Assembly: GCA_016212705.1 (NCBI GenBank)
Contig: JACREU010000070.1
Coordinates: 2,524-66,523, forward strand
Reading direction: 5' to 3'
From: Deltaproteobacteria bacterium
GTDB taxonomy: Bacteria; Desulfobacterota; GWC2-55-46
DNA: 64,000 nucleotides
Shown here: positions 1 to 64,000 of the stretch, piece after piece
Position numbering within the stretch: the stretch's first letter is position 1
How the letters are laid out: every line of letters begins with the position of its first letter
Translations under genes and position numbers: made by a program
The notes under the pieces: generated by a model
Told to the model about the DNA's origin: nothing
What the model saw: the letters and a program-made list of their open reading frames with translations, nothing else
The model's database searches: none

Positions 1-2
1 TT

Positions 3-677
3 CAAAGGGCTATATCCGAAGGCGCCGACGGGTTCGGAAGGCCCCACAGGTTATTGGGGCTCGTGGACTTGAAGCTCGCTGGCGTTTATCTCGAAGAAGG
101 GGCCGCAGAGCTTAAAAAGGCCTCTGAGATAGCCAGAGACGCGGACACCTGGCACGACTACGGGACGGTCCTCGGGAGGCTCAAGAAAAAGGGGGAGGCG
201 GCTGAGGCGTTCAAGAGCGCCATCGGCATCGACAAGGGGTTCAAGGACTCATACCTCGGGCTCGGGCTCGCTTACCACGACATGAAGGTGCACAGGGAGG
301 CGGTCTGCTACCTTAAGAAGTATATCACGATGGCCGACGACAAGGCGGACCTGGAGGCGTACAGGGCGCTCGGCCTCTCTTACTTCGAGCTCTCGAAGTT
401 CGAGGAGGCGGCCGCGTACCTCAAGAGGGCCGCGTTCCTTGAAAACGGCACAAAGGAAGCGGGGAACCTGTATTATTTTACGGCTAACGCGCTCGTCGAG
501 AGCGGTGAATACGAAGAGGCGGCCGTATATTACGAAAAGGCGTTGAGGCTCGACCCCGAGTATAAGGCCGTCTTTTTGAACCTCAGTGACAAGTTCAAGG
601 AAAACAGAAAAGGCGGGATACTGAAGGACGTCCTTGAAAAAACCGCCCGGACAGGCAAACGGCCAGATGGGCGATAA
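3..677 (+). CDS. TPR-repeat protein, probably 5'-truncated by the window edge
   Basis: Frame is open from nt 3 with no upstream stop, and the track start at 54 is a TTG. TPR-like 34-aa periodicity is visible (AEAFKSAIGIDKGFKDSYLGLGLAY; EEAAVYYEKALRLDPEY). Confidence 0.6.
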   Translation, partial: QRAISEGADGFGRPHRLLGLVDLKLAGVYLEEGAAELKKASEIARDADTWHDYGTVLGRLKKKGEAAEAFKSAIGIDKGFKDSYLGLGLAYHDMKVHREAVCYLKKYITMADDKADLEAYRALGLSYFELSKFEEAAAYLKRAAFLENGTKEAGNLYYFTANALVESGEYEEAAVYYEKALRLDPEYKAVFLNLSDKFKENRKGGILKDVLEKTARTGKRPDGR

Positions 678-2421
678 GACCCAAGGCGGGCTCGAAAGGT
701 ATCTGCCTCTTTTACTCATACCCCTCGGGTTTATCCTCTATTCAAACGTGCTCGGAGCGCCTTTCGTCTACGACGACGAAGGCTACATCGTAACGAACCT
801 CCAGATAACATCTCTCAGGAACTTCCTCGACTTCTCCGGCACGAGGTACATAGGTTTTTTGAGCTTCGCCCTCAATTACGCGGTCGGCGGCCTCGTGCCC
901 TTCGATTTTCACCTTACGAACATAGTCATACATATCGCGAACGCGCTCCTCGTTTACGCGCTTGTGCTGACGGTCTTCAGGACGCCTGCCATGCGCGGCG
1001 CGGAGGAAAAGGGCGTGGCAATCTTCGCGGCCTTTACGGCCTCCGTCATATTCCTCTCTCACCCCATAGAGTCGCAGGCCGTCTCCTACGTGACCCAGAG
1101 GTTCACATCCCTCTGTACGTTTTTCTATCTACTCTCGTTGTTTTTTTACGCTAAGTGCAGGATGGCGCGGGAAGGGAGCAGGGGGTGGCTCGCCATGTAT
1201 GTCGCCTCGCTCGTTGCTACTGTCGTTGCCATGAAGACAAAGGAGATAAGCTTTACTATACCTTTCATGATCGTCCTCCTTGATCTCGTTTTTTTCAGTG
1301 ACGGGTTCAGGGAAGGCAGGTGGATGAGGGTCCCGTTCTATCTTACGCTCCTAATAATACCGCTCTCTGTCCTCGGCCCCGATATCGGCCTCTTTGCAGA
1401 CCACGGCACGAACGCCGAGCACTTGAGGGGCCTGCAGGTCCGCGACATCGGGAAGCTCTCCAAGGTCGCTTATCTACTTACCGAGTTCAGCGTCGTCGTC
1501 ACTTACTTGAGGCTCATCTTCTTTCCGGTGAACCAAACGCTTGAATACGATTATCCTCTGTCGCATTCGTTCTTCGACCCCTCTGCGCTCCTTTCGTTTC
1601 TCTTCCTTCTCTCAATGGCAGGGGTTGGTACATACGCGCTCTTCAAGTCGAGAAAGGGCGGGAGCGCCTGGGGCGCACTATTCTCGTTCGGCATCTTCTG
1701 GTTCTTTCTGGCGTTGTCGGTCGAATCGACGGTTATACCGATCCAGGACGTCATTTACGAGCACAGGGTATATCTGCCGTCCGTCGGGATAATGGTCTCG
1801 TTTACGGCGGCGTTCTTTTATATTATTGACAGGGTCTCCTTGAAAATAGGCAGGGAGGTGTCAAGGGGCGCCGCTACTTTCATGCTCCTTCTTGTCATCT
1901 GCCCGTTGTTATTTACCTCTCTTTATCTGAGGAACCGAGTTTGGACAGACGAGATGACTCTCCTAAGCGACTCCATTTCAAAGGCCCCGGGGAAAACAAG
2001 GCTATATTACGCAAGGGGGCTTCTCTATCTTAAGAAAGGCAGGTACGGCGACGCCCTCGTGGACGCCAACGAGATACTTACACGTGAGCCGGGGGTGGCG
2101 GAGGCGCACAATCTTAAGGGTGTTGCGTATTCCGGCCTCGGAGACCACGAGAACTCGGCCAGGTCGTTTTCCGCGGCGCTCTCTATCAACAGCGGCTACG
2201 AAGTAGTCTATCTCAACCGGGCCATCTCCTACGCCGCCTCAGGCAGGTACAATGAGGCGTTGAAGGACCTCTCAAAGGCCGCCGTGATATATCCGGGGTT
2301 TTCGGAGTTCATCGTCTCCCCCATAGCCGGTAAGGCCTTCAAGGACCTTATAAGGGAATGCGAAAGGGAGGCCCTCCCCGGCTGTGAAAACCTTTTGACG
2401 GCCCCAAATAGTAAAAAGTGA
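634..2421 (+). CDS. GT-C fold membrane glycosyltransferase (PMT/TMTC/DUF1736-like) with C-terminal TPR domain
   Basis: The N-terminal ~430 aa are strongly hydrophobic and multi-spanning, with an acidic first-loop motif PFVYDDEGYIV typical of PMT/TMTC-type GT-C enzymes. The C-terminus has TPR repeats (GRYGDALVDANEIL, GDHENSARSFSAAL, GRYNEALKDLSKA). An alternative start is ATG 667. Confidence 0.6.
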   Translation: MKKPPGQANGQMGDKTQGGLERYLPLLLIPLGFILYSNVLGAPFVYDDEGYIVTNLQITSLRNFLDFSGTRYIGFLSFALNYAVGGLVPFDFHLTNIVIHIANALLVYALVLTVFRTPAMRGAEEKGVAIFAAFTASVIFLSHPIESQAVSYVTQRFTSLCTFFYLLSLFFYAKCRMAREGSRGWLAMYVASLVATVVAMKTKEISFTIPFMIVLLDLVFFSDGFREGRWMRVPFYLTLLIIPLSVLGPDIGLFADHGTNAEHLRGLQVRDIGKLSKVAYLLTEFSVVVTYLRLIFFPVNQTLEYDYPLSHSFFDPSALLSFLFLLSMAGVGTYALFKSRKGGSAWGALFSFGIFWFFLALSVESTVIPIQDVIYEHRVYLPSVGIMVSFTAAFFYIIDRVSLKIGREVSRGAATFMLLLVICPLLFTSLYLRNRVWTDEMTLLSDSISKAPGKTRLYYARGLLYLKKGRYGDALVDANEILTREPGVAEAHNLKGVAYSGLGDHENSARSFSAALSINSGYEVVYLNRAISYAASGRYNEALKDLSKAAVIYPGFSEFIVSPIAGKAFKDLIRECEREALPGCENLLTAPNSKK

Positions 2422-2457
2422 CAAAAATTGCCAGCTAATTGTGACAAAAATTGTCAG
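2418..2457 (+). promoter_or_regulatory. Tandem 17-nt repeat, candidate enhancer-binding-protein (PilR-like) site upstream of pilA
   Basis: GTGACAAAAATTGCCAG (2418-2434) and GTGACAAAAATTGTCAG (2441-2457) lie 23 nt apart. Each is a TGACA-N5-TGYCA palindrome. They sit about 62-100 nt upstream of the sigma-54 promoter. Confidence 0.4.
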
Positions 2458-2518
2458 TATAAGCGCAGGCCAGCCGGTCTCTAATTATAACCTGTTGAAT
2501 AGTAAGGATCTTTTACTT

Positions 2519-2534
2519 TGGCACGCTCGTTGCA
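2519..2534 (+). promoter_or_regulatory. sigma-54 (RpoN) promoter of the pilin gene
   Basis: TGGCACGCTCGTTGCA matches the TGGCAC-N5-TTGCA consensus exactly. It lies about 90 nt upstream of the pilin ATG. Confidence 0.7.
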
Positions 2535-2625
2535 AAGTAATACATTCAAGTGATTAAAGTTTTCCAGGTAACTGACGAAAACAATAAGAAAGCTTCTCAT
2601 CAAAAGTAAAAAGGAGGATGAAAAA

Positions 2626-3030
2626 ATGTTACAGCAGATGCTAAAAAGGATCAAGAGGGAGGAAGGCTTCACGCTCGTCGAGCTCTTGATAGTCGTGGCC
2701 ATCATAGCGATACTCGCGGCCATAGCCATCCCGCAGTTCACGAAGTACAGGCTCCGCGGCTACAAGTCGGAGATCGACTCTGACGCGAAGAACGCCTACA
2801 CAGCCGCGCAGGCGTACCTTACGGACAACCCGGGCGGCACTGTTGACTCCCTCGCCAAGCTGAAGACAGCCGGCTATCAGAAGTCGACTAACGTCCACTT
2901 CGAGTCCGCCACCATGACCCTTGCACTCGGCAACGTAAAGTTTACCAGCAACGCGCTCAACTCCGCGGCAAAGGAAAACAACGCGGTGGTCTTCTTCAAC
3001 GGCAAGCTTAACCTCCCGGCCTCGCCCTGA
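2626..3030 (+). CDS. pilA: Type IV pilin (prepilin with N-terminal methylation motif)
   Basis: Leader ends ...KREEG|FTLVELLIVVAIIAILAAIAIPQF, the class III signal/prepilin peptidase site. AGGAGG lies 8 nt upstream of the ATG. No Cys occurs anywhere in the protein. Confidence 0.9.
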   Translation: MLQQMLKRIKREEGFTLVELLIVVAIIAILAAIAIPQFTKYRLRGYKSEIDSDAKNAYTAAQAYLTDNPGGTVDSLAKLKTAGYQKSTNVHFESATMTLALGNVKFTSNALNSAAKENNAVVFFNGKLNLPASP

Positions 3031-3055
3031 CGCAAGCCTGGAATATATGGAAAAA

Positions 3056-3086
3056 GGAGGGACCTCAGGGTCCCTCCTTTTTTTTT
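3056..3086 (+). terminator. Rho-independent terminator after pilA
   Basis: GGAGGGACC (3056-3064), loop TCAG, GGTCCCTCC (3069-3077), followed by a T9 run. Confidence 0.8.
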
Positions 3087-3261
3087 GCCTCGGCCCGATG
3101 GCTTTGCCAATCTCTGAACCTATACGAAGGATTCGGCGCGCTCTCCGGAGGTTCACTTAAAACAGTTGTCTTATCTTGAGAGATTTATGATTATCAATAT
3201 GGAAGGGGAAAAGACAGGGGAAAGAGGCCGGGTCTTTCAACCCCGCCTTGTTCTGAAATGT

Positions 3262-4146
3262 CTACTTGCGCTCCAGATCTATGTCCTTGATATCAACGGA
3301 AGTATGCCCGAACTCCTGGAGCCTGTTCGTTTTGACCTTTATGTCGCACGGGTTGCAGTGGCCGAAGACGTGGCAGGGCCGGTATATGTCCTCGATGTCG
3401 AAGGCCGGGTCGATGATGTTGCCGACGGGGGCTCTGCCTTCGTAGAGGTCGCTGTGGCACCTGTAGACAGAGCCGTCCGAGCCCATGATGAGCTCGGTCG
3501 TCTTGCATAAGACGGACTTTTCGAACTTCTTGTCGCATGCGCCCTCGTATTTATAAGTGCCGTACATCCTGCCGTCGTGCTCGCCTAAAAACTCCTTGAA
3601 ACGGAAGTCTATGCCGAGCGCCTCGCATTTTTTCTGCGCCTCGCGTACGACCGCCTCCTGGGAGGGGTGGAGGACACCCCAGATGCCTATCGAGTACCCG
3701 GCCCTCTGGAGCTTCAAGACCTTTTCCACGAGCGGGTCGAGGGCCATCGTCTCCGGGTGAAAGCTTACGCGGATGGAGGCGTATGGGGAGTCTCTCTTTA
3801 CCCGGGCAGGGTCGACCTGCTTCATAAACTCATCCACGTCGAACTGGAGGTTCGTGAGGATGTCTATGTTCAACGAGGGCTTTATGTGGTTGATGATATA
3901 GATGAAGTCCTTGTGCAGGCTCGGCTCGCCGCCCTGGAAGGTTATGGGGAGGTCGTCGCGCGAGATTATCCTGTTTATGCCGCGCACCCACTCCTCACCG
4001 GAGAGGCGTTTTTTGACGACCCCGTCTCTTCCGAAGCGGTTTATGCAGTAAGAGCAGGACAGGTTGCAGGCGAGCGTAAAGAACGCGGCTATGTAGTTGT
4101 AGTGTCCGGGTATCCTTATGGGTTTCAGGTCCGTCATATGCGTCAC
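3262..4146 (-). CDS. Radical SAM enzyme with Cys-rich C-terminal (SPASM/twitch-like) region
   Basis: CNLSCSYC (CX3CX2C) near the N-terminus. The C-terminal cysteines are C..C...GSDGSVYRC...C.....CNPC. The start overlaps the upstream GT9 stop by 4 nt. Confidence 0.8.
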   Translation of the reverse strand: MTHMTDLKPIRIPGHYNYIAAFFTLACNLSCSYCINRFGRDGVVKKRLSGEEWVRGINRIISRDDLPITFQGGEPSLHKDFIYIINHIKPSLNIDILTNLQFDVDEFMKQVDPARVKRDSPYASIRVSFHPETMALDPLVEKVLKLQRAGYSIGIWGVLHPSQEAVVREAQKKCEALGIDFRFKEFLGEHDGRMYGTYKYEGACDKKFEKSVLCKTTELIMGSDGSVYRCHSDLYEGRAPVGNIIDPAFDIEDIYRPCHVFGHCNPCDIKVKTNRLQEFGHTSVDIKDIDLERK

Positions 4147-5075
4147 TCCTGGAGCAGTTTGTCGATCTCGGTTAAGACCGTTTGGGGTTTTATCTCATAC
4201 ATGCACGGTGTTTCCTTGACGCATGTCGTCGATAGGCACGGCAGACAGTCGTATTCCTTTGTGGGCAGTAGCTTTACGCCGTTCTTCACATAGACCTCGC
4301 TGGAAAGGGTCGGGCCGAAGAGGGCGACTATTTTTTTATCGAGCGCGTGGGCTATGTGGAGGCCGAGGCTGTCGTTCGTGACGAGCAACCTGCACGAGTT
4401 TACCCACTCGATGTACTCTTCGATCGATTTAAGGCCCTGTTGCCATGAGATGGTGTACCTGTCGCCTACGAGCGCCTCCAGCTCTTTCCAGTATTCCGGC
4501 GGCCACGCCTTTATCGGCCATTTTTCTCCGACGTTGTGGTTGAAGCCTATGTCGTATATTTCCTCAGACGAGGGCTGGTAGCCTATCGTCGGTATCTCGC
4601 CCTGCCACTTGGAGCCTATCATCTCAAAGAGGAAGTCTTCCCAGTATTTTTTGTTGGCGAGCTTGTCCTTCTGGCTCAGGCACAATTCGAGGACGTGTTC
4701 GCTCCCGTCGTAGGCGAGCGCCGAGCCTGTGTCGGGGTCGAACCTGAAGCCGTACCTCCTCCAGGCGGTGAGGGAGTCCGCGAAGGCGCAGATGCCCGCG
4801 ACCTTCTCGAGGTTCACGACCGTATCAAAGCGCTCCGCGCGCAGTTGCAGGACGGTCGTCAGGTCATAGGGCATGATCCTCTGGATGTAGGGGTTGCCCT
4901 TAAGGAGCGCTATCGCCTTTTCATCGACGAGCCACGTGACATGCGCGTCCTTGAACCTGTTAAGGAGGACGGTCGAGCGGAGCACGTCCCCGAGGCTCGT
5001 CTTCCTGCTTATCTCGCCTACGAGCGTTTCCGAGTAGCCGAGTTTTATTATAAGGACCCTTTGCACGTTACCCAT
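4143..5075 (-). CDS. Glycosyltransferase family 9 (heptosyltransferase-like)
   Basis: N-terminus RVLIIKLGYSETLVGE...GDVLRSTVLL and C-terminus LVTNDSLGLHIAHAL..KIVALFGPT resemble RfaF/RfaC-type GT9 enzymes. Confidence 0.7.
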   Translation of the reverse strand: MGNVQRVLIIKLGYSETLVGEISRKTSLGDVLRSTVLLNRFKDAHVTWLVDEKAIALLKGNPYIQRIMPYDLTTVLQLRAERFDTVVNLEKVAGICAFADSLTAWRRYGFRFDPDTGSALAYDGSEHVLELCLSQKDKLANKKYWEDFLFEMIGSKWQGEIPTIGYQPSSEEIYDIGFNHNVGEKWPIKAWPPEYWKELEALVGDRYTISWQQGLKSIEEYIEWVNSCRLLVTNDSLGLHIAHALDKKIVALFGPTLSSEVYVKNGVKLLPTKEYDCLPCLSTTCVKETPCMYEIKPQTVLTEIDKLLQE

Positions 5076-5103
5076 CGTGAAAACCCCTTCCGCAAAAATT
5101 ATC

Positions 5104-5619
5104 TCATTTTTCGGCTAATCCATCCACAATCTTTAAGCGCGATATTTCCTTGAGCGCGTCCTCGTGGACGGCGGCCGGGCGCAGGCCCATCCTCTCGAAG
5201 CGCCTTTTTCTAATGATGTATTCGATGATGGAGTTCGCCCTGAGCCTGAATATGTTGAGGCGGAGCAAAAAGGCCATATCGCAAAAAATGTGCAATACGA
5301 GCCCGAGAAAGACCGCAAATAGGGGCGCGGAGCCGAGCCAGAGAGAAACGGCGAAGAGCGCCATGACGAATTCGACGGTGTGGAACGCCTCGAAGTTAAG
5401 GAAGTCGGGCCTCCCCCATGAGTGCATAAGCGCCTCGTGGTAGCGGAACATCTTCGTAACGCTGAAATCCCTGAAGCCGTTGTGATGGAGGTACTCGAGG
5501 TAGTGGTCAACGTCTATGAGTACCGATCCAACGAAAAGGAAGGCCGCGTCCACGCCGATCGCTGGGTACAGGACGACTGAGGCAAAGCCCCCGAGTATCA
5601 CGTGGTCCGTGAGCCTCAT
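5104..5619 (-). CDS. Small integral membrane protein, tentatively YdjM/DUF457-like metal-dependent hydrolase
   Basis: About 4 hydrophobic segments, an N-terminal DH... and a LIDVDHYLEY motif. It overlaps the upstream gene's stop by 4 nt. The family assignment is tentative. Confidence 0.45.
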   Translation of the reverse strand: MRLTDHVILGGFASVVLYPAIGVDAAFLFVGSVLIDVDHYLEYLHHNGFRDFSVTKMFRYHEALMHSWGRPDFLNFEAFHTVEFVMALFAVSLWLGSAPLFAVFLGLVLHIFCDMAFLLRLNIFRLRANSIIEYIIRKRRFERMGLRPAAVHEDALKEISRLKIVDGLAEK

Positions 5620-7112
5620 TTTCCCTTGAGGGTTTTAAGCCCCTCATCCTTCGCCAGTATCTCTTCCGAGTGCTTGAAGTTCTCGAGGACGAAGCTCTCG
5701 TATATGCCGCGTAGCGTATTTACGAACGAGAATTTCATCGGGTATATCTTTGTCTTCACCATATAGGCCTTTACGAGATAATACATGAGGAAGTAAAGCC
5801 TCGGGAATGGGAGTTTTATGAGGGTGTTCACGATAAAGTCCCTCGTCCACGGCTTCCAGAGGCAGACGGTGGAGAGCAGAGAGAGGTTCCTCTGGAGGAG
5901 CTTTTCCCTTTCCGTAAAGCACTTCAGGGGCGATGTGGACTGGTAGCTCATGTGGAGCTTGTCGAAGTCGCCGTCGAAGTCGCCCCTCTTTATCGCGTAG
6001 TTGGCGAGCTCCGTGCCTGGGTAGGGGAAGAAGAGCGGGAATTCGCCCAGCGCCACCCTGCACCTCAAGTTAAGGTCTAAGGACTCAATGTCTTCGGCGA
6101 GCGAGGTGCCTGGTATGGCGAAGATGGTGTTCGAGAAAGTCGGGACGCCGTACTTGTGGCAGAGGTCAAAGGCGTCGGTCATCGTCTCCTTCGTCATGTT
6201 CCGCTTCAATACTTCGTTCCGCACCTTGTCGTTCCCGCTCTCAATGGACATCGACATGGAGGCGAGCCCGGCCTTCTTGAGCTTCTTCATGACGGAATCC
6301 GTCAAGAGGTTCGCGCGCATGAGGCAGTGGAACGGCACGCCTATCTCTTTCGGGTATCTCTCGGAGAACTCATCGAGCCATTCGTCGTCCTTCAGGACGA
6401 ATATGTCGTCGTAGAACTTTATGAACTGCGTCTCGTATCTGCTCTTCAAGTGCTTGAGCTCGGAGATGACGCGCTCAACGCTCATGCGCGAGGCGAGCGG
6501 CCCTTTGCCCTTGTACAGCATGTTGTACCTGTGGTTGAAGCAGTAGGTGCACTTGTACGGGCAACCGCGGCCCACCATGAACGAGCGCATGGGGAAACGC
6601 CCAAGGCGCGTCGCGGAGTAGAAGAGGTCGCGGTCGAGAAACGGGAGGTCGTCGAGGGCGCGCCTCCTCTCCCTCATAAAGGGCGGCTGGCCTTTCTTGA
6701 AGTTGTTCCGGGTTACGATATTGGGGATGTCGTCAAAGGGAGAGCCGCTCTCGATGGCGGAGAGGAGTTCCGGCCACGCGTCGTCGCCTTCGCCGGTGCA
6801 GAGCGCGTCGAAGGGGTGCCGCTCGATTATCTCCGGGAAGAATGTCGCGTGCGGGCCGCCTATTACGCTCTTGACATCGGGCATCATCCCCTTTATGAAG
6901 TCGTTGGCCGCGATGTAGTACTTGTGCTCGCCGGTCTTCGCGCTGAAGGCGACGATATCCGGCGAGAAGCCCCGGACCTTCTTTTCAAGGTCGCCGTCGG
7001 CGAGCACCGCCACAGAGGTCGAGTGCCCCTTTTCCTTGGCGAGCGCGGATAGGAGCATGATACCCATCGGGTCTATGTACTCGACATCCTTTATTACGAA
7101 GAGTATCTTCAA
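5616..7112 (-). CDS. B12-binding-domain radical SAM enzyme (class B)
   Basis: The N-terminal Rossmann-like region (KILFVIKDVEYIDPMGIMLLSA...IGGPHATF) is followed by GRGCPYKCTYC (CX3CX2C). Confidence 0.85.
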   Translation of the reverse strand: MKILFVIKDVEYIDPMGIMLLSALAKEKGHSTSVAVLADGDLEKKVRGFSPDIVAFSAKTGEHKYYIAANDFIKGMMPDVKSVIGGPHATFFPEIIERHPFDALCTGEGDDAWPELLSAIESGSPFDDIPNIVTRNNFKKGQPPFMRERRRALDDLPFLDRDLFYSATRLGRFPMRSFMVGRGCPYKCTYCFNHRYNMLYKGKGPLASRMSVERVISELKHLKSRYETQFIKFYDDIFVLKDDEWLDEFSERYPKEIGVPFHCLMRANLLTDSVMKKLKKAGLASMSMSIESGNDKVRNEVLKRNMTKETMTDAFDLCHKYGVPTFSNTIFAIPGTSLAEDIESLDLNLRCRVALGEFPLFFPYPGTELANYAIKRGDFDGDFDKLHMSYQSTSPLKCFTEREKLLQRNLSLLSTVCLWKPWTRDFIVNTLIKLPFPRLYFLMYYLVKAYMVKTKIYPMKFSFVNTLRGIYESFVLENFKHSEEILAKDEGLKTLKGK

Positions 7113-7148
7113 GACGGCTCGGACCTTTTGGAGGTAGTCTTTAGAGAT

Positions 7149-7919
7149 TTATTCATTGACAACGGCCCTTCTCGTGGGGGTGCCGTACTTGGCGCGCTCG
7201 GTTACGCGCACCTCCCAGAAGAGCGCGAAAATGGCGTTAACTACGCTTAAGATGTTCTTGATTCTAAAGGCCTTGGTCTTGCCAGAGGCCCTTGCGGTTA
7301 TATCGACCCCGACTTCGACGAAGCTCGAGCCGGAGCGGAGCAACCTTACGAGTATCGCGGCCATGTAGGCGAAACCCCAGGTCTTCAAAGGGACTTTCTT
7401 CAAGAGCGAGCTCTTAAGGAGGCAGGTGCCGTTATAGTACCTGACGTTCAGCCCGAAGAGCGCGTTTATGAAGATTACGAATACCCACGATATGACGCGC
7501 CTCGATAATGCGCGGACCTCGGTATTTGCGGTGTACGGTATTATGCAGTCGGCCTCTCCGGCCCTGCTTATTACGCGCGTTATGGCCTCAGCCGGTATCT
7601 CGTTGTCGCCGGGGACCATTATTATATAGTCCATCGCGGCCCTCCTTACGCCTTCCGTGTAGTTGTAGCCGAAGCCCATGTTACGCGGGTTGTGTATGAC
7701 CTTTACGCCCTTCTCTTTCTTCTTTATCTCTTCGGCGAGGGCGCCGGTGCCGTCGGTCGAAAAATCATTGAATATTAGTATCTCGAAGTCGCTGAACTTG
7801 TTGGAGGCTGAGAGGGCGGCCTTTATCGCGTCTATCGTCCCCTTGAGGTTGCCCGCTTCATTCAGGCAGGGGACAATGACCGTTATGGAGGGTTTTCTTC
7901 CGTTCGCCTTGGTCCCCAT
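7149..7919 (-). CDS. Glycosyltransferase family 2, polyprenyl-phosphate sugar synthase-like (DPM1/GtrB/ArnC type)
   Basis: ITVIVPCLNEAGNL, NDFSTDGTG and VPGDNE motifs, with C-terminal hydrophobic helices. Confidence 0.75.
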   Translation of the reverse strand: MGTKANGRKPSITVIVPCLNEAGNLKGTIDAIKAALSASNKFSDFEILIFNDFSTDGTGALAEEIKKKEKGVKVIHNPRNMGFGYNYTEGVRRAAMDYIIMVPGDNEIPAEAITRVISRAGEADCIIPYTANTEVRALSRRVISWVFVIFINALFGLNVRYYNGTCLLKSSLLKKVPLKTWGFAYMAAILVRLLRSGSSFVEVGVDITARASGKTKAFRIKNILSVVNAIFALFWEVRVTERAKYGTPTRRAVVNE

Positions 7920-7922
7920 CGG

Positions 7923-8969
7923 TCAACCCTTCTTGACGGCCCTTCTGACGGCCGCGGCGATTTCAATTTTTCCGGGGTAATAGGCCTTTTCGAGCGCGGG
8001 GCTCGCCGGCGTGGGCGCCTCCGGGAGGTTCACCCGCTCAGGCGCGCTCTTCAGCGCGCCGAACCCGTCCTCGACGACCCTCGCGATTATCTCAGCGCCT
8101 ATGCCGGTCTCCTTCCAGCCGGTGTCGGCTATGACGAGGCGGCCTGTCCTGGCGACCGACCCGAGTATGAGCGGCGCGTCCAGCGGCTTCAAGGTCCGCA
8201 GATCAATTACCTCGCACTCTATCCCTTCGTCTTTGAGGATCTCAGCCGCGCTCATCGCCTCATAGACCATGTATGAGACGGCGACGATCGTCGCGTCGCT
8301 CCCCTTGCGTCTTATAATCGCCTTTCCAATCGGCACGGTGTACGGCTCAGAGGGGACGTGGCCCATGTGCTCGTATAACCAGCGGTGCTCGATGAATACT
8401 ACGGGGTTGCCATCGTAGACCGAGGCCCTTAGCAACCCCTTTGCGTCGTACGGGGTCGCGGGCATCACGACCTTGAGGCCGGGGATGTTCGTGAAGAGGG
8501 ACTGAAGGGACTGGGAGTGCTGTGCGGCGGAGCCCCAGCCCCTGCCTATCATCGACCTTATCACTATCGGCACCGAGACCTTGCCCCCGAACATATAGCG
8601 CCATTTTGCCGCGTGGTTTATTATCTGGTCAAGGGACAGGGGAATGAAGTCGACGCGCATGTGGACGAGTATCGGACGCATCCCGGCCACAGCCGCGCCT
8701 ATTGCGACGCCGGTTATGCCGTTTTCGGCAAGAGGCGAGTCCATGACGCGCTCCCTCCCGAATTTGAGATGAAGGCCCCTTGTCGAGCCGAATACCCCGC
8801 CGGCGTCGTCTATGCCCTCGCCGATGACAAATACAGTCTCGTCGGCCTCAAGCAGTTGGGAGGTCGCCTCCAGGAGCGCGTCTTTATAGGCGAGACCGCG
8901 CAGGTCCTTGTTCTCCGAGAGGGCCTTTTCGAACTCGGCCTTATTGCTGTAAACCTTTGTCCACGGCAT
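7923..8969 (-). CDS. ThDP-dependent 2-oxoacid dehydrogenase E1 component, beta subunit (AcoB/PdhB-like)
   Basis: Transketolase-like pyrimidine-binding and C-terminal domains (VFVIGEGIDD.GGVFG.T.GL, PIVIRS..GRGWG.AAQHSQS). Confidence 0.85.
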   Translation of the reverse strand: MPWTKVYSNKAEFEKALSENKDLRGLAYKDALLEATSQLLEADETVFVIGEGIDDAGGVFGSTRGLHLKFGRERVMDSPLAENGITGVAIGAAVAGMRPILVHMRVDFIPLSLDQIINHAAKWRYMFGGKVSVPIVIRSMIGRGWGSAAQHSQSLQSLFTNIPGLKVVMPATPYDAKGLLRASVYDGNPVVFIEHRWLYEHMGHVPSEPYTVPIGKAIIRRKGSDATIVAVSYMVYEAMSAAEILKDEGIECEVIDLRTLKPLDAPLILGSVARTGRLVIADTGWKETGIGAEIIARVVEDGFGALKSAPERVNLPEAPTPASPALEKAYYPGKIEIAAAVRRAVKKG

Positions 8970-8971
8970 GG

Positions 8972-9988
8972 TTAGAGAGTCTCCTTTACCGGCGCGTAGA
9001 CGTCCGTGAGGAGGTCCGAGAGAGGAGGGTACTCGCTGTCTTTGGCGAATTTTACCGCATCGTCTATTTCCCCGGCAATGGAAGCGGCTATCTCCTTAAG
9101 TTCGTTTTCAGCAACGATGTTCCTTGAGAGGATGAATTCCCTCATAACCTTTACAGGACACCTCTCCATCCAGTAGATAAGCTCTTCCTTTGGCCTGCAT
9201 CCCTTCTCGTAATCGGCATCAGGCCCGACGTGTCCCTTCCACCTGTATGTCTTCGCCTCTATGAGGGACGGGCCGCCGCCTTTCCTGGCGCGGTTGACGG
9301 AATCCTGCGCGGCCTTGTAGACCTCGATCGCGTCGTTGCCGTCTATGCAGACGCCGTGCGAGTCGAAGGCAGAGGCGGAATCCGATATCCTGCAGGCCGA
9401 CTGCCTCGCGGACTGGTGGGAGTTTGTCGCGTAGAAGTTGTTCTCGCAGAAGAAAACGACGGGGAGCTTCTTTAAAGAAGCGAAGTTGAATGACTCGTAG
9501 AGCGCGCCTTCGTCATACGCCCCGTCCCCGAAGAAGATGACCGTTACGCGGTCTTCTTTCCTGATGGATGAGGCGAGCGCCGCGCCGACCCCCATGGGTA
9601 TGCCGCCCGCGACTATCGCGGAGGTCCCGAGTATCCCGTTCTCGACGTCTATGATGTGCATCGAGCCGCCCTTGCCCCTGGAACAACCCGTTGCCTTGCC
9701 GTAGAACTCGGCCATGAGCGGCCTCATCGCGCTCCCCTTGGCGAGCGCGTGTCCGTGGCCCCGGTGGTTGGAGAAGACATAGTCCTCTTTCCGAAGATTA
9801 AGGCAGACCCCCGTCGCTATCGCCTCCTGGCCGATGCAGAGGTGGACCGGGCACTTCATCTCCTGCTCCGGGTAGAGGTCGACGATCCTTTCCTCGAACA
9901 TGCGTATGCGGCACATCATCGCATACATGTCGATGAGCGTCTTCCGCGTTAATGTGGGGAGTCCGTATTTAAGGATATCTTCTTTCAT
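8972..9988 (-). CDS. ThDP-dependent 2-oxoacid dehydrogenase E1 component, alpha subunit (AcoA/PdhA-like)
   Basis: ThDP motif FFGDGAYDEGALYESFNFASLKKLPVVFFCENN, plus YRWKGHVGPD. It sits directly upstream of the beta subunit with a 2-nt gap. Confidence 0.85.
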   Translation of the reverse strand: MKEDILKYGLPTLTRKTLIDMYAMMCRIRMFEERIVDLYPEQEMKCPVHLCIGQEAIATGVCLNLRKEDYVFSNHRGHGHALAKGSAMRPLMAEFYGKATGCSRGKGGSMHIIDVENGILGTSAIVAGGIPMGVGAALASSIRKEDRVTVIFFGDGAYDEGALYESFNFASLKKLPVVFFCENNFYATNSHQSARQSACRISDSASAFDSHGVCIDGNDAIEVYKAAQDSVNRARKGGGPSLIEAKTYRWKGHVGPDADYEKGCRPKEELIYWMERCPVKVMREFILSRNIVAENELKEIAASIAGEIDDAVKFAKDSEYPPLSDLLTDVYAPVKETL

Positions 9989-10004
9989 GGGGCTAAGGGC
10001 GTCC

Positions 10005-11126
10005 TCAGATGAAGTTGACGTGGAGGGAGGGGTTCTTGAGCTCCCAGAGGTAGCGGTTCACCTCGTCCATCCTGCAGTTCCTCCTGCACTCGGCTGTGTC
10101 GAGTTCCCTTGAGGCGAACTCCATCACCTTTTTTCTCTTTTCGCCCTTCCATACCGCCTCGAAGGTCTCCTCGTTGATGTTCCCGAGGAGGAAGCGGTCG
10201 TCTCCTAAAAACGCGCTACACGCCCATACCCCGCCCCCGGCGTCTATGTATGCCCAGAAGGGGAGCGCCATGCAGTGCGAATAGCCCCTGCCCTTTTCTT
10301 CGAGTTTCCTCATGGCGTTAGACCTGAATATGACCTGAAAACGATTGTCAGATATTTTTTTGAGCTCATCGTTCAAATGCATGTAGTCGGCGTAGCTGAA
10401 ATCCTCGTACTGGTGAGTCTTGGACTTCAAGTGCTGTGAGTAGGATTTTATCACGAGGTAGTCGGCTCCTATCTCCTTCGCCTTTTTCGCGAGCAGGACC
10501 GCTTCATTCGCGTTTTCCGGCAGGAGTATCATCTGCATCCCGACGGTCGAGGCGAGGTGATTCGCGTCCCTGAATCTGACCGCCTTCGAGATGTTCCCGA
10601 TTACCTTATCGAAGTCCTCTTCCTTTGTCCTGTGGATTTTCGCGTAGGTCTCCTTTGTGGCCCCGTTTATGGAGACCTTTATCCATGTGATGGAGGCGAG
10701 GGTCGCTTCCATCAGCTTTTCCGTGAAAAGCACGCCGTTGGAGGTGATGGCGACGTCTACGCCTGAGGCCTTTGTGTGGTTTATTATCCCGTTGATATCC
10801 TTATGGAGGAAGGGCTCGCCCTCGCCGGCGTACATGATCGATTTTACGCCCAAACGCCCCATTTCGGTCAGGCGGTCTTTGAGGATGGCGGCGTCCAGGT
10901 GCCTCGGGTTGTATTCCATGTAATCGAGGGCGCAGTAGGTGCACCTGTGGTTGCATGCGCCGATAGGAGAAACCTCCATATATATCGGATAGATATCGGC
11001 GCCCTTGAGCCAATCGGCGACCCTGTCGACATGAAAGACCAGTTTATGGCTGTCTATCCTGAATTCGTCCATGGAGTGGATATACTCTCCCTTATCCGGC
11101 GTAAAGCCCATTAAAAAAGATAACAT
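10005..11126 (-). CDS. Radical SAM enzyme with SPASM-like C-terminal Cys cluster
   Basis: CNHRCTYC (CX3CX2C), then C-terminal HCMALP...GGGVWACSAF...TAECRRNCRMD. The real start may be the internal Met (MDEFRIDSHKL..., about 11072). Confidence 0.8.
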   Translation of the reverse strand: MLSFLMGFTPDKGEYIHSMDEFRIDSHKLVFHVDRVADWLKGADIYPIYMEVSPIGACNHRCTYCALDYMEYNPRHLDAAILKDRLTEMGRLGVKSIMYAGEGEPFLHKDINGIINHTKASGVDVAITSNGVLFTEKLMEATLASITWIKVSINGATKETYAKIHRTKEEDFDKVIGNISKAVRFRDANHLASTVGMQMILLPENANEAVLLAKKAKEIGADYLVIKSYSQHLKSKTHQYEDFSYADYMHLNDELKKISDNRFQVIFRSNAMRKLEEKGRGYSHCMALPFWAYIDAGGGVWACSAFLGDDRFLLGNINEETFEAVWKGEKRKKVMEFASRELDTAECRRNCRMDEVNRYLWELKNPSLHVNFI

Positions 11127-11227
11127 AGGTATGATACCTTAACAATATCAAAATTTTTCTTAAAATCTCATTAAAAGTTGTTAAAAAATGAGGGCTTTTG
11201 ACCCTTGTAGCAGTGGGCGCGACCCCA

Positions 11228-11236
11228 TGATATAAT
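11228..11236 (+). promoter_or_regulatory. Possible extended -10 promoter for copA
   Basis: TGATATAAT (TGnTATAAT) lies 32 nt upstream of the copA ATG. No convincing -35 element is present. Confidence 0.35.
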
Positions 11237-11267
11237 ATGTGATGGACATGAACCGCAAGGAGAGGTA

Positions 11268-13946
11268 ATGGCGATAGACCCGGTCTGCGGGATGGACGTA
11301 GACCCTGAAAAGGCAAAAGGCGAGAGCCTGTATAACGGCGAAAAGGTGTACTTCTGCGCCCTCCGGTGCAAGGAGAGGTTCGACGCGGAGCCTGAAAAAT
11401 ACCTCGCGGGCTTGTGCGCGTTGGAGAAACTGCCGCGTGTAAACGCGCATCCTTTACAGGACGCGCGCCATTCCCCCAAGAACGTCAGGAGGGTATCCCT
11501 CCCGATAACAGGCATGTCCTGCGCCTCGTGCGCAACGAAGATAGAGAAGGGGCTTACCGGATTATCCGGCATAGTAGAGGCCTCGGTCAACTTCGCGGCA
11601 GAGAAGATCAACATCTCCTATAACCCGGATGACGTACACGTCTCGGACTTTGTAAAGGCCATAAAGGAGCTCGGCTATGGCGCCGGCGTGGCGTCCGTCT
11701 CTATCGCGGTAAAGGGGATGTCCTGCGCCTCGTGCGTCGAAAAAGTCACAAAGGCCTTGAACGCCGTCGATGGTGTGGTAAGCGCCTCGGTCAACTTTGC
11801 GACTGAAAAGGCGACGGTAAATTTCCTCCCGACCGTCGTCGGGGTAGACGCGCTCATAAAGGCGATCAACTCAGGCGGGTACAAGGCCTTGTACCAGTCT
11901 GATGAGGAAGACCTCCTCGCGAGAGACGAGAGGGAGAAGAAGGAGGAGGAGAAGAGGCTCCGGCTCCGATTCATCGTCGCCGCGATAGTCGCCGTCCCGG
12001 TGATGACAGGGTCTTTCGCCGGGATGATCCCGCGGGTGCCGTCTTTTTTAGGGAATAACTATCTTCTCTTCGTCCTCGCGACCCCTGTACAGTTCTGGGC
12101 AGGATGGCGTTTTTACAGGGGGGCGTTCATAGCCGCGCGGCATTTTACGACGGACATGAACACGCTCATAGCCGTCGGCACATCAGCCGCTTATCTTTAC
12201 AGCGCGGCAATGACTTTCTTTCCGAATTTCTTCGAGGCTCTCGGGTTCTCAACCGGCGTCTACTTCGATACCGCGACAGCCATTATCGCGCTCATACTCC
12301 TCGGCAGGCTCCTTGAGATGAGGGCAAAGGCGCAGACCTCGGAGGCGATAAAGAAGCTCATAGGCCTCTCTCCCAGGACGGCAAGGGTTGTGCGCGGCGG
12401 AGTCGAACTCGACATCCCGGCCTCCGACGTCGTCGAGGGGGAGATCGTCATCGTGAGGCCCGGCGAGAAGGTCCCTGTGGACGGAAAGGTCTTCGATGGG
12501 TCCTCGTCAATTGACGAATCGATGATAAGCGGAGAGTCGCTCCCGGTCGACAAAGAGCCGGGCGACATTGTAATAGGCGCGACGATCAACAAGACGGGCT
12601 CTTTCAAATACAGGGCCACTAAGGTGGGGAAGGATTCCACCCTCTCCCAGATAATAAGGCTCGTCGAGGAGGCCCAGTCCTCGAAGCCGCCGATAGCGAG
12701 GCTCGTTGACGTGATAGCGGGCTGGTTCGTCCCTGTTGTCATTGCGCTTGCCTCTCTTACATTCGTAATCTGGCTAATATTCGGCCCCGCGCCCGCGTTC
12801 ACCTACGCGCTCCTTAACTTCATCGCCGTACTCATCATAGCCTGCCCGTGCGCAATGGGGCTTGCCACCCCCACCTCCATCATGGTCGGGACCGGCAAGG
12901 GGGCGGAGAACGGGATACTCATAAGGGGAGGGGAGTCGCTCGAGACGGCGCACAAGTTGAACGCAATAGTGTTTGACAAGACCGGGACGCTCACCAGGGG
13001 CGAGCCCGCGATTACTGATATCGTGGTTGCGCACGATGTCACGATAGCGTCAAAGGGGCTCTCAATGGAAGAGGGCGTCCTCTTCTATGCGGCTTCCGCC
13101 GAAAAGGGCTCCGAGCACCCGATAGGCGAGGCGATAGTTAAAAAGGCGTCGGCAAAGGGGATAGCGCTTTCAAACCCCATAGGCTTTAACGCCCTTCCCG
13201 GCCACGGGCTTATCGCTGAGGTGGACGGGCGGGTGGTCATACTCGGCAACCTCAAGATGATGGCCGATAGGAATATCCCAATAGAGAATCTTCTGAAAGA
13301 AACCGAGAGGCTCTCAGACGAGGGAAAGACGCCGATATTCGTCGCCGTTGACAATAAAGCGGTCGGCGTTATCGCGGTAGCCGACACGCTGAAGGAGAAC
13401 TCTAAGGAGGCGGTTTCTGCCCTTAAAAAGATGGGGCTCACGGTCGCCATCATCACGGGCGACAACCGGAGGACGGCGACCGCCATCGGGAAAGAACTCG
13501 GCGTCGACAGAATACTCTCGGAGGTCCTCCCCGAGGACAAGGCCAGGGAGGTAAAGAAGCTCCAGGACGAGGGGAAAAAGGTAGCGATGGTAGGCGACGG
13601 CATAAACGACGCGCCCGCGCTCGCGCAGGCCGACGTAGGCATAGCCATAGGCACCGGGACGGACGTCGCGATGGAGGCTTCCGACATAACCTTGATAGGC
13701 GGGGACTTAAGGGCCATCGTCACCGCTATCGCTCTTAGCAGGGCGACTATAAGGAACATCAGGCAGAACCTCTTCTGGGCGTTCTTCTATAACGTCCTCC
13801 TCATACCCGTCGCGGCAGGGGCGCTCTATCCGTTTACAGGCATGCTCCTCGACCCGATGTTCGCGGCGGCGGCGATGGGGCTGTCGTCCGTTAGCGTAGT
13901 TACGAACGCGCTCAGGCTTAAGAGGTTCAGACCCGCCTTGACCTGA
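11268..13946 (+). CDS. copA: Copper-translocating P1B-type ATPase with N-terminal YHS/TRASH-like domain and two HMA domains
   Basis: DPVCGMDVD...[11 protein letters not shown]; two GMSCASC metal-binding sites; CPC in the TM helix; DKTGTLT phosphorylation site; GDGINDAP hinge. Confidence 0.95.
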
Positions 13947-13987
13947 TAGTTTAGCCATGATAAAGGAGATGAGAGGAGACCGCGGCC

Positions 13988-14332
13988 ATGAAGAGACTGT
14001 CGTTTGCGTTATTGCTCTGCCTTGCCATTTCATCCCTTACGTTTGCCGATGATGTCGCCTTTAAAAAGGGCGAGGAGGCGTTCAAAAAGAACTGCGTAAA
14101 GTGCCACGGTGATAAGGCCTCGGGCACGGAGTCTGGTCCCCCGCTCATACACAAGATATACCACCCGAACCACCACTCGGATATGAGTTTTCGCTGGGCC
14201 GTTGAAAGGGGCGCGCGCTCGCACCACTGGAGGTTCGGCGACATGCCGAAGGTAGAGGGCGTGTCCAAGGAAGATACGGAAAACATAATTATTTATATCC
14301 GTACTCTCCAGAAAGAGGCGGGGATATTTTAA
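13988..14332 (+). CDS. Secreted mono-haem c-type cytochrome
   Basis: Signal peptide MKRLSFALLLCLAISSLTFA, haem motif CVKCH and a distal Met candidate (GDMP). Its stop overlaps the next start (TAATG). Confidence 0.8.
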   Translation: MKRLSFALLLCLAISSLTFADDVAFKKGEEAFKKNCVKCHGDKASGTESGPPLIHKIYHPNHHSDMSFRWAVERGARSHHWRFGDMPKVEGVSKEDTENIIIYIRTLQKEAGIF

Positions 14333-15135
14333 TGGGACGCTTCAAAAACAAGGTCCTCGCCAAGCTCTTAACCCGCTTTCCTGCCCTCCTCGACAGGTTC
14401 ATCGACAAGACCGCGTCCGTCAAAGTCTCCGGCGTACCGTGGACGCCGGTAACAAAGCCGTTGAAGGACTCCGTTGTCGCGCTTATTACGACAGCCGGGG
14501 TCCATCTGAAGTCCCAGAAGCCCTTTGACATGCTGGACAAGGCAGGCGACCCGTCGTACAGGGAGATACCGTCAGCGACTCCGCGCTCGGAGTACATGAT
14601 TACGCACGACTACTACGACCACGCGGACGCTGACTCTGACTTGAACATCGTCTTCCCGATAGAGAGGCTCCGGGAGATGGCGGAGAGCGGAGAGATAAAG
14701 GGGCTCGCAAGGAATAATTACAGCTTCATGGGGCATATAGACGGCAGACACATCGCTACACTCATGGAGAAGACCGCGCCAGAGGTGGCGGGTTTGCTTA
14801 GACGCGAGTCCGTGGATGTTGCTCTCCTCACACCCGGGTGAGGCCTCTGCAATCGGTCCGTGGGACTGATACAGAGGGAAATAGAGAAGGCAGGGATACC
14901 GACGATAGCGGTCTCGATCGTCAGAAAGTTCACCGAGGACGTGAAGGCCCCGCGCGCGGTCTTCGTAAAGTGGCCGATGGGGCACCCTTTGGGAGAGCCG
15001 GGCGTCGTCGAGACGCATAGGGCGGTCATATCCGCCGCTTTCAGGGCATTAAGGGAGATAAAGGCACCGGGGACGATAATAGACCTTCCGTTCCGGTGGA
15101 AGAGGAGGGAGGACCTCAAGAAGGGGGCGTTTTGA
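14332..15135 (+). CDS. GrdB/PrdB-family (selenoprotein B-like) reductase, probable selenoprotein with Sec encoded by in-frame TGA at 14839-14841
   Basis: Track ORFs 14332-14841 and 14860-15135 share one frame and are separated only by one TGA. Read-through gives ...LLTPG-U-GLCNRSVGLIQREIEKAGIPTIAVS. The N-terminal half has ALITTAGVH and HDYYDH...DLNIVFPIERLREMAESGEIKG, reminiscent of the glycine/proline reductase B family. Confidence 0.7.
14844..14877 (+). promoter_or_regulatory. SECIS-like mRNA hairpin immediately 3' of the in-frame UGA
   Basis: CCUCUG (14844-49) pairs with CAGAGG (14872-77). AUCGGUCC (14852-59) pairs with GGACUGAU (14863-70, one G-U pair). The apical loop GUG lies 19-21 nt after the UGA. 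Confidence 0.6.
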
Positions 15136-15157
15136 AGGTTTAGCCACCTTCTTTTTT
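15134..15157 (+). terminator. Rho-independent terminator after the GrdB-like gene
   Basis: GAAGGT (15134-39), loop TTAGCC, ACCTTC (15146-51), followed by T6. Confidence 0.55.
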
Positions 15158-15159
15158 AA

Positions 15160-15480
15160 AGAGGGGTGATTCGATCCTCTGCCTGTAGTTATTTTGCGCG
15201 CTCAGCGCGCTTTTGCGTATGGGCGCCAAGCGCTTTTTTCCTCCCCCACCCGCTCGCGCGCCCCTTAGAGCGAACGGGTCAGGGGAGGCGGTAAGCAAGC
15301 GAAGACATGCCGCTAAAGCGCGAGACGCGCAAAAAGGCCTTAGCCAATAAGACCTTTGTGCATTCGCCTCTCGTTTAAGGTTTTGACTCGCTCTTTCCAG
15401 ATACTGGATTCCCGCTTGAAGCATGCGGGAATGACAGTGTCCCTCCGGGCGGTTCAAGTCTGAGGCTTCGAGAATCTTAT
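15160..15480. repeat. Non-coding region built from short palindromic or repetitive-element-like sequence
   Basis: GCGCGC-TCA-GCGCGC palindrome (~15196-15210). ATTCCCGC (15408-15) and GCGGGAAT (15425-32) form an inverted repeat. The minus-strand translation (..HSRMLQAGIQ..) looks like junk ORFs I recall being produced by dispersed repeats in environmental genomes. Confidence 0.4.
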
Positions 15481-15516
15481 TCGGTTCGAGATTTTGGCCG
15501 CGCGCCGAGCGCCCCC

Positions 15517-16695
15517 TCAGAACCTCGGCTTCCCGTCTATAATAAGCTCTATCTTCCGCCCGTCTTTCAATACCTCGAGGTTAGGCCTGAAAAATATGAA
15601 GTCCTGGTGAAAGGGCACGCAGACCGTGCCGCCGAAAGACGAGTTGTCGCCGAGCGCCATGTGTACGGTCCCGAGTATCTTTTCCGTTTCGAGTATGTTG
15701 TCGGGTCTTGACGCCTTGTCGTTCGTGCCTACGCCCAATTCGGCGATATTTCCGATAAGCGGGTTCTCTTTTATCCTTTTGGTCAGGTCAGAGGCGAGTT
15801 CGCCTCGGCCGGCTACCTCGACGACGCGCCCGCCCTTTACGTATAGGCTGACCGGCTCCACGAGTTTGCCCGTCGGCGCCCATTCGAGGATAAGGATCCC
15901 TTCGGCGGTGCCTTCAAGTGGCGCAAGATAGGCCTCTCCGGCAGGGAGGTTCCCGAAGGTGCCCGGCTCCGTCAGTATCCCGGTGTCGGGCTTGACCTCG
16001 CGCCCCTTCATTGAGAAGGAGATAGAGGTGCCGTTGTGGGAGGTGACATACGCCATGTCGGCGCCGTTCATGAGTCCGGCGAGTTTTATAGTCCTCCTGG
16101 CTACCTGCTTCCAGTCCGCGGTCATGGCGCCTGTTATCATCCCCTCGTCGAACAAGGGCATGGAGGCGTACCTCGCACGCGTGCACCTCGTAAGGAAGTC
16201 CCTGAAGCGGGTGTGCGAGGTCGAGTAGTTCGATAAGGCGACTACGGCGTCAGGCGGCTTCCCGAGCGTCTTTATGACCTCCACAGCCTCTTCCAGCTCA
16301 TTTTTTGAGGCCTCCTTAAGGAGTATCCTGTCCAGTATGTCTTTTTCGACGAGTTCCGCTACTGCCCTTGGACCGAAGGCCGCCTCCCAGACTTCCGCTG
16401 GCGGCTCCTTGCCGTGGCCAATGACAGAAGGAAACTCGATGTAGTCGGTTGTGCAGAGTTTCCTGCCCTCCTCGGCTACGGCCCTCGCTATCTCGCGGAG
16501 CGCCTCCCTTTGCTTTCGTTCATCCTCTGAGACCTCTTCGCCCTCATGTATGAGGTCTGTAAATACGATGACCCGCTCCGATTTCTTTATCCCCAGGTTT
16601 ACGGTGAATATATTCTTGAAGACCTCGGCGGGGCTTGTCCATTTGCCAGAACCTCCGTCCTTTACCTGGGGAATAGCGGCCTTTGCTTTAGCCAT
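15517..16695 (-). CDS. Aminopeptidase, M29 (aminopeptidase T/AmpS) family
   Basis: FGNLPAGEAY, IAELGVGTN and GTVHMALGDN motifs are characteristic of thermophilic metalloaminopeptidase M29. Confidence 0.75.
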   Translation of the reverse strand: MAKAKAAIPQVKDGGSGKWTSPAEVFKNIFTVNLGIKKSERVIVFTDLIHEGEEVSEDERKQREALREIARAVAEEGRKLCTTDYIEFPSVIGHGKEPPAEVWEAAFGPRAVAELVEKDILDRILLKEASKNELEEAVEVIKTLGKPPDAVVALSNYSTSHTRFRDFLTRCTRARYASMPLFDEGMITGAMTADWKQVARRTIKLAGLMNGADMAYVTSHNGTSISFSMKGREVKPDTGILTEPGTFGNLPAGEAYLAPLEGTAEGILILEWAPTGKLVEPVSLYVKGGRVVEVAGRGELASDLTKRIKENPLIGNIAELGVGTNDKASRPDNILETEKILGTVHMALGDNSSFGGTVCVPFHQDFIFFRPNLEVLKDGRKIELIIDGKPRF

Positions 16696-16815
16696 CTGAT
16701 CCTCTTCTCCTTTAAGGCAATTAAAAGATTACCACTGTCATTCAATATATCACCAGGTCCATGTTTGTCAAATATGCGGATACGGGAGAATTTCAGCAAC
16801 CCCATGTTCAAAATA

Positions 16816-16845
16816 TTGACATGGGAACGGGGTCTGTTGTATAAT
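16816..16845 (+). promoter_or_regulatory. Consensus sigma-70 promoter of the first sigma-54 activator gene
   Basis: TTGACA (16816-21), 18-nt spacer, TATAAT (16840-45), about 45 nt upstream of ATG 16890. Confidence 0.55.
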
Positions 16846-16889
16846 GCGCGTACGCCACAAATAGTGCTGTCACATCAGGAGAACCCGAC

Positions 16890-18326
16890 ATGGGAGAGAG
16901 CACGATCCTTCTGGTTGAGGATGAGGAGTATATACGCGAGAACTTAAGCGAAATACTCGAGATGAACGGCTACAAGGTGCATACCGCGGCTACAGGCGAG
17001 GCAGGCATTGACGCCGCGAAAAAGACGCCCTTCGACATAGTCCTTACCGATCTTAAACTCCCCGGCGTGAGCGGCATAGACGTCATCAGGTCGATCAAGT
17101 CCCATTCACCGAACACCCCATGCATAATACTCACAGGCTACGCGACGGTCGAGACCGCGGTTGAGGCGATGCGCGTCGGCGCCTTCACTTATCTCAAAAA
17201 ACCTTTCGGCAAGGACGAGCTCCTCATTACGCTTGAGAAGGCGAACGAGGTAAGGGCTTTAAAAGAGGAGAACTCGAAGCTCAAAAACGAGATAAAGAAG
17301 AACTGCACTACCGCGATACTCGGCACTTCCGCCGAAATTCAGGAAGTGCGCGATACCATTACCAAAATAGCCGACACTGACTCCACCGTACTCATCCTCG
17401 GCGAATCAGGCACCGGAAAAGAGCTCGTCGCCCGCGCCCTCCATTACGGCTCCACGAGGTCGAATAAGCCCTTTGTCCCCATAAACTGCGGGGCTATTCC
17501 CGAAGACCTCCTGGAGAGCGAGCTCTTCGGGTACGAGAAGGGGGCGTTTACCGGGGCGATAGCCACGAAGATCGGCAGGTTCGAGGCCGCGCACGAGGGG
17601 ACGGTTTTTTTGGACGAGATAGGGGACATGTCCCCTGGGTTGCAGGTCAAGATCCTCCGTGTCCTTCAGGAAAAGGAGTTCGAGAGGTTAGGGGGCAGGA
17701 ATTCGATAAAGGTGGATGTGAGGGTCGTAGCGGCGACTAACCAGGAACTTGAGAAGGCTGTCGAGGAGAAGAGGTTCAGAAAGGACCTTTACTACAGGCT
17801 GAACGTAATCCCCATACACCTGCCGCCCTTGAGGGACAGGAGGGAGGATATACCGTTGCTCCTCTCCCAATTCGTCGACAAGCTCTCAAAGAGGAAGAAG
17901 AAGTCGATAAAGGGAGTATCCCAGGACGCGGTCAGGCTCTTTGAGGCCTACGACTGGCCGGGTAATATCAGGGAGCTGGAGAACCTGGTTGAAAGGCTCG
18001 TGGTACTTAAGGAATCAGACTCGTCCATTACTCCCCGCGACCTGCCGGACAAGATCAGGCAATCAAAGGCGCTGGAGACGCTCTCATGCGCAGTAGAGTT
18101 GCCTGAAGAAGGCGTTGATTTCAACGCCGCGGTGGACAACTTCGAGCGCGACCTCATCATAGGCGCCCTCAGCAGGGTGAACGGCGTCAAGAAAAAGGCC
18201 GCCGAGTACCTGAACCTCAACAGGACGACCCTTATCGAAAAGATGAAAAGAAAAGGTCTCCTCGACGCGATCGATCCGACTGAGGCTGGAGAGCCCTCAG
18301 AGCAGAGCGAGCTGACCGGGTCATAA
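16890..18326 (+). CDS. Sigma-54-dependent response regulator (REC-AAA+-Fis HTH), candidate flagellar master activator (FleQ/FlrA/FgrM-like role)
   Basis: REC domain (DIVLTDLKLPGVSG), Walker A GESGTGKE, GAFTGA loop and C-terminal HTH AAEYLNLNRTTLIEKMK. It sits at the head of the flagellar cluster. Confidence 0.85.
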   Translation: MGESTILLVEDEEYIRENLSEILEMNGYKVHTAATGEAGIDAAKKTPFDIVLTDLKLPGVSGIDVIRSIKSHSPNTPCIILTGYATVETAVEAMRVGAFTYLKKPFGKDELLITLEKANEVRALKEENSKLKNEIKKNCTTAILGTSAEIQEVRDTITKIADTDSTVLILGESGTGKELVARALHYGSTRSNKPFVPINCGAIPEDLLESELFGYEKGAFTGAIATKIGRFEAAHEGTVFLDEIGDMSPGLQVKILRVLQEKEFERLGGRNSIKVDVRVVAATNQELEKAVEEKRFRKDLYYRLNVIPIHLPPLRDRREDIPLLLSQFVDKLSKRKKKSIKGVSQDAVRLFEAYDWPGNIRELENLVERLVVLKESDSSITPRDLPDKIRQSKALETLSCAVELPEEGVDFNAAVDNFERDLIIGALSRVNGVKKKAAEYLNLNRTTLIEKMKRKGLLDAIDPTEAGEPSEQSELTGS

Positions 18327-18498
18327 TATTGACGTGAAGGCCCCGTAGCTTGCTTGCGGGGCCTGTAACAGTAGATTATCCATTAAGCCAGCTGATCTAA
18401 AAGCCTGTCATGTTTTCAGCAAAACACCCCGTTTTACCTCAAAAAAACCATTCCAAACCGTAACTCGCCCCTGTCTCGGCCATTGACCTTAAGGTAAA

Positions 18499-18514
18499 TG
18501 GCACGGTTGTTGCT
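18499..18514 (+). promoter_or_regulatory. sigma-54 promoter upstream of the TPR-kinase-regulator operon
   Basis: TGGCACGGTTGTTGCT (GG-N10-GC), 37 nt upstream of ATG 18551. Confidence 0.6.
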
Positions 18515-18550
18515 ATATATCCAGGCAACTTAAAAGCAAGGCGGGTCAGG

Positions 18551-20590
18551 ATGAGGTTTGCTGTCATTTCAGCCGTGATGTTTGTACTCATTTTGCCGGC
18601 GTACGCGTACGCCGCGAGGAGTTTTATCATCGAGGCCGGAAAACCCAAGACTGTCTTCAAGATAATCCGGAAAAATTCGGAGACGAAGGCCGACTTGAGG
18701 CTCCCTTCCGACGGCTCCGCCCCGGCGGCCTTTAACGACGGCTGGAGGTGGGTATACAGGAAGAAGGTCACGACAATGCTCAAGGACCGCGATGATACGC
18801 TCGTCGGCACGGTGGTTGCGAAGGGACTCGGCATCGATTCGGCATTGAAGGGCGAGATAGTCAATCTGGCCCTCAACAGGGTAAACGAACTCAAGCTAAA
18901 GAGCGCGGCTCACGATGCGGAGCTTCTCGGCGCCATCATTTATTTTTACGACACAGGAGAAGCCCCCTCTGCCCTCGAAGAGGCGTTAAGGTCCGTAAAG
19001 GGCAGGGAATACGCCGGCATTGGAGAGTTCCTGCTCGCCGATTATAACGAGAGGAAGGGGTTTCATCCCGAGGCGTCAGGCTATTATTCGAGGCTTTCAA
19101 AGGGCCCGGACGACTCCTTCATAACAACCGCCGCCCGTTTCAGACGCGCCCGCCTCTACTTCTTTGAGGGGAAGTACGCCGAGGCCAAGGCGCTTTTCAA
19201 GTCCTTGATGGTCTCCGGCAACAAGGATTCGGCCCTCTGGCTCGCCAATACCTGCCTCGTTAAGGGCGAGTCAGATTACGCCATAAGGCTATATAAGGAG
19301 AACCGCGGCCTCGTCGAGGGCGCGGACCTCATAACGCAGATGAGTGTGGCCGACATGTACGCCCTTAACAACGAGTTCGAGAGCGCGAGAGCGGCGTACA
19401 CGGCCCTTAAGGCCAAGTTCCCTAAAGATGAATTCATAGAGGCCTTCTTCGCGCTCAAAATCGGGGACACGTACCTCCTTGAGGAGAAGTTCGAGGAGGC
19501 TGAGTCCGTCTACATGAAGACAAAGGCGAGGTACAACGGCGAGCCCTGGGCCATGGCGAGCCTCGCAATAGCCGACCTTTATAACCTTAGCGGCGAAAAG
19601 GAGACGATCGATAAGGCGATCCGCCTCTACGGCATAGTCGCCGGAGGCGGTTATCTCGGCTCCGAGATAACATATTTCAGCCTCATATCGGCCGGCATAA
19701 AGGCCGGCAGGTTCATTGATACAGTCGAACACCTCAAGAAATTTCCCCAGATGTATCCGACGAGCCCCTTAAGGATCGACCTCCCGAGGCTCTACGGCTC
19801 GCTCGTATACAGGTGGATAGACGCCTTATACAAGGACGGCGACTATCAGGGCGTGCTCAATAAACATTATGAGTACGGGGTCAATGTGCCTTTCGGAAAA
19901 AAGGGGGAGACGAACCTCAAATCGGGAAGGGCCGCCCTGGCGCTCGGGCTTTACTCTGAAGCCGCGGGTTTGCTTGACGCCGCCATAAAAGTCGGCGGGG
20001 AGACGGTCATACAGGAGGCGTCTGTCTCGCTCGGCAGAGTCTATATCGCGCAGAGCGACCCGGAGGCGGTCGAGAGGCTCATAAAATCCTTTTTAGCAAA
20101 GTACCCGAAGACGAGGCTCAAGGAAGACGTGGAGAGGCTCCTTTTCGAGGCGGCCTTCATAAAAGGGGATTTTAACGCAGTCGCGGCGTCCAAGGCCGTC
20201 CTCGACGCCCCCGCGCTTCTCCTTAAAAAGGCCTCTGCCTTGAGACACATCGAGAGGCACAGGGAGGCGGTTGAATTTTATACGAAGGCGGCCGCTGATT
20301 TAAGGGCCGTTGGAAACGCGAATCTTCTGCCTGAGGCGTACTCCGGGCTCGCGGATTCATATTTCAGCCTCGCCCGGTATAAGGAGGCGATAGGGGCTTA
20401 CAAGTCGGCGCTCGCGCTCGATGGTTTGAGCGACCAGGACAGGTCCTGGGCCCTCTACAGGATCTCCAGGGGGTACGGAAAGCTCAATGTGAAGGGCGAG
20501 AAAGAGTCGGCATTGAAGGAACTCGGCGGCATCAATAACGACATAGGCGGCTGGTCGGGGCCTGTTTTCAAGGAACCGGCGAGCCTTTAA
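18551..20590 (+). CDS. Secreted TPR-repeat protein
   Basis: Signal peptide MRFAVISAVMFVLILPAYAYA, followed by many TPR-like helices (GKYAEAKALFKSL, EKFEEAESVYMKT, ARYKEAIGAYKSAL). Confidence 0.7.
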   Translation: MRFAVISAVMFVLILPAYAYAARSFIIEAGKPKTVFKIIRKNSETKADLRLPSDGSAPAAFNDGWRWVYRKKVTTMLKDRDDTLVGTVVAKGLGIDSALKGEIVNLALNRVNELKLKSAAHDAELLGAIIYFYDTGEAPSALEEALRSVKGREYAGIGEFLLADYNERKGFHPEASGYYSRLSKGPDDSFITTAARFRRARLYFFEGKYAEAKALFKSLMVSGNKDSALWLANTCLVKGESDYAIRLYKENRGLVEGADLITQMSVADMYALNNEFESARAAYTALKAKFPKDEFIEAFFALKIGDTYLLEEKFEEAESVYMKTKARYNGEPWAMASLAIADLYNLSGEKETIDKAIRLYGIVAGGGYLGSEITYFSLISAGIKAGRFIDTVEHLKKFPQMYPTSPLRIDLPRLYGSLVYRWIDALYKDGDYQGVLNKHYEYGVNVPFGKKGETNLKSGRAALALGLYSEAAGLLDAAIKVGGETVIQEASVSLGRVYIAQSDPEAVERLIKSFLAKYPKTRLKEDVERLLFEAAFIKGDFNAVAASKAVLDAPALLLKKASALRHIERHREAVEFYTKAAADLRAVGNANLLPEAYSGLADSYFSLARYKEAIGAYKSALALDGLSDQDRSWALYRISRGYGKLNVKGEKESALKELGGINNDIGGWSGPVFKEPASL

Positions 20591-20603
20591 AGGAGGTTTT
20601 ACC

Positions 20604-21440
20604 ATGAGGGACCACTTAGAGATGGAGCTTCTAAACGACGCCTTCAATATATTCAGGGACGCCTCCTCAAAGCTCGAACAGCAGTACGCGTTGCTCGAGA
20701 GGAAGATCGAGGACATGAACGAGGAGCTCGCCGAGAAGAACAGGGCGATGGAAAGGAACCGGAGGCTCGCGGCGATGGGCGAGATGGCGGCGAAGATCGC
20801 ACACGAGATAAGGAACCCGCTCGGTTCGATGGCGATATTCGCCACCCTCCTCGAAAGGGAGCTCGCCCCGGAGCCTGACAAGAAAAAGCTCGCCGAGCAT
20901 ATTACAAAGGGTGTTAAGACGCTCGACAACCTGCTCTCCAATATGCTCCTCTTTGCCTCGAACCCCGGGGTCAGGGTCAAGCAGATCGACCTTAAGGACG
21001 CGATAGAGGACGCGCTTTCCATGACCATAGGGCATGAGAAGAAGGGCGTGAAGATAAAGACATACTTCGACGGTTCGACGCTCATCCTCGGCGACCTCGC
21101 GCAGTTAAGGCAATTGTTCCTGAACCTCTTTTTTAACGCGCTCGACGCGCTCGACGAGGACGGGACGCTCGTCATAAGGATAAGGCCCTCTGATGCCGAG
21201 CCCGGCATAACCGAGGTCGAGGTGAAGGACAACGGCAGGGGCATACCGGCGGAGTCACTCGACAGGATATTCGACCCGTTCTTTTCGACAAAGGAGCGGG
21301 GCACGGGGCTCGGGCTCGCGATAGTGTCGACGGTAGTCGCGGCGCACGAGGGTTTCATTGACGTAAGCTCAGAGGAGGGCAGGGGGACGAGGTTCGTCAT
21401 AAGCCTGCCGATGGCGGGGCCGGAAAAGGCGTTTTGTTAG
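20604..21440 (+). CDS. Cytoplasmic sensor histidine kinase lacking TM and PAS domains (FlgS/FlrB-like)
   Basis: A short coiled coil is followed by H-box AAKIAHEIRNPLGSM, N-box LFLNLFFNALDA, G1 DNGRGIP and G2 GTGLGLAIV. Confidence 0.85.
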   Translation: MRDHLEMELLNDAFNIFRDASSKLEQQYALLERKIEDMNEELAEKNRAMERNRRLAAMGEMAAKIAHEIRNPLGSMAIFATLLERELAPEPDKKKLAEHITKGVKTLDNLLSNMLLFASNPGVRVKQIDLKDAIEDALSMTIGHEKKGVKIKTYFDGSTLILGDLAQLRQLFLNLFFNALDALDEDGTLVIRIRPSDAEPGITEVEVKDNGRGIPAESLDRIFDPFFSTKERGTGLGLAIVSTVVAAHEGFIDVSSEEGRGTRFVISLPMAGPEKAFC

Positions 21441-21465
21441 CAGAAGGATCAAAAGAGGAGACCCG

Positions 21466-22833
21466 ATGGGCAGTATACTCGTAGTCGACGACGAAGCGGG
21501 GATGAGGATAGCCATTAAGGAGGCCCTGTCCAGAAAGGGGCACTCAGTCGAGGTAGCCATTGACGGCCATGAGGCGATAAGGAAGATAGCCTCGTCCGAG
21601 TACGAGATGGTCATAAGCGACATGAAGATGCCGGGCCCCGGCGGCATGGAGGTATTGCGCGAGGTTAAAAAGACCTCCCCCCATGTGCCGGTCCTGCTCA
21701 TAACCGCCTTCGGCACGATACAGAAGGCGGTGGAGGCGGTCAAAGAGGGCGCGGTCGACTTTATCATAAAGCCCTTTGAGCTCGACGCCCTCGAAGGGGC
21801 GGTCGAGAAGGCCCTGAAGGTGAATGGGGAGCTCGGCTCGTTCGAATCAAAAGGCAAGTCCATGCTCTCGAACGACCCTTCGATGAGAAAGCTCGTCTCA
21901 ATGGCGCTTGTGGCGGCTTCGAGCGACGCTACCGTCCTCGTCTCCGGCGAGTCCGGGACAGGCAAGGAACTGCTCGCGCGCTTCCTCCACGCGAATTCCC
22001 CGAGGGCTGATAATCCGTTTGTCGCCGTAAACTGCGCGTCGATCCCGGAAGGTCTCCTTGAGAGCGAGCTCTTCGGCCACGAGAAGGGCTCGTTTACCGG
22101 GGCGATACAGCAGAGGCACGGCAAGTTCGAGCAGGCGAATACCGGGACCATCCTGTTGGATGAGATAAGCGAGATGGACCTGAAGCTCCAGGCGAAGTTG
22201 CTCCGCGTCATCCAGGAAAAAGAGGTCGAGAGGCTCGGGGGCAAGACCTTGATACCGCTCGACATACGCATCATAGCGACCACTAACAGGGACATGAAGA
22301 AAGAGGTCCGGGAGGGGAGGTTCAGGGAAGACCTCCTCTACAGGCTCAATATCTTCCCGTTGGCTCTGCCGCCGCTCCGGGACCGAGGCGAGGACAGGCT
22401 CTTTCTCGCCGCGCACTTCCTGAAGAAGTTCAACCAGAAGTACTCGAAGCGCCTCGAAGAGATATCAAAGGAGGCCGCCTCCTATATAGAAAGGCACGAG
22501 TGGAGGGGGAACATCCGGGAGCTTGAGAACACGATGGAGAGGGCGGTGCTTCTCTCCCAGGGCAGGACGCTCCTTAAGGAACACCTTGTAATCGGGGACG
22601 ACGTCGAAGAAGAGACGGTCGTTGCGACGAAAGTATATGGACCCGTCGGAGAAACAATTGCCAGGGGCCGGAATGCCAATAATATGACGCTTTGGGAGAT
22701 GGAGAAGGGGCTTATATGTAAAACCCTTGACGACGTCGAGGGGAACAGGACTCAGGCCGCCAAGCGTCTCGGCATCTCCGTAAGGACCCTGAGGAATAAA
22801 CTCAAGGAATACGGGCAAAATCTGCCCGGGTAG
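21466..22833 (+). CDS. Sigma-54-dependent response regulator (FlgR/FlrC-like)
   Basis: REC domain (EMVISDMKMPGPGG), GESGTGKE, GSFTGA and C-terminal HTH AAKRLGISVRTLRNKLK. It is adjacent to the kinase and flgB. Confidence 0.9.
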   Translation: MGSILVVDDEAGMRIAIKEALSRKGHSVEVAIDGHEAIRKIASSEYEMVISDMKMPGPGGMEVLREVKKTSPHVPVLLITAFGTIQKAVEAVKEGAVDFIIKPFELDALEGAVEKALKVNGELGSFESKGKSMLSNDPSMRKLVSMALVAASSDATVLVSGESGTGKELLARFLHANSPRADNPFVAVNCASIPEGLLESELFGHEKGSFTGAIQQRHGKFEQANTGTILLDEISEMDLKLQAKLLRVIQEKEVERLGGKTLIPLDIRIIATTNRDMKKEVREGRFREDLLYRLNIFPLALPPLRDRGEDRLFLAAHFLKKFNQKYSKRLEEISKEAASYIERHEWRGNIRELENTMERAVLLSQGRTLLKEHLVIGDDVEEETVVATKVYGPVGETIARGRNANNMTLWEMEKGLICKTLDDVEGNRTQAAKRLGISVRTLRNKLKEYGQNLPG

Positions 22834-22889
22834 GAAGGTATTTCCCATTTAGCCCTTGCCGGGCCTGTTTCAGGCCAAGAATTGCCAGA

Positions 22890-22905
22890 TGGTACGGAAT
22901 TTGCA
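22890..22905 (+). promoter_or_regulatory. sigma-54 promoter of the flgB operon
   Basis: TGGTACGGAATTTGCA, 39 nt upstream of the flgB ATG. Confidence 0.7.
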
Positions 22906-22943
22906 CAATCCATACTCCAACGACGATTCAAGGAGGAAGGACA

Positions 22944-23357
22944 ATGCCAGACGGTATCTTCGATTCCACGATATCCCTACTCGGAAACACCCTCGACCTC
23001 CGTGCCGCGAGGCACAAGCTCCTCTCATCAAACATAGCCAACCAGGAGACCCCCGGTTACAGGGCGGTTGACATAAAATTCGAGGAAGAGTTGCAGAAGA
23101 GGGCCGGGAAGGGAGGGGATACGGAGGTCCTTACCCGCACAAGCCCCCTACATCTTAGCCCGGTCTCGGGCATAGGCTCGGAGCCCCGCGTCCTCGACAG
23201 GGCTACCGAGATAGAAGGCTACGACAGGAACTCGGTGGGGATCGAGGGCGAGATGGCGAAACTCTCCGAAAACTCTCTCATGTACACGATCTCATCGAAG
23301 ATGATAAGGAGCAAGTTCAATCTCCTCATGACGGCTATAAAGGAAGGGGGCAGGTAA
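22944..23357 (+). CDS. flgB: Flagellar basal-body rod protein FlgB
   Basis: Rod N-terminal motif LLSSNIANQETPGYRA, plus position. Confidence 0.9.
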   Translation: MPDGIFDSTISLLGNTLDLRAARHKLLSSNIANQETPGYRAVDIKFEEELQKRAGKGGDTEVLTRTSPLHLSPVSGIGSEPRVLDRATEIEGYDRNSVGIEGEMAKLSENSLMYTISSKMIRSKFNLLMTAIKEGGR

Positions 23358-23360
23358 TTT

Positions 23361-23780
23361 ATGGACCTTTTTTCAGTAAGTTCCTCAGGCATGGAGGCGC
23401 AGAGGGTGAGGATGAGCATCATCGCCTCGAACCTCGCTAACGTCGAAACGACACGGACCGCCGATGGCGGCGCGTACAGGAGGAAGGACATAGTATTTTC
23501 CGCCGAACAGGGCTTCGGCGGCTTCCTGCAAAACGCCGTCGACGCGCAGTCGCCAGGCGTAAAGGTAGCCGGTATAATAGAGGACAAGAGGCCCTTGAAG
23601 TACGCCTATGAGCCGTCGCACCCGGATGCGGATGAGAAGGGTTACGTCTCGTACCCGAACATAAACGTCGCCGAGGAGATGGTCAACATGATAACGGCGT
23701 CGCGGTCTTACGAGGCGAACGTCTCGGCCTTCAAGGCGACCAGAGACATGGCGATGAAGGCCCTCGAAATTGGCCAGTAA
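23361..23780 (+). CDS. flgC: Flagellar basal-body rod protein FlgC
   Basis: SNLANVETTRT..GGAYRRKD and C-terminal SRSYEANV..FK. Confidence 0.95.
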   Translation: MDLFSVSSSGMEAQRVRMSIIASNLANVETTRTADGGAYRRKDIVFSAEQGFGGFLQNAVDAQSPGVKVAGIIEDKRPLKYAYEPSHPDADEKGYVSYPNINVAEEMVNMITASRSYEANVSAFKATRDMAMKALEIGQ

Positions 23781-23798
23781 CGGATAAAGGAGACCCTT

Positions 23799-24098
23799 AT
23801 GATTGATTCGATAAAAGGCCCTCTGGGCGCAATGAAAGGCGCGGGCGTCAACCTCGACGCCGGGGCCGGGGCCGCCGGCGATACCTTCAGCACCGTCTTG
23901 AAGGATTCAATTGAGAAGGTCAATAAGCTCCAGACAGAGGCCGATCAGGCGATACAGGGCCTCGCCAAGGGGGATACCGGAAACATCCACGAGACGATGA
24001 TAGCCATAGAGAAGGCGAACCTCTCCTTCAACCTCATGGTACAGGTGAGAAACAAGCTCGTCGCCGCCTACGAGGAGATAATGAGGACACAGGTATAA
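23799..24098 (+). CDS. fliE: Flagellar hook-basal body complex protein FliE
   Basis: Size, position and C-terminal MIAIEKANLSFNLMVQVRNKLVAAYEEIMRTQV. Confidence 0.9.
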   Translation: MIDSIKGPLGAMKGAGVNLDAGAGAAGDTFSTVLKDSIEKVNKLQTEADQAIQGLAKGDTGNIHETMIAIEKANLSFNLMVQVRNKLVAAYEEIMRTQV

Positions 24099-24101
24099 CA
24101 G

Positions 24102-25685
24102 ATGATTAAAGGGATAAACGATCTCGTAAAAAACCTCGGAAAGACCACGGCGCTTTTGATAGGCGCCGGGGCCCTTGTCGTCTCCGCCATGATAGTATTC
24201 CTCCTCTTCAACAAGGGGCCTGAGTACAACGTCCTTTACTCCCATCTCTCGCCGGAGGATTCCGGCGCGGTGATAGAGAAGCTTAAGGAGATGAAGGTGG
24301 CGTACTCCGTTGACGGCACGACTATAAGCGTGCCCACGGACAAGGTACATGAGACGAGGATGGAGCTTGCCGGAGAGGGCCTGCCGCAGGGCGGCGGCGT
24401 GGGTTTCGAGATATTCGACAAGACCTCCTTCGGGGTGACCGACTTCGTCCAGAAGGTGAATTACAAGAGGGCGCTCCAGGGCGAGCTCGGCAGGACCATC
24501 TCACAGATAAAAGAGGTCGAGGCGGCCAGAGTCCACCTCGCGCTCCCTGAAAAAGGGGTCTTCCTGGATGAGCAGAAGAAGGCGCGGGCGTCCATCATAT
24601 TGAAGCTAAAGCCGGGTAAAACGCTCTCGCAGGGGCAGGTAAGCGCCATCGTCCATCTTGCCGCCAACAGCTTCGATAACTTAAGGCCAGAGGACGTCGC
24701 GGTAGTCGACACCACGGGCAAGATGTGGACAAAGGGCTCTGAGGAGGAAGGCGCGATGCACCTGTCCGCCTCAGAGCTCGAGTACAAGCGCTCTCTTGAA
24801 AGGGACCTTGAGACGAGGGTCCAGACGATGATTGAGAAGGCCGTCGGGCCGAACAAGGTCGTGGCGCGCGTCTCCGCGGAGGTCGACAACAAGAGGATCG
24901 AGCGCACCGAGGAGACGTATAACCCGGACGGGCAGGTCGTAAGGAGCGAGCACAGGAACAAGGAGAACTCGGTCGGAGGGGTCGCCGCGCTCGGGGTCCC
25001 GGGGGTCCTTTCAAACCTCCCGGAGACGGCCCAGGGCCAGGCGCGCGCTGAGGGCTCGCCTCCCCAGTCCAACAGGTCGGATGAGGTCATAAACTACGAG
25101 ATAAGCAAGGTCACAAGCCACGTCGTAGAGCCAGTGGGGACGGTAAAGAGGCTGACCGTAGCCGTGCTCGTCGACGGCAATTACGAGGTCTCGAAGGGCG
25201 CCGATGGAAAAGAGGAGAGGAAGTACAACGCGAGGACCGATGATGAGATAGCGAAGTTCACGGATATGATCAAGGGCGCCGTCGGGTTTTCGCAGGACAG
25301 GGGGGATTCCATTTCGGTCGTGTCGACCCCATTCGAGACTGAGTTCACCGAGGTCGAGCCTGAGAAACCGTCCGTCGCCCAGGTCTATATAATGCCGATG
25401 ATGCCGCTTATAATAAAGTACGCCTCTGTCGCCGTCATCGCCGTATTCCTGATAATCTTCATAATAAGGCCGCTTGTCAAGCGGGCAACCGAGGAAAAAG
25501 CGGCGCTCGAGGCGATACAGAGGTCGCTCCCTCAGGGGCTCGCCAAGGGGCTTACCGCTGGAGGCGAACACGCGCTGGAGTCCGGCGAGGACATGGAGTC
25601 GATGGGCAGGCTGAAGGACATCGTGAGGAACAACCCGCAACAGGTCGCGATGGTGTTGAAGGGCTGGATAAAGGAGAGACAGTAG
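24102..25685 (+). CDS. fliF: Flagellar MS-ring protein FliF
   Basis: N-terminal TM, YNVLYS.L...D...V...L, a LELEYKRSLE-like segment, a C-terminal TM and position. Confidence 0.95.
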   Translation: MIKGINDLVKNLGKTTALLIGAGALVVSAMIVFLLFNKGPEYNVLYSHLSPEDSGAVIEKLKEMKVAYSVDGTTISVPTDKVHETRMELAGEGLPQGGGVGFEIFDKTSFGVTDFVQKVNYKRALQGELGRTISQIKEVEAARVHLALPEKGVFLDEQKKARASIILKLKPGKTLSQGQVSAIVHLAANSFDNLRPEDVAVVDTTGKMWTKGSEEEGAMHLSASELEYKRSLERDLETRVQTMIEKAVGPNKVVARVSAEVDNKRIERTEETYNPDGQVVRSEHRNKENSVGGVAALGVPGVLSNLPETAQGQARAEGSPPQSNRSDEVINYEISKVTSHVVEPVGTVKRLTVAVLVDGNYEVSKGADGKEERKYNARTDDEIAKFTDMIKGAVGFSQDRGDSISVVSTPFETEFTEVEPEKPSVAQVYIMPMMPLIIKYASVAVIAVFLIIFIIRPLVKRATEEKAALEAIQRSLPQGLAKGLTAGGEHALESGEDMESMGRLKDIVRNNPQQVAMVLKGWIKERQ

Positions 25686-26702
25686 ATGGCGGCGAAAGAC
25701 CAGTCCAAGATTACCGGCCTCGAGAAGGCGGCGGTGCTCCTTATGAACCTGGGAGACGAGCTCGCGAGCGAGGTGATGAGGCACATGACCCCGGCCGAGA
25801 TGAAGCTTATCGGCGGGACGATCGTCAGGAAGGATTCGGTCTCCATCCAGACCGGCAAACAGGTGCTGAAGGAGTTCAGCGACATTATGGATAAGGGCGA
25901 CGTCGCGGTCGAGGGGCTAGAGTTCGCCAAAAGCGTGCTCATGAAGTCGCTCGGGGCGGATAAGGCCCAGTTCATCATCGACCAGATAACGAGGGACTTG
26001 GGCGGCGGAGGCGGCATAGAGTCGCTTAAGTGGATGGACCCGGCGATAATCGCCAACATCATAAAGTCCGAGCACCCGCAGATAGTCGCGCTGATACTCT
26101 CGCACCTCGACCCGGAAAAGGCGGCGCTGGTGCTACTCCATATGCCCGAGGAGAGGGTAAGGGGAGAGGTGATGCTGCGCGTCGCCAACTTGAAGAGGAT
26201 ACCGCAGGCCGCGGTAAAGGACCTCGAGCTCCTCATAAGCGAGCAGATGCTGAACGCCGACTCCTCGCAGGGCAGTGCCATAGAGGGCATAAAAGTCGCG
26301 GCGGAGATACTCAATCAGATAGAGTCCAAGGCCGAGGGCGACATAATGGACGTTATCGAGAAGGCGTCCCCGGACCTCGCGGTCAAGATTCAGCAGAAGA
26401 TGTTCGTATTCACCGACCTCCTCGGCATCGACCCGAGGGGCATGCAGATGATAATAAAGGAGCTCTCCACGGACCTCTTGAGCGTCGCCTTGAAGGGCGC
26501 TGACGAAGCCATGAGGGAGCAGTTCTTCAAGAACATGAGCGAGCGCGGGGCCGAGATGCTTAAAGAGGACATCGAGTCCAAGGGTCCGGTCAAGCTCTCG
26601 GACGTGGAGAAGACACAGCAGGAGATCATAAAGATAGCGAGGAGGCTCGAGCAGGAGGGCAAGATCGTAAGGGCCGGAAGGGGCGGGGATGTCATTGTCT
26701 AG
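25686..26702 (+). CDS. fliG: Flagellar motor switch protein FliG
   Basis: GLEKAAVLLMNLG, MFVFTDL and EDIESKGPVKLSDVE..QQEI. Confidence 0.95.
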   Translation: MAAKDQSKITGLEKAAVLLMNLGDELASEVMRHMTPAEMKLIGGTIVRKDSVSIQTGKQVLKEFSDIMDKGDVAVEGLEFAKSVLMKSLGADKAQFIIDQITRDLGGGGGIESLKWMDPAIIANIIKSEHPQIVALILSHLDPEKAALVLLHMPEERVRGEVMLRVANLKRIPQAAVKDLELLISEQMLNADSSQGSAIEGIKVAAEILNQIESKAEGDIMDVIEKASPDLAVKIQQKMFVFTDLLGIDPRGMQMIIKELSTDLLSVALKGADEAMREQFFKNMSERGAEMLKEDIESKGPVKLSDVEKTQQEIIKIARRLEQEGKIVRAGRGGDVIV

Positions 26703-27321
26703 GATATACAGGGAGACCGCGCATCCATCAGAGCCTTTCATACTCGAGGACCTGGGGCTCTCGCCCTCGCCGTTCGATGCGGGCATTGAGGCGGCCGGGG
26801 ATACGAACGTCGGCAACAACATCGAGGCCATGGAGCGGCAGGCCTACGAGAGGGGTTTCGCGGCCGGAGAGAAGGCAGGCTTCGAGTTCGGGAAACAGAA
26901 GGCCGAGGTCCTCTTTAACGGCATAGCCGGCCTTCTGGATGCGCTCTCCACTTTCAAGGAGACGCTCCATAAGCCTTGCGAGGACGAGATGGTCGATCTC
27001 TGTATCGCCATATCGCGAAAGGTCCTGCAGAGGGAATTGGAACTCAAGAGGGAAGGCATCGTCGAGTGCGTCAGGACGGCCCTTAAGTCCGTCGTAGCGG
27101 GCGGCGAGATAACGATAAAGGTAAACCCCAAGGACCAGGACATACTCCTCATGCACAAGGGGGAGCTCGCCAGGTACGGCGACGGGGTAAAGGGAGTAAA
27201 GGTCGAGGCCGACGAGTCGGTATCCAGGGGAGGGTGTTTCGTAGGCACCAACTTCGGAGAAATTGACGCGTCGATCGACTCGATAATGACTGAGATTGAG
27301 GAGAGGCTCAAGGGTGTGTGA
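26689..27321 (+). CDS. fliH: Flagellar assembly protein FliH
   Basis: AYERGFAAGEKAGFE and C-terminal GGCFVGTNFGEIDASI, plus position. Confidence 0.8.
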   Translation: MSLSRIYRETAHPSEPFILEDLGLSPSPFDAGIEAAGDTNVGNNIEAMERQAYERGFAAGEKAGFEFGKQKAEVLFNGIAGLLDALSTFKETLHKPCEDEMVDLCIAISRKVLQRELELKREGIVECVRTALKSVVAGGEITIKVNPKDQDILLMHKGELARYGDGVKGVKVEADESVSRGGCFVGTNFGEIDASIDSIMTEIEERLKGV

Positions 27322-28639
27322 ACCAGGCCGTATTTCTCTCAAACGCCATATAAAGGCGGTCGCTGAAGTCAACCCGATAAGGGTTAACGGCAGGATAACG
27401 AGGGTCGTGGGCCTCGTCATGGAAGGGCTCGGCCCCGGCGCGTCGGTAGGAGAGTTCTGCCACGTGTACCCCAAGGACAGCTCCGCGCCCATTCAGTGCG
27501 AGGTCGTCGGGTTTTCGGACGATAAGATACTGCTTATGCCGCTCGGCGAGGTCAGGGGCATAGGCCCCGGAAGCAGGATAGTCTCCAAGAGGCACAGCGC
27601 CGCGGTCGGCGTGGGAATGAAGCTCCTCGGGCGAACGCTCGACGGGCTCGGCAACTCCATAGACGGGCTCGGCCACGTCGAGATTGAAAAAGAATACCCG
27701 CTCCACGCGCAACCCCCGGCGCCGCTCCTTAGAAAAAGGATAGAGAAGCCGCTTAACGTCGGAATAAAGGCGATAAACGGGCTCCTTACCGTCGGCAAGG
27801 GGCAGAGGGTGGGCATATTCGCCGGCAGCGGCGTAGGCAAATCCGTCCTCCTCGGCATGATGGCCCGCAACACAGAGGCCGACGTCAACGTCATAGGCCT
27901 CATAGGGGAGCGCGGACGCGAGGTAAAGGAGTTCATAGAAAAGGACCTGGGGACCGAGGGGCTAAAGAGATCGGTCCTCGTGGTCGCGACTTCGGACCAG
28001 CCGCCGCTCATTAGGATGAGGGCGTCTTTAATGGCTACGGCCATAGCCGAGTACTTCAGGGACCAGGGCAAGGACGTCCTCCTGATGATGGACTCCATAT
28101 CGAGGTTCGCGATGGCGCAAAGGGAGGTCGGCTTAGCCGTCGGCGAGCCCCCGGCTACAAAGGGTTATCCGCCGTCGGTATTCGCCATGCTCCCGAGGTT
28201 GCTTGAGAGGGCCGGGACCTCGAGGGGGGCAGGCTCCATTACCGGCTTCTACACGATACTCGCAGAGGGAGACGACGTGAACGACCCGGTCGCCGACGCG
28301 GCGCGCGCCATACTCGACGGGCATATCGTGCTTACGAGGGAGCTCGCGGCCCAGGGCCATTACCCGGCCATAGACATACTCACGTCCATAAGCAGGGTCA
28401 TGATGGACGTCGTCTCGCCCGAGCACAGGGATTTCGCGCTCAAGGTCAAGGCGGTCGTCGCCACATATAAGAAGGCCTACGACCTCATAAGCATAGGCGC
28501 GTACAAGGACGGGAGCGACCCGAAGGTCGACCACTCTATAAAGGTCATAGACAGGGTCAACGCCTTCCTACGTCAGGACATAGGCGAGCGCGCAGGGTTT
28601 GACAACTGCCTGCAAGCGCTCTTCGGGCTCGGCGTATAG
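27296..28639 (+). CDS. fliI: Flagellum-specific ATPase FliI
   Basis: Walker A GSGVGKS and Walker B LLMMDS; F1/T3SS ATPase fold. The track start is a TTG, and GTG 27314 is an alternative. Confidence 0.95.
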   Translation: MRRGSRVCEPGRISLKRHIKAVAEVNPIRVNGRITRVVGLVMEGLGPGASVGEFCHVYPKDSSAPIQCEVVGFSDDKILLMPLGEVRGIGPGSRIVSKRHSAAVGVGMKLLGRTLDGLGNSIDGLGHVEIEKEYPLHAQPPAPLLRKRIEKPLNVGIKAINGLLTVGKGQRVGIFAGSGVGKSVLLGMMARNTEADVNVIGLIGERGREVKEFIEKDLGTEGLKRSVLVVATSDQPPLIRMRASLMATAIAEYFRDQGKDVLLMMDSISRFAMAQREVGLAVGEPPATKGYPPSVFAMLPRLLERAGTSRGAGSITGFYTILAEGDDVNDPVADAARAILDGHIVLTRELAAQGHYPAIDILTSISRVMMDVVSPEHRDFALKVKAVVATYKKAYDLISIGAYKDGSDPKVDHSIKVIDRVNAFLRQDIGERAGFDNCLQALFGLGV

Positions 28640-28641
28640 CG

Positions 28642-29097
28642 ATGAACAAGTTCGTATTCAAGCTCGAGCCGCTTTTCGAGTACAGGGAGAGGCTGAAGGA
28701 ACTCTCGCAGAAGGAGTTCGGAGAGGCGCTTAAAAGGCTCGAAGACGAGGAGACGAAGCTTGCCGCGTTGAAAGGGCTCTACAGGAAGTCGTCCTCGGAT
28801 ATAGACGCGTTGAAGGAGAACGGCGCGCCGTTTGATGAGATAGAGCTCTACTATTCGTATGTCGTGGGGCTCAAAAGGCATATAGCGGGCCAGGAGCGGT
28901 GCATCGCCGAGTGCAGGCGCTCCCTTGAGGCCAAGAGGGGCGAGCTCCTCGAGGCCTCTAAAAAAACAAAGGTCATGGAGATAATGAAAGAGAAGTCGAG
29001 GCTCTCCTACAACGAGAAGGCGAATAAGGACGAGCAGAAGGCCACGGACGACCTCACGACAAGCAGGTTCAAGAGGGGGGCTGGAGATGAGAAATAA
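28642..29097 (+). CDS. fliJ: Flagellar export chaperone FliJ
   Basis: 151-aa coiled coil (FKLEPLFEYRERL...) directly after fliI. Confidence 0.7.
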   Translation: MNKFVFKLEPLFEYRERLKELSQKEFGEALKRLEDEETKLAALKGLYRKSSSDIDALKENGAPFDEIELYYSYVVGLKRHIAGQERCIAECRRSLEAKRGELLEASKKTKVMEIMKEKSRLSYNEKANKDEQKATDDLTTSRFKRGAGDEK

Positions 29098-29638
29098 GAT
29101 AGCCGCGCTTGTAGCCATAAAGGCCGTTATCATGTTGATATTGTTGGCTTCAGGCATCGGCGGGTTCAAGGCAGGCGACGTCTTCGCCGAGGCCGCGAAA
29201 GACGTCCACGGCGTGAAACCGGCTGTTTCGGAGACCAAGCCCGGGAGCGGGACGGAAAAGTCGCTCCTTGCCGCCATCAACTCGAGGCAGAGGGAACTCG
29301 ACCAGATGGACGAGGAGCTTAAGACCCGCGAGGAGAGGCTTTCGGTCATAAAGGCCGACATAGACGCGAGGATAGCCGAGTTGAACAAAGTCCACAACAA
29401 GATCGAGGCCTTCGTCAAGAAGATAGATGAAATCAACGACGAGCGAGTAAAAAAACTCGTAAGGATATATGAATCGATGGGCCCGGAGGAAGCGGCCAAC
29501 CGCATCGAGAAGCTCGACGAGGCTATGGCGGTCATGATACTCGCTTCCGTCAGCGAGAAGAAGGCCGCGAAGATACTCGGGTTTGTCGACGTCGATAAAT
29601 CGGTCCGCTTGAGCCGGTCGTTGAGGGTGAAGGATTGA
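29087..29638 (+). CDS. YlxF/MotE/FlbB-like flagellar protein with MgtE_N-type domain
   Basis: N-terminal TM, coiled coil, then LVRIYESMGPEEAANRIEKLDEAMAVMILASVSEKKAAKILG. The position after fliJ matches Bacillus ylxF. Confidence 0.55.
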   Translation: MRNKIAALVAIKAVIMLILLASGIGGFKAGDVFAEAAKDVHGVKPAVSETKPGSGTEKSLLAAINSRQRELDQMDEELKTREERLSVIKADIDARIAELNKVHNKIEAFVKKIDEINDERVKKLVRIYESMGPEEAANRIEKLDEAMAVMILASVSEKKAAKILGFVDVDKSVRLSRSLRVKD

Positions 29639-29665
29639 TGCCCCGCGTACCTGTTTTGAAAAAAT

Positions 29666-29700
29666 GAAAGGCGGGGCCAGAAGCCCCGCCTTTCTCTTTT
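29666..29700 (+). terminator. Rho-independent terminator ending the flgB-fliJ operon
   Basis: GAAAGGCGGGGC (29666-77), loop CAGAA, GCCCCGCCTTTC (29683-94), followed by TCTTTT. Confidence 0.8.
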
Positions 29701-29916
29701 AAACCTGCCTTTGGCCTCCTCAGGGATATCGCCGTCATTTTCTCCATCCGAACCATAGCGAAGTCATAATAATGACGCGCCTGGAACCCAATCCATTGAC
29801 TCGCGACTTGCCCCGCCGTTATCAATAAAGTACCTCTGTAGTAAAGAAATAGATTTTCTCAGTAATTTCAACATGTTGGTCCGGCCGGTGCCTCTTGCCT
29901 GGGCACCCCAATCATC

Positions 29917-29932
29917 TGGCATGGGTATTGCA
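29917..29932 (+). promoter_or_regulatory. sigma-54 promoter of the fliL-flhG/fliA operon
   Basis: TGGCATGGGTATTGCA, 70 nt upstream of the fliL ATG. Confidence 0.7.
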
Positions 29933-30001
29933 GATACAATCGAACAACCAATACAGGTTTGTGTCATGACTTAGGCCAACCGGTTTTTCAAGGAGGATGA
30001 G

Positions 30002-30556
30002 ATGGCTGACGCTGAAAGCAAAAAAGGGAAGGAAGGCGAGGAGCATGCGCCACCGCCCAAGAAAAAGTCCAAGCTCCTTCTGATAGGCATCGCCGCGGTC
30101 GTTGTCCTGGGGCTCGGGGCAGGCGGGTTCTTCTTCATGAAGTCTAAATCCTCTCCAGACAAGGCGCATGGCGCTGAGGAAGTTGCCGCGGCCGAAGGGG
30201 AGGGAAAGTCAACGGAGGGGGGGCACGGGGGCGAGGCAAAGGCGGGCGAGGCCCAGTCGACCATATTCAACCTCGACCCTTTCATAGTTAACCTCCAGGA
30301 CAACTCCGGCACGAGGTACCTGAAACTTACCGTCAACCTCGATCTCACGTCCCCCACTGCGCAGGCGGAGATCACCGCGCAGACGACGCAGATAAGGGAT
30401 TCCCTCATTATACTCCTCTCCTCCAAGAGTTACACGGACATTGGTACGGTCGAGGGCAAGTACCAGATGAGGGACGAGATAGTGGCGAGGGTCAACCAGT
30501 TTTTAACCAAGAGCAAGGTGAAGACGGCGTACTTCACCGAGTTCGTCATACAGTAG
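30002..30556 (+). CDS. fliL: Flagellar basal body-associated protein FliL
   Basis: Single TM followed by IFNLDPFIVNLQD..GTRYLKLTVNLDL. Confidence 0.85.
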   Translation: MADAESKKGKEGEEHAPPPKKKSKLLLIGIAAVVVLGLGAGGFFFMKSKSSPDKAHGAEEVAAAEGEGKSTEGGHGGEAKAGEAQSTIFNLDPFIVNLQDNSGTRYLKLTVNLDLTSPTAQAEITAQTTQIRDSLIILLSSKSYTDIGTVEGKYQMRDEIVARVNQFLTKSKVKTAYFTEFVIQ

Positions 30557-30567
30557 GCGGGGATAAA

Positions 30568-31566
30568 ATGGCGGAACAGATACTCTCACAGGTCGAAGTA
30601 GACGCCCTCTTAAAGGGCCTGTCGAACGGAGACATAAAGACCGAGGCTGAGGCTCACGACGCCGCCTCGGACTCATCCGTCAGGCCCTATGACTTCTCCA
30701 GCCAGGAGAGGACCGTAAGGGGCAAGATGCCTGCCCTTGACATGATTAACGAGAAGTTTTGCAGGTCGGTGCGCGGCCCGATATTCAACCTCCTCCGTAA
30801 AAGCGTGGACGTCGCCCCTGAGGGCGTAAAGACGATGAAGTACGAGGACTTCCTCAGGAACCTCCAGGTCCCGTCGTCGCTGAACGTCTTCCAGATGTCG
30901 TCGTTAAGGGGCCAGGGCGTGCTCGTAATAGACCCGAACCTCGTCTTCGTCATAGTAGACAGCTACTTCGGCGGCGACGGAAGGTTCCACACGAGGATAG
31001 AGGGCAGGGACTTCACAAACGTCGAGCAGTCGGTCATAAGGAAGGTAGCCGAGGTCATCTTCCACGAGATGAGCGAGATATGGAGGCCTGTCCACCATGT
31101 GGAGTTCAAGCCGGTCAGGTCCGAGATGAACCCCCAGTTCGTGAACATCGTCGGGAACATCGAGCAGGTGGTGGTATCGACCTTCAGGGTGGAGATAGAG
31201 TCCCAGCAGAACCGCTTCCTTTTCTGCATGCCCTTTTCTTCCATAGAGCCAATAAGGGAGAAGCTCTACGGGGGACAGAGGGTGGACGCGGTCGAGATCG
31301 ACAAAAGCTGGTCGCAGAACCTGATGAGGCGGTTCGGGTCGATAGAGCTGTCCATCTCCGGCGAGATGGGGAGGGCGAAGATAATGGTCTCCGAGCTCCT
31401 TAACCTCAAGGTAGGCGACATAATCCAGCTTGACAGGAAGGCGAGGGACCCGCTCAGGGTGTACATAGAGGGGGCGCCAAAGCTCATTGCAAAGCCCGGC
31501 GTCCTGGACAACAACTACGCTTTAAAGATAATGGAACCTATCCACGAAAGGGGGCAGGAGATATGA
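30568..31566 (+). CDS. fliM: Flagellar motor switch protein FliM
   Basis: N-terminal CheY-P binding motif LSQVEVDALL and the conserved core. Confidence 0.95.
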   Translation: MAEQILSQVEVDALLKGLSNGDIKTEAEAHDAASDSSVRPYDFSSQERTVRGKMPALDMINEKFCRSVRGPIFNLLRKSVDVAPEGVKTMKYEDFLRNLQVPSSLNVFQMSSLRGQGVLVIDPNLVFVIVDSYFGGDGRFHTRIEGRDFTNVEQSVIRKVAEVIFHEMSEIWRPVHHVEFKPVRSEMNPQFVNIVGNIEQVVVSTFRVEIESQQNRFLFCMPFSSIEPIREKLYGGQRVDAVEIDKSWSQNLMRRFGSIELSISGEMGRAKIMVSELLNLKVGDIIQLDRKARDPLRVYIEGAPKLIAKPGVLDNNYALKIMEPIHERGQEI

Positions 31567-31988
31567 CGAACGAGCAGGAGACAGGCGCGACTCTGGACGA
31601 CCAGTGGGGCGCGGCATTCGCGGAGCAGGCGCCGCCGCCGGAGCCACCGAAGCAGAACGAGACCTCGAAGAAGGAAGACGCCAGGCCGGCTAACTTCGGC
31701 TCGCTTAAGCAGGAGTCGAACGGGACGGTCACGAACCTCGACATGATACTCGACATACCCGTCACACTCTCCGTGGAGATGGGCAGGACCAGGATAATGG
31801 TAAAGGACCTCCTCCAGCTCGGCCAGGGCGCGGTCGTGGAGCTTGAAAAGCTCGCCGGAGAGCCGATGGAGATACTCGTAAACGGCAGGCTCGTCGCTCG
31901 CGGCGAGGCCGTCGTGATAAACGAGAAGTTCGGGATAAAGCTTACCGACATCGCAAGCCCCTCTGAAAGGATAAGCAAGCTCAGATGA
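31563..31988 (+). CDS. fliN: Flagellar motor switch protein FliN
   Basis: C-terminal SpoA domain (LDIPVTLSVEMGRTRIMVKDLLQLGQGAVVELEK). Confidence 0.9.
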   Translation: MTNEQETGATLDDQWGAAFAEQAPPPEPPKQNETSKKEDARPANFGSLKQESNGTVTNLDMILDIPVTLSVEMGRTRIMVKDLLQLGQGAVVELEKLAGEPMEILVNGRLVARGEAVVINEKFGIKLTDIASPSERISKLR

Positions 31989-32326
31989 CAGGCTCGTACG
32001 CATACCTCCTCGTGAAGGCGGTCCTGACGCTCGTCTTCGTCCTCGGCCTCCTCGGGGTCTCGCTCTACGCCCTCAAGTGGTACATGGCGAAGGGCGGAAA
32101 GACCTCCTCCAGGGGACCGTCCCCCGTGAAGGTACTCTTCACAGCGGTCCTCGGCCAGAAGAAGAACCTTGCGATAGTCGAGGTGGCGGGCGAGGTGATA
32201 GTCTTAGGCATCACGCCGAACGCGATAAGTTTTTTGACCAAAATAGAGAAGAACGAGACGATTGAGGAGCTCAAGAAAGGCAACGGCAGGCGCGGGCTCC
32301 TCGGTCTCTTTCAGGGCGGGTTTTAG
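31985..32326 (+). CDS. fliO: Flagellar biosynthesis protein FliO/FliZ
   Basis: Single TM, then LGQKKNLAIVEVAGEVIVLGITPNAISFL. It lies between fliN and fliP. Confidence 0.7.
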   Translation: MTGSYAYLLVKAVLTLVFVLGLLGVSLYALKWYMAKGGKTSSRGPSPVKVLFTAVLGQKKNLAIVEVAGEVIVLGITPNAISFLTKIEKNETIEELKKGNGRRGLLGLFQGGF

Positions 32327-32327
32327 C

Positions 32328-33098
32328 ATGAAGAGGAATATTATTGGAAGGGCATCGCTTATAACGGCCGTCGCGGCAACGGCGCTCGTCGCCCCGTCTC
32401 TCTCTTTCGGCGCGGACGCGCTCTCGCTCCCGAACGTAAGCCTCTCTCTCGGAGGAGCGTCGAGCCCCCAGGGGCTCGCCACGGCCATACAGATAATCCT
32501 CCTCATGACGGTCCTTACGCTCGCCCCGGCGATCCTCCTCCTTATGACCTCGTTTACGAGGATAGTCATAGTATTTTCAATACTCAGGCAGGCCATCGGG
32601 GTGCAGCAGGCGCCGCCGAACCAGGTCGTAATAGGGCTCTCGCTCTTCCTTACATTTTTCATAATGTCGCCGGCCTTCAACACGATTAACCAGAAGGCCC
32701 TGAAGCCCTACATGGAAGGCGCGATAAACCAGGAGCTGGCGCTCAACAACGCGCTCGCGCCGCTCCGCGAGTTCATGCTCCGGAACACGAGGGAAAAGGA
32801 CCTCGACCTCTTCATAAAGCTCTCCAAGTCACCGGCGCCGCATACAAAGGCCGACATCCCGACACTCGCCCTTATCCCGGCATTCGTGACGAGCGAACTC
32901 AAGACCGCGTTCCAGATCGGGTTCCTCATATATCTGCCGTTCCTCGTGATAGACATGGTGGTGGCGAGCGTCCTCATGTCCATGGGCATGATGATGCTCC
33001 CGCCCGTAATGATCTCTTTGCCATTCAAACTAATGCTTTTCGTGCTCGTGGACGGCTGGTACCTGCTCGTCGGGTCGCTTGTCCAGAGCTTCAGTTAG
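32328..33098 (+). CDS. fliP: Flagellar export apparatus protein FliP
   Basis: Signal peptide plus TSFTRIVIVFSILRQAIG and GFLIYLPFLVIDMVVASVLMSMGMMMLPP. The start was moved to in-frame ATG 32328 (track start 32262 overlaps fliO). Confidence 0.95.
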   Translation: MKRNIIGRASLITAVAATALVAPSLSFGADALSLPNVSLSLGGASSPQGLATAIQIILLMTVLTLAPAILLLMTSFTRIVIVFSILRQAIGVQQAPPNQVVIGLSLFLTFFIMSPAFNTINQKALKPYMEGAINQELALNNALAPLREFMLRNTREKDLDLFIKLSKSPAPHTKADIPTLALIPAFVTSELKTAFQIGFLIYLPFLVIDMVVASVLMSMGMMMLPPVMISLPFKLMLFVLVDGWYLLVGSLVQSFS

Positions 33099-33111
33099 AA
33101 AGGACGCGCGG

Positions 33112-33384
33112 ATGACGCCGGAGTTCGTGACAAGCATAGGCAAGGAAACGATAGAGGTGATCCTCATGGTCTCGGCCCCGGTACTCATAGCGGGCATGGC
33201 CGTCGGGCTCGCGGTCTCGATATTCCAGGCCGTTACGCAGATACAGGAGATGACGCTTACGTTCGTACCGAAGATAATAGTGGTCTTTGTCGTCCTCCTC
33301 GCGCTCTCACCGTGGATGATGGAGATAATGATCAATTTCACGCAGAAGATATTCACCGAAATCCCGCTCTACGCGAGAGGCTGA
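33112..33384 (+). CDS. fliQ: Flagellar export apparatus protein FliQ
   Basis: ~90 aa with two TM helices (SIFQAVTQIQEMTLTFVPK). The start was set to ATG 33112. Confidence 0.9.
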   Translation: MTPEFVTSIGKETIEVILMVSAPVLIAGMAVGLAVSIFQAVTQIQEMTLTFVPKIIVVFVVLLALSPWMMEIMINFTQKIFTEIPLYARG

Positions 33385-34154
33385 TGGAATTCACCCGATA
33401 CATACTCCAGAACTCGCCGACATTCCTATTCGTCCTTACGAGGACCACGGCGATAATATTCGGCGCCCCGATATTCGGCGCCTTCAACGTGCCGATGCAG
33501 GTGAAACTGGCGCTTTCTTTTCTCATAGCCCTCATCCTCGCGCCGATGACGCCGTTCGTCCCGATGCCGGAGACGATGACCGGGCTTGTCGTAAGCATGG
33601 GCGGCGAGATACTCATAGGCGCGTTCATAGGGCTCGCGATCAAGTTCGTCTTCACCGGCGTCGAGTTCGCGGGGCAGATCGCCTCCTTCCAGATGGGCAT
33701 CGGCATGGCGAGCGCCTACGACCCCATAAACAGCGCGCAGGTTACGGTCCTCGGCAAGATGATGTCGATACTTTCGCTCCTCATATTCTTAAGCGTCAAC
33801 GGCCACCTGATGGTGATAATGGCCCTTAAGAAGTCCTTTGACGCGATACCGCCATACGGGTTCCACTTGTCCGGCGAGCTCATGGAGAGCTTCATCGTCT
33901 TCTCAAGGGAGGTCTTCATACTCGCCGTGAAGTTCTCGGCGCCGGTAGTAGCCATCCTCGTCTTCGTAAACGTCGCCCTCGGCATAATGGCGCGGACGGT
34001 CCCCCAGCTCAACATGTTCGCCATAGGGTTTGCGATAACCATTACGGTAGGCTTCATAATGCTCGCGCTTTCGCTTCCGGTCTTCGAGACGGCGCTCATC
34101 TCCGTCTACGACAGGATGTGGCAGGGCGTATTCAACCTCATAAGGGTGATGTAA
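33384..34154 (+). CDS. fliR: Flagellar export apparatus protein FliR
   Basis: Multi-TM protein with FLFVLTRTTAIIFGAPIFG. ATG 33384 overlaps the fliQ stop (TGATG). Confidence 0.9.
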   Translation: MEFTRYILQNSPTFLFVLTRTTAIIFGAPIFGAFNVPMQVKLALSFLIALILAPMTPFVPMPETMTGLVVSMGGEILIGAFIGLAIKFVFTGVEFAGQIASFQMGIGMASAYDPINSAQVTVLGKMMSILSLLIFLSVNGHLMVIMALKKSFDAIPPYGFHLSGELMESFIVFSREVFILAVKFSAPVVAILVFVNVALGIMARTVPQLNMFAIGFAITITVGFIMLALSLPVFETALISVYDRMWQGVFNLIRVM

Positions 34155-34155
34155 C

Positions 34156-35228
34156 ATGGCCGAGGGCGATTCCCAGGAACGCACAGAACAAGCGTCATCG
34201 CGAAAGCGCGATCAGGCGCGCGAAGACGGGAGCTTCGCAACATCAAAAGAGCTCTCCACCTTTCTCATGATAGCCGGCTCGACGGCGGTGCTGTATTTCT
34301 CGGCGGTATGGATGTACACCGGGCTCGCTGACCTTATGAAGGGCTCCTTCAAGCTCCTTATGAGGGCGAGCTTACGGTAAAAGAGGTCTCGGGGCTCTTC
34401 AGCATGATCTCCTACAAGTTCTTCGTCATAATACTCCCGGCGCTCGCCATACCGATCTTCGGGGCGCTCTCCTACATTCTCCAGAACGGGTTCGCGCTGA
34501 CGACGAAGCCCATATCCCCGGACTTTTCAAAGCTCGACCCGCTCTCCGGCGCCAAGAAGATTTTTTCCACGCAGTCCCTTGTCGAGCTCGCCAAGTCGAT
34601 AGTGAAGATAAGCGTCATCGGGTTCGTAGTATACAAGGCGGTAGCGGGCGAGTGGCAGACGATGCCGTTCCTCATAGAGGCCGACGTGTTTTCGGTACTC
34701 ACGTTCGTAGGCTCCATGACCTTCAGGATAATGATGAAGACCCTCTGGGTGCTCGCCCTTATCGCGATAGTCGATTACGCCTTCCAGAGGTGGAGCTTCG
34801 AGAAGGGGCTCATGATGTCGAAGGAGGAGCTGAAGGAAGAGATGAAAGAGACCGAAGGCGACCCCATTGTAAAGGCGCGCATCAGGTCGATACAGAGGGA
34901 GCTCTCAAGGAAGCGCATGATGGCCGAGGTGCCGAAGGCCGACGTCGTGGTCACGAACCCGACCCACATCGCCGTCGCCATCAAATACGACAAAGAGAAG
35001 GCGAACGCCCCGATAGTCGTCGCAAAGGGCGCGGACCTGATCGCGGAAAAGATAAGGGAAGTGGCGAGGAAGCACGGGGTCCCGATAGTGGAGAACAAGC
35101 CGCTCGCAAGGACGCTCTTCAAGGCGGTTGACATCGGCAAGCAGATACCCGCCGACCTTTACAGGGCGGTTGCGGAGATACTCGCGTACGTATACAGGCT
35201 GAAAAACAGGGCGCGCAGAGGGCAGTAA
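34156..35228 (+). pseudogene. flhB: Flagellar export switch protein FlhB, interrupted by an apparent 1-nt frameshift (two ORFs: 34156-34380 and 34404-35228)
   Basis: The first ORF is a typical FlhB N-terminus (MAEGDSQERTEQASSRKRDQAREDG) and the second carries the NPTH autocleavage motif (VVVTNPTHIAVAI). The second frame is open back to 34332, and the first frame stops at 34378. Confidence 0.8.
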
Positions 35229-35247
35229 CCAGGGGAGAGGTCCGGAC

Positions 35248-37323
35248 ATGGCAAGCGTACTGGAATCATTGTCTAAATACAAAAAAGGCACCGAGCTCAT
35301 AGTGCCGCTCGGGATCGTGGGCATCCTCTTCGTCATGATACTCCCGCTCCCGTCGCTCGCGCTCGACCTCCTCCTTACGTTCAACATAACGGTTGCGATA
35401 GTCATCCTGCTTGTGGCGGTCTATATAGAGAAACCGCTGGATTTCTCCACCTTCCCTATCCTGCTCCTCATTACGACGCTCTTCAGGCTCTCGCTTAACG
35501 TAGCCTCAACAAGGCTCATCCTCCTCCACGGGGCCGAAGGGCCCTCAGCCGCCGGAGAGGTCATAAAGTCATTCGGAAACTTCGTCGTCGGCGGCAACTA
35601 CGCCGTAGGCTTTGTCGTCTTCGCCATACTCGTCATCATCAACTTCATGGTCATCACCAAGGGCGCCGGGCGCATAGCCGAGGTCGCGGCGAGGTTCACC
35701 CTCGACGCCATGCCGGGCAAGCAGATGGCCATAGACGCGGACCTTAACGCCGGCCTCATAGGGGACGAGGAGGCGAGGAAGAGGAGGAAGACGGTCGCGC
35801 TTGAGGCCGACTTCTACGGCGCGATGGACGGCGCCTCCAAGTTCGTCCGCGGGGACGCCGTGGCGGGCATACTCATAACGATCATAAACATTGTCGGCGG
35901 GCTCGTCATAGGGGTCCTCCAGCAGGGGCTCCCGGTAGGCGAGGCCGCCCGCGTCTATACGCTCCTAACCGTCGGCGACGGCCTCGTCGCGCAGATACCG
36001 GCGCTCATAATATCGACCGCCGCCGGCCTCGTCGTCTCGAACGTCAATACCGAGTCGGGCTTAAGCGAATCCATCGGCAGGCAGTTTATAATGCACCCTA
36101 AGCCTATATTCATAACCTCAGGGATACTCTTCATCTTCGGGCTCATCCCGGGACTGCCCCACGTCGCGTTCTTCGTTATCGCCGCGGCGACCGCCGGCGT
36201 CGGCTACATCGTCACCAGGGGCGCGGCCGAGCGCAAGGATGCGGAGGCGAAGGCGAAGGAGGCCCCGAAGGCGGCGCCGAAGAAAGAAGCGATCGAGGAG
36301 ATACCGCTCATCGACACCCTCGGCCTCGAAGTAGGCTACAGGCTCATCCCGCTCGTTGATTCCTCCGAGGGCGGCGAGCTCCTTGAGAGGATAAAGGCCA
36401 TAAGGAGGCAGTTCGCCGAGGAGATGGGCGTGGGCGTCCAGGCCGTACATATAAAGGACAACCTCCAGCTCAAACCCTCCGAGTACGTCTTCATCGTAAA
36501 GGGCGTGGAGGTTGCGCGTGGAGAGCTCCTGATAGGGCATTCCCTCGCGATAGACCCGGGTAACGCGCAGGGCGGCCTCGACGGCGTACCGACGACAGAC
36601 CCCGCCTTTGGCCTGCCGTCCCTCTGGGTACAGGACTCGCAACAGGAGAAGGCCCAGGTCCTCGGCTACACCGTCGTAAACCACTCGGCTATAATGGCGA
36701 CCCACATAACCGAGATAATAAAGGCCCACGCGCACGAGATACTCGGGAGACAAGAGGCGCAGGTCCTTCTCGACAAGGTGTCGAAGTCCCACCCCAAGGT
36801 CGTTGAAGAGCTCGTGCCGGGTCTGCTCTCCCTCGGTGCGGTGCAGAAGGTCCTCCAGAACCTCCTTAAGGAGAGGGTCTCCATACGCGACCTCCAGACG
36901 ATACTGGAGACGCTCGCAGACTACGCGCCGATAACCAAGGACACGGACCTCTTGACCGAGTATGTGAGGATGAACCTCGCCAGGCAGATATCGAAGACGC
37001 ATCAGACCCACGACCTCGTGATACAGGCGATAACGCTCAACCACGACATCGAGGAGACAATAGCAAAGGCGGTCCATGAGACCCCGCAGGGGTCGTTCCT
37101 TACGATAGAGCCGTCCATCGCGCAGAGGATACTCACGAGGCTCCGGGAGTCGCTCGAGGAGGTCATGGCAAAGGGGCACCAGCCGGTTTTGCTCGCCTCC
37201 CATCAGACGAGGCGGTTCGTAAGGAAGCTGACCGAGCGGTCCTTCCCGGCCATAGCGGTCCTTTCCCACAACGAGATATCAAATAATGTCAAGGTCCAGA
37301 CACTAAAGGTAGTGAGGTTGTGA
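35248..37323 (+). CDS. flhA: Flagellar export apparatus protein FlhA
   Basis: 691 aa with an N-terminal TM domain (FVVGGNYAVGFVVF..INFMVITKGAGRIAEVAARFTLDAMPGKQMAIDADL) and a cytoplasmic domain. Confidence 0.95.
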   Translation: MASVLESLSKYKKGTELIVPLGIVGILFVMILPLPSLALDLLLTFNITVAIVILLVAVYIEKPLDFSTFPILLLITTLFRLSLNVASTRLILLHGAEGPSAAGEVIKSFGNFVVGGNYAVGFVVFAILVIINFMVITKGAGRIAEVAARFTLDAMPGKQMAIDADLNAGLIGDEEARKRRKTVALEADFYGAMDGASKFVRGDAVAGILITIINIVGGLVIGVLQQGLPVGEAARVYTLLTVGDGLVAQIPALIISTAAGLVVSNVNTESGLSESIGRQFIMHPKPIFITSGILFIFGLIPGLPHVAFFVIAAATAGVGYIVTRGAAERKDAEAKAKEAPKAAPKKEAIEEIPLIDTLGLEVGYRLIPLVDSSEGGELLERIKAIRRQFAEEMGVGVQAVHIKDNLQLKPSEYVFIVKGVEVARGELLIGHSLAIDPGNAQGGLDGVPTTDPAFGLPSLWVQDSQQEKAQVLGYTVVNHSAIMATHITEIIKAHAHEILGRQEAQVLLDKVSKSHPKVVEELVPGLLSLGAVQKVLQNLLKERVSIRDLQTILETLADYAPITKDTDLLTEYVRMNLARQISKTHQTHDLVIQAITLNHDIEETIAKAVHETPQGSFLTIEPSIAQRILTRLRESLEEVMAKGHQPVLLASHQTRRFVRKLTERSFPAIAVLSHNEISNNVKVQTLKVVRL

Positions 37324-37324
37324 T

Positions 37325-38419
37325 ATGCATATAAAGAGGTTCACGGGACCAAGCGTAAAGGATGCGCTCAGGCAGGTAAAGGCCGAGTTCGGCGGCAACG
37401 CCCTCATCCTCAGCACCAAAAAGTTGAGCCAGGTCCTCCATGAGGTCGTCGCGGCCATAGACCACGACCTTGTCGAGGAGGCGGTAATAAGCCTCGACGC
37501 CCCGGTCTCCGCGTCCGCCCAGGCAAGCTCGTTTGGGGGCAAGGGCGGCGACGGCGGCAAGGGGCGCGGCATGGACGCGGTAAAGAGCGAGATAACGGAG
37601 CTGAAGGACCTCTGTCTCAAGATGCTCTCCGAGGCAGGGAACCCTGTCTCCAGCTTATATTCGAAGCTCTCTTCCGAATTCGCCGCGAACGGGGTGGACA
37701 AAAGGCTCGTTGACAGGCTACTCCTCAGCGCCTTTAAAGGAGTGGGCAGGAAAGAGGCCGTAGACGCCTCCTTCATGAGGTCGGAGTTAAAGGCGAAGTT
37801 GCTGGGCAATATTACCGTGGCGGACCCGCTCTCCGGGAAAGGCGTCGTTGCCTTTGTCGGCCCTCCGGGCGTGGGCAAGACCACGACTATCGCGAAGCTC
37901 GCGGCGATACACTCGCTTAAAAAGAAGAGGAGGCTCGCGCTCGTATCCTGCGACACATACAGGATAGCCGCGGCCGAACAGATGAAACTCTACGGCAAGC
38001 TCATCGGCGTGCCGACCGAGGTCGCAAGGGACACCAAAGAGCTCGCCGCGTGCCTTAGGATGCACCGGGACAAGGACCTCGTCCTCATCGACACCGCCGG
38101 GCGGAGCGTCAAGAGCAGGGAGCACATGGGAGAGCTCGCGGGGATATCGAGGATATCGCCACACATAAGGTTCAACCTCGTGCTCGGGGCCGACACCAGG
38201 GACGAGTCGCTCTACGACTGCGTAAAGGGATACGCCTCAGTGCCGGTGGACGCGCTCACCTTTACGAAGGTGGACATGAGCCGCGTCTACGGGCCGATAC
38301 TGAACACCATGATGCTCGCCAAAAAGCCCGTCTCATACCTCGCCGGCGGCCAGAGGGTCCCCGAGGACATCGAGACCGCTACCAGGGAGAGGCTCGTAAA
38401 CTTTTTCATGCAGAATTAA
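37325..38419 (+). CDS. flhF: Flagellar placement SRP-type GTPase FlhF
   Basis: GPPGVGKTTT, DTAGR and TKVD G-motifs. Confidence 0.9.
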   Translation: MHIKRFTGPSVKDALRQVKAEFGGNALILSTKKLSQVLHEVVAAIDHDLVEEAVISLDAPVSASAQASSFGGKGGDGGKGRGMDAVKSEITELKDLCLKMLSEAGNPVSSLYSKLSSEFAANGVDKRLVDRLLLSAFKGVGRKEAVDASFMRSELKAKLLGNITVADPLSGKGVVAFVGPPGVGKTTTIAKLAAIHSLKKKRRLALVSCDTYRIAAAEQMKLYGKLIGVPTEVARDTKELAACLRMHRDKDLVLIDTAGRSVKSREHMGELAGISRISPHIRFNLVLGADTRDESLYDCVKGYASVPVDALTFTKVDMSRVYGPILNTMMLAKKPVSYLAGGQRVPEDIETATRERLVNFFMQN

Positions 38420-38430
38420 GGAGACATGTA

Positions 38431-39297
38431 ATGGATCAGGCTGTGACACTGATGGCGATGGCAGAGAAAGGGGCGTTGATGGAAGATGCGGTATCCACGC
38501 GTGTAATAGCCGTAAGCAGCGGCAAGGGAGGGGTCGGAAAGACCAACTCCGTCGTTAACCTGGCCGTTGCGTTCTCGAGGCTGGGGAAAAGGGTCCTTCT
38601 CCTGGACGCCGACATGGGGCTCGGGAATCTCGACGTGCTCCTGGGGCTCGCGCCCAAATACAACATGGGGCATCTCCTCCGTGGCGAAAAGACCATGGAC
38701 GAGGTCATAGTGCGCGGCCCGGCCGGGATAATGATACTCCCGGCGAGTTCGGGCGTGCAGGAGCTTACCAACCTGTCCCCCGAGGAAAGGCTTTCATTGT
38801 CGTGCCACTTGGAGAGCCTCCAGCACGAGATAGACATAATGATAATAGACACCGGCGCCGGTATTTCGAGCAACGTCCTTTTCTTCAACATGGCGGCGCA
38901 GGAGATAGTCGTAGTCGTCACCCCGGAGCCGACCTCCATCACCGACGCCTACGCCCTCATGAAGGTCCTCCTCCGGAAGCACGGCGAGAGGCGTTTTAAG
39001 CTACTCGTGAACACGGTAAAATCAGAGAAAGAGGCGATAGAGGTCTACAAGAAGATAAGCCTCGCGGCTGAGAGGTTCCTGAACATCTCGGTGGATTACC
39101 TCGGCTTCGTCCTCCACGACGAGAACGTGCCCAGGTCCGTCGTCCAGCAGAAGGCGGTCATGGAGCTTTATCCGGAATCAAAGGCGTCGCTCTGCTACAA
39201 GGAAATAGCCGGGGCCATATGCGAGACCCCGGCAAAGCCGTCCATAAAAGGCGGGCTCCAGTTCTTCTGGAGACAGATGCTTAGCAGAAATATCTAA
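38431..39297 (+). CDS. flhG: MinD/ParA-type ATPase FlhG (FleN/YlxH)
   Basis: N-terminal MDQA activator motif and deviant Walker A SGKGGVGKT. It follows flhF. Confidence 0.9.
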   Translation: MDQAVTLMAMAEKGALMEDAVSTRVIAVSSGKGGVGKTNSVVNLAVAFSRLGKRVLLLDADMGLGNLDVLLGLAPKYNMGHLLRGEKTMDEVIVRGPAGIMILPASSGVQELTNLSPEERLSLSCHLESLQHEIDIMIIDTGAGISSNVLFFNMAAQEIVVVVTPEPTSITDAYALMKVLLRKHGERRFKLLVNTVKSEKEAIEVYKKISLAAERFLNISVDYLGFVLHDENVPRSVVQQKAVMELYPESKASLCYKEIAGAICETPAKPSIKGGLQFFWRQMLSRNI

Positions 39298-39311
39298 TTG
39301 AGGATGGACAG

Positions 39312-40064
39312 ATGACTATCAAAGCCAAGTCTAACCCGAGTCCGTTCCGGGACAAGCTCCTCGAGGACAATATCCACCTGGTGAAGATAATCGCGTACCA
39401 GGTGGCGGTGAACCTGCCTCCGCACATAGACGTCAACGACCTCATAAGCGCGGGCACGATTGGGCTCCTTGAATCCATCGACAGGTTCGATCCAGGGAAG
39501 GGGGTCCAGTTCAACACCTACGCCTCCATCAGGATAAGGGGCGCGATAATGGACGAGCTCCGGTCCATGGACTGGATGACGCGCTCCATGAGAGACAAGT
39601 CCAACCAGCTCGAAAAGGCCTACGGCGAGATCGAGAGAAAGACCGGAAGGCCGGCCGAGGTGGAGGAGGTGGCGAAGTTCCTGGAGATATCGACCGACGA
39701 ACTGCACACAATCTTGAGCCAGGTGAGCGCCTTAAGCGTCCTGAACCTCGAGGACATGGGCATAAACCATTACGACGAAGGCATGGACATCCTCGAGTGC
39801 ATAAAGGACCCCGAGGGTAAGGACCCCATGACCATCGTCAAGTTCAACGAGATCAAAAGGATCATAGCCGAGGCGGTAGAGACGCTACCTGACAAGGAAA
39901 AGCTCATCATCTCGCTCTACTACTACGACGAGCTGACATTGAAGGAGATAGGCAAGGTCCTCGACATCACCGAGTCCAGGGTCTGCCAGCTCCACAGCCA
40001 GACGATGCACAGGCTCAAGGGCAAGCTGAAAAAATGCATCGGCGTCGGGACGCTGTCGGACTGA
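39312..40064 (+). CDS. fliA: Flagellar sigma factor sigma-28 (FliA)
   Basis: Sigma-70 regions 2-4 (FNTYASIRIRGAIMDELR; LTLKEIGKVLDITESRVCQLHSQ), plus position. Confidence 0.9.
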   Translation: MTIKAKSNPSPFRDKLLEDNIHLVKIIAYQVAVNLPPHIDVNDLISAGTIGLLESIDRFDPGKGVQFNTYASIRIRGAIMDELRSMDWMTRSMRDKSNQLEKAYGEIERKTGRPAEVEEVAKFLEISTDELHTILSQVSALSVLNLEDMGINHYDEGMDILECIKDPEGKDPMTIVKFNEIKRIIAEAVETLPDKEKLIISLYYYDELTLKEIGKVLDITESRVCQLHSQTMHRLKGKLKKCIGVGTLSD

Positions 40065-40101
40065 CGGATCATTTCATCACAAATAGCGTGGAAGATAAAA
40101 T

Positions 40102-40128
40102 TAAAGAATCCCGGTACATACCCGATAA
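40102..40128 (+). promoter_or_regulatory. sigma-28-like promoter upstream of the HEAT/che operon
   Basis: TAAAGAAT-N11-CCCGATAA versus consensus TAAAGTTT-N11-GCCGATAA. It is very close to the start codon, only 6-18 nt away. Confidence 0.4.
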
Positions 40129-40133
40129 AAGAA

Positions 40134-42071
40134 GTGAGGGTACGCATGATCGACCAATCAAATATCCGACAGAAGCTCGGCGACGATGACCCGTATGTGA
40201 GGAGAGACGCCTGCGAGGCCATAGGAGAGGCGCGCGCGCTCGACTTCATACAGGAACTCGTCAGGCTCCTCAAGGACGAGCACCCGGGGGTAAGGGAGTC
40301 GGCCCTGAACGCGCTAACATCCATCGGCGGCCGACATGTCGCCGAGGCGATAGCGCCGCTCCTTAAGCTCGAGGACGTCGCGCTCCGGAACATCGGTATA
40401 GAGATATTGCGACAGTTGGGGCCGGAGGCGCTTGAGGCGCTCTCCGGTCTTTTGACGGACAAGGACGACGACGTAGTCAAGTTCGCAATCGACATACTCG
40501 CGTCCATCGGCGAGACCGGGGCCGCGGGGATGATCTCAACGCTCTCGGAGCATAAGAACCCCAACGTAAGGGCCTCAGTAGCCGTCTGTTTCGGCAGGCT
40601 CAGATCCACGGGCTCCGTGCCCGCGCTTTTGAGGATACTTAACGACAGCGAGGAATGGGTGCGTTTCTCGGCCATAGAAGGGCTCGGGCTTCTTCAGGAC
40701 AAGAGCGCGCTCGCCCCGCTTTTAGGCGTCATAGCCGGCGGCTCAGGGCTCTTGAAGGAGGCCGCGCTTGAGTCCCTCGGCAAGATCGCCTCTCATGCCG
40801 ACGCCGCCGAGGTGCTCGTCAAGCTCGAGGAGTTCATAAGGTTCGGCGGCCTCATAAGCCCGAATTCGGTTGTAAGGCTCCTTGAAAAGGCGCTCTCTCC
40901 CGGCTCTACCTTCCGGCCGACGAGGGAGTTCAAGGAGGCGTACTTCTCGTTCCTCTCCTCTGCCATGGAAGACGGCGAGCTGGATTGCAGGCTTTCGGCG
41001 ATCAAGGGTTTTGGCCTCCTTAAGATGCCCGATGGCATCGGACGGGTATTAAAATTCATAAACTCCCAGAAGGAGCTCTCAGAGGATACCGAGGCGCTCC
41101 TCGTGGACGCCATCGTCTCGATGACCGGAGGAGGGCCGATACCCGAGGCGCTCAAGACCGAGGTAGTGAAGGGCGGAAAGGCCCTCAAGGTGATCGTGGG
41201 CACCTTCGGCGAATTGAAGTCCGAGGAGGCGGTCCCGATACTCGCCTCTCTCATAGGCAAGGCCGCCAAGCACGAACTCCGGGAGGTGGTCACGGCGCTC
41301 GAATCTATCGGCTCGCCGGATTCCGTCGACGTGCTCATGAAGGCCCTTAAGAACCCGGACGGGCATACGAGGAAGATCTCGGCGCGCGCTCTCGGCACGC
41401 TCCTCGGCGAAGGAGCACAGGAGGCCCTTTTTGAAGCGCTTCAAAAAGAGGCGTACAGGGACGTCCTCGAGGAGATGACGGACACGGTCGCGACGATAGC
41501 CTCCGAGTACGTTAAAAATGGGCTGTGCGCCCTGCTCTCGAGCCAGCGGGAGGACCTACGCGAGATGGGGGCGAGGGGGCTCGGCCTCGTCGGAGACGAG
41601 GAGGCGCTTCGGTTCCTCCGGGAGGCCGCCAGAGACAGGTCCCCAAACGTAAGGAAGATGTCGTATAAGTCGATGGCGAGGCTCGGGATACCTGAGGCCG
41701 CCGATTCGGTCGTAAGGGGCCTTAAGGATGAAAACGACGACGTCAAGCTCTCGGTGCTGAAGGCCCTCGGCGGCTGGACAGGGGACCTCATAAAGACAGC
41801 GCTCCTGGAGTCCCTGCGCGACAGGAATCTATGGGTCAGATACCACGCCGTGGCCCTTCTCGGTGATATGGAAGACGCCGGGGTCGAGGACGCCGTCATA
41901 GAGGTCTTAAAGAAGGACGAGGCGCCTGTAAAGGCCGCGGCCGCCAAGGCGCTGGAGGCGATCGGGTCGAGGAAGGCGCTTCCCGAGCTTAAGATGTTCG
42001 TGAACCACCCGGACGCCCAGGTGAGGGCGGCCGTCGAGAACGCGATCGAAAGAGTCGAATCTGGATGTTGA
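40134..42071 (+). CDS. HEAT-repeat (PBS-lyase HEAT-like) protein, about 18 repeats
   Basis: Reiterated D..P.VR..A..ALG..G units (DDPYVRRDACEAIGE, EHPGVRESALNALTS, PNVRASVAVCFG, DAQVRAAVENAIE). The track start is a GTG and ATG 40146 is an alternative. The stop overlaps the cheR start. Confidence 0.75.
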   Translation: MRVRMIDQSNIRQKLGDDDPYVRRDACEAIGEARALDFIQELVRLLKDEHPGVRESALNALTSIGGRHVAEAIAPLLKLEDVALRNIGIEILRQLGPEALEALSGLLTDKDDDVVKFAIDILASIGETGAAGMISTLSEHKNPNVRASVAVCFGRLRSTGSVPALLRILNDSEEWVRFSAIEGLGLLQDKSALAPLLGVIAGGSGLLKEAALESLGKIASHADAAEVLVKLEEFIRFGGLISPNSVVRLLEKALSPGSTFRPTREFKEAYFSFLSSAMEDGELDCRLSAIKGFGLLKMPDGIGRVLKFINSQKELSEDTEALLVDAIVSMTGGGPIPEALKTEVVKGGKALKVIVGTFGELKSEEAVPILASLIGKAAKHELREVVTALESIGSPDSVDVLMKALKNPDGHTRKISARALGTLLGEGAQEALFEALQKEAYRDVLEEMTDTVATIASEYVKNGLCALLSSQREDLREMGARGLGLVGDEEALRFLREAARDRSPNVRKMSYKSMARLGIPEAADSVVRGLKDENDDVKLSVLKALGGWTGDLIKTALLESLRDRNLWVRYHAVALLGDMEDAGVEDAVIEVLKKDEAPVKAAAAKALEAIGSRKALPELKMFVNHPDAQVRAAVENAIERVESGC

Positions 42072-42922
42072 CTTTAGGGATAGACACCAAGCCGAAGCTT
42101 TCTTTAGAGATCTTCTGCCTCCTTCGCGACATCATATACGCGAAGTGCGGGATCCAGTTCGGGGAGACGAAGAAGTACCTCCTGGAGACGAGGCTCGCAA
42201 GGAGGATAGAGGAGAAGAACCTGAAATCCTTCGAGGACTATTACTATTATCTCATGTACGACCCGGACAAGGCCAGGGAGTTGAACTACCTGCTTAACTG
42301 CATCGTCACGAACGAGACGAGTTTTTTCAGGGACCCGGCCCAGCTCGACGCCTTCAGGCGCGGGGTCGTGCCGAGGGTCGTAGAGGAGAAGGCAAGGACC
42401 GGGTCGAAGTCCGTAAAGGTCTGGAGCGCGGCCTCGTCCACCGGGGAGGAGCCTTACACGCTGGCGATGATGCTCATGGAGGACCTCTCCCCGAAGGGAT
42501 ACGGACTTGAGGTGCTCGGTAGCGACATAAGCGACAGGGTGCTTAAATCCGCCGAGGCCGGCGTATACGAGAAGTATTCGCTCCGCAACACGCCTGAGGT
42601 CTTCAAGAGCAAGTACTTCGTCCCCAGCGGCCCCGAGTCGTACGCGGTCGCGAGGAAGGTGAGGGATATAGTGAAGTACAGAAAGGTCAACCTCATGGAC
42701 TCTATGGAGACGAGGATGATAAGAGGCATGGACATAATCTTCTGCAGGAACGTCCTAATTTACTTTGACGACGCCTCCAAGAAAAAGGCGGTCACGCACC
42801 TCTACGACAGCCTGAACAAGGGCGGGTACCTGTTCGTGGGCTTCTCGGAGACGCTCCACAGCATAACAAGGCTTTTCAGGCCGGTAGCAATAGAACGCTC
42901 GGTCGTATACCAAAAAGTATAG
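42065..42922 (+). CDS. cheR: Chemotaxis protein methyltransferase CheR
   Basis: TNETSFFRD, VWSAASSTGEEPYTLAM and IFCRNVLIYF. Confidence 0.9.
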   Translation: MLTLGIDTKPKLSLEIFCLLRDIIYAKCGIQFGETKKYLLETRLARRIEEKNLKSFEDYYYYLMYDPDKARELNYLLNCIVTNETSFFRDPAQLDAFRRGVVPRVVEEKARTGSKSVKVWSAASSTGEEPYTLAMMLMEDLSPKGYGLEVLGSDISDRVLKSAEAGVYEKYSLRNTPEVFKSKYFVPSGPESYAVARKVRDIVKYRKVNLMDSMETRMIRGMDIIFCRNVLIYFDDASKKKAVTHLYDSLNKGGYLFVGFSETLHSITRLFRPVAIERSVVYQKV

Positions 42923-42932
42923 GGGTCTGCCA

Positions 42933-43301
42933 ATGCCTATCGACAAAAAAATTCTGATCGTGGACGATTGCGGGACGACCCGAAAACTCCTTACGTACAT
43001 AATCCGGGAGAGGGGGTACAAGATAGTCGGAGCCTCGAACGGTATAGAGGCGCTGGAGGTACTGGCCTCGAACCCGGTGGACCTCGTGGTCACGGACCTT
43101 AACATGCCGCAGATGGACGGGTTCGAGCTCTCAAGGAGCCTGCGCGGCCAGCCGGAATATCAGGAACTGCCGATAATAATGATTACTACGGAATCCGGCG
43201 AAAATGACAGGAGGATGGGCATGGAGGCGGGCGTAAACACATACCTCTCCAAACCCATTACTCCGCAGAGGCTCCTCTACGAGATAGAAAAGCTCATATA
43301 A
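42933..43301 (+). CDS. Stand-alone receiver-domain response regulator (CheY-like)
   Basis: ILIVDD, DLVVTDLNMPQMDG and YLSKP. Confidence 0.85.
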   Translation: MPIDKKILIVDDCGTTRKLLTYIIRERGYKIVGASNGIEALEVLASNPVDLVVTDLNMPQMDGFELSRSLRGQPEYQELPIIMITTESGENDRRMGMEAGVNTYLSKPITPQRLLYEIEKLI

Positions 43302-43343
43302 TGCCCGGCCATTCCAAGCTAAAGTTCAGGAGGAGGATCCAAG

Positions 43344-43739
43344 ATGTACGACCAGAACATGAAGATACTTGTTGTGGATGACTTCTCGACGATGAGGAGG
43401 ATCATTAAGAACATTCTCAAGGAGATCGGGTACACTAACGTGGACGAGGCCGACGACGGCTCCACGGCCCTTGAGAAGCTCAAGTCGGCCAGGTTCGATT
43501 TTGTCGTGACGGACTGGAACATGCCGAACATGCCGGGGATAGACCTCTTGAAGGCCATAAGGCAGGACCCGGACCTGAAGGCCACGCCGGTCCTCATGGT
43601 CACGGCTGAGGCGGCCAAGGAAAACGTTATGACGGCCGTCGCGGCTGGCGTGAACAACTACATAGTCAAGCCATTTACCGCCGCGGCCCTCAAGGAGAGG
43701 ATCGACCTGATCCTTGAAAAGCTCAAGGCCACGCCGTAA
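43344..43739 (+). CDS. cheY: Chemotaxis response regulator CheY
   Basis: [34 protein letters not shown] and [13 protein letters not shown] closely resemble enteric CheY. Confidence 0.9.
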
Positions 43740-43787
43740 CAGCCCTAAAAAAACACTTGAGAGGACGCTGAAAGGAGAAATGCCATA

Positions 43788-44363
43788 ATGGACGCCAAGA
43801 ACTGGAACGACGTCATGTCAAAGATAAAAGAGGAACTCTCCAGCCTCGCCCAGTTTGTCGATAAGACGAGGAGAGGTATAGACACGCTGGAGACGACGGT
43901 AAAGGCCGGGACCGAGCGTTTCCCGGAGGCCTCGAACCAGATAGCCGCCGTGACAGGCGACCTCGAGAACGCCGCCAACAACATAATGTCGATACTCGAA
44001 GGGCTCATGACCGAGCAGGAAAGGATGCACACGGTACTCGCGTCCATCACAGAGTGGGCGCGGGGCCTCCCGGAGGGAGCATCGGAAAAGGGCCGCGGCT
44101 TCATAAAGGAGCTCACCGCCGTGCACGAGAAGACGAAGACCGATCTCATGGACATTTTCACCAACATGTCCTTCCACGACCTCTCCGGACAGAAGCTCAA
44201 AAAAGTCATGAGCTCTCTCGCCGTGGTAGAGTCGAAGCTCCTTGAGATGGCCTTGAGTTTCGGGTTTGATGACGCTGGAAAGGGCCGCACTGACGCGGCA
44301 CAGCCTGAAAAACCTATGAACCAGGATGTCGTCGACAGACTGCTTAAAGAGCTCGGGGCATAG
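43788..44363 (+). CDS. cheZ: CheZ-like CheY-P phosphatase
   Basis: MSFHDLSGQKLKKV corresponds to the CheZ catalytic FQDLTGQ motif. C-terminal QDVVDRLLKELGA resembles the CheZ CheY-binding peptide QDQVDDLLDSLGF. Confidence 0.75.
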   Translation: MDAKNWNDVMSKIKEELSSLAQFVDKTRRGIDTLETTVKAGTERFPEASNQIAAVTGDLENAANNIMSILEGLMTEQERMHTVLASITEWARGLPEGASEKGRGFIKELTAVHEKTKTDLMDIFTNMSFHDLSGQKLKKVMSSLAVVESKLLEMALSFGFDDAGKGRTDAAQPEKPMNQDVVDRLLKELGA

Positions 44364-44391
44364 AGCTGTAAGAGAACATACCGGAGGCCGT

Positions 44392-46236
44392 ATGTCTTTT
44401 CCGTCTGATGAGATGGACGATATAGTAAACGACTTTATCGCCGAGGCGTCCGAGGGGCTTGAGTCCCTCGACCAGAAGTTCATCGAGCTCGAGAAGAACC
44501 CCGGCGACACCGTGCTCCTTAACGACATCTTCAGGTCGATACACACGATAAAGGGAGCGGCGGGCTTCCTGGGCTTCCAGCAGATGGTCGATGTCACCCA
44601 CGTGACCGAGGACGTGCTCAACAAGCTCAGGAAGGGCGATATTGCCGTGGACGCCGGGATCATGGACGCCATACTCGAGTCCGTGGACCTCATAAAGGTC
44701 ATCCTCAATAATATCAGGGAGAAGAACGGCAGGACCGAGGACACATCCGGGACTATTGCGCTATTGACGCGGATATTGAGCGCAATCAAGGCGGAGACGG
44801 AGCCTCCTGCGGCCAGAGAGACAGGGCCTTCGGCGCCTGCGCCGGTCGAGGCGCCGAAGGCGCAGGAGCCGGTTACGGAGAGCGCGCCTGCGGCAAAGGC
44901 CGCGGATAGCGCGCCAACCCCCGTTGATCCGCCGAAGACAGGGCCGGGCGCGGATAAGGTCGTAGATATACCCAGGCTTGAGGCGAAACCGCAGGCCCCG
45001 GAGGCGAAACAGCAGAAGGACGAGGGCGGGGGCAAAGAGAAGGAGCAGTCGATAAGGGTCGACATCGAAAGGCTTGACTCGGTGCTGAACCTGGCCGGAG
45101 AGCTGGTGCTATCGAGGAACAGGCTCATGCGGCTCGGCTCCAGGCTCCCTGAGACGGACGCCGAGGAAGAACTCGTCTCCCATATGAACGAGGCGATAGC
45201 CCAGCTCGATCTCGTCACGACCGACCTCCAGCTCGCCGTAATGAAGATGAGGATGCAGCCCATAGCAAAGGTCTTCAATAAGTTTCCGAGGATGGTCCGG
45301 GACCTCGCAAGGCAGAACAATAAGGAAGTGGAGCTCGTCATAAGAGGCGAGGAGACGGAGCTCGACAAGACCGTTATAGAGGAGCTCGGGGACCCGCTCG
45401 TCCACCTCATCAGGAACGCACTCGACCACGGCATGGAGACCCCGGAGGAGAGGGTGGCCGCGGGCAAGCCGAGGTGCGGCACCGTCTCCCTTTCCGCCTA
45501 TCAGGAGGGCAGGAACATAATCGTGTCGATTGCTGAGGACGGACGCGGGATGAACCCGGTCCATATAAAGAATTCCGCCATTGAGAAGGGGCTCCTGACC
45601 GAGGACGAGGCAGGGAGATTATCCAACAAGGACGCGCTTAACCTGATATTCATACCCGGCTTTTCCACAGCCAAGAAGGTGAGCAACATCTCCGGGCGCG
45701 GCGTGGGGATGGATGTCGTGAAAACAAACATCACACGGATAAACGGGTCTATCGACATCGATTCCGAGGTCGGCAGAGGGACGACTATCACCTTCAGTCT
45801 CCCGCTTACGCTCGCAATCATTCAGGCGCTTACGGTCGATGCGGGCGGAGAGGTCTACGGCATACCGCTTTCAACCGTCATCGAGAACATCAGGGTCGCC
45901 GACTGCGATATAAAGACCGTGGACAGCAGGGAGGTCATTCAGATAAGGGACAGGGTCTACCCCGTCGTCAGGCTCGGCGCGCTCGTCTCCGGCAACATTA
46001 CGACGGCGAAATCCGAGTGGAAGTACATAGTCCTCATAGGCATAGGCGAAAAGAGGTTCGGGATACTCGTAGACAGGCTCCACGGCCAGGAGGAGATAGT
46101 CATGAAGTCGATGGGCGAGTACCTGAAGGGGACCGAAGGCATAGCCGGCGCGTGCATAACCGGCGACGGCAACGTCATATTGATACTCGACCTCGCCGGG
46201 CTTATGCATGCGGCCCAGAGGTCGTACGCGTTCTGA
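44392..46236 (+). CDS. cheA: Chemotaxis histidine kinase CheA
   Basis: Hpt domain HTIKGAAGFLG, dimerisation, HATPase (DDGRGM-like EDGRGM, GRGVGMDVV) and a CheW-like C-terminus. The start was set to ATG 44392, which has a GGAGG RBS. Confidence 0.95.
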   Translation: MSFPSDEMDDIVNDFIAEASEGLESLDQKFIELEKNPGDTVLLNDIFRSIHTIKGAAGFLGFQQMVDVTHVTEDVLNKLRKGDIAVDAGIMDAILESVDLIKVILNNIREKNGRTEDTSGTIALLTRILSAIKAETEPPAARETGPSAPAPVEAPKAQEPVTESAPAAKAADSAPTPVDPPKTGPGADKVVDIPRLEAKPQAPEAKQQKDEGGGKEKEQSIRVDIERLDSVLNLAGELVLSRNRLMRLGSRLPETDAEEELVSHMNEAIAQLDLVTTDLQLAVMKMRMQPIAKVFNKFPRMVRDLARQNNKEVELVIRGEETELDKTVIEELGDPLVHLIRNALDHGMETPEERVAAGKPRCGTVSLSAYQEGRNIIVSIAEDGRGMNPVHIKNSAIEKGLLTEDEAGRLSNKDALNLIFIPGFSTAKKVSNISGRGVGMDVVKTNITRINGSIDIDSEVGRGTTITFSLPLTLAIIQALTVDAGGEVYGIPLSTVIENIRVADCDIKTVDSREVIQIRDRVYPVVRLGALVSGNITTAKSEWKYIVLIGIGEKRFGILVDRLHGQEEIVMKSMGEYLKGTEGIAGACITGDGNVILILDLAGLMHAAQRSYAF

Positions 46237-46250
46237 AGTCAGGGGGGGAG

Positions 46251-47318
46251 ATGACAGGCAGTAAGATCAGGGTGCTCATAGTCGACGATTCGGCGTTCAT
46301 GCGGAGAGTCATAAAGCAGATGCTCGAGACAGACCCCGGCATCGTGGCCGTAGGCGCGGCCAGAGACGGCGCCGAGGGCGTCGAGCTCGCGCTCTCCCTG
46401 AAACCCGACGTCATAACTATGGACATAGAGATGCCGAGGATGACCGGGTTGGAGGCGACTGAAGCGATAATGGAGAAGGCGCCGACGCCGATAATCATGG
46501 TCAGCTCCCTTACGAAGGAGGGCGCCAAGGCCACCTTTGACGCGCTGGACAAGGGCGCGGCCGATTACATTTCGAAAAACCTCTCGACCTCGTCGTTTGA
46601 CATGATGAAGATACAGGAGGAGCTCATCTCCAAGGTCAAGGCGGTCTCGCTTAAGAAGAACAGGCTCCTCGGCCTCTCCGGCTTCAAGAAGCCAGCGGCA
46701 GCGCCCTCGCCGGCAGTGACGCCTGCGAAGAGGAGCTTCGTAACGCAGAAGATTGCCTTCGTGGCCATAGGGGCGTCGACCGGCGGGCCGAGGGCCATCC
46801 AGGAGGTCCTCTCTCACCTTCCGGCCGGTCTTACGACGCCTTTTCTCGTAGCCATACACATGCCGAGGGCCTTTACCGGGGCGTTTGCCGAGAGGTTGAA
46901 CGACCTCTGCGGCCTCGAGGTGAAGGAGGCGGAGAACGGGGAGATGATAAAGGCCGGGCGCGTGCTCCTGACCCCCGGCGGCTCGCAGACGAGGATCAGG
47001 AAGCGCGGGACCTTCGATTTCAGCGTTGAGATAAACAACGAGCCCTTCGGAGCGCTCTACAAGCCTTCCGTGGACGTATCGATGACGTCGGTGGCCGAGT
47101 GCTATCCCGGCAGGTCGCTCGGCGTGATCCTTACCGGCATGGGGCACGACGGGAGAGAGGGGATGAGGCTCATAAAGGAGAAGGGCGGGAAGACCCTTGC
47201 GCAGAACGAGGAGACCTGCACGGTCTACGGCATGCCGAAGGCCGTCGTCGACGCGGGGCTCGCCGACAAGGTAGTGCCCCTTGACAACATAGCGGGCGAG
47301 ATAATCAACATGATTTGA
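46251..47318 (+). CDS. cheB: Chemotaxis methylesterase/response regulator CheB
   Basis: REC domain (VLIVDDSAFMR, DVITMDIEMPRMTG) and esterase domain (IGASTGGP, HMP, GMGHDG). The start was set to ATG 46251. Confidence 0.95.
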   Translation: MTGSKIRVLIVDDSAFMRRVIKQMLETDPGIVAVGAARDGAEGVELALSLKPDVITMDIEMPRMTGLEATEAIMEKAPTPIIMVSSLTKEGAKATFDALDKGAADYISKNLSTSSFDMMKIQEELISKVKAVSLKKNRLLGLSGFKKPAAAPSPAVTPAKRSFVTQKIAFVAIGASTGGPRAIQEVLSHLPAGLTTPFLVAIHMPRAFTGAFAERLNDLCGLEVKEAENGEMIKAGRVLLTPGGSQTRIRKRGTFDFSVEINNEPFGALYKPSVDVSMTSVAECYPGRSLGVILTGMGHDGREGMRLIKEKGGKTLAQNEETCTVYGMPKAVVDAGLADKVVPLDNIAGEIINMI

Positions 47319-47425
47319 CAGGCCGCTCCTAAGTCCATCAAAGTTCGCTTCGCTTCTCGACGCCTCTCATCTGGGGCTTTTTGAGCGACCTGAACAATTT
47401 ATTTTTTTAGGCAACTCTTCTCTTT

Positions 47426-48184
47426 ATGGATATATTGACAATTATAGGCATAATCCTCGGCTTCGGCGCCATCATCGGCGGCCAGGTCCTCGAGGGCGGC
47501 TCCCTCAACTCGATAATGCAGGTGACGGCCGCGATAATCGTCCTCGGCGGAACGATCGGGGCGGTCTGCGTCAACTATTCCCTTAATACGTTCATCCTTG
47601 CGCTTAAGAACGCAAGGCTCGCCTTCTTCAACCATAAGTCCGACCCGAGGGAGTTCATAAGACTGATCTCGGAGCTCGCCGGGGCGGCGAGAAAGGACGG
47701 GCTCCTCGCGCTCGAGTCGCGTCTTAAGAGGATTGACGACCCGTTCCTCAGGAAAGGCCTCCAGCTCGTCGTTGACGGCACCGAGCCGAAGATCACGCGG
47801 GAGATTCTCGAGATAGAGATACAGTACACCGAGGAGTACAACCTCTCCTCGGCGAAGGTATTCGAGTCCGCGGGCGGCTACGCCCCGACAATCGGCATAC
47901 TCGGCGCCGTGCTCGGACTCATACACGTGATGGAGAACCTCGCCGAACCCTCGATGCTCGGCTCCGGCATAGCGGTGGCGTTCGTAGCGACCGTCTACGG
48001 CGTCGGCTCGGCGAACCTCCTATGGCTCCCGGTCGCCGGGAAGATGAAGCAGAAGATACGCGAGGATGTCATAGTGAAGGAGATGATCATCGAGGGGCTT
48101 ATCTCGCTTTCTGAGGGAGAGAACCCGAGGCGCGTGGAAGAGAAGCTCTCCGGGTTCCTGAGGGCCTCGGAGAAGAAAAAATAG
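47426..48184 (+). CDS. motA: Flagellar stator protein MotA
   Basis: 4-TM MotA/TolQ/ExbB family (APTIGILGAVLGLIHVM; VAFVATVYGVGSANLLWLP). Confidence 0.9.
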   Translation: MDILTIIGIILGFGAIIGGQVLEGGSLNSIMQVTAAIIVLGGTIGAVCVNYSLNTFILALKNARLAFFNHKSDPREFIRLISELAGAARKDGLLALESRLKRIDDPFLRKGLQLVVDGTEPKITREILEIEIQYTEEYNLSSAKVFESAGGYAPTIGILGAVLGLIHVMENLAEPSMLGSGIAVAFVATVYGVGSANLLWLPVAGKMKQKIREDVIVKEMIIEGLISLSEGENPRRVEEKLSGFLRASEKKK

Positions 48185-48224
48185 CCGTCGCTTTAGAGAA
48201 GGCCATTACAAGGGGTGTTTACCA

Positions 48225-48941
48225 GTGGCAAGGAAAAAGAGGCCCGAGGAGCACGAGAACCACGAGCGCTGGCTCGTCTCCTACGCCGACTTCATAACGC
48301 TCCTCTTCGCGTTTTTCACCTCCATGTACGCCATGTCGTCGGTGCACGAGGGCAAGTTCAGGATCCTGAGCGAATCGCTCGCGGTGTCCTTCAACCCTTC
48401 TCTCTACACTTCCACGAAGATGCAGGAGGGGCCGAGATTCGTCCGGGAGCAGAGGCCGTCCATCGCCACCGAGTTCAAGGATGTGAACGCCGGCAACTAC
48501 AAAAAGATACAGACCGCTCTGCGCGACCTCGAGAAGGATAAGAAGCTCACCTTCATCGTCGACAACCAGAAGGTGGTCATCAGGATATCCGAGACGAGCC
48601 TCTTCAAACCATCGAGCGACGAGATAGCCGAGGGCGGCTACGAGGTCCTCTCCGAGGTCGGCGCGGCGTTGAAGGACATGCCGGGCCAGTTGAGGATCGA
48701 GGGGCATACCGATAACATTCCAGTAAACACGCAGAGGTTCCCGACCAACTGGGACTTATCCAGCGCCAGAGCGCTTAAGGTCCTCAAGTACTTCATCGAC
48801 GCCCATTCCTTCGACCCCGCGAGGCTCTCAGCCGTCGGGCACGGCGAGTACAGGCCCATCGACTCGAACGACACGCCGACCGGGCGCGGCAAGAACAGGA
48901 GGGTGGACATAATGGTGATGAACGGGGATGTCCCCATGTAG
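48225..48941 (+). CDS. motB: Flagellar stator protein MotB (OmpA-like C-terminal domain)
   Basis: HERWLVSYADFITLLFAFF with the conserved Asp, and C-terminal GHTDN...NW.LS..RA....GRGKNRRVDI. GTG start. Confidence 0.9.
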   Translation: MARKKRPEEHENHERWLVSYADFITLLFAFFTSMYAMSSVHEGKFRILSESLAVSFNPSLYTSTKMQEGPRFVREQRPSIATEFKDVNAGNYKKIQTALRDLEKDKKLTFIVDNQKVVIRISETSLFKPSSDEIAEGGYEVLSEVGAALKDMPGQLRIEGHTDNIPVNTQRFPTNWDLSSARALKVLKYFIDAHSFDPARLSAVGHGEYRPIDSNDTPTGRGKNRRVDIMVMNGDVPM

Positions 48942-49129
48942 CGGGCCTCAACCCAGTCCATCTGCTTAGTTGGCGTCAAAGCCCTGTCCAGCTGGGTGCA
49001 AACGAGTACGCCCAGGGCCCGGTGCCTTTTGGGCAAACCGGGCGAATTTCAGGTTTTCAGGGCCTCTTCAGGGCCTTTTTAGCCATTTATCCCGCGCCGT
49101 TGCCCGCCTCCCACGTCTTAAATATAATG

Positions 49130-49156
49130 TCAAGTTTTTTTTGAAAACGCCGAAGA
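49130..49156 (+). promoter_or_regulatory. sigma-28-like promoter of cheW-mcp
   Basis: TCAAGTTT-N11-GCCGAAGA versus TAAAGTTT-N11-GCCGATAA. It lies about 60 nt upstream of the cheW ATG. Confidence 0.55.
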
Positions 49157-49216
49157 GCAAAGAAAGCGTACATGGACAGGCGTTTTTATCCCCCGATATT
49201 ATGAGGAGGCGTAACG

Positions 49217-49708
49217 ATGGACATAAAGAAGGACTTTGATTCCAAGGAAGTGCTCCAGCTCGTGACTTTCAGGCTGGGGAACGAGGAGTTCTCCCTCGAC
49301 ATATTGAGGGTGCAGGAGATAATAAGGCACATGGACCTCACCCGGGTGCCGCGCACGCCGGACTTCGTCGAAGGGGTCATCAACCTCAGGGGCAGGGTAA
49401 TACCTGTCCTTGACCTCAGGAAGCGTTTCGGCCTGCCGGCGGAAGACAGGACGAACGAGACAAGGATAATAGTCATTGACGTGGACAACAGGACCGTGGG
49501 GCTTAAGGTTGACGCGGTCTCCGAGGTGTTGAGGCTTCCATCCGACACCGTCGAGCCTCCGCCGTCCATCGTAACCGGGGCCGAGTCCGAGTACATAAAA
49601 GGCGTTGGCAAGCTCGACAACAGGCTCATAATCCTCCTCGACGTATCAAAGATACTCAGCAGGAGCGAGAGGGACGCGCTCGGGCACCAGCTTAGCGCCG
49701 TAGCCTGA
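49217..49708 (+). CDS. cheW: Chemotaxis coupling protein CheW
   Basis: [22 protein letters not shown] and [20 protein letters not shown]. Confidence 0.9.
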
Positions 49709-49736
49709 AAACATTATAATTCCCGGAGGTTCTGCA

Positions 49737-51818
49737 GTGGATCTTCATTCAGTGAAATCCAGGTTCCTTGGCAGTTATGTCTTTCTTATAATCCTTTTCG
49801 TCATCCAGCTACCCATAATATATGTGCTGGTCGGCGGGATGAGCCAGAAGTACTCGCAGGTCGTGGAGGCGGGCGCCCTGAGAAAAAGGGTCGTCGAGCT
49901 GAACTACGTCCTTAACCGCCATATCATGAACGGCGAGGAGGAACTCGAGCAGGTCTTCCAGGACAAAAAGGCCGAATACGGCAGGGTCATCGAGTCGCTC
50001 AGGACCGGGACCGACGAGGTGCCGGCGGTCACAGGGTCGGCGAAAGACAAGCTCCAGGCGGTTGAAGAAAAATGGGAGGGGATGCTCGTTGCCCTGGACA
50101 AGACGATGGAGAGCGGCGACAGCCTGTCCGAGGCCATGATGGAGCTGGAGAGTACCACATACCCGATGGTCGACAGGATGAACGGGATCGTCAAGGGGTT
50201 TGTGGCGCTCGGCGACCAGTCGTACAGCAAGTCGATAGACCTTGCCGGGCTCCAGAGGATGAGGACCGTGAACATGGCCTATCTCATGGAGCGCTACGCG
50301 AGATCGAATTACGAGCTCAACCTCGTTTCCGATAACCTCAAAAAGACCATGAGCGATTTTGAGGCGACGCTAAAGGGCCTCAAAAACGGCTCCGCGGAGC
50401 TGAACCTCCGGCCGGTCCACAACCCGGATATAATAAGGAAGATCAACGAGGCCGAGGGGCTCTGGGCCAAAAGGAAGGAACTCGTTGCGACTGGCATGAA
50501 GGACAAGGAAGCCTTCGCCGCCAACGTGAACGAGCTCTCCAACAGGCACACGCCTGAGATACTCGCCGCCGCCGACGACCTTACGAAGGAGATAGCCGCA
50601 AACGCCAGGGCTTCAGCGATGAAGGGGATAGCCGTAATGGCCGTCGCGGTATTCCTCTCGGTCGGAGTATCCGTATTTTTCATGTGGTCAACGAACACCC
50701 ACATCATAAGGCCCATCATCAGGGTCAAGGAGACCGTAGAGGCCATCTCTCAAGGCGACCTCTCGAAAAGGGCCGATATAAAGGTCAGGTTCCTGGGCAG
50801 AGAGCTTCGCGACGAGGTGACGAGCCTTGGCGGGAGCGTCGACGCGATGGCCGTGCAGATGTCCGGCGTCATAGGCAGGATAACCGATTCATCGAACCTG
50901 CTCGCCTCGGCCGCGGAACAGCTCTCCTCGTCCGCGACACAGATAGAGGTGGGCGCTAACAGGCAGTCGGGGCAGACGGTCCAGGTGGCCACCTCCATGG
51001 AGGAGATGAACTCAACGGTCATAGAGGTCGCCAAGAACTCGAACAAGGTATCGGAATCCGCAAGGAACGCGCAAAGCATAGCGGTAAAGGGCGGCGGCGT
51101 CGTATCTGAAGCGATCTCAGCCATGCAGGAGGTCGCGGAATCCACTTCAGTCACGGCTGACACTATAAAGAAGCTCGGCAAGTCTTCCGAGGAGATAGGC
51201 ACTATCGTTTCAGTCATCAACGACATAGCCGACCAGACGAACCTCCTTGCGCTTAACGCCGCCATAGAGGCGGCCAGGGCCGGCGAGCAGGGCAGGGGCT
51301 TCGCCGTCGTCGCCGACGAGGTGAGGAAGCTCGCCGAGAGGACCACCAAGGCGACAAAAGAGATAAGCGGGATGATAAGGACCATACAGTCCGAGACCGG
51401 CACAGCCGTTTCAGCGATGGACGACGGCACGAAGAGGGTGGAAAAGGGCGTAAGACTGGCCAACGAGGCCGGCGACGCGTTGAAGAGGATAGTAACCGGT
51501 GTTGAGAATGTAACCGACATGATAAGCCACATAGCCACCTCAGCCGAGGAGCAGAGCGCGACGGCCGACGAGATAGCCCAGAACATGGACTCCATAGCCG
51601 AGGTAGCGAAGACCAATGTGGGCGCGATAGCCGATGTCTCAAGGGCTACGAGCGAGATGGCCAGGCTCGCAACCGAACTCAAGGGCCTTGTCGCGAACTT
51701 CAGGGTAGAGCACGCCTCCAACAGCCGCGCCGCCGGGATGAAGGTCGTCGAAGGCGGCAGGAAGAGCGCGGAAGTCAAACCGTTTCCGCTCTTCAAGAAG
51801 GCGAGCGGCCATGCCTAA
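49737..51818 (+). CDS. Methyl-accepting chemotaxis protein with periplasmic helical sensor and HAMP domain
   Basis: Two TM helices, HAMP ([21 protein letters not shown]) and signalling hairpin [42 protein letters not shown] start. Confidence 0.9.
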
Positions 51819-51839
51819 GGCCAAAACAAGGAGAGCAAT

Positions 51840-52691
51840 ATGATAACCGCGCAAAAGGAAAAGATCACTGAGGTCGCCCTGAAGGCGTCGGAACTGCCGG
51901 TCCTTCCGGTCACGACACAAAAGGTCCTCTCCATAATGGCGGACCCTGACGTCTCCATCGAGAAGATAAAGAGGCTCATCGGGGCCGACCCGGGGCTGAC
52001 GACAAAGATACTCATGGTGGCCAACTCCGCCTTTTACGGGAGTTACAGGAACATACAGAACCTGACGCAGGCTATCCTCCGGCTCGGGCTGAATGCCGTA
52101 AGGTCGATAGTGGTGGCCACATCCATGAAAAACGTCTATAAGAGGTTCGGCCTGACGGAAAAATTGCTCTGGGAGCAGATCATAGGCTCGGCCCTTGCGG
52201 CGAACATCATCGCGAGACAGACGCGCCTCTCAGACCCCGAGGACGCCTTCATAGGCGGGCTCCTCCATGACATTGGAAAGGTCGTGCTCAATAACGAGTT
52301 CCCCGAGGACTTCGCGCGCGTTATGGAGCGCGTCTACAACGACTCGGTCCCGTTCGCAATGGCCGAGGCAGAGGTTTTTGATTTTTCACAGAGGAAGCTC
52401 GGCGCCGAGGTGGTCAAGAAGTGGGGGTTCCCGGAGACCCTTGAGAAACTGCTCCTCCACTTCGACGACCAGGAGGAGATAAAGAAGGAGAAGTATCTCT
52501 ATAACCTCGTCACCATCATAACGCTCGCCGACAGGATGTGCCAAAAGTTTGGCGTGGGTTGGAGAAAACCCGGCGGTGAAGGGGTGGATTTCGGCAATCT
52601 CCCCGAATCCCTTGGCCTCGATCAGGAGGAGATGAAGGACCTCACGGAAAAGATACAGGTGACGTTCAGCCAGGGAATTGAACTTTATTAG
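51840..52691 (+). CDS. HDOD-domain signalling protein
   Basis: LPVLPVTTQKVLSIMADPDVSIEKIKRLIGADPGLTTKIL and GGLLHDIGKVVL. Confidence 0.8.
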   Translation: MITAQKEKITEVALKASELPVLPVTTQKVLSIMADPDVSIEKIKRLIGADPGLTTKILMVANSAFYGSYRNIQNLTQAILRLGLNAVRSIVVATSMKNVYKRFGLTEKLLWEQIIGSALAANIIARQTRLSDPEDAFIGGLLHDIGKVVLNNEFPEDFARVMERVYNDSVPFAMAEAEVFDFSQRKLGAEVVKKWGFPETLEKLLLHFDDQEEIKKEKYLYNLVTIITLADRMCQKFGVGWRKPGGEGVDFGNLPESLGLDQEEMKDLTEKIQVTFSQGIELY

Positions 52692-52748
52692 GTACTTGAA
52701 TATTTTCAGCCTCTGCTCTATCTAATAAACCCCGCGCGTGCCGTTATC

Positions 52749-52764
52749 CGGCACGCCAATTGCA
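52749..52764 (+). promoter_or_regulatory. sigma-54-like promoter upstream of the small TM/coiled-coil gene
   Basis: CGGCACGCCAATTGCA (GG-N10-GC retained), 62 nt upstream of ATG 52826. It overlaps the hairpin at 52736-52756. Confidence 0.45.
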
Positions 52765-52825
52765 TATACATAACTCCAGGCATTCTGTATCGTCATTTGC
52801 GCCTCTTTACGGATGGGGATTAACA

Positions 52826-53263
52826 ATGGAGCTATGGGTTCTCGTACTTTCGGCGGTAGACCTCGCCCTTATGGGCGGCATCCTCTATATCATGGCAAGG
52901 AAGAAGGCCCTGCAGAGGCCGAATAATGCGTCCGCGCCATCCGTGGACCGTATAAAGGAACTGGAGAACGAGATCTCGGGGATAAGGAAGCTCTCCGCCG
53001 AGTTGGAGAGGAAAAAGGCCGCATTCGAGAGGCATGAAGATACCATGGGCGAGCGTACGAGGAGGCTCGACGCGGCAGTCAAGCAGGCTGAGGATTCGGC
53101 TAAGAAGCTCGAGGCCCGCTACTTAAGCGAGAAGAACGAGGACATGTACGGAAGGGCGGTTAAGATGCTGAAGGCCGGGACCCCTGCCGACGAGGTCGTA
53201 AGGGGCCTCGGGTTGCTCTCAGGCGAGGTAGACCTCATGTCTTCCCTCAATAATTACAGGTAA
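52826..53263 (+). CDS. Small membrane-anchored coiled-coil protein, possibly DUF2802-like
   Basis: N-terminal TM (MELWVLVLSAVDLALMGGILYI), coiled coil and C-terminal GTPADEVVRGLGLLSGEVDLMSSL. The start was set to ATG 52826. The family call is from memory only. Confidence 0.45.
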   Translation: MELWVLVLSAVDLALMGGILYIMARKKALQRPNNASAPSVDRIKELENEISGIRKLSAELERKKAAFERHEDTMGERTRRLDAAVKQAEDSAKKLEARYLSEKNEDMYGRAVKMLKAGTPADEVVRGLGLLSGEVDLMSSLNNYR

Positions 53264-53433
53264 CTTATCCGGGTGAGAGCCCGGTTTATAAAGACTCCGT
53301 AACACCCCACCAAATCCCCCCTCTCCCTCACCGGGAGCGGGGGGCACCTCTTTTCAGTCTGCTGAAAAAGTCCACCTGCTTCGCTCCCCTATTTCAACCG
53401 GGGCCTCGCATCTGGAGCTTATTTGAAGCCTGA

Positions 53434-53466
53434 CGCGCATTCCGAGTTTTTTAGTAACCTGTTAGG
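53434..53466. repeat. Copy A of a ~33-nt intergenic repeat
   Basis: CGCGCATTCCGAGTTTTTTAGTAACCTGTTAGG matches 55824-55859 at about 26 of 31 aligned positions. Confidence 0.45.
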
Positions 53467-53573
53467 CTTTCAGAAGCACGGCAAAAAGGTCTTACCCGGC
53501 ATTTTATTCCCTCTTGAAGCCGGCCTCTCTCTGAAAATCGTCGAAAACCGAGGCACAAGCGCGCCTGTGTGCC

Positions 53574-53589
53574 TGGCACGCATGTTGCA
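53574..53589 (+). promoter_or_regulatory. sigma-54 promoter of the flgF-flgJ operon
   Basis: TGGCACGCATGTTGCA, an exact consensus, 32 nt upstream of ATG 53621. Confidence 0.7.
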
Positions 53590-53620
53590 TTATACTCTGC
53601 CAGTACAAGGAGGCAAAAAG

Positions 53621-54328
53621 ATGGACAGGTCGATATTCGTCGCGCTCTCAGGCGCGGTCGTACAGGAAAAGAGGCTGGAGGTCCTGACCGACAACCTCGC
53701 CAATGTGAATACCGCCGGTTTCAAGAAACAGAAACCGCTTTTTGAGGATTCGATGCCTGACGGCTACGGCATAAGGGATTTTGCCTCGATGGATAAGGTA
53801 GTTACGGATATGTCCCAGGGGCCTTCCGAAAAGACCGGCAGGATGCTCGACCTCGCGATAAAGGGCGAGGGGTTCTTCGTCATGAACACCGGTAACGGCC
53901 CCCGTTACACGAGGGACGGGTCGTTCACGCTGGCCACTGACGGGACGCTTACCTCCCGCGAAGGGTTCCCGGTTACAGGCGACAAGGGTGTCATAAAGTT
54001 GACTTCTCCGGATGTCGCGATTGACGCGGAGGGGAATATCCGGGAAAAAGGCGCGATCGTTGACAGGCTGAAGGTCGTTTCGTTCTCGAACCTTATGGAC
54101 TTAAGGCGCGAGGGGAACTTCTTCATGCCCGTGGATGGGGCCAAGGAGACGGCGGTATCCAAAGAAACCGCGATCGACCAGGGGTACGTGGAGACCTCGA
54201 ACGTCAACGCCGTCCGCGCGATGACGACGATGATAGAGGCGATGAGGTCTTTTGAGACGCACACGAAGATGATACAGACGATCGACGACATGACGAAAAA
54301 GGCGATAGAAGAGGTCGGGAGGGTCTGA
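53621..54328 (+). CDS. flgF: Flagellar proximal rod protein FlgF
   Basis: MDRSIFVALSGA...LANVNTAGFKK and C-terminal rod motif. The start was set to in-frame ATG 53621 with an AGGAGG RBS; the track start 53423 lies upstream of the promoter. Confidence 0.85.
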   Translation: MDRSIFVALSGAVVQEKRLEVLTDNLANVNTAGFKKQKPLFEDSMPDGYGIRDFASMDKVVTDMSQGPSEKTGRMLDLAIKGEGFFVMNTGNGPRYTRDGSFTLATDGTLTSREGFPVTGDKGVIKLTSPDVAIDAEGNIREKGAIVDRLKVVSFSNLMDLRREGNFFMPVDGAKETAVSKETAIDQGYVETSNVNAVRAMTTMIEAMRSFETHTKMIQTIDDMTKKAIEEVGRV

Positions 54329-54352
54329 CCTTAATCTAAGGAGGAATATTAC

Positions 54353-55141
54353 ATGATAAGGGCATTGTGGACGGCATCGACTGGCATGGAAGCCCAACAG
54401 CTGAACATCGACGTGATAGCCAACAACCTCGCTAACGTCAACACCACCGGTTTTAAGAAGAGCAGGGCCGACTACCAGGACCTCCTTTATCAGGAGTTGA
54501 AATCAGCCGGCGCGTCGTCCTCCCCGTCCACGATGGTCCCGACCGGCATCCAGATAGGGCAGGGCGTCCGGACCGTGTCGGTCGAAAAGGTCTTCAACCA
54601 GGGCAACTTCAAGGAGTCGCAGAACTCGCTCGATCTCGCCATAGAGGGCGACGGGTTCTTCCAGATAGCGAAGCCAGACGGCACGACGGCGTACACGAGG
54701 AACGGGGAGTTGAAGATCGACAGCGAAGGCCGCCTCGTAACCTCGGACGGCTATTTGCTCGAGCCCCAGATAACGATACCATCGGACACGCTCACCGTGA
54801 CCATCAGCGCGGACGGCATAGTGTCCGTTACTCAGCCGTCGTCCGCGAGCAACACCCAGGTGGGGACGATCGAGCTCGCGAGGTTCATAAACCCCTCGGG
54901 CCTCCAGTCCGTCGGAAAAAACCTGTACCTGCCGACGTCCGCTTCAGGCGACGCCATAACCTCGACCCCAGGCTCAGACGGCTTCGGTACGCTCGCGCAG
55001 GGCTTTCTCGAGATGTCCAACGTGAGTGTCGTGGAAGAGATGGTAGCGATGATCGCCGCGCAGAGGGCCTACGAGATAAATTCCAAGTCCATACAGACGA
55101 CGGACGAGATGCTCCAGACCGCGAACTCCATGAAGAGGTAA
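54353..55141 (+). CDS. flgG: Flagellar distal rod protein FlgG
   Basis: [38 protein letters not shown] and C-terminal [13 protein letters not shown]. Confidence 0.95.
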
Positions 55142-55144
55142 CGG

Positions 55145-55813
55145 GTGAAGAAGGCCATCCTGATAACGCTCCTTGTCCTTGCGCTTCCGGCGCTCTCCTA
55201 CGGGCTCGACGTTGACGCCGAGATAAAGTCCGCGCTCGTTAAGGTCTCGCCCTGGAGCGGCACAAAGGTAGAGGTCGAGGAGATTGAAGTGCCCGGGATC
55301 GAAAAGGAGAGGTTCGACGCGATAGAGGTAAGGCTCCCAAACGCGAAGGCGGCCGGAAAGGTCGCGTTCCAGGCGGTGCTTAAGACAGGCGGCAAGGAAA
55401 CAAAGACCCTCTGGGGCTCGGCGCGGATTCGGGTATACAGGGACGCGCTCGTGGCCTTGCGCGCGCTTAAGATGAAGTCGAAGCCTTCGCCCGACGACGT
55501 GAAACTTGTTTCCGTGGAGGTCAGGGACGCCCCAGACGCGGTAGCGTCGATAGACGAACTCGACGGCATGGTCGTAAAGAGGCCGATTTCAGCCGGCTCA
55601 ATCATAAAAAGGGATTATCTCAAGCTTGAAACAGTTGTAAGGAAGGGCGACAGGGTCACAGTCTGGGTGGAGGGCAGGTCCGTCAGGGTCAAGACCGCGG
55701 CTATCGCTTCAGAGGACGGCGGCAAGGGCGCAGTGATAACCGCCCGCGCGCTTTCGGGTAGAGAGATAAACGGCGTCGTTAGAGGCCCGGGAGAACTGCT
55801 CGTTGAGTTCTGA
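55145..55813 (+). CDS. flgA: Flagellar P-ring assembly chaperone FlgA
   Basis: Signal peptide, SAF-like VVKRPISAGSIIKRDYL and GDRVTVWVEGRSVRVKTAAIASEDGGKGAVI. GTG start. Confidence 0.8.
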   Translation: MKKAILITLLVLALPALSYGLDVDAEIKSALVKVSPWSGTKVEVEEIEVPGIEKERFDAIEVRLPNAKAAGKVAFQAVLKTGGKETKTLWGSARIRVYRDALVALRALKMKSKPSPDDVKLVSVEVRDAPDAVASIDELDGMVVKRPISAGSIIKRDYLKLETVVRKGDRVTVWVEGRSVRVKTAAIASEDGGKGAVITARALSGREINGVVRGPGELLVEF

Positions 55814-55823
55814 GAGGCCGCTT

Positions 55824-55859
55824 CGCGCATTTAGAGTTTTTCAGCAACCTGCTAAACGG
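55824..55859. repeat. Copy B of the ~33-nt intergenic repeat, in the flgA-flgH spacer
   Basis: CGCGCATTTAGAGTTTTTCAGCAACCTGCTAAACGG is similar to 53434-53466. Confidence 0.45.
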
Positions 55860-55866
55860 AGCTTCA

Positions 55867-56568
55867 GTGATGAGAAAAGTTTTAAGGATACTCGCAACAC
55901 TCTGCGCCCTGGCTTTCTTCGCCGGTTGCGCCACACCCGAGCCAAAGAAGATAGACATATCTAACATCCCTGTCCAGGGGAACGCCGCGTCGACGACGCC
56001 AGGGTCTCTCTGGCCCGGCGAGACGTCGAGGAACACGCTCTTTCAGGATTTGAGGGCCAGGAACGTAGGCGACATCATAACGATAGAAATAACCGAAAAG
56101 ACGAGCGCCATAAAAGAGGCGACGACATCGACTTCGAGGTCGTCTTCAAAGGACATAGCGCTCGCCAACCTCTTCGGCCTCCCGTCGAACCTCGGGATGA
56201 GGAACTTTCTCGGCCAGGGCACACCCTTCAGCCCCGAGGTCTCCTCCACCTATGACTCGTCGTTCGACGGCTCCGGCACCACAAAGAGGAGCGGGGAGTT
56301 GAGCGCCACCATTACGGCGAGGGTCATAAAGGTTCTTTTGAACGGCAACCTGGTGCTTGAGGGCAAGAAGGACATGGTCGTGAACAACGAGCTTCAGTAC
56401 ATAATCTTGAGCGGCATCGCTAGGCCCGAGGACATAACGGAATCCAATATCGTCTCATCGAGCCAGTTATCCGACGCGCGCATAGAGTACTCAGGCAAAG
56501 GAGTGCTCGCCGACGAACAGAGCCAGGGCTGGCTCGGAAGGATACTCGACAATGTCTGGCCGTTCTAA
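55867..56568 (+). CDS. flgH: Flagellar L-ring lipoprotein FlgH
   Basis: Lipobox LAFFAGC, then LFQDLRARNVGDIITIEI and C-terminal IEYSGKG. Confidence 0.9.
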   Translation: MMRKVLRILATLCALAFFAGCATPEPKKIDISNIPVQGNAASTTPGSLWPGETSRNTLFQDLRARNVGDIITIEITEKTSAIKEATTSTSRSSSKDIALANLFGLPSNLGMRNFLGQGTPFSPEVSSTYDSSFDGSGTTKRSGELSATITARVIKVLLNGNLVLEGKKDMVVNNELQYIILSGIARPEDITESNIVSSSQLSDARIEYSGKGVLADEQSQGWLGRILDNVWPF

Positions 56569-57694
56569 AACGTTTATTGAGAGGATGGATGTGACTACTA
56601 TTTTAAAAAGGCTACTGGCCGTACTCGCTTTTATCCTCGCGACGGCGTTCCTAAGCGGCGTATCCGAGGCCGCGCGCATAAAGGACGTCGCCTTTATCGA
56701 AGGGGTGAGGTCCAACCAGCTCGTAGGCTATGGGCTCGTCGTCGGCCTCAGCGGCACCGGGGACAAGTCCAGCAACGCCACAAACCAGTCGATGTCCAAC
56801 ATGCTTAACAGGATGGGGATGAAGATAGACCCCAAGAACGTGAAGGTCAAGAACACGGCCTCCGTCCTTGTAACCGCCGAGATACCGCCGTTCATAAAGC
56901 CCGGCGCCAGGATTGACGTGCTTGTGTCGTCCATCGGCGACGCAACGAGCCTCCAGGGCGGCACGTTAATATCCACGCCGCTGCGCGCGCCGGACGGCGC
57001 GGTCTACGCCATGGCGCAGGGGGCGATAGCTCTCGCGGGTTTTACCGCCGGGAAGAGCGCGAGCGTGACGAAGAACCATCAGACGGCCGGAAAGATCCCG
57101 AACGGGTCGATACTCGAGCGCGAAGTCCCTTTCGCGCTGAATACTGAAAACGGGCTGGTATTTTCCCTCCGGAACCCGGACTTCACTACCGCCGCGCGGA
57201 TGGTCGACGCGATAAACAAGGGGCTCGGTTATGACGCGGCTAAGGCTGTCGACGCGGGCAAGATAAGGGTCTCACAGCTTCCGGGGGCGACAGGCGTCAT
57301 AGGGCTCATTTCCACGATAGAACTGCTGGAAATAAAGACCGACGCGGTCACGAAGGTCGTTGTGAACGAGAGGACCGGGACGGTCGTCATGGGAGAGAAC
57401 GTAAGCATCTCGAGTGTGGCGATTTCCCACGGCGACATAAGCATAGAGGTGAAGACCCAGTACCACATATCCCAGCCCTCGCCGTTTTCGAAGGGAGAGA
57501 CGGTAGTCCAGCCTGTTGAGGAGACGACCGTGCAGGAAGAGAGGTCGAGGCTTATCGTGCTCCCCGAGAGCGTAACGCTCGGCGAGGTGGTAAGGGCCCT
57601 TAACCTCGTGGGGGTCACCCCGCGGGACCTCGTAGCGATACTCCAGGCCATCAAGGCCGCCGGGGCCCTGCAGGCGGAGCTTGAGATCATCTAA
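56552..57694 (+). CDS. flgI: Flagellar P-ring protein FlgI
   Basis: RIKDVAFIEGVRSNQLVGYGLVVGLSGTGD and C-terminal LVAILQAIKAAGALQAELEII. The start is uncertain (56552 or 56585). Confidence 0.95.
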   Translation: MSGRSKTFIERMDVTTILKRLLAVLAFILATAFLSGVSEAARIKDVAFIEGVRSNQLVGYGLVVGLSGTGDKSSNATNQSMSNMLNRMGMKIDPKNVKVKNTASVLVTAEIPPFIKPGARIDVLVSSIGDATSLQGGTLISTPLRAPDGAVYAMAQGAIALAGFTAGKSASVTKNHQTAGKIPNGSILEREVPFALNTENGLVFSLRNPDFTTAARMVDAINKGLGYDAAKAVDAGKIRVSQLPGATGVIGLISTIELLEIKTDAVTKVVVNERTGTVVMGENVSISSVAISHGDISIEVKTQYHISQPSPFSKGETVVQPVEETTVQEERSRLIVLPESVTLGEVVRALNLVGVTPRDLVAILQAIKAAGALQAELEII

Positions 57695-57706
57695 GGAGGA
57701 GCCATC

Positions 57707-57919
57707 ATGGGAGCCAAACTCATAGACGAAGAGCTCGCTATCCAGAGGTCGTGCGAGATACCGAAGGAGTGCAGGAGATACATCTCTCACCATGTCCGGA
57801 ACGGCCTCGTCTCGATAATGGGGCTCGCCCTTAAGGCAAAAGACGAGCCCGACGCCCTTAAGGAGATAGAGACGAGGATAAGGCACATAGCCGGCGACCT
57901 CGAAAAGGTCGGCCTTTAA
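57707..57919 (+). CDS. 70-aa hypothetical protein with histidine-kinase H-box-like segment
   Basis: Strong RBS (AAGGAGG 8 nt upstream), tight packing between flgI and flgJ, and YISHHVRNGLVSIMGLA, which resembles the DHp H-box. Confidence 0.5.
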   Translation: MGAKLIDEELAIQRSCEIPKECRRYISHHVRNGLVSIMGLALKAKDEPDALKEIETRIRHIAGDLEKVGL

Positions 57920-57927
57920 GGAACGAC

Positions 57928-58731
57928 ATGAACGTCTCAAATGCCATAGAGGCCTCGATAAAGGCCGACGAGCCGATAAAAAAGGACAGCGGGGCCGGAC
58001 TAAAGAAGGCCTTGACCGAGTTCGAGTCGATCTTTATCGGCTATATGCTGAAGACGATGAAGGAGGGTGTCGCCAAGAGCGAGCTCTTCCACGGAGGGAG
58101 CGGCGAGGAGATATACAACTCCCTTTTCGATACCGAGTTTGCGCGCCTCATGGCCTCTGGCCACGGCATAGGGCTTAAAGACATGATGATGAGGGAGATG
58201 GGCGGCGCGGAAGATACGCGGGAGCCGGGTGAGGAGTTCACCGGAAGGGCGTTTGTCCCGTACACGCCGCCCCCGGTCGCTTCGGAAGTCGGGCCAGAGG
58301 CGGTTGACGTGCCTTTAACGCCCAGGGTTTCCGGTAAGGTCCTGAGGTTCCCTGTGGGCGAAGGTTTCAAGAGGGTGAGCTCGAAGTACGGCATAAGGGA
58401 GGACCCCTTCACGGGGCATGAGAGGTTCCACCACGGCGTTGACATTGCGGCAAAGGAGGGCTCGCCGGTCTACCCGGCGGCCGAGGGCAGGGTGATATTC
58501 TGCGGCACGAGGGGCGGGTACGGCAACGTCGTTGAGGTCCTCCATCCAAACGGCCTGGTCACAAGGTACGGCCACAACGCGAGGAACCTCGCAAAGGAGG
58601 GGGATCACGTGACTGTGAAGGACGCGATAGCCTCCGTAGGCTCCACGGGGAGGTCGACGGGGCCTCACCTCCACTTCGAGATATTAAAGGACGGCAACGC
58701 CGTCGACCCCTCGGGGTTCAGGTTCGGCTAA
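57928..58731 (+). CDS. flgJ: FlgJ-like rod-binding domain fused to M23 peptidase
   Basis: N-terminal FESIFIGYMLKTMKE (rod-binding/FlgJ N domain). C-terminal HHGVDIAAKEGSPVYPAAEGRV...GYGNVVEV.H...TRYGH...GSTGRSTGPHLHFE (LytM/M23). Confidence 0.8.
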   Translation: MNVSNAIEASIKADEPIKKDSGAGLKKALTEFESIFIGYMLKTMKEGVAKSELFHGGSGEEIYNSLFDTEFARLMASGHGIGLKDMMMREMGGAEDTREPGEEFTGRAFVPYTPPPVASEVGPEAVDVPLTPRVSGKVLRFPVGEGFKRVSSKYGIREDPFTGHERFHHGVDIAAKEGSPVYPAAEGRVIFCGTRGGYGNVVEVLHPNGLVTRYGHNARNLAKEGDHVTVKDAIASVGSTGRSTGPHLHFEILKDGNAVDPSGFRFG

Positions 58732-58784
58732 GCATGATTAGTTGTGGTTTAAGGGCAGGGCAGTCCCATATTTAGTGGTCTTCC

Positions 58785-58812
58785 TAAAGTTTTTAAGTGC
58801 TTCCGCCGATAT
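58785..58812 (+). promoter_or_regulatory. sigma-28 promoter of flgM-flgN-flgK-flgL
   Basis: TAAAGTTT-N12-GCCGATAT, about 45 nt upstream of the flgM ATG. Confidence 0.6.
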
Positions 58813-58856
58813 TAAAATCAGAGGGCGGGAACGCTCCTTAAACCCAGGAGGACCAG

Positions 58857-59171
58857 ATGAAAGTAGGCGGCAAAAAAGGCGGGGTAAGCGCCGACAATTA
58901 TGTCAAAAAGGCGGGGGAGACCGGTGGACAGGTAAAGGGGCCCGAAGGCGGCGCCAAACCCAAGGCAGGAGACAGCGTAGACATCTCGTCCAGGGCAAAG
59001 GACATGAACAGGGCCAAGGGACTCCTGGAGGACGTGCCGGAGGTCAGGGGCGAGATGGTCGTCAAGCTCAAGACCGATATCGAGAGCGGGAACTACGAGG
59101 TCGACTCTGAAAAGGTCGCCGAGAAGCTGATCGAAAGGGCCATCGTAAACGCCATACCGGTAAAAAAATAA
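58857..59171 (+). CDS. flgM: Anti-sigma-28 factor FlgM
   Basis: 104 aa with a Gly/Lys-rich disordered N-terminus and C-terminal VRGEMVVKLKTDIESGNYEVDSEKVAEKLI. Confidence 0.8.
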   Translation: MKVGGKKGGVSADNYVKKAGETGGQVKGPEGGAKPKAGDSVDISSRAKDMNRAKGLLEDVPEVRGEMVVKLKTDIESGNYEVDSEKVAEKLIERAIVNAIPVKK

Positions 59172-59172
59172 C

Positions 59173-59673
59173 ATGGCACTAAGCGCGATAGAAACACATC
59201 TCATAAAGGAGGAGCACCTGTACAAGGACCTCGTCGCCGTGCTCCAGACGGAGACCGAGAACCTTGTCTCAAGGGACTTTAGGGCCCTCTACGAGACGGT
59301 CGGCAGGAAGGAGCACATCCTCAAAAGGATAGAGCTCTCAGGCGCCGAGCGCTTGAGGCTCGTAAGGGACGCGGCCGGCAAACTCGGGCTGAAACCCGGG
59401 CCGAAGGGTGAGTTTGCCCTCTCGGAGATAATCGAGCGGTCGGGTCCCCCGGCGGATGCGCTAGAGTCAAAAAGGAATATTATAATTTCTCTTATCGATT
59501 CCATCAGGGAGCTGAACCATTTAAACGGCCTTATTGTAAAGGGGTCTCTGGATAACATAAACAAGACGCTCGGCTTTCTCGGTAATTTCCTGCAAACCGG
59601 CGTCTACGGGCAGAAGGGTGCGTTTGACGGCTTCGCATCCGTCAAGGGCTCTCACTTAAGCGAAGGGGCTTGA
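59173..59673 (+). CDS. flgN: FlgN-family export chaperone
   Basis: Helical protein (LIKEEHLYKDLVAVLQTETENLVSRDF) positioned between flgM and flgK. Confidence 0.6.
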   Translation: MALSAIETHLIKEEHLYKDLVAVLQTETENLVSRDFRALYETVGRKEHILKRIELSGAERLRLVRDAAGKLGLKPGPKGEFALSEIIERSGPPADALESKRNIIISLIDSIRELNHLNGLIVKGSLDNINKTLGFLGNFLQTGVYGQKGAFDGFASVKGSHLSEGA

Positions 59674-59680
59674 ACAGGGT

Positions 59681-61315
59681 ATGGCGTCTCTTACATCAGT
59701 CCTCGACATAGCGAAGACCGCGCTTCTGGCCAACCAGAAGGCGATAAACGTCACCTCTCACAACATCGCTAACGCGAACACCGAGGGGTACACGAGGCAG
59801 AAGGCCGTACTCGAGCCCATGACCGCCGTCCGGTACGGAGGCCTTTATTTCGGCACCGGCGTCACCATAAATTCGATAGAGCGCGTATTCGACAGGTTCC
59901 AGGGCGTGCAGATCAGGACCGCCACGTCGACGCTTTCTAGATACGAGACCAAGGGCGAGCACTTAAGCGCTCTCGAAGCGCTCGTAAACGACCTCGACGG
60001 CGCCGGTCTGAGCTCCAGGATAGACGACTTCTTCAACTCGTTTCAGGAGATAATCAACAACCCGTCGTCGTACCCCGAGCGCTCCTCGCTTCTCTCCAGC
60101 GCGTCTCTCCTTACCGACGCGTTCAACACGATAGACGCTACGATAAGGCAGAACCTCTCGAGCCTCAATAAGGAGATGGAGTCGGTCGTAAAGGAAATAA
60201 ACTCGATAGCCGAACAGGTCGCCGAGCTCAACAACCAGATATCGGGTATCGAGGTCGGCGGCATGCAGGCGAACGACCTTCGCGACCAGCGGGACCTCCT
60301 CCTTGAGGACCTCTCCGGCATGGTGGAGATATCCACCATCGAATCCGAGACGGGCCAGACGGACGTCTACATCGGCGGGTTTTTCCTCGTCACCGGCATA
60401 ACGTCCGCTCCGCTTGAGCTGGAGATAAACCCCGAGTCCCCGGTCTACGATATCGTCAGCAGGGGGACCGTCCTTAACGACAGGATCACCGGCGGGTCCC
60501 TGAAGGGGCACCTCGAAGGGGCCGCCATATACGACGAGGCCGAAGACAAGCTCAATCTCCTTGCCGCAAGCCTCATAAAAGAGGTGAACCTCCAGCACTC
60601 CCAGGGTTACGGGCTCGACGGGACTACGGGTACGGACTTCTTCGCGGCGCCCGCCGTCTACACCCACGCCTCCAGCGGGAACGCCGGAGGCGCGGTCGTA
60701 GCCAACGGCGCGGTAACGGATTACAGCCAGTTGACGCTTAACGACTACGAGGTAAGGTTCTCAAGCGCATCGAGCTACACCATCGTAAATACCGACACCA
60801 GCGCGGTGGTCACTCAGGGGGCTTATACGTCCGGCTCCGCCATAACGTTCGAGGGCCTGAGCTTCACTATTTCCGACAACACAGGCGCCCCGGCCGCCGG
60901 AGACAAGTTCGAGATTAGCGTCAAGAAGAACGCCGCGGAACTGATTGACGTCGCGGTCACGGACCCGAACGCGATAGCCGCTTCCTCGACGCTTGCCGGA
61001 GTGCCAGGGGACAACCTGAACGCGATGGCGCTCGCAGACCTCAAGGGCGCGGCGCTTATCGAGGGAGCCACCTTCAACGACTATTACAACCGGATAGTGA
61101 GCGACGTGGGGTTCGTCTCCAGCGAGGCATCCGGGAGCTACGACGCCCAGTCAAAGCTCGTTGAGGAGTTGAAGTCGGCGAGGGAGTCGGTATCCGGCGT
61201 TTCTATCGAAGAAGAGGCTATAAACCTCATAAAACTCCAGCGGGCTTACGAGGCCGCGGCAAAGGTTATGGCCACCGCGGACAGTATGTTGGAGACGCTC
61301 CTCAACCTAAGGTAG
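59681..61315 (+). CDS. flgK: Hook-associated protein 1 FlgK
   Basis: N-terminal LLANQKAINVTSHNIANANTEGYTRQ and C-terminal VSIEEEAINLIKLQRAYEAAAKVM. Confidence 0.9.
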   Translation: MASLTSVLDIAKTALLANQKAINVTSHNIANANTEGYTRQKAVLEPMTAVRYGGLYFGTGVTINSIERVFDRFQGVQIRTATSTLSRYETKGEHLSALEALVNDLDGAGLSSRIDDFFNSFQEIINNPSSYPERSSLLSSASLLTDAFNTIDATIRQNLSSLNKEMESVVKEINSIAEQVAELNNQISGIEVGGMQANDLRDQRDLLLEDLSGMVEISTIESETGQTDVYIGGFFLVTGITSAPLELEINPESPVYDIVSRGTVLNDRITGGSLKGHLEGAAIYDEAEDKLNLLAASLIKEVNLQHSQGYGLDGTTGTDFFAAPAVYTHASSGNAGGAVVANGAVTDYSQLTLNDYEVRFSSASSYTIVNTDTSAVVTQGAYTSGSAITFEGLSFTISDNTGAPAAGDKFEISVKKNAAELIDVAVTDPNAIAASSTLAGVPGDNLNAMALADLKGAALIEGATFNDYYNRIVSDVGFVSSEASGSYDAQSKLVEELKSARESVSGVSIEEEAINLIKLQRAYEAAAKVMATADSMLETLLNLR

Positions 61316-61322
61316 GGCCGAT

Positions 61323-62204
61323 ATGAGAGTAACCCAGAACATCACCTATAACACTTACATAAATGACATAATGAGGCGGCAGGAGTCGCTCTATAAGCTC
61401 TCCAAACAGCTCTCGACCGGCAAGGCGGTAAACGCCCCATCGGACGACCCGGTGAAGACGGACAAGATACTCACGTCAAAGTCGATACTTTCCGGGTTCG
61501 AGCAGTACGACAGGAACATGGACTCCGCGCTCGATTACCTCAATACCTCAGAGGACGCGTTCGCAAGCGTCAAGGACGTTATCATGACGCTCCAGGAACT
61601 CGCGACCACCTCGGCCACCGGCACTTCCGACGCGTCATCGAGGGCAAATACCGCGGTTACGGTGGACCAGCTATATCAACAGCTCCTGACCATCGCGAAC
61701 ACCAACTACGATAATAAGTACGCTTTCGCGGGCTATAAGACCGGGACCGAGCCATTTGACCAGACCGGGAACTACCTGGGCGACACCAACTCTTACCAGG
61801 TCCGCGTAAATTCTTCCGGCTACATGACAGTCGGCGTAAACGGCGGAGAGGTCTTTAAGGGCGTCGGCGGGGGCGTGGACATATTCCAGACGGTCTCAGA
61901 CCTCGCGACAGCGCTCAATAACAACGACTCGGCCGGCATTCAGGCCGCCGGCACAAACCTCGAGAGCGCGTTTCAGCAGGTCTCGAACGCGGTCTCCGAC
62001 ATAGGCGGCAGGATCACGAGGATAACGTCCGCGAAAAACGACCTCTCGAGCGCCAGGCTTGACGTCGAGACGATGATAGGCACCCTTGAGGACGCCGACA
62101 TCGCGCGAGTGATATCCGAGCTCACCCTTGGCCAGACCGCGCTTGAGGCGGCGATGTCATCCGCCGGGAAGGTCATAAGCGTCAATATCTTCGACTACCT
62201 GTAA
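61323..62204 (+). CDS. flgL: Hook-associated protein 3 FlgL
   Basis: MRVTQNITYNTYINDI..., flagellin-like N and C termini (TLGQTALEAAMSS), after flgK. Confidence 0.85.
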   Translation: MRVTQNITYNTYINDIMRRQESLYKLSKQLSTGKAVNAPSDDPVKTDKILTSKSILSGFEQYDRNMDSALDYLNTSEDAFASVKDVIMTLQELATTSATGTSDASSRANTAVTVDQLYQQLLTIANTNYDNKYAFAGYKTGTEPFDQTGNYLGDTNSYQVRVNSSGYMTVGVNGGEVFKGVGGGVDIFQTVSDLATALNNNDSAGIQAAGTNLESAFQQVSNAVSDIGGRITRITSAKNDLSSARLDVETMIGTLEDADIARVISELTLGQTALEAAMSSAGKVISVNIFDYL

Positions 62205-62262
62205 GCAAAATACCGGGGGAGAACGTAATGACGGCGGGTCTGGAAGGCGCGCCATGGATACG

Positions 62263-62291
62263 TTGATATGTGCAATAAACCAGGATAATAT
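62263..62291 (+). promoter_or_regulatory. Possible sigma-70 promoter of csrA-fliW
   Basis: TTGATA, 17-nt spacer, TAATAT, about 30 nt upstream of the csrA ATG. Confidence 0.35.
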
Positions 62292-62321
62292 GTATTAAAA
62301 AAACATGCCAGGGAGGGCGAT

Positions 62322-62549
62322 ATGCTTGTATTGACAAGGAAGTCGGGAGAGGCGATCCGGATAGGCGGAGACATAAAGGTCGTAGTCGTTGAAGTAAAGG
62401 AAAACCACGTAAAGCTCGGGATAGAGGCCCCTGCCGCCATGAGCGTGCACAGGGAGGAGATATTTATAAGGATACAGGAGGAGAACCTTAGCGCCTCCAC
62501 GCTCCCGGCCGACGTCTCAGATACCCTAAAGAGGTTAAAAAACAAATGA
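62322..62549 (+). CDS. csrA: Carbon storage regulator CsrA (RNA-binding translational repressor)
   Basis: MLVLTRKSGEAIRIGGDIKVVVVEVKENHVKLGIEAPAAMSVHREEI. Confidence 0.95.
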   Translation: MLVLTRKSGEAIRIGGDIKVVVVEVKENHVKLGIEAPAAMSVHREEIFIRIQEENLSASTLPADVSDTLKRLKNK

Positions 62550-62992
62550 ATGTAGCAAGGGAATCGACGCAGGAGATCGTATTCGAGACGCACAGGTTTG
62601 GGACGCTCTCTGTAACGGAGGAGAAGGTAATATCCTTCGCGCAGGGGATACCCGGGTTCAAGAACCTCCGGAGGTTCATCCTCATAGACCACGACTCGGA
62701 GGGGCTCTTCAAGTGGCTCCAGTCCGTAGAGGACCCGCTTGTCGCGTTCCTCCTCACGAACCCGAACCTCTATAAGCCGGACTACTCGGTCCCCCTGAGG
62801 AAGAACGACATAGAGACGCTCGACGTGAAGGATATGAAGAACCTCGTCTCCCTTGTCATGGTCTGCTTCGCCAACGGCAAAGTGACGCTGAACCTGAAGG
62901 GCCCGGTTCTCTTCAACTCCGAGAACATGAGGGCCCTCCAGTGCATAATTGACAGGGATGACTATCAGTCGCACTTCGTGATCAACATCTAA
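62546..62992 (+). CDS. fliW: Flagellar assembly factor FliW (CsrA antagonist)
   Basis: FAQGIPGFKNLRRFIL..........FKWLQSVEDPLVAFLLTNP and NLKGPVLFN. It overlaps the csrA stop. Confidence 0.9.
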   Translation: MNVARESTQEIVFETHRFGTLSVTEEKVISFAQGIPGFKNLRRFILIDHDSEGLFKWLQSVEDPLVAFLLTNPNLYKPDYSVPLRKNDIETLDVKDMKNLVSLVMVCFANGKVTLNLKGPVLFNSENMRALQCIIDRDDYQSHFVINI

Positions 62993-63004
62993 AGCCTTTT
63001 CCAG

Positions 63005-63035
63005 GGCCGCCCCCCTAAAGGGGGGCGGCCTTTTT
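63005..63035 (+). terminator. Rho-independent terminator after fliW
   Basis: GGCCGCCCCCC (63005-15), loop TAAA, GGGGGGCGGCC (63020-30), followed by T5. Confidence 0.85.
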
Positions 63036-63186
63036 GGCGCCCTCTCGACCGGCAAAAACTTCTCGTTGGTTTTCTGTCAGACCTGTAAAAACTTCCTTGT
63101 CATATTATTGACGATACCCCCTACAAACCCCCCAACGCCGTAGTAAAATTCAAGTAAATCGCAGGGCTTCCCGATATGGAGTTTAA

Positions 63187-64000
<814 letters not shown>

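Follow-up and report, generated by a model that had tools for sequence, protein, structure and literature searches.

Two E1-like pairs, AviB1/AviB2 and Pau11/Pau12, are documented as adding a two-carbon branch to sugars without E2 or E3 partners (PMC4425429). The radical-SAM enzyme DesII acts on a nucleotide sugar (TDP-sugar). TfpW, a pilin glycosyltransferase, combines 11 predicted TM helices and a periplasmic TPR domain with a DDX motif, and adjoins pilA (bioRxiv 10.1101/2020.04.19.049825). The window analysed here, a stretch of 64,000 nucleotides, contains an operon whose E1 pair without E2/E3 parallels AviB1/AviB2 and Pau11/Pau12, a radical-SAM enzyme whose closest structural relative is DesII and, nearby, a membrane protein with the architecture described for TfpW. 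The reading that we favor, with a roughly even chance of being right, is that the operon makes a modified, probably nine-carbon-class, heptose-derived sugar for the cell envelope, most probably for PilA. No characterised pathway, curated family or paper appears to cover it: none of its proteins reached an NCBIfam equivalog cut-off (the sole pass was to the generic E1-beta subfamily PRK09212) and the literature search returned no described pathway matching its enzyme set, as the original prediction had supposed.

Positions 3262-11126 of the minus strand hold a real, tightly packed eight-gene operon. The ORF check located all eight predicted ORFs, which overlap by 4 nt at 4143-4146 and 5616-5619 and are otherwise spaced by 2, 3, 16, 28 and 36 nt; the three radical-SAM motifs that had been claimed (CNLSCSYC, CPYKCTYC and CNHRCTYC) are all found in the translations, and the enzyme classes assigned earlier agree with the Pfam/NCBIfam profile searches. 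Hundreds to thousands of homologues per protein, together with conserved gene order, indicate that these are genes and not chance ORFs. The suggested check of whether the gene set is conserved across genomes gave a clear positive. The eight-gene order is identical in four loci (L001, L063, L064 and L068), and in a fifth (L065) seven of the genes were called and the 171-aa ORF was not detected. The 171-aa membrane protein is 45-53% identical to its counterparts in these relatives, and for the remaining seven proteins identity reaches 97%. Using the gene 1 family as the anchor for comparison, partial sets were found at 48 loci in more than 10 phyla, including Omnitrophota, Nitrospirota, Elusimicrobiota, Planctomycetota, Campylobacterota, Beta- and Gammaproteobacteria, Fibrobacter, Lachnospiraceae and DPANN archaea; the operon is conserved in many uncultured anaerobes. 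Of the 48, 38 carry a ThDP pair (E1 alpha/beta or split transketolase), split transketolase filling the E1 slot in other lineages, and the tailoring slot (B12-domain radical-SAM enzyme, small radical-SAM enzyme, membrane protein) is swapped between lineages.

Gene 1 (10005..11126, minus strand; Pfam Radical_SAM and SPASM) encodes a radical-SAM enzyme with a twitch/partial-SPASM C-terminus. It probably starts at Met19 (11072), giving 355 aa, since nearly all homologues are 354-356 aa long and begin MDEFRIDSHK, and GGGAGAG stands 12 nt upstream. Comparison of homologues shows C40/C44/C47 and C267/C285/C329/C333 to be invariant (355-aa numbering). The C-terminal pattern, CX12GX4C...CX3C with only four invariant Cys, fits one auxiliary cluster and not a full 7-Cys SPASM; of the earlier claim that two of the radical-SAM enzymes have Cys-rich SPASM/twitch-like C-termini, the Cys-richness stands for both, but gene 1 probably lacks the complete SPASM. 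Its AF2 model (pLDDT 84.5) best matches DesII (8hzv, E 3e-16, TMq 0.67-0.69), followed by folds including BlsE and BtrN, and BlsE and DesII are also its sequence matches. Gene 5 (5616..7112, minus strand; Pfam B12-binding, 49.5 bits, and Radical_SAM) carries an N-terminal B12-binding-type domain, an architecture of class B. Such enzymes had been taken as typical C-methylases, which is one possibility, but the closest relative by PDB sequence is the dehydratase AprD4 (1e-13), then TokK (2e-9). Gene 8 (3262..4146, minus strand; Pfam Radical_SAM) is a small radical-SAM enzyme with 2410 homologues and a Cys-rich, twitch-like C-terminus, in which five Cys are invariant (C214-X10-G225-X4-C230 and C258-X5-C264-X2-C267) besides the motif Cys C27/C31/C34.

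The ThDP pair consists of gene 2, an E1 alpha-like subunit (8972..9988, minus strand; Pfam E1_dh at 4e-71, GDG-X26-NN), and gene 3, an E1 beta-like subunit (7923..8969, minus strand; Pfam Transket_pyr and Transketolase_C). The former scores 336 against the cut-off of 394 of NCBIfam PDH_E1_alph_y, its closest solved relative being human PDH E1 alpha (1.6e-55), and the latter passes the subfamily model PRK09212 (329.1 bits, cut-off 321). That the pair is an orphan was borne out: E2/E3 genes were found neither among the window ORFs scanned (all of the first 22.8 kb and the larger ones beyond) nor in five syntenic relatives, whose DNA was searched around the operon over 10 kb or as far as the contig reached. 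The precedent of two-carbon branching by such pairs is documented by the Avi and Pau proteins named above.

Two glycosyltransferases accompany these enzymes. Gene 4 (7149..7919, minus strand; Pfam Glycos_transf_2) had been assigned to the GT2 polyprenyl-phosphate-sugar synthase type, and its best PDB sequence matches, DPM synthase 5mlz (residues 11-246, full length), ArnC and GtrB, sustain this; one segment, 137-155, is strongly hydrophobic. Gene 7 (4143..5075, minus strand) is a divergent member of the heptosyltransferase family GT9 (Pfam Glyco_transf_9, 42.3 against a cut-off of 22) that does not come near the equivalog cut-offs for WaaC, WaaF and WaaQ and matches 3tov and 1psw in its C-terminal region only. 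The 171-aa membrane protein, gene 6 (5104..5619, minus strand), has 3-4 hydrophobic segments and travels with the B12-domain radical-SAM enzyme across loci. The Pfam search with gene 6 itself gave nothing above threshold. Its family shows weak matches to Zn_dep_PLPC (0.0035) and YdjM (0.08), each in two of five members, and invariant residues D5, H6, D36, D38, H39, H61, H80, E83, H110 and D114; it is possibly a YdjM/phospholipase-C-like metal-dependent hydrolase.

Beyond the last gene of the operon lies pilA (2626..3030, plus strand), whose translation is a type IV pilin (GFTLVELLIVVAIIAILAAIAIPQF) and a candidate sugar acceptor; its orthologues in L001, L064 and L068 were called N_methyl. The TfpW-like membrane protein (634..2421, plus strand) has about 10 TM helices, C-terminal TPR repeats and an invariant F-x-x-D-D after TM1 (D47, D48). 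Its Pfam matches are to TPR only, and it has no PDB sequence match. With its AF2 model (pLDDT 80.6), Foldseek hits of probability above 0.9 were GT-C enzymes only (ArnT, AglB, ALG12, EmbC), with weak scores (E 3e-3 to 0.35, TM 0.36-0.46), which makes it a candidate GT-C enzyme using a lipid-linked sugar. The window edge cuts a second large TPR membrane protein, of which the C-terminal part is seen (1..677, plus strand; Pfam TPR). In L068, which is collinear and 92-93% identical, it is 751 aa long, with the TPR genes placed after pilR and before pilA in a pilB-pilT-pilC-pilS-pilR-...-pilA cluster. Twelve of 50 loci have a homologue of the TfpW-like protein beside the cassette. Pilin adjacency is limited to the clade of the window (the window, L001, L064, L068) and an Omnitrophota cassette (L031), where pilin-like genes and a homologue of the second TPR protein lie alongside; elsewhere, loci that carry a TPR-membrane homologue showed no pilin gene nearby. 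The acceptor route probably runs via the adjacent TfpW-like enzyme to pilin. Among the carriers originally proposed (LPS, lipid, pilin or flagellin), pilin is now favored and flagellin is left without synteny support.

The substrate of the operon is probably a heptose, as judged from its gene neighborhoods. GmhA-like and/or HldE-like genes lie beside gene 1 at 27 loci, often with a gene of the GSU2086 family, which in Geobacter sits between hldE and gmhA; in many loci of different phyla, the immediate neighbor of gene 1 is GmhA-like. A fragment from Thermodesulfobacteriota (L045, 68% identity) shows the HldE/SIS arrangement as well, as does the isolate plasmid pDCAR1 (54.5% identity). The small radical-SAM enzyme accompanies GT9 in 15/15 GT9 loci, and what points to heptose is that two kinds of neighbor exclude each other around gene 1: 27 loci have GmhA/HldE-like genes, 15 have GT9 with the small radical-SAM enzyme, and none has both (0/15 vs. 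27/35, Fisher p 2e-7, without phylogenetic correction). Since neither hldE nor gmhA was found among the same scanned window ORFs, the case for heptose here rests on other genomes and on the GT9 family membership.

Gene content and synteny are the observed basis of the pathway that we propose, in which we infer every chemical step and the acceptor. An activated heptose, ADP-heptose or heptose phosphate, would be supplied by a housekeeping GmhA/HldE pathway encoded at another genomic site. By analogy with DesII, gene 1 would abstract a hydrogen and create a carbonyl by dehydrogenation or dehydration; by analogy with the branching pairs, the E1 alpha/beta pair would decarboxylate pyruvate on ThDP and attach the two-carbon unit either at this carbonyl or at the sugar aldehyde, split transketolase in other lineages adding a glycolaldehyde unit instead. 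The B12-domain and small radical-SAM enzymes and the metal-hydrolase-like membrane protein may tailor the product further. The model assigns the small enzyme no specific role. GT9 would move a heptose-type sugar off its nucleotide, and the DPM-synthase-type GT2 would place sugar on polyprenyl phosphate; the model does not account for GT9 and GT2 together in one operon. Periplasmic transfer, most probably to PilA, would fall to the TfpW-like GT-C/TPR enzyme(s).

Other chemistries can be weighed against this pathway. The pair might be a conventional E1 of pyruvate or acetoin dehydrogenase standing by chance among unrelated genes, as its high similarity to PDH E1 and its retention of the ThDP motif, catalytic His (KGHVG) and E1 beta Glu (SPLAE) would allow; yet the absence of E2/E3 from the window ORFs scanned and from the flanking DNA of the five relatives, the E1 alpha score under the equivalog cut-off, the fixed place between a radical-SAM enzyme and GT2 with gaps of 2-16 nt and its replacement by split transketolase in orthologous cassettes leave this scarcely credible. 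SPASM/twitch and B12-domain radical-SAM enzymes are often RiPP maturases, and a peptide (RiPP or pilin polypeptide) instead of a sugar could be what is matured here. ApyD (101 bits) indeed tops the NCBIfam list for gene 5, and SkfB, SuiB and PqqE are among the fold matches of gene 1. However, all NCBIfam matches of gene 5, and all RiPP-type matches, are far under family cut-offs, the operon has no gene for a precursor peptide, RRE domain, protease or exporter, its conserved partners are two glycosyltransferases and a ThDP pair with heptose genes as recurrent neighbors, and DesII, an enzyme acting on a sugar, heads the fold matches; we regard peptide maturation as very improbable. Tailoring of a membrane lipid (hopanoid-like, ladderane-like or other) is just as hard to sustain: weak NCBIfam matches to HpnJ, HpnR, HpnH, HpnB and a "lipid biosynthesis B12-binding/radical SAM protein", and the phospholipase-C-like signature of gene 6, speak for it, but the lipid-family scores are 4- to 10-fold under cut-offs, sugar-activation genes are the neighbors, and the window and syntenic loci are without squalene or hopene cyclase or fatty-acid genes.

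Two further alternatives keep the sugar chemistry. One would have a different NDP-hexose or a precursor of nonulosonic acid as substrate, with HldE/GmhA serving a parallel sugar of the same glycan island. The HldE-like (176 vs. 521), GmhA-like (75 vs. 209) and SDR neighbors in other loci are below NCBIfam equivalog cut-offs; some loci hold a true CDP-glucose synthase (TIGR02623, 442 vs. a cut-off of 300) and 4,6-dehydratase-like genes; and in Campylobacterales MAGs and on pDCAR1 of Solidesulfovibrio carbinolicus, the cassette lies amid pseB/pseC/pseF/NeuB-type genes. Nevertheless, the GmhA-like gene directly beside the anchor enzyme in different phyla, and an exclusivity with GT9 that is hard to explain unless both concern the same metabolite class, make a non-heptose substrate unlikely. 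As for the acceptor, it could be LPS: GT9 would then attach the modified heptose to the LPS inner core or to some other glycolipid of the outer membrane, and the pilA/TPR adjacency would be incidental. GT9 is the LPS heptosyltransferase family, all 15 GT9-type loci are from diderm lineages by record titles, most distant loci have no nearby pilin gene, and in Tn-seq, Geobacter hldE, GSU2086 and gmhA show the behavior of LPS genes (PMC5585712). Against this, GT9 here scores far under the cut-offs for WaaC, WaaF and WaaQ; assembling a core in the cytoplasm would require neither the polyprenyl-phosphate-type GT2 nor the GT-C-like TPR proteins recurring at 12 loci; MAGs labelled archaeal or Lachnospiraceae, groups without LPS, carry the anchor enzyme too; and in the clade of the window pilR and pilA enclose the TPR genes. 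We consider an LPS acceptor possible but somewhat unlikely.

The operon and pilA run towards each other from promoters of different types. A sigma-70-like promoter candidate from a consensus scan, TTGATA-18-TATGTT (11122..11151, minus strand), is situated some 50 nt ahead of 11072, the start preferred for gene 1, and pilA is preceded by an exact match to a sigma-54 promoter, TGGCAC-N5-TTGCA (2519..2534, plus strand), one of 7 sigma-54 sites in the window, where 0.76 would be expected. Within the operon, terminator-like sites are not enriched (12 vs. 10.0 ± 3.5 in shuffles). A strong bidirectional intrinsic terminator after the last operon gene (3051..3086, either strand), flanked by A and T runs, is common to the operon and pilA; its hairpin has a dG of −24.9 kcal/mol on the minus and −27.8 kcal/mol on the plus strand (z-scores −4.2 and −3.8). 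The remainder of the window contains a Cu-ATPase, regulators and a flagellar/chemotaxis cluster.

We tentatively hypothesize, with the complete chain still rather doubtful in our eyes, that the eight-gene minus-strand operon at 3262–11126 belongs to an undescribed route, spread over more than ten phyla, in which a radical-SAM enzyme and a ThDP-dependent transferase would turn a heptose (C7) into C9-class sugars, branched or extended in chain, and that these would here be transferred to type IV pili by a GT-C glycosyltransferase resembling TfpW. All eight ORFs were found where the original prediction had placed them, and their junctions are as tight as claimed, with 4-nt overlaps at 4143–4146 and 5616–5619 and gaps of 2, 3, 16, 28 and 36 nt. 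An HMM search with the eight proteins backed each of the earlier domain calls with Pfam. Radical_SAM (PF04055) is present in three of them (38.4, 74.2 and 69.4 bits against a cut-off of 29.5), together with the CX3CX2C motif of the superfamily (CNLSCSYC, CPYKCTYC and CNHRCTYC). Gene 1 (10005–11126), hereafter the anchor enzyme, also matches SPASM (35.5 bits, cut-off 21.5). It is followed by E1 alpha (8972–9988; E1_dh, 4e-71, with a GDG-X26-NN ThDP motif), E1 beta (7923–8969; Transket_pyr and Transketolase_C), a GT2 (7149–7919; Glycos_transf_2), a radical-SAM enzyme with a B12-binding domain (5616–7112; PF02310, 49.5 bits against a cut-off of 32.1, at residues 12–116 and PF04055 at residues 180–342), a 171-aa protein (5104–5619) with no Pfam family above threshold, a GT9 (4143–5075; PF01075, 42.3 against a cut-off of 22, in the C-terminal half only) and a small radical-SAM enzyme, gene 8 (3262–4146). 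No operon protein reached an NCBIfam equivalog cut-off, and the sole NCBIfam pass was a generic E1-beta subfamily model (329.1 against 321). The literature searched describes no characterised pathway with this enzyme set, as had been supposed, and no curated family or solved structure covers it.

A sigma-70-like promoter candidate for the operon lies at 11151–11122 on the minus strand, and a strong bidirectional hairpin terminator (3051–3086, both strands), shared with pilA, stands 3′ of the last gene. Terminator-like sites inside the operon are not enriched (12 seen against 10.0 ± 3.5 expected). Sigma-54 control of the operon was rejected, since no TGGCAC-N5-TTGC site was found upstream of it; pilA and the flagellar operons have such sites, and sigma-54-type promoter matches number 7 in the window for 0.76 expected. 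A horizontal-transfer island was rejected as well, the operon GC (0.54–0.60) being like that of the rest of the window. Neither Rfam families nor tRNAs turned up when the window was scanned for them.

The anchor enzyme most likely starts at 11072, because its homologues are almost all 354–356 aa long and GGGAGAG stands upstream. There is no exact-sequence record for it, and its family is large (4609 proteins at E ≤ 1e-10, the best 120 clusters being 60–95% identical), comes mostly from Thermodesulfobacteriota or “Deltaproteobacteria” MAGs and is annotated merely as “radical SAM protein”. A full SPASM domain has the seven-Cys motif CX9–15GX4C…CX2CX5CX3C…C and a twitch domain only its first half. 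The anchor enzyme has only four invariant C-terminal Cys (CX12GX4C…CX3C); gene 8 has no Pfam SPASM match and five invariant C-terminal Cys, including CX10GX4C. Both C-termini look twitch-like or like a partial SPASM. The top fold match of the AlphaFold model of the anchor enzyme (pLDDT 84.5) is DesII (E 3e-16, TMq 0.67–0.69), followed by SkfB, SuiB, BlsE, anSME, BtrN, PqqE, viperin and MoaA, and a PDB sequence search had BlsE and DesII among its matches. DesII yields a 3-keto sugar from a TDP-sugar, and the reaction of BtrN is the oxidation of a secondary alcohol; the four extra invariant Cys would fit a twitch-type auxiliary cluster as in radical-SAM dehydrogenases. From this likeness to DesII and BtrN and the twitch-type Cys, we propose that the anchor enzyme would create a carbonyl on a heptose. 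Anti-phage viperin (pVip) was rejected, as the PADLOC matches are confined to the N-terminal radical-SAM core (e.g., profile positions 12–133 of 262).

DesII, BtrN, BlsE and AprD4 are radical-SAM enzymes of sugar tailoring, which take a sugar radical to a carbonyl, a deoxy centre or decarboxylation; the anchor enzyme is nearest to DesII by fold and the B12-domain enzyme to AprD4. Identity to this group is only 15–17%, however, none of the NCBIfam models of the four was reached, and we know of no auxiliary Cys cluster in DesII comparable to the four extra Cys of the anchor enzyme.

In the E1 pair, the ThDP motif, the His of the active site and the Glu of E1 beta are all preserved. Neither E2 nor E3 is encoded among the window ORFs scanned, in agreement with the original prediction, or in the DNA fetched around the operon (10 kb, or as far as the contig went) of five close syntenic relatives (L001, L063, L064, L065 and L068), and E1 alpha scores 336 against an NCBIfam equivalog cut-off of 394. 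The associated E2/E3 of a 2-oxoacid dehydrogenase complex was thus not found in the loci examined, and the E1 alpha of the window falls short of equivalog-level similarity. E1 alpha and beta without E2/E3 inside a glycosyltransferase and sugar-tailoring cluster is the context of AviB1/AviB2. YerE is the ThDP flavoenzyme equivalent in yersiniose. The precedent named earlier, in which such pairs add a two-carbon branch, is documented: AviB1/AviB2 (avilamycin) and Pau11/Pau12 (paulomycin) are PDH-E1-like pairs that place the branch onto a 4-keto sugar, with pyruvate as the presumed C2 donor and the sugar carbonyl made by a separate enzyme (PMC4425429). Our likening is one of gene context, an E1 pair without E2/E3 inside a sugar and glycosyltransferase cluster. 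The AviB and Pau pairs act in actinomycete antibiotic pathways on TDP-deoxyhexoses whose keto group comes from NAD-dependent dehydratases, whereas here the partners are radical-SAM enzymes, a GT9 and a GT2, the loci are envelope loci of anaerobes and the substrate is probably a heptose. By the AviB1/AviB2 and Pau11/Pau12 precedent, the E1 pair would add a two-carbon unit. In orthologous cassettes its place is taken by a split transketolase, which would add a glycolaldehyde unit or lengthen an aldose by two carbons; the carbon count would be C7 + C2 with either.

The original prediction called for a check of whether the E1 alpha/beta, radical-SAM, GT9 and GT2 set is conserved across genomes: the gene order is kept in close relatives, and partial sets recur across phyla. 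The identical eight-gene order is found in L068, which is collinear with window positions 1–12292 at 92–93% nucleotide identity, and in L001, L063 and L064; in L065 seven genes were called and the 171-aa ORF was undetectable. Seven of the operon proteins are 63–97% identical across the five relatives, and the 171-aa protein is 95% identical in L068 and about 48–53% in L001, L063 and L064. On one flank of the operon (11268–14841 in the window), all five relatives carry a Cu-transporting P-type ATPase (YHS/HMA), and a cytochrome c (13988–14332) and a 169-aa GRDB-like fragment (selenoprotein B family) are likewise conserved neighbours in all of them, with no evident functional tie. The opposite flank holds TPR membrane proteins, in some cases together with a pilin gene, wherever the contig reaches (the L065 contig ends before).

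A scan of species-representative genomes gave 46 further anchor loci, all from MAGs and at 38–68% identity, labelled Omnitrophota, Nitrospirota, Elusimicrobiota, Sedimentisphaerales, Campylobacterota, Beta-, Gamma- and Zetaproteobacteria, Fibrobacter, Lachnospiraceae and DPANN archaea; this taxonomy is that of the MAG labels, which may be wrong. ORFs were called in all loci, clustered and scored against the window proteins, and 50 loci of at least 8 kb were counted. The anchor enzyme is present in 48 of the 50, accompanied by a ThDP pair in 38 of these 48. E1 alpha occurs in 22 loci and E1 beta in 21, the N-terminal part of the split transketolase in 16 and its C-terminal part in 17. A second SPASM paralogue (SPASM2) is found in 26 loci, the GT2 in 18, the GT9 in 15 (never without the small radical-SAM enzyme), a protein homologous to the membrane domain encoded at 634–2421 in 12, the B12-domain enzyme in 8 and the 171-aa protein in 5. 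Look-ups anchored on the small radical-SAM enzyme recovered the same partner set.

The slot between the GT2 and the GT9/small radical-SAM genes is variable. In the clade of the window it is filled by the B12-domain enzyme and the 171-aa protein (5104–7112), in two Omnitrophota loci (L031 and L032) by SPASM2 and two small ORFs without a Pfam match, and in a Desulfuromonadaceae locus (L012) and in L067 by the SPASM paralogue alone, L067 having the order GT9, anchor, E1 alpha, E1 beta, GT2, SPASM2, small radical-SAM enzyme and TPR protein. In one Nitrospirae MAG the set is divided between contigs: L066 (3175–10849) has E1 alpha, E1 beta, GT9 and the small radical-SAM enzyme after thiS-thiG-thiE-thiC, with one opposite-strand HD-domain gene in between, and L050 has the other half, namely the TPR-membrane protein, anchor, GT2 and SPASM2. 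This recurrence of order and partners across the loci compared indicates that the cassette is real, modular and old.

GT9 is the family of heptosyltransferases that use ADP-heptose. At 27 loci, the anchor enzyme is found beside a GmhA-like SIS protein and/or an HldE-like kinase/adenylyltransferase, often accompanied by a gene of the “GSU2086 family” (NF052581, 370 bits against a cut-off of 250). In Geobacter sulfurreducens, hldE (GSU2085) and gmhA (GSU2087) flank GSU2086, and the three genes show the Tn-seq behaviour of envelope genes (PMC5585712). The two types of neighbour exclude each other among the 50 loci (both, 0; GT9 only, 15; GmhA/HldE only, 27; neither, 8; Fisher p = 2e-7, uncorrected for phylogeny). 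GT9-type loci all come from diderm lineages, and HldE-type loci include MAGs labelled Nanoarchaeia and Lachnospiraceae. Both types of neighbour have to do with heptose, and their independent, mutually exclusive occurrence suggests it as the metabolite that they share; from these neighbour genes the substrate of the anchor enzyme is probably a heptose.

The resemblance to the ADP-heptose pathway (GmhA, HldE, GmhB and HldD), to WaaC/WaaF and to the GDP-heptose modification of Campylobacter capsules lies in GT9 membership and in GmhA-like and HldE-like proteins being the commonest neighbours of the anchor. These neighbours, however, fall below the NCBIfam equivalog cut-offs (HldE-like, 176 against 521), and in the HldE-like proteins of L002, L004 and L069 (~510 aa) the N-terminal adenylyltransferase domain precedes the PfkB kinase, opposite to the order in E. 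coli HldE. In the operon of the window and its flanks, gmhA and hldE, which would tie it to ADP-heptose, are absent. Its GT9 has the family domain and PDB matches to 3tov and 1psw, and it is not an orthologue of the LPS core heptosyltransferases I, II and III (WaaC, 43.8 against 134.6; WaaF, 37.3 against 185.3; WaaQ, 33.3 against 170.2). The heptose-tailoring enzymes known to us belong to the NAD(P)-dependent SDRs and the cupin epimerases; radical-SAM and ThDP enzymes are not among them.

The only cultured carrier found is Solidesulfovibrio carbinolicus DSM 3852, whose plasmid pDCAR1 (L069, 66846–97907) has the HldE-type arrangement: a NeuB-family gene, a PfkB kinase, a hypothetical gene, a SIS gene, the anchor radical-SAM gene (54.5% identity) and two more radical-SAM genes. 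On the divergent side are pseF, a cytidylyltransferase, methyltransferases, FabG, a split transketolase, an ATP-grasp gene, pseB and pseC, and the region looks like a nonulosonic-acid or surface-glycan island. RefSeq names on the plasmid are “radical SAM protein”, “SIS domain-containing protein”, “PfkB family carbohydrate kinase” and “hypothetical protein”. A search of plasmids for the GT9-type cassette by means of the small radical-SAM enzyme gave no match. The strain offers a cultured handle on the HldE-type version.

Concerning the acceptor, polyprenyl-phosphate GT2s supply periplasmic GT-C transferases. The GT2 of the operon had been guessed to be a polyprenyl-phosphate-sugar synthase, and its best PDB match is indeed, over its full length (residues 11–246), dolichol-phosphate mannose synthase (DPMS, 5mlz), then, among others, ArnC and GtrB; therefore, we take it to be of the polyprenyl-phosphate glycosyltransferase type. 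Its membrane anchoring is less certain, since a single strongly hydrophobic segment is predicted. Convergent to the operon, the gene at 634–2421 encodes a TPR membrane protein (584 aa in L068) with ~10 TM segments, an invariant F-x-x-D-D after TM1 (D47, D48) and TPR Pfam matches at residues 430–560, at its C-terminus. A profile of its N-terminal membrane domain alone matched nothing in the PDB or Pfam, and the full-length alignment against the PDB was swamped by TPR proteins, so the predicted structure was used instead (pLDDT 80.6 for the membrane domain). All five Foldseek matches with a probability above 0.9 are GT-C enzymes (ArnT best, and AglB, ALG12 and EmbC), with weak scores (E 3e-3 to 0.35, TM 0.36–0.46). 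Given these scores and the lack of a Pfam or PDB sequence match, the protein is a candidate GT-C, an assignment of moderate confidence. The family has at least 2652 members (E ≤ 1e-5), all named merely “tetratricopeptide repeat protein”.

The pilA gene (2626–3030, plus strand) starts 205 nt downstream and encodes a 134-aa type IV pilin with a classical GFTLVELL… N-terminus. Its unit (2519–3086) is complete, with a perfect sigma-54 promoter (TGGCACGCTCGTTGCA, 2519–2534, plus strand), an RBS, the pilin and the bidirectional terminator. Every pilin orthologue of the relatives has a Ser-Pro motif at its end (..PASP, ..ANSP, ..SSPNP), recalling the C-terminal Ser glycosylation of some pilins. L068 (1–11755) extends left of the window edge and reads pilB-pilT-pilC-pilS-pilR, a 751-aa TPR protein, the 584-aa one and pilA, then the operon in convergent orientation; the membrane domains of both TPR proteins between pilR and pilA have no Pfam family. 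A GT9-type cassette in Omnitrophota, L031, likewise has two pilin-like genes next to it, together with a gene homologous to that of the 751-aa protein.

Gtr and Arn are three-component systems of periplasmic glycosylation (GT2 polyprenyl-phosphate-sugar synthase, flippase and GT-C), and the locus is like GtrA/GtrB/GtrC and ArnC/ArnT in its GT2 near DPMS/ArnC/GtrB, its GT-C-like partner near ArnT and its small multi-TM protein. It is unlike them in that the 171-aa protein has a metal-hydrolase-like His/Asp signature and not a GtrA fold, a GT9 is also present and the donor sugar would be heavily tailored beforehand. A further comparison is with TfpW of Pseudomonas aeruginosa Pa5196/PA7, a GT-C for which 11 TM helices are predicted and which has a DDX motif and a TPR domain in the periplasm. 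It is encoded beside pilA and glycosylates pilin from a lipid-linked sugar, the polyprenyl-phosphate-D-Araf being made by a separate cluster (bioRxiv 10.1101/2020.04.19.049825). By description, the 634–2421 protein shares the multiple TM segments, the DD motif, the C-terminal TPR and the position beside pilA, with a dedicated sugar cluster at hand. In contrast to tfpW, its gene is upstream and not downstream of pilA, there are two TPR membrane proteins, and the sugar route would be of radical-SAM/ThDP/heptose rather than DprE-type arabinose kind.

The GT2 type, the GT-C-like neighbour, the pil cluster and the likeness to TfpW lead us to prefer pilin as the acceptor, a choice that we would put at slightly under an even chance: the sugar would reach polyprenyl phosphate via the GT2 and then pilin via the TfpW-like GT-C. 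LPS is a serious alternative, favoured by the GT9 inside the operon, and the association of the GT-C candidate with the cassette (12 loci) is broader than that of pilin. Of the acceptors guessed at the outset (LPS, lipid, pilin or flagellin), flagellin can be rejected at this locus, as the flagellar cluster begins ~12 kb away and the DNA fetched around the operon of the syntenic relatives has no flagellar genes.

The B12-domain enzyme has the class B architecture, described at the outset as typically that of C-methylases, with a B12-binding domain N-terminal to a radical-SAM core. Membership in a characterised methylase subfamily did not follow: all 27 NCBIfam matches are far below cut-off (top, ApyD, 101.5 against 750), and among solved structures the nearest by sequence is the dehydratase AprD4, with the methylase TokK next. 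C-methylation is therefore merely one option. The 171-aa protein, which co-occurs with this enzyme, has 3–4 hydrophobic segments, ten invariant Asp/His/Glu residues and weak matches to the Zn-phospholipase-C and YdjM families. Gene 8 is the best conserved of the set across phyla (62–71% identity), and its 290-aa family (2410 homologues at E ≤ 1e-5) is named merely “radical SAM protein”.

Each superfamily is already known, as is the nucleotide-sugar tailoring cluster feeding envelope glycosylation as a kind. The novelty lies in the coupling of radical-SAM chemistry to an orphan two-carbon transferase of the ThDP type, with a heptose as the probable substrate, in the occurrence of this combination across numerous phyla, mainly of uncultured anaerobes, and in the tie to a TfpW-like enzyme inside a pil cluster. 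If the pilin reading is correct, an unseen glycan is predicted on the type IV pili of Thermodesulfobacteriota, which matter for attachment and extracellular electron transfer. Its biosynthesis would follow a new logic for bacterial “nonoses” that does not depend on the PEP condensation by which nonulosonic acids are made. Anaerobes would then build surface sugars in a new way, with a radical-SAM enzyme activating a heptose before a ThDP enzyme adds C2 to it, and three large conserved families (the 355-aa twitch radical-SAM, the 290-aa radical-SAM and the TPR-membrane family) would gain a function. If the model is right, diversity of glycans may arise from the swapping of E1 alpha/beta with transketolase and of SPASM2 with the B12-domain enzyme, and the variants may supply enzymes for making unusual sugars.

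Finally, the rest of the window holds the Cu-ATPase, the cytochrome c, regulators and a large flagellar/chemotaxis cluster. Two sigma-54 activators, a histidine kinase and a TPR protein lie at 16890–22833. The flagellar/chemotaxis supercluster, which runs to 63983, includes FliF, FliI, FlhA, FlhF, CheA, an MCP with a PilJ-type N-domain, FlgI and FlgK, and a 645-aa HEAT-repeat protein is encoded in this region at 40134–42071.
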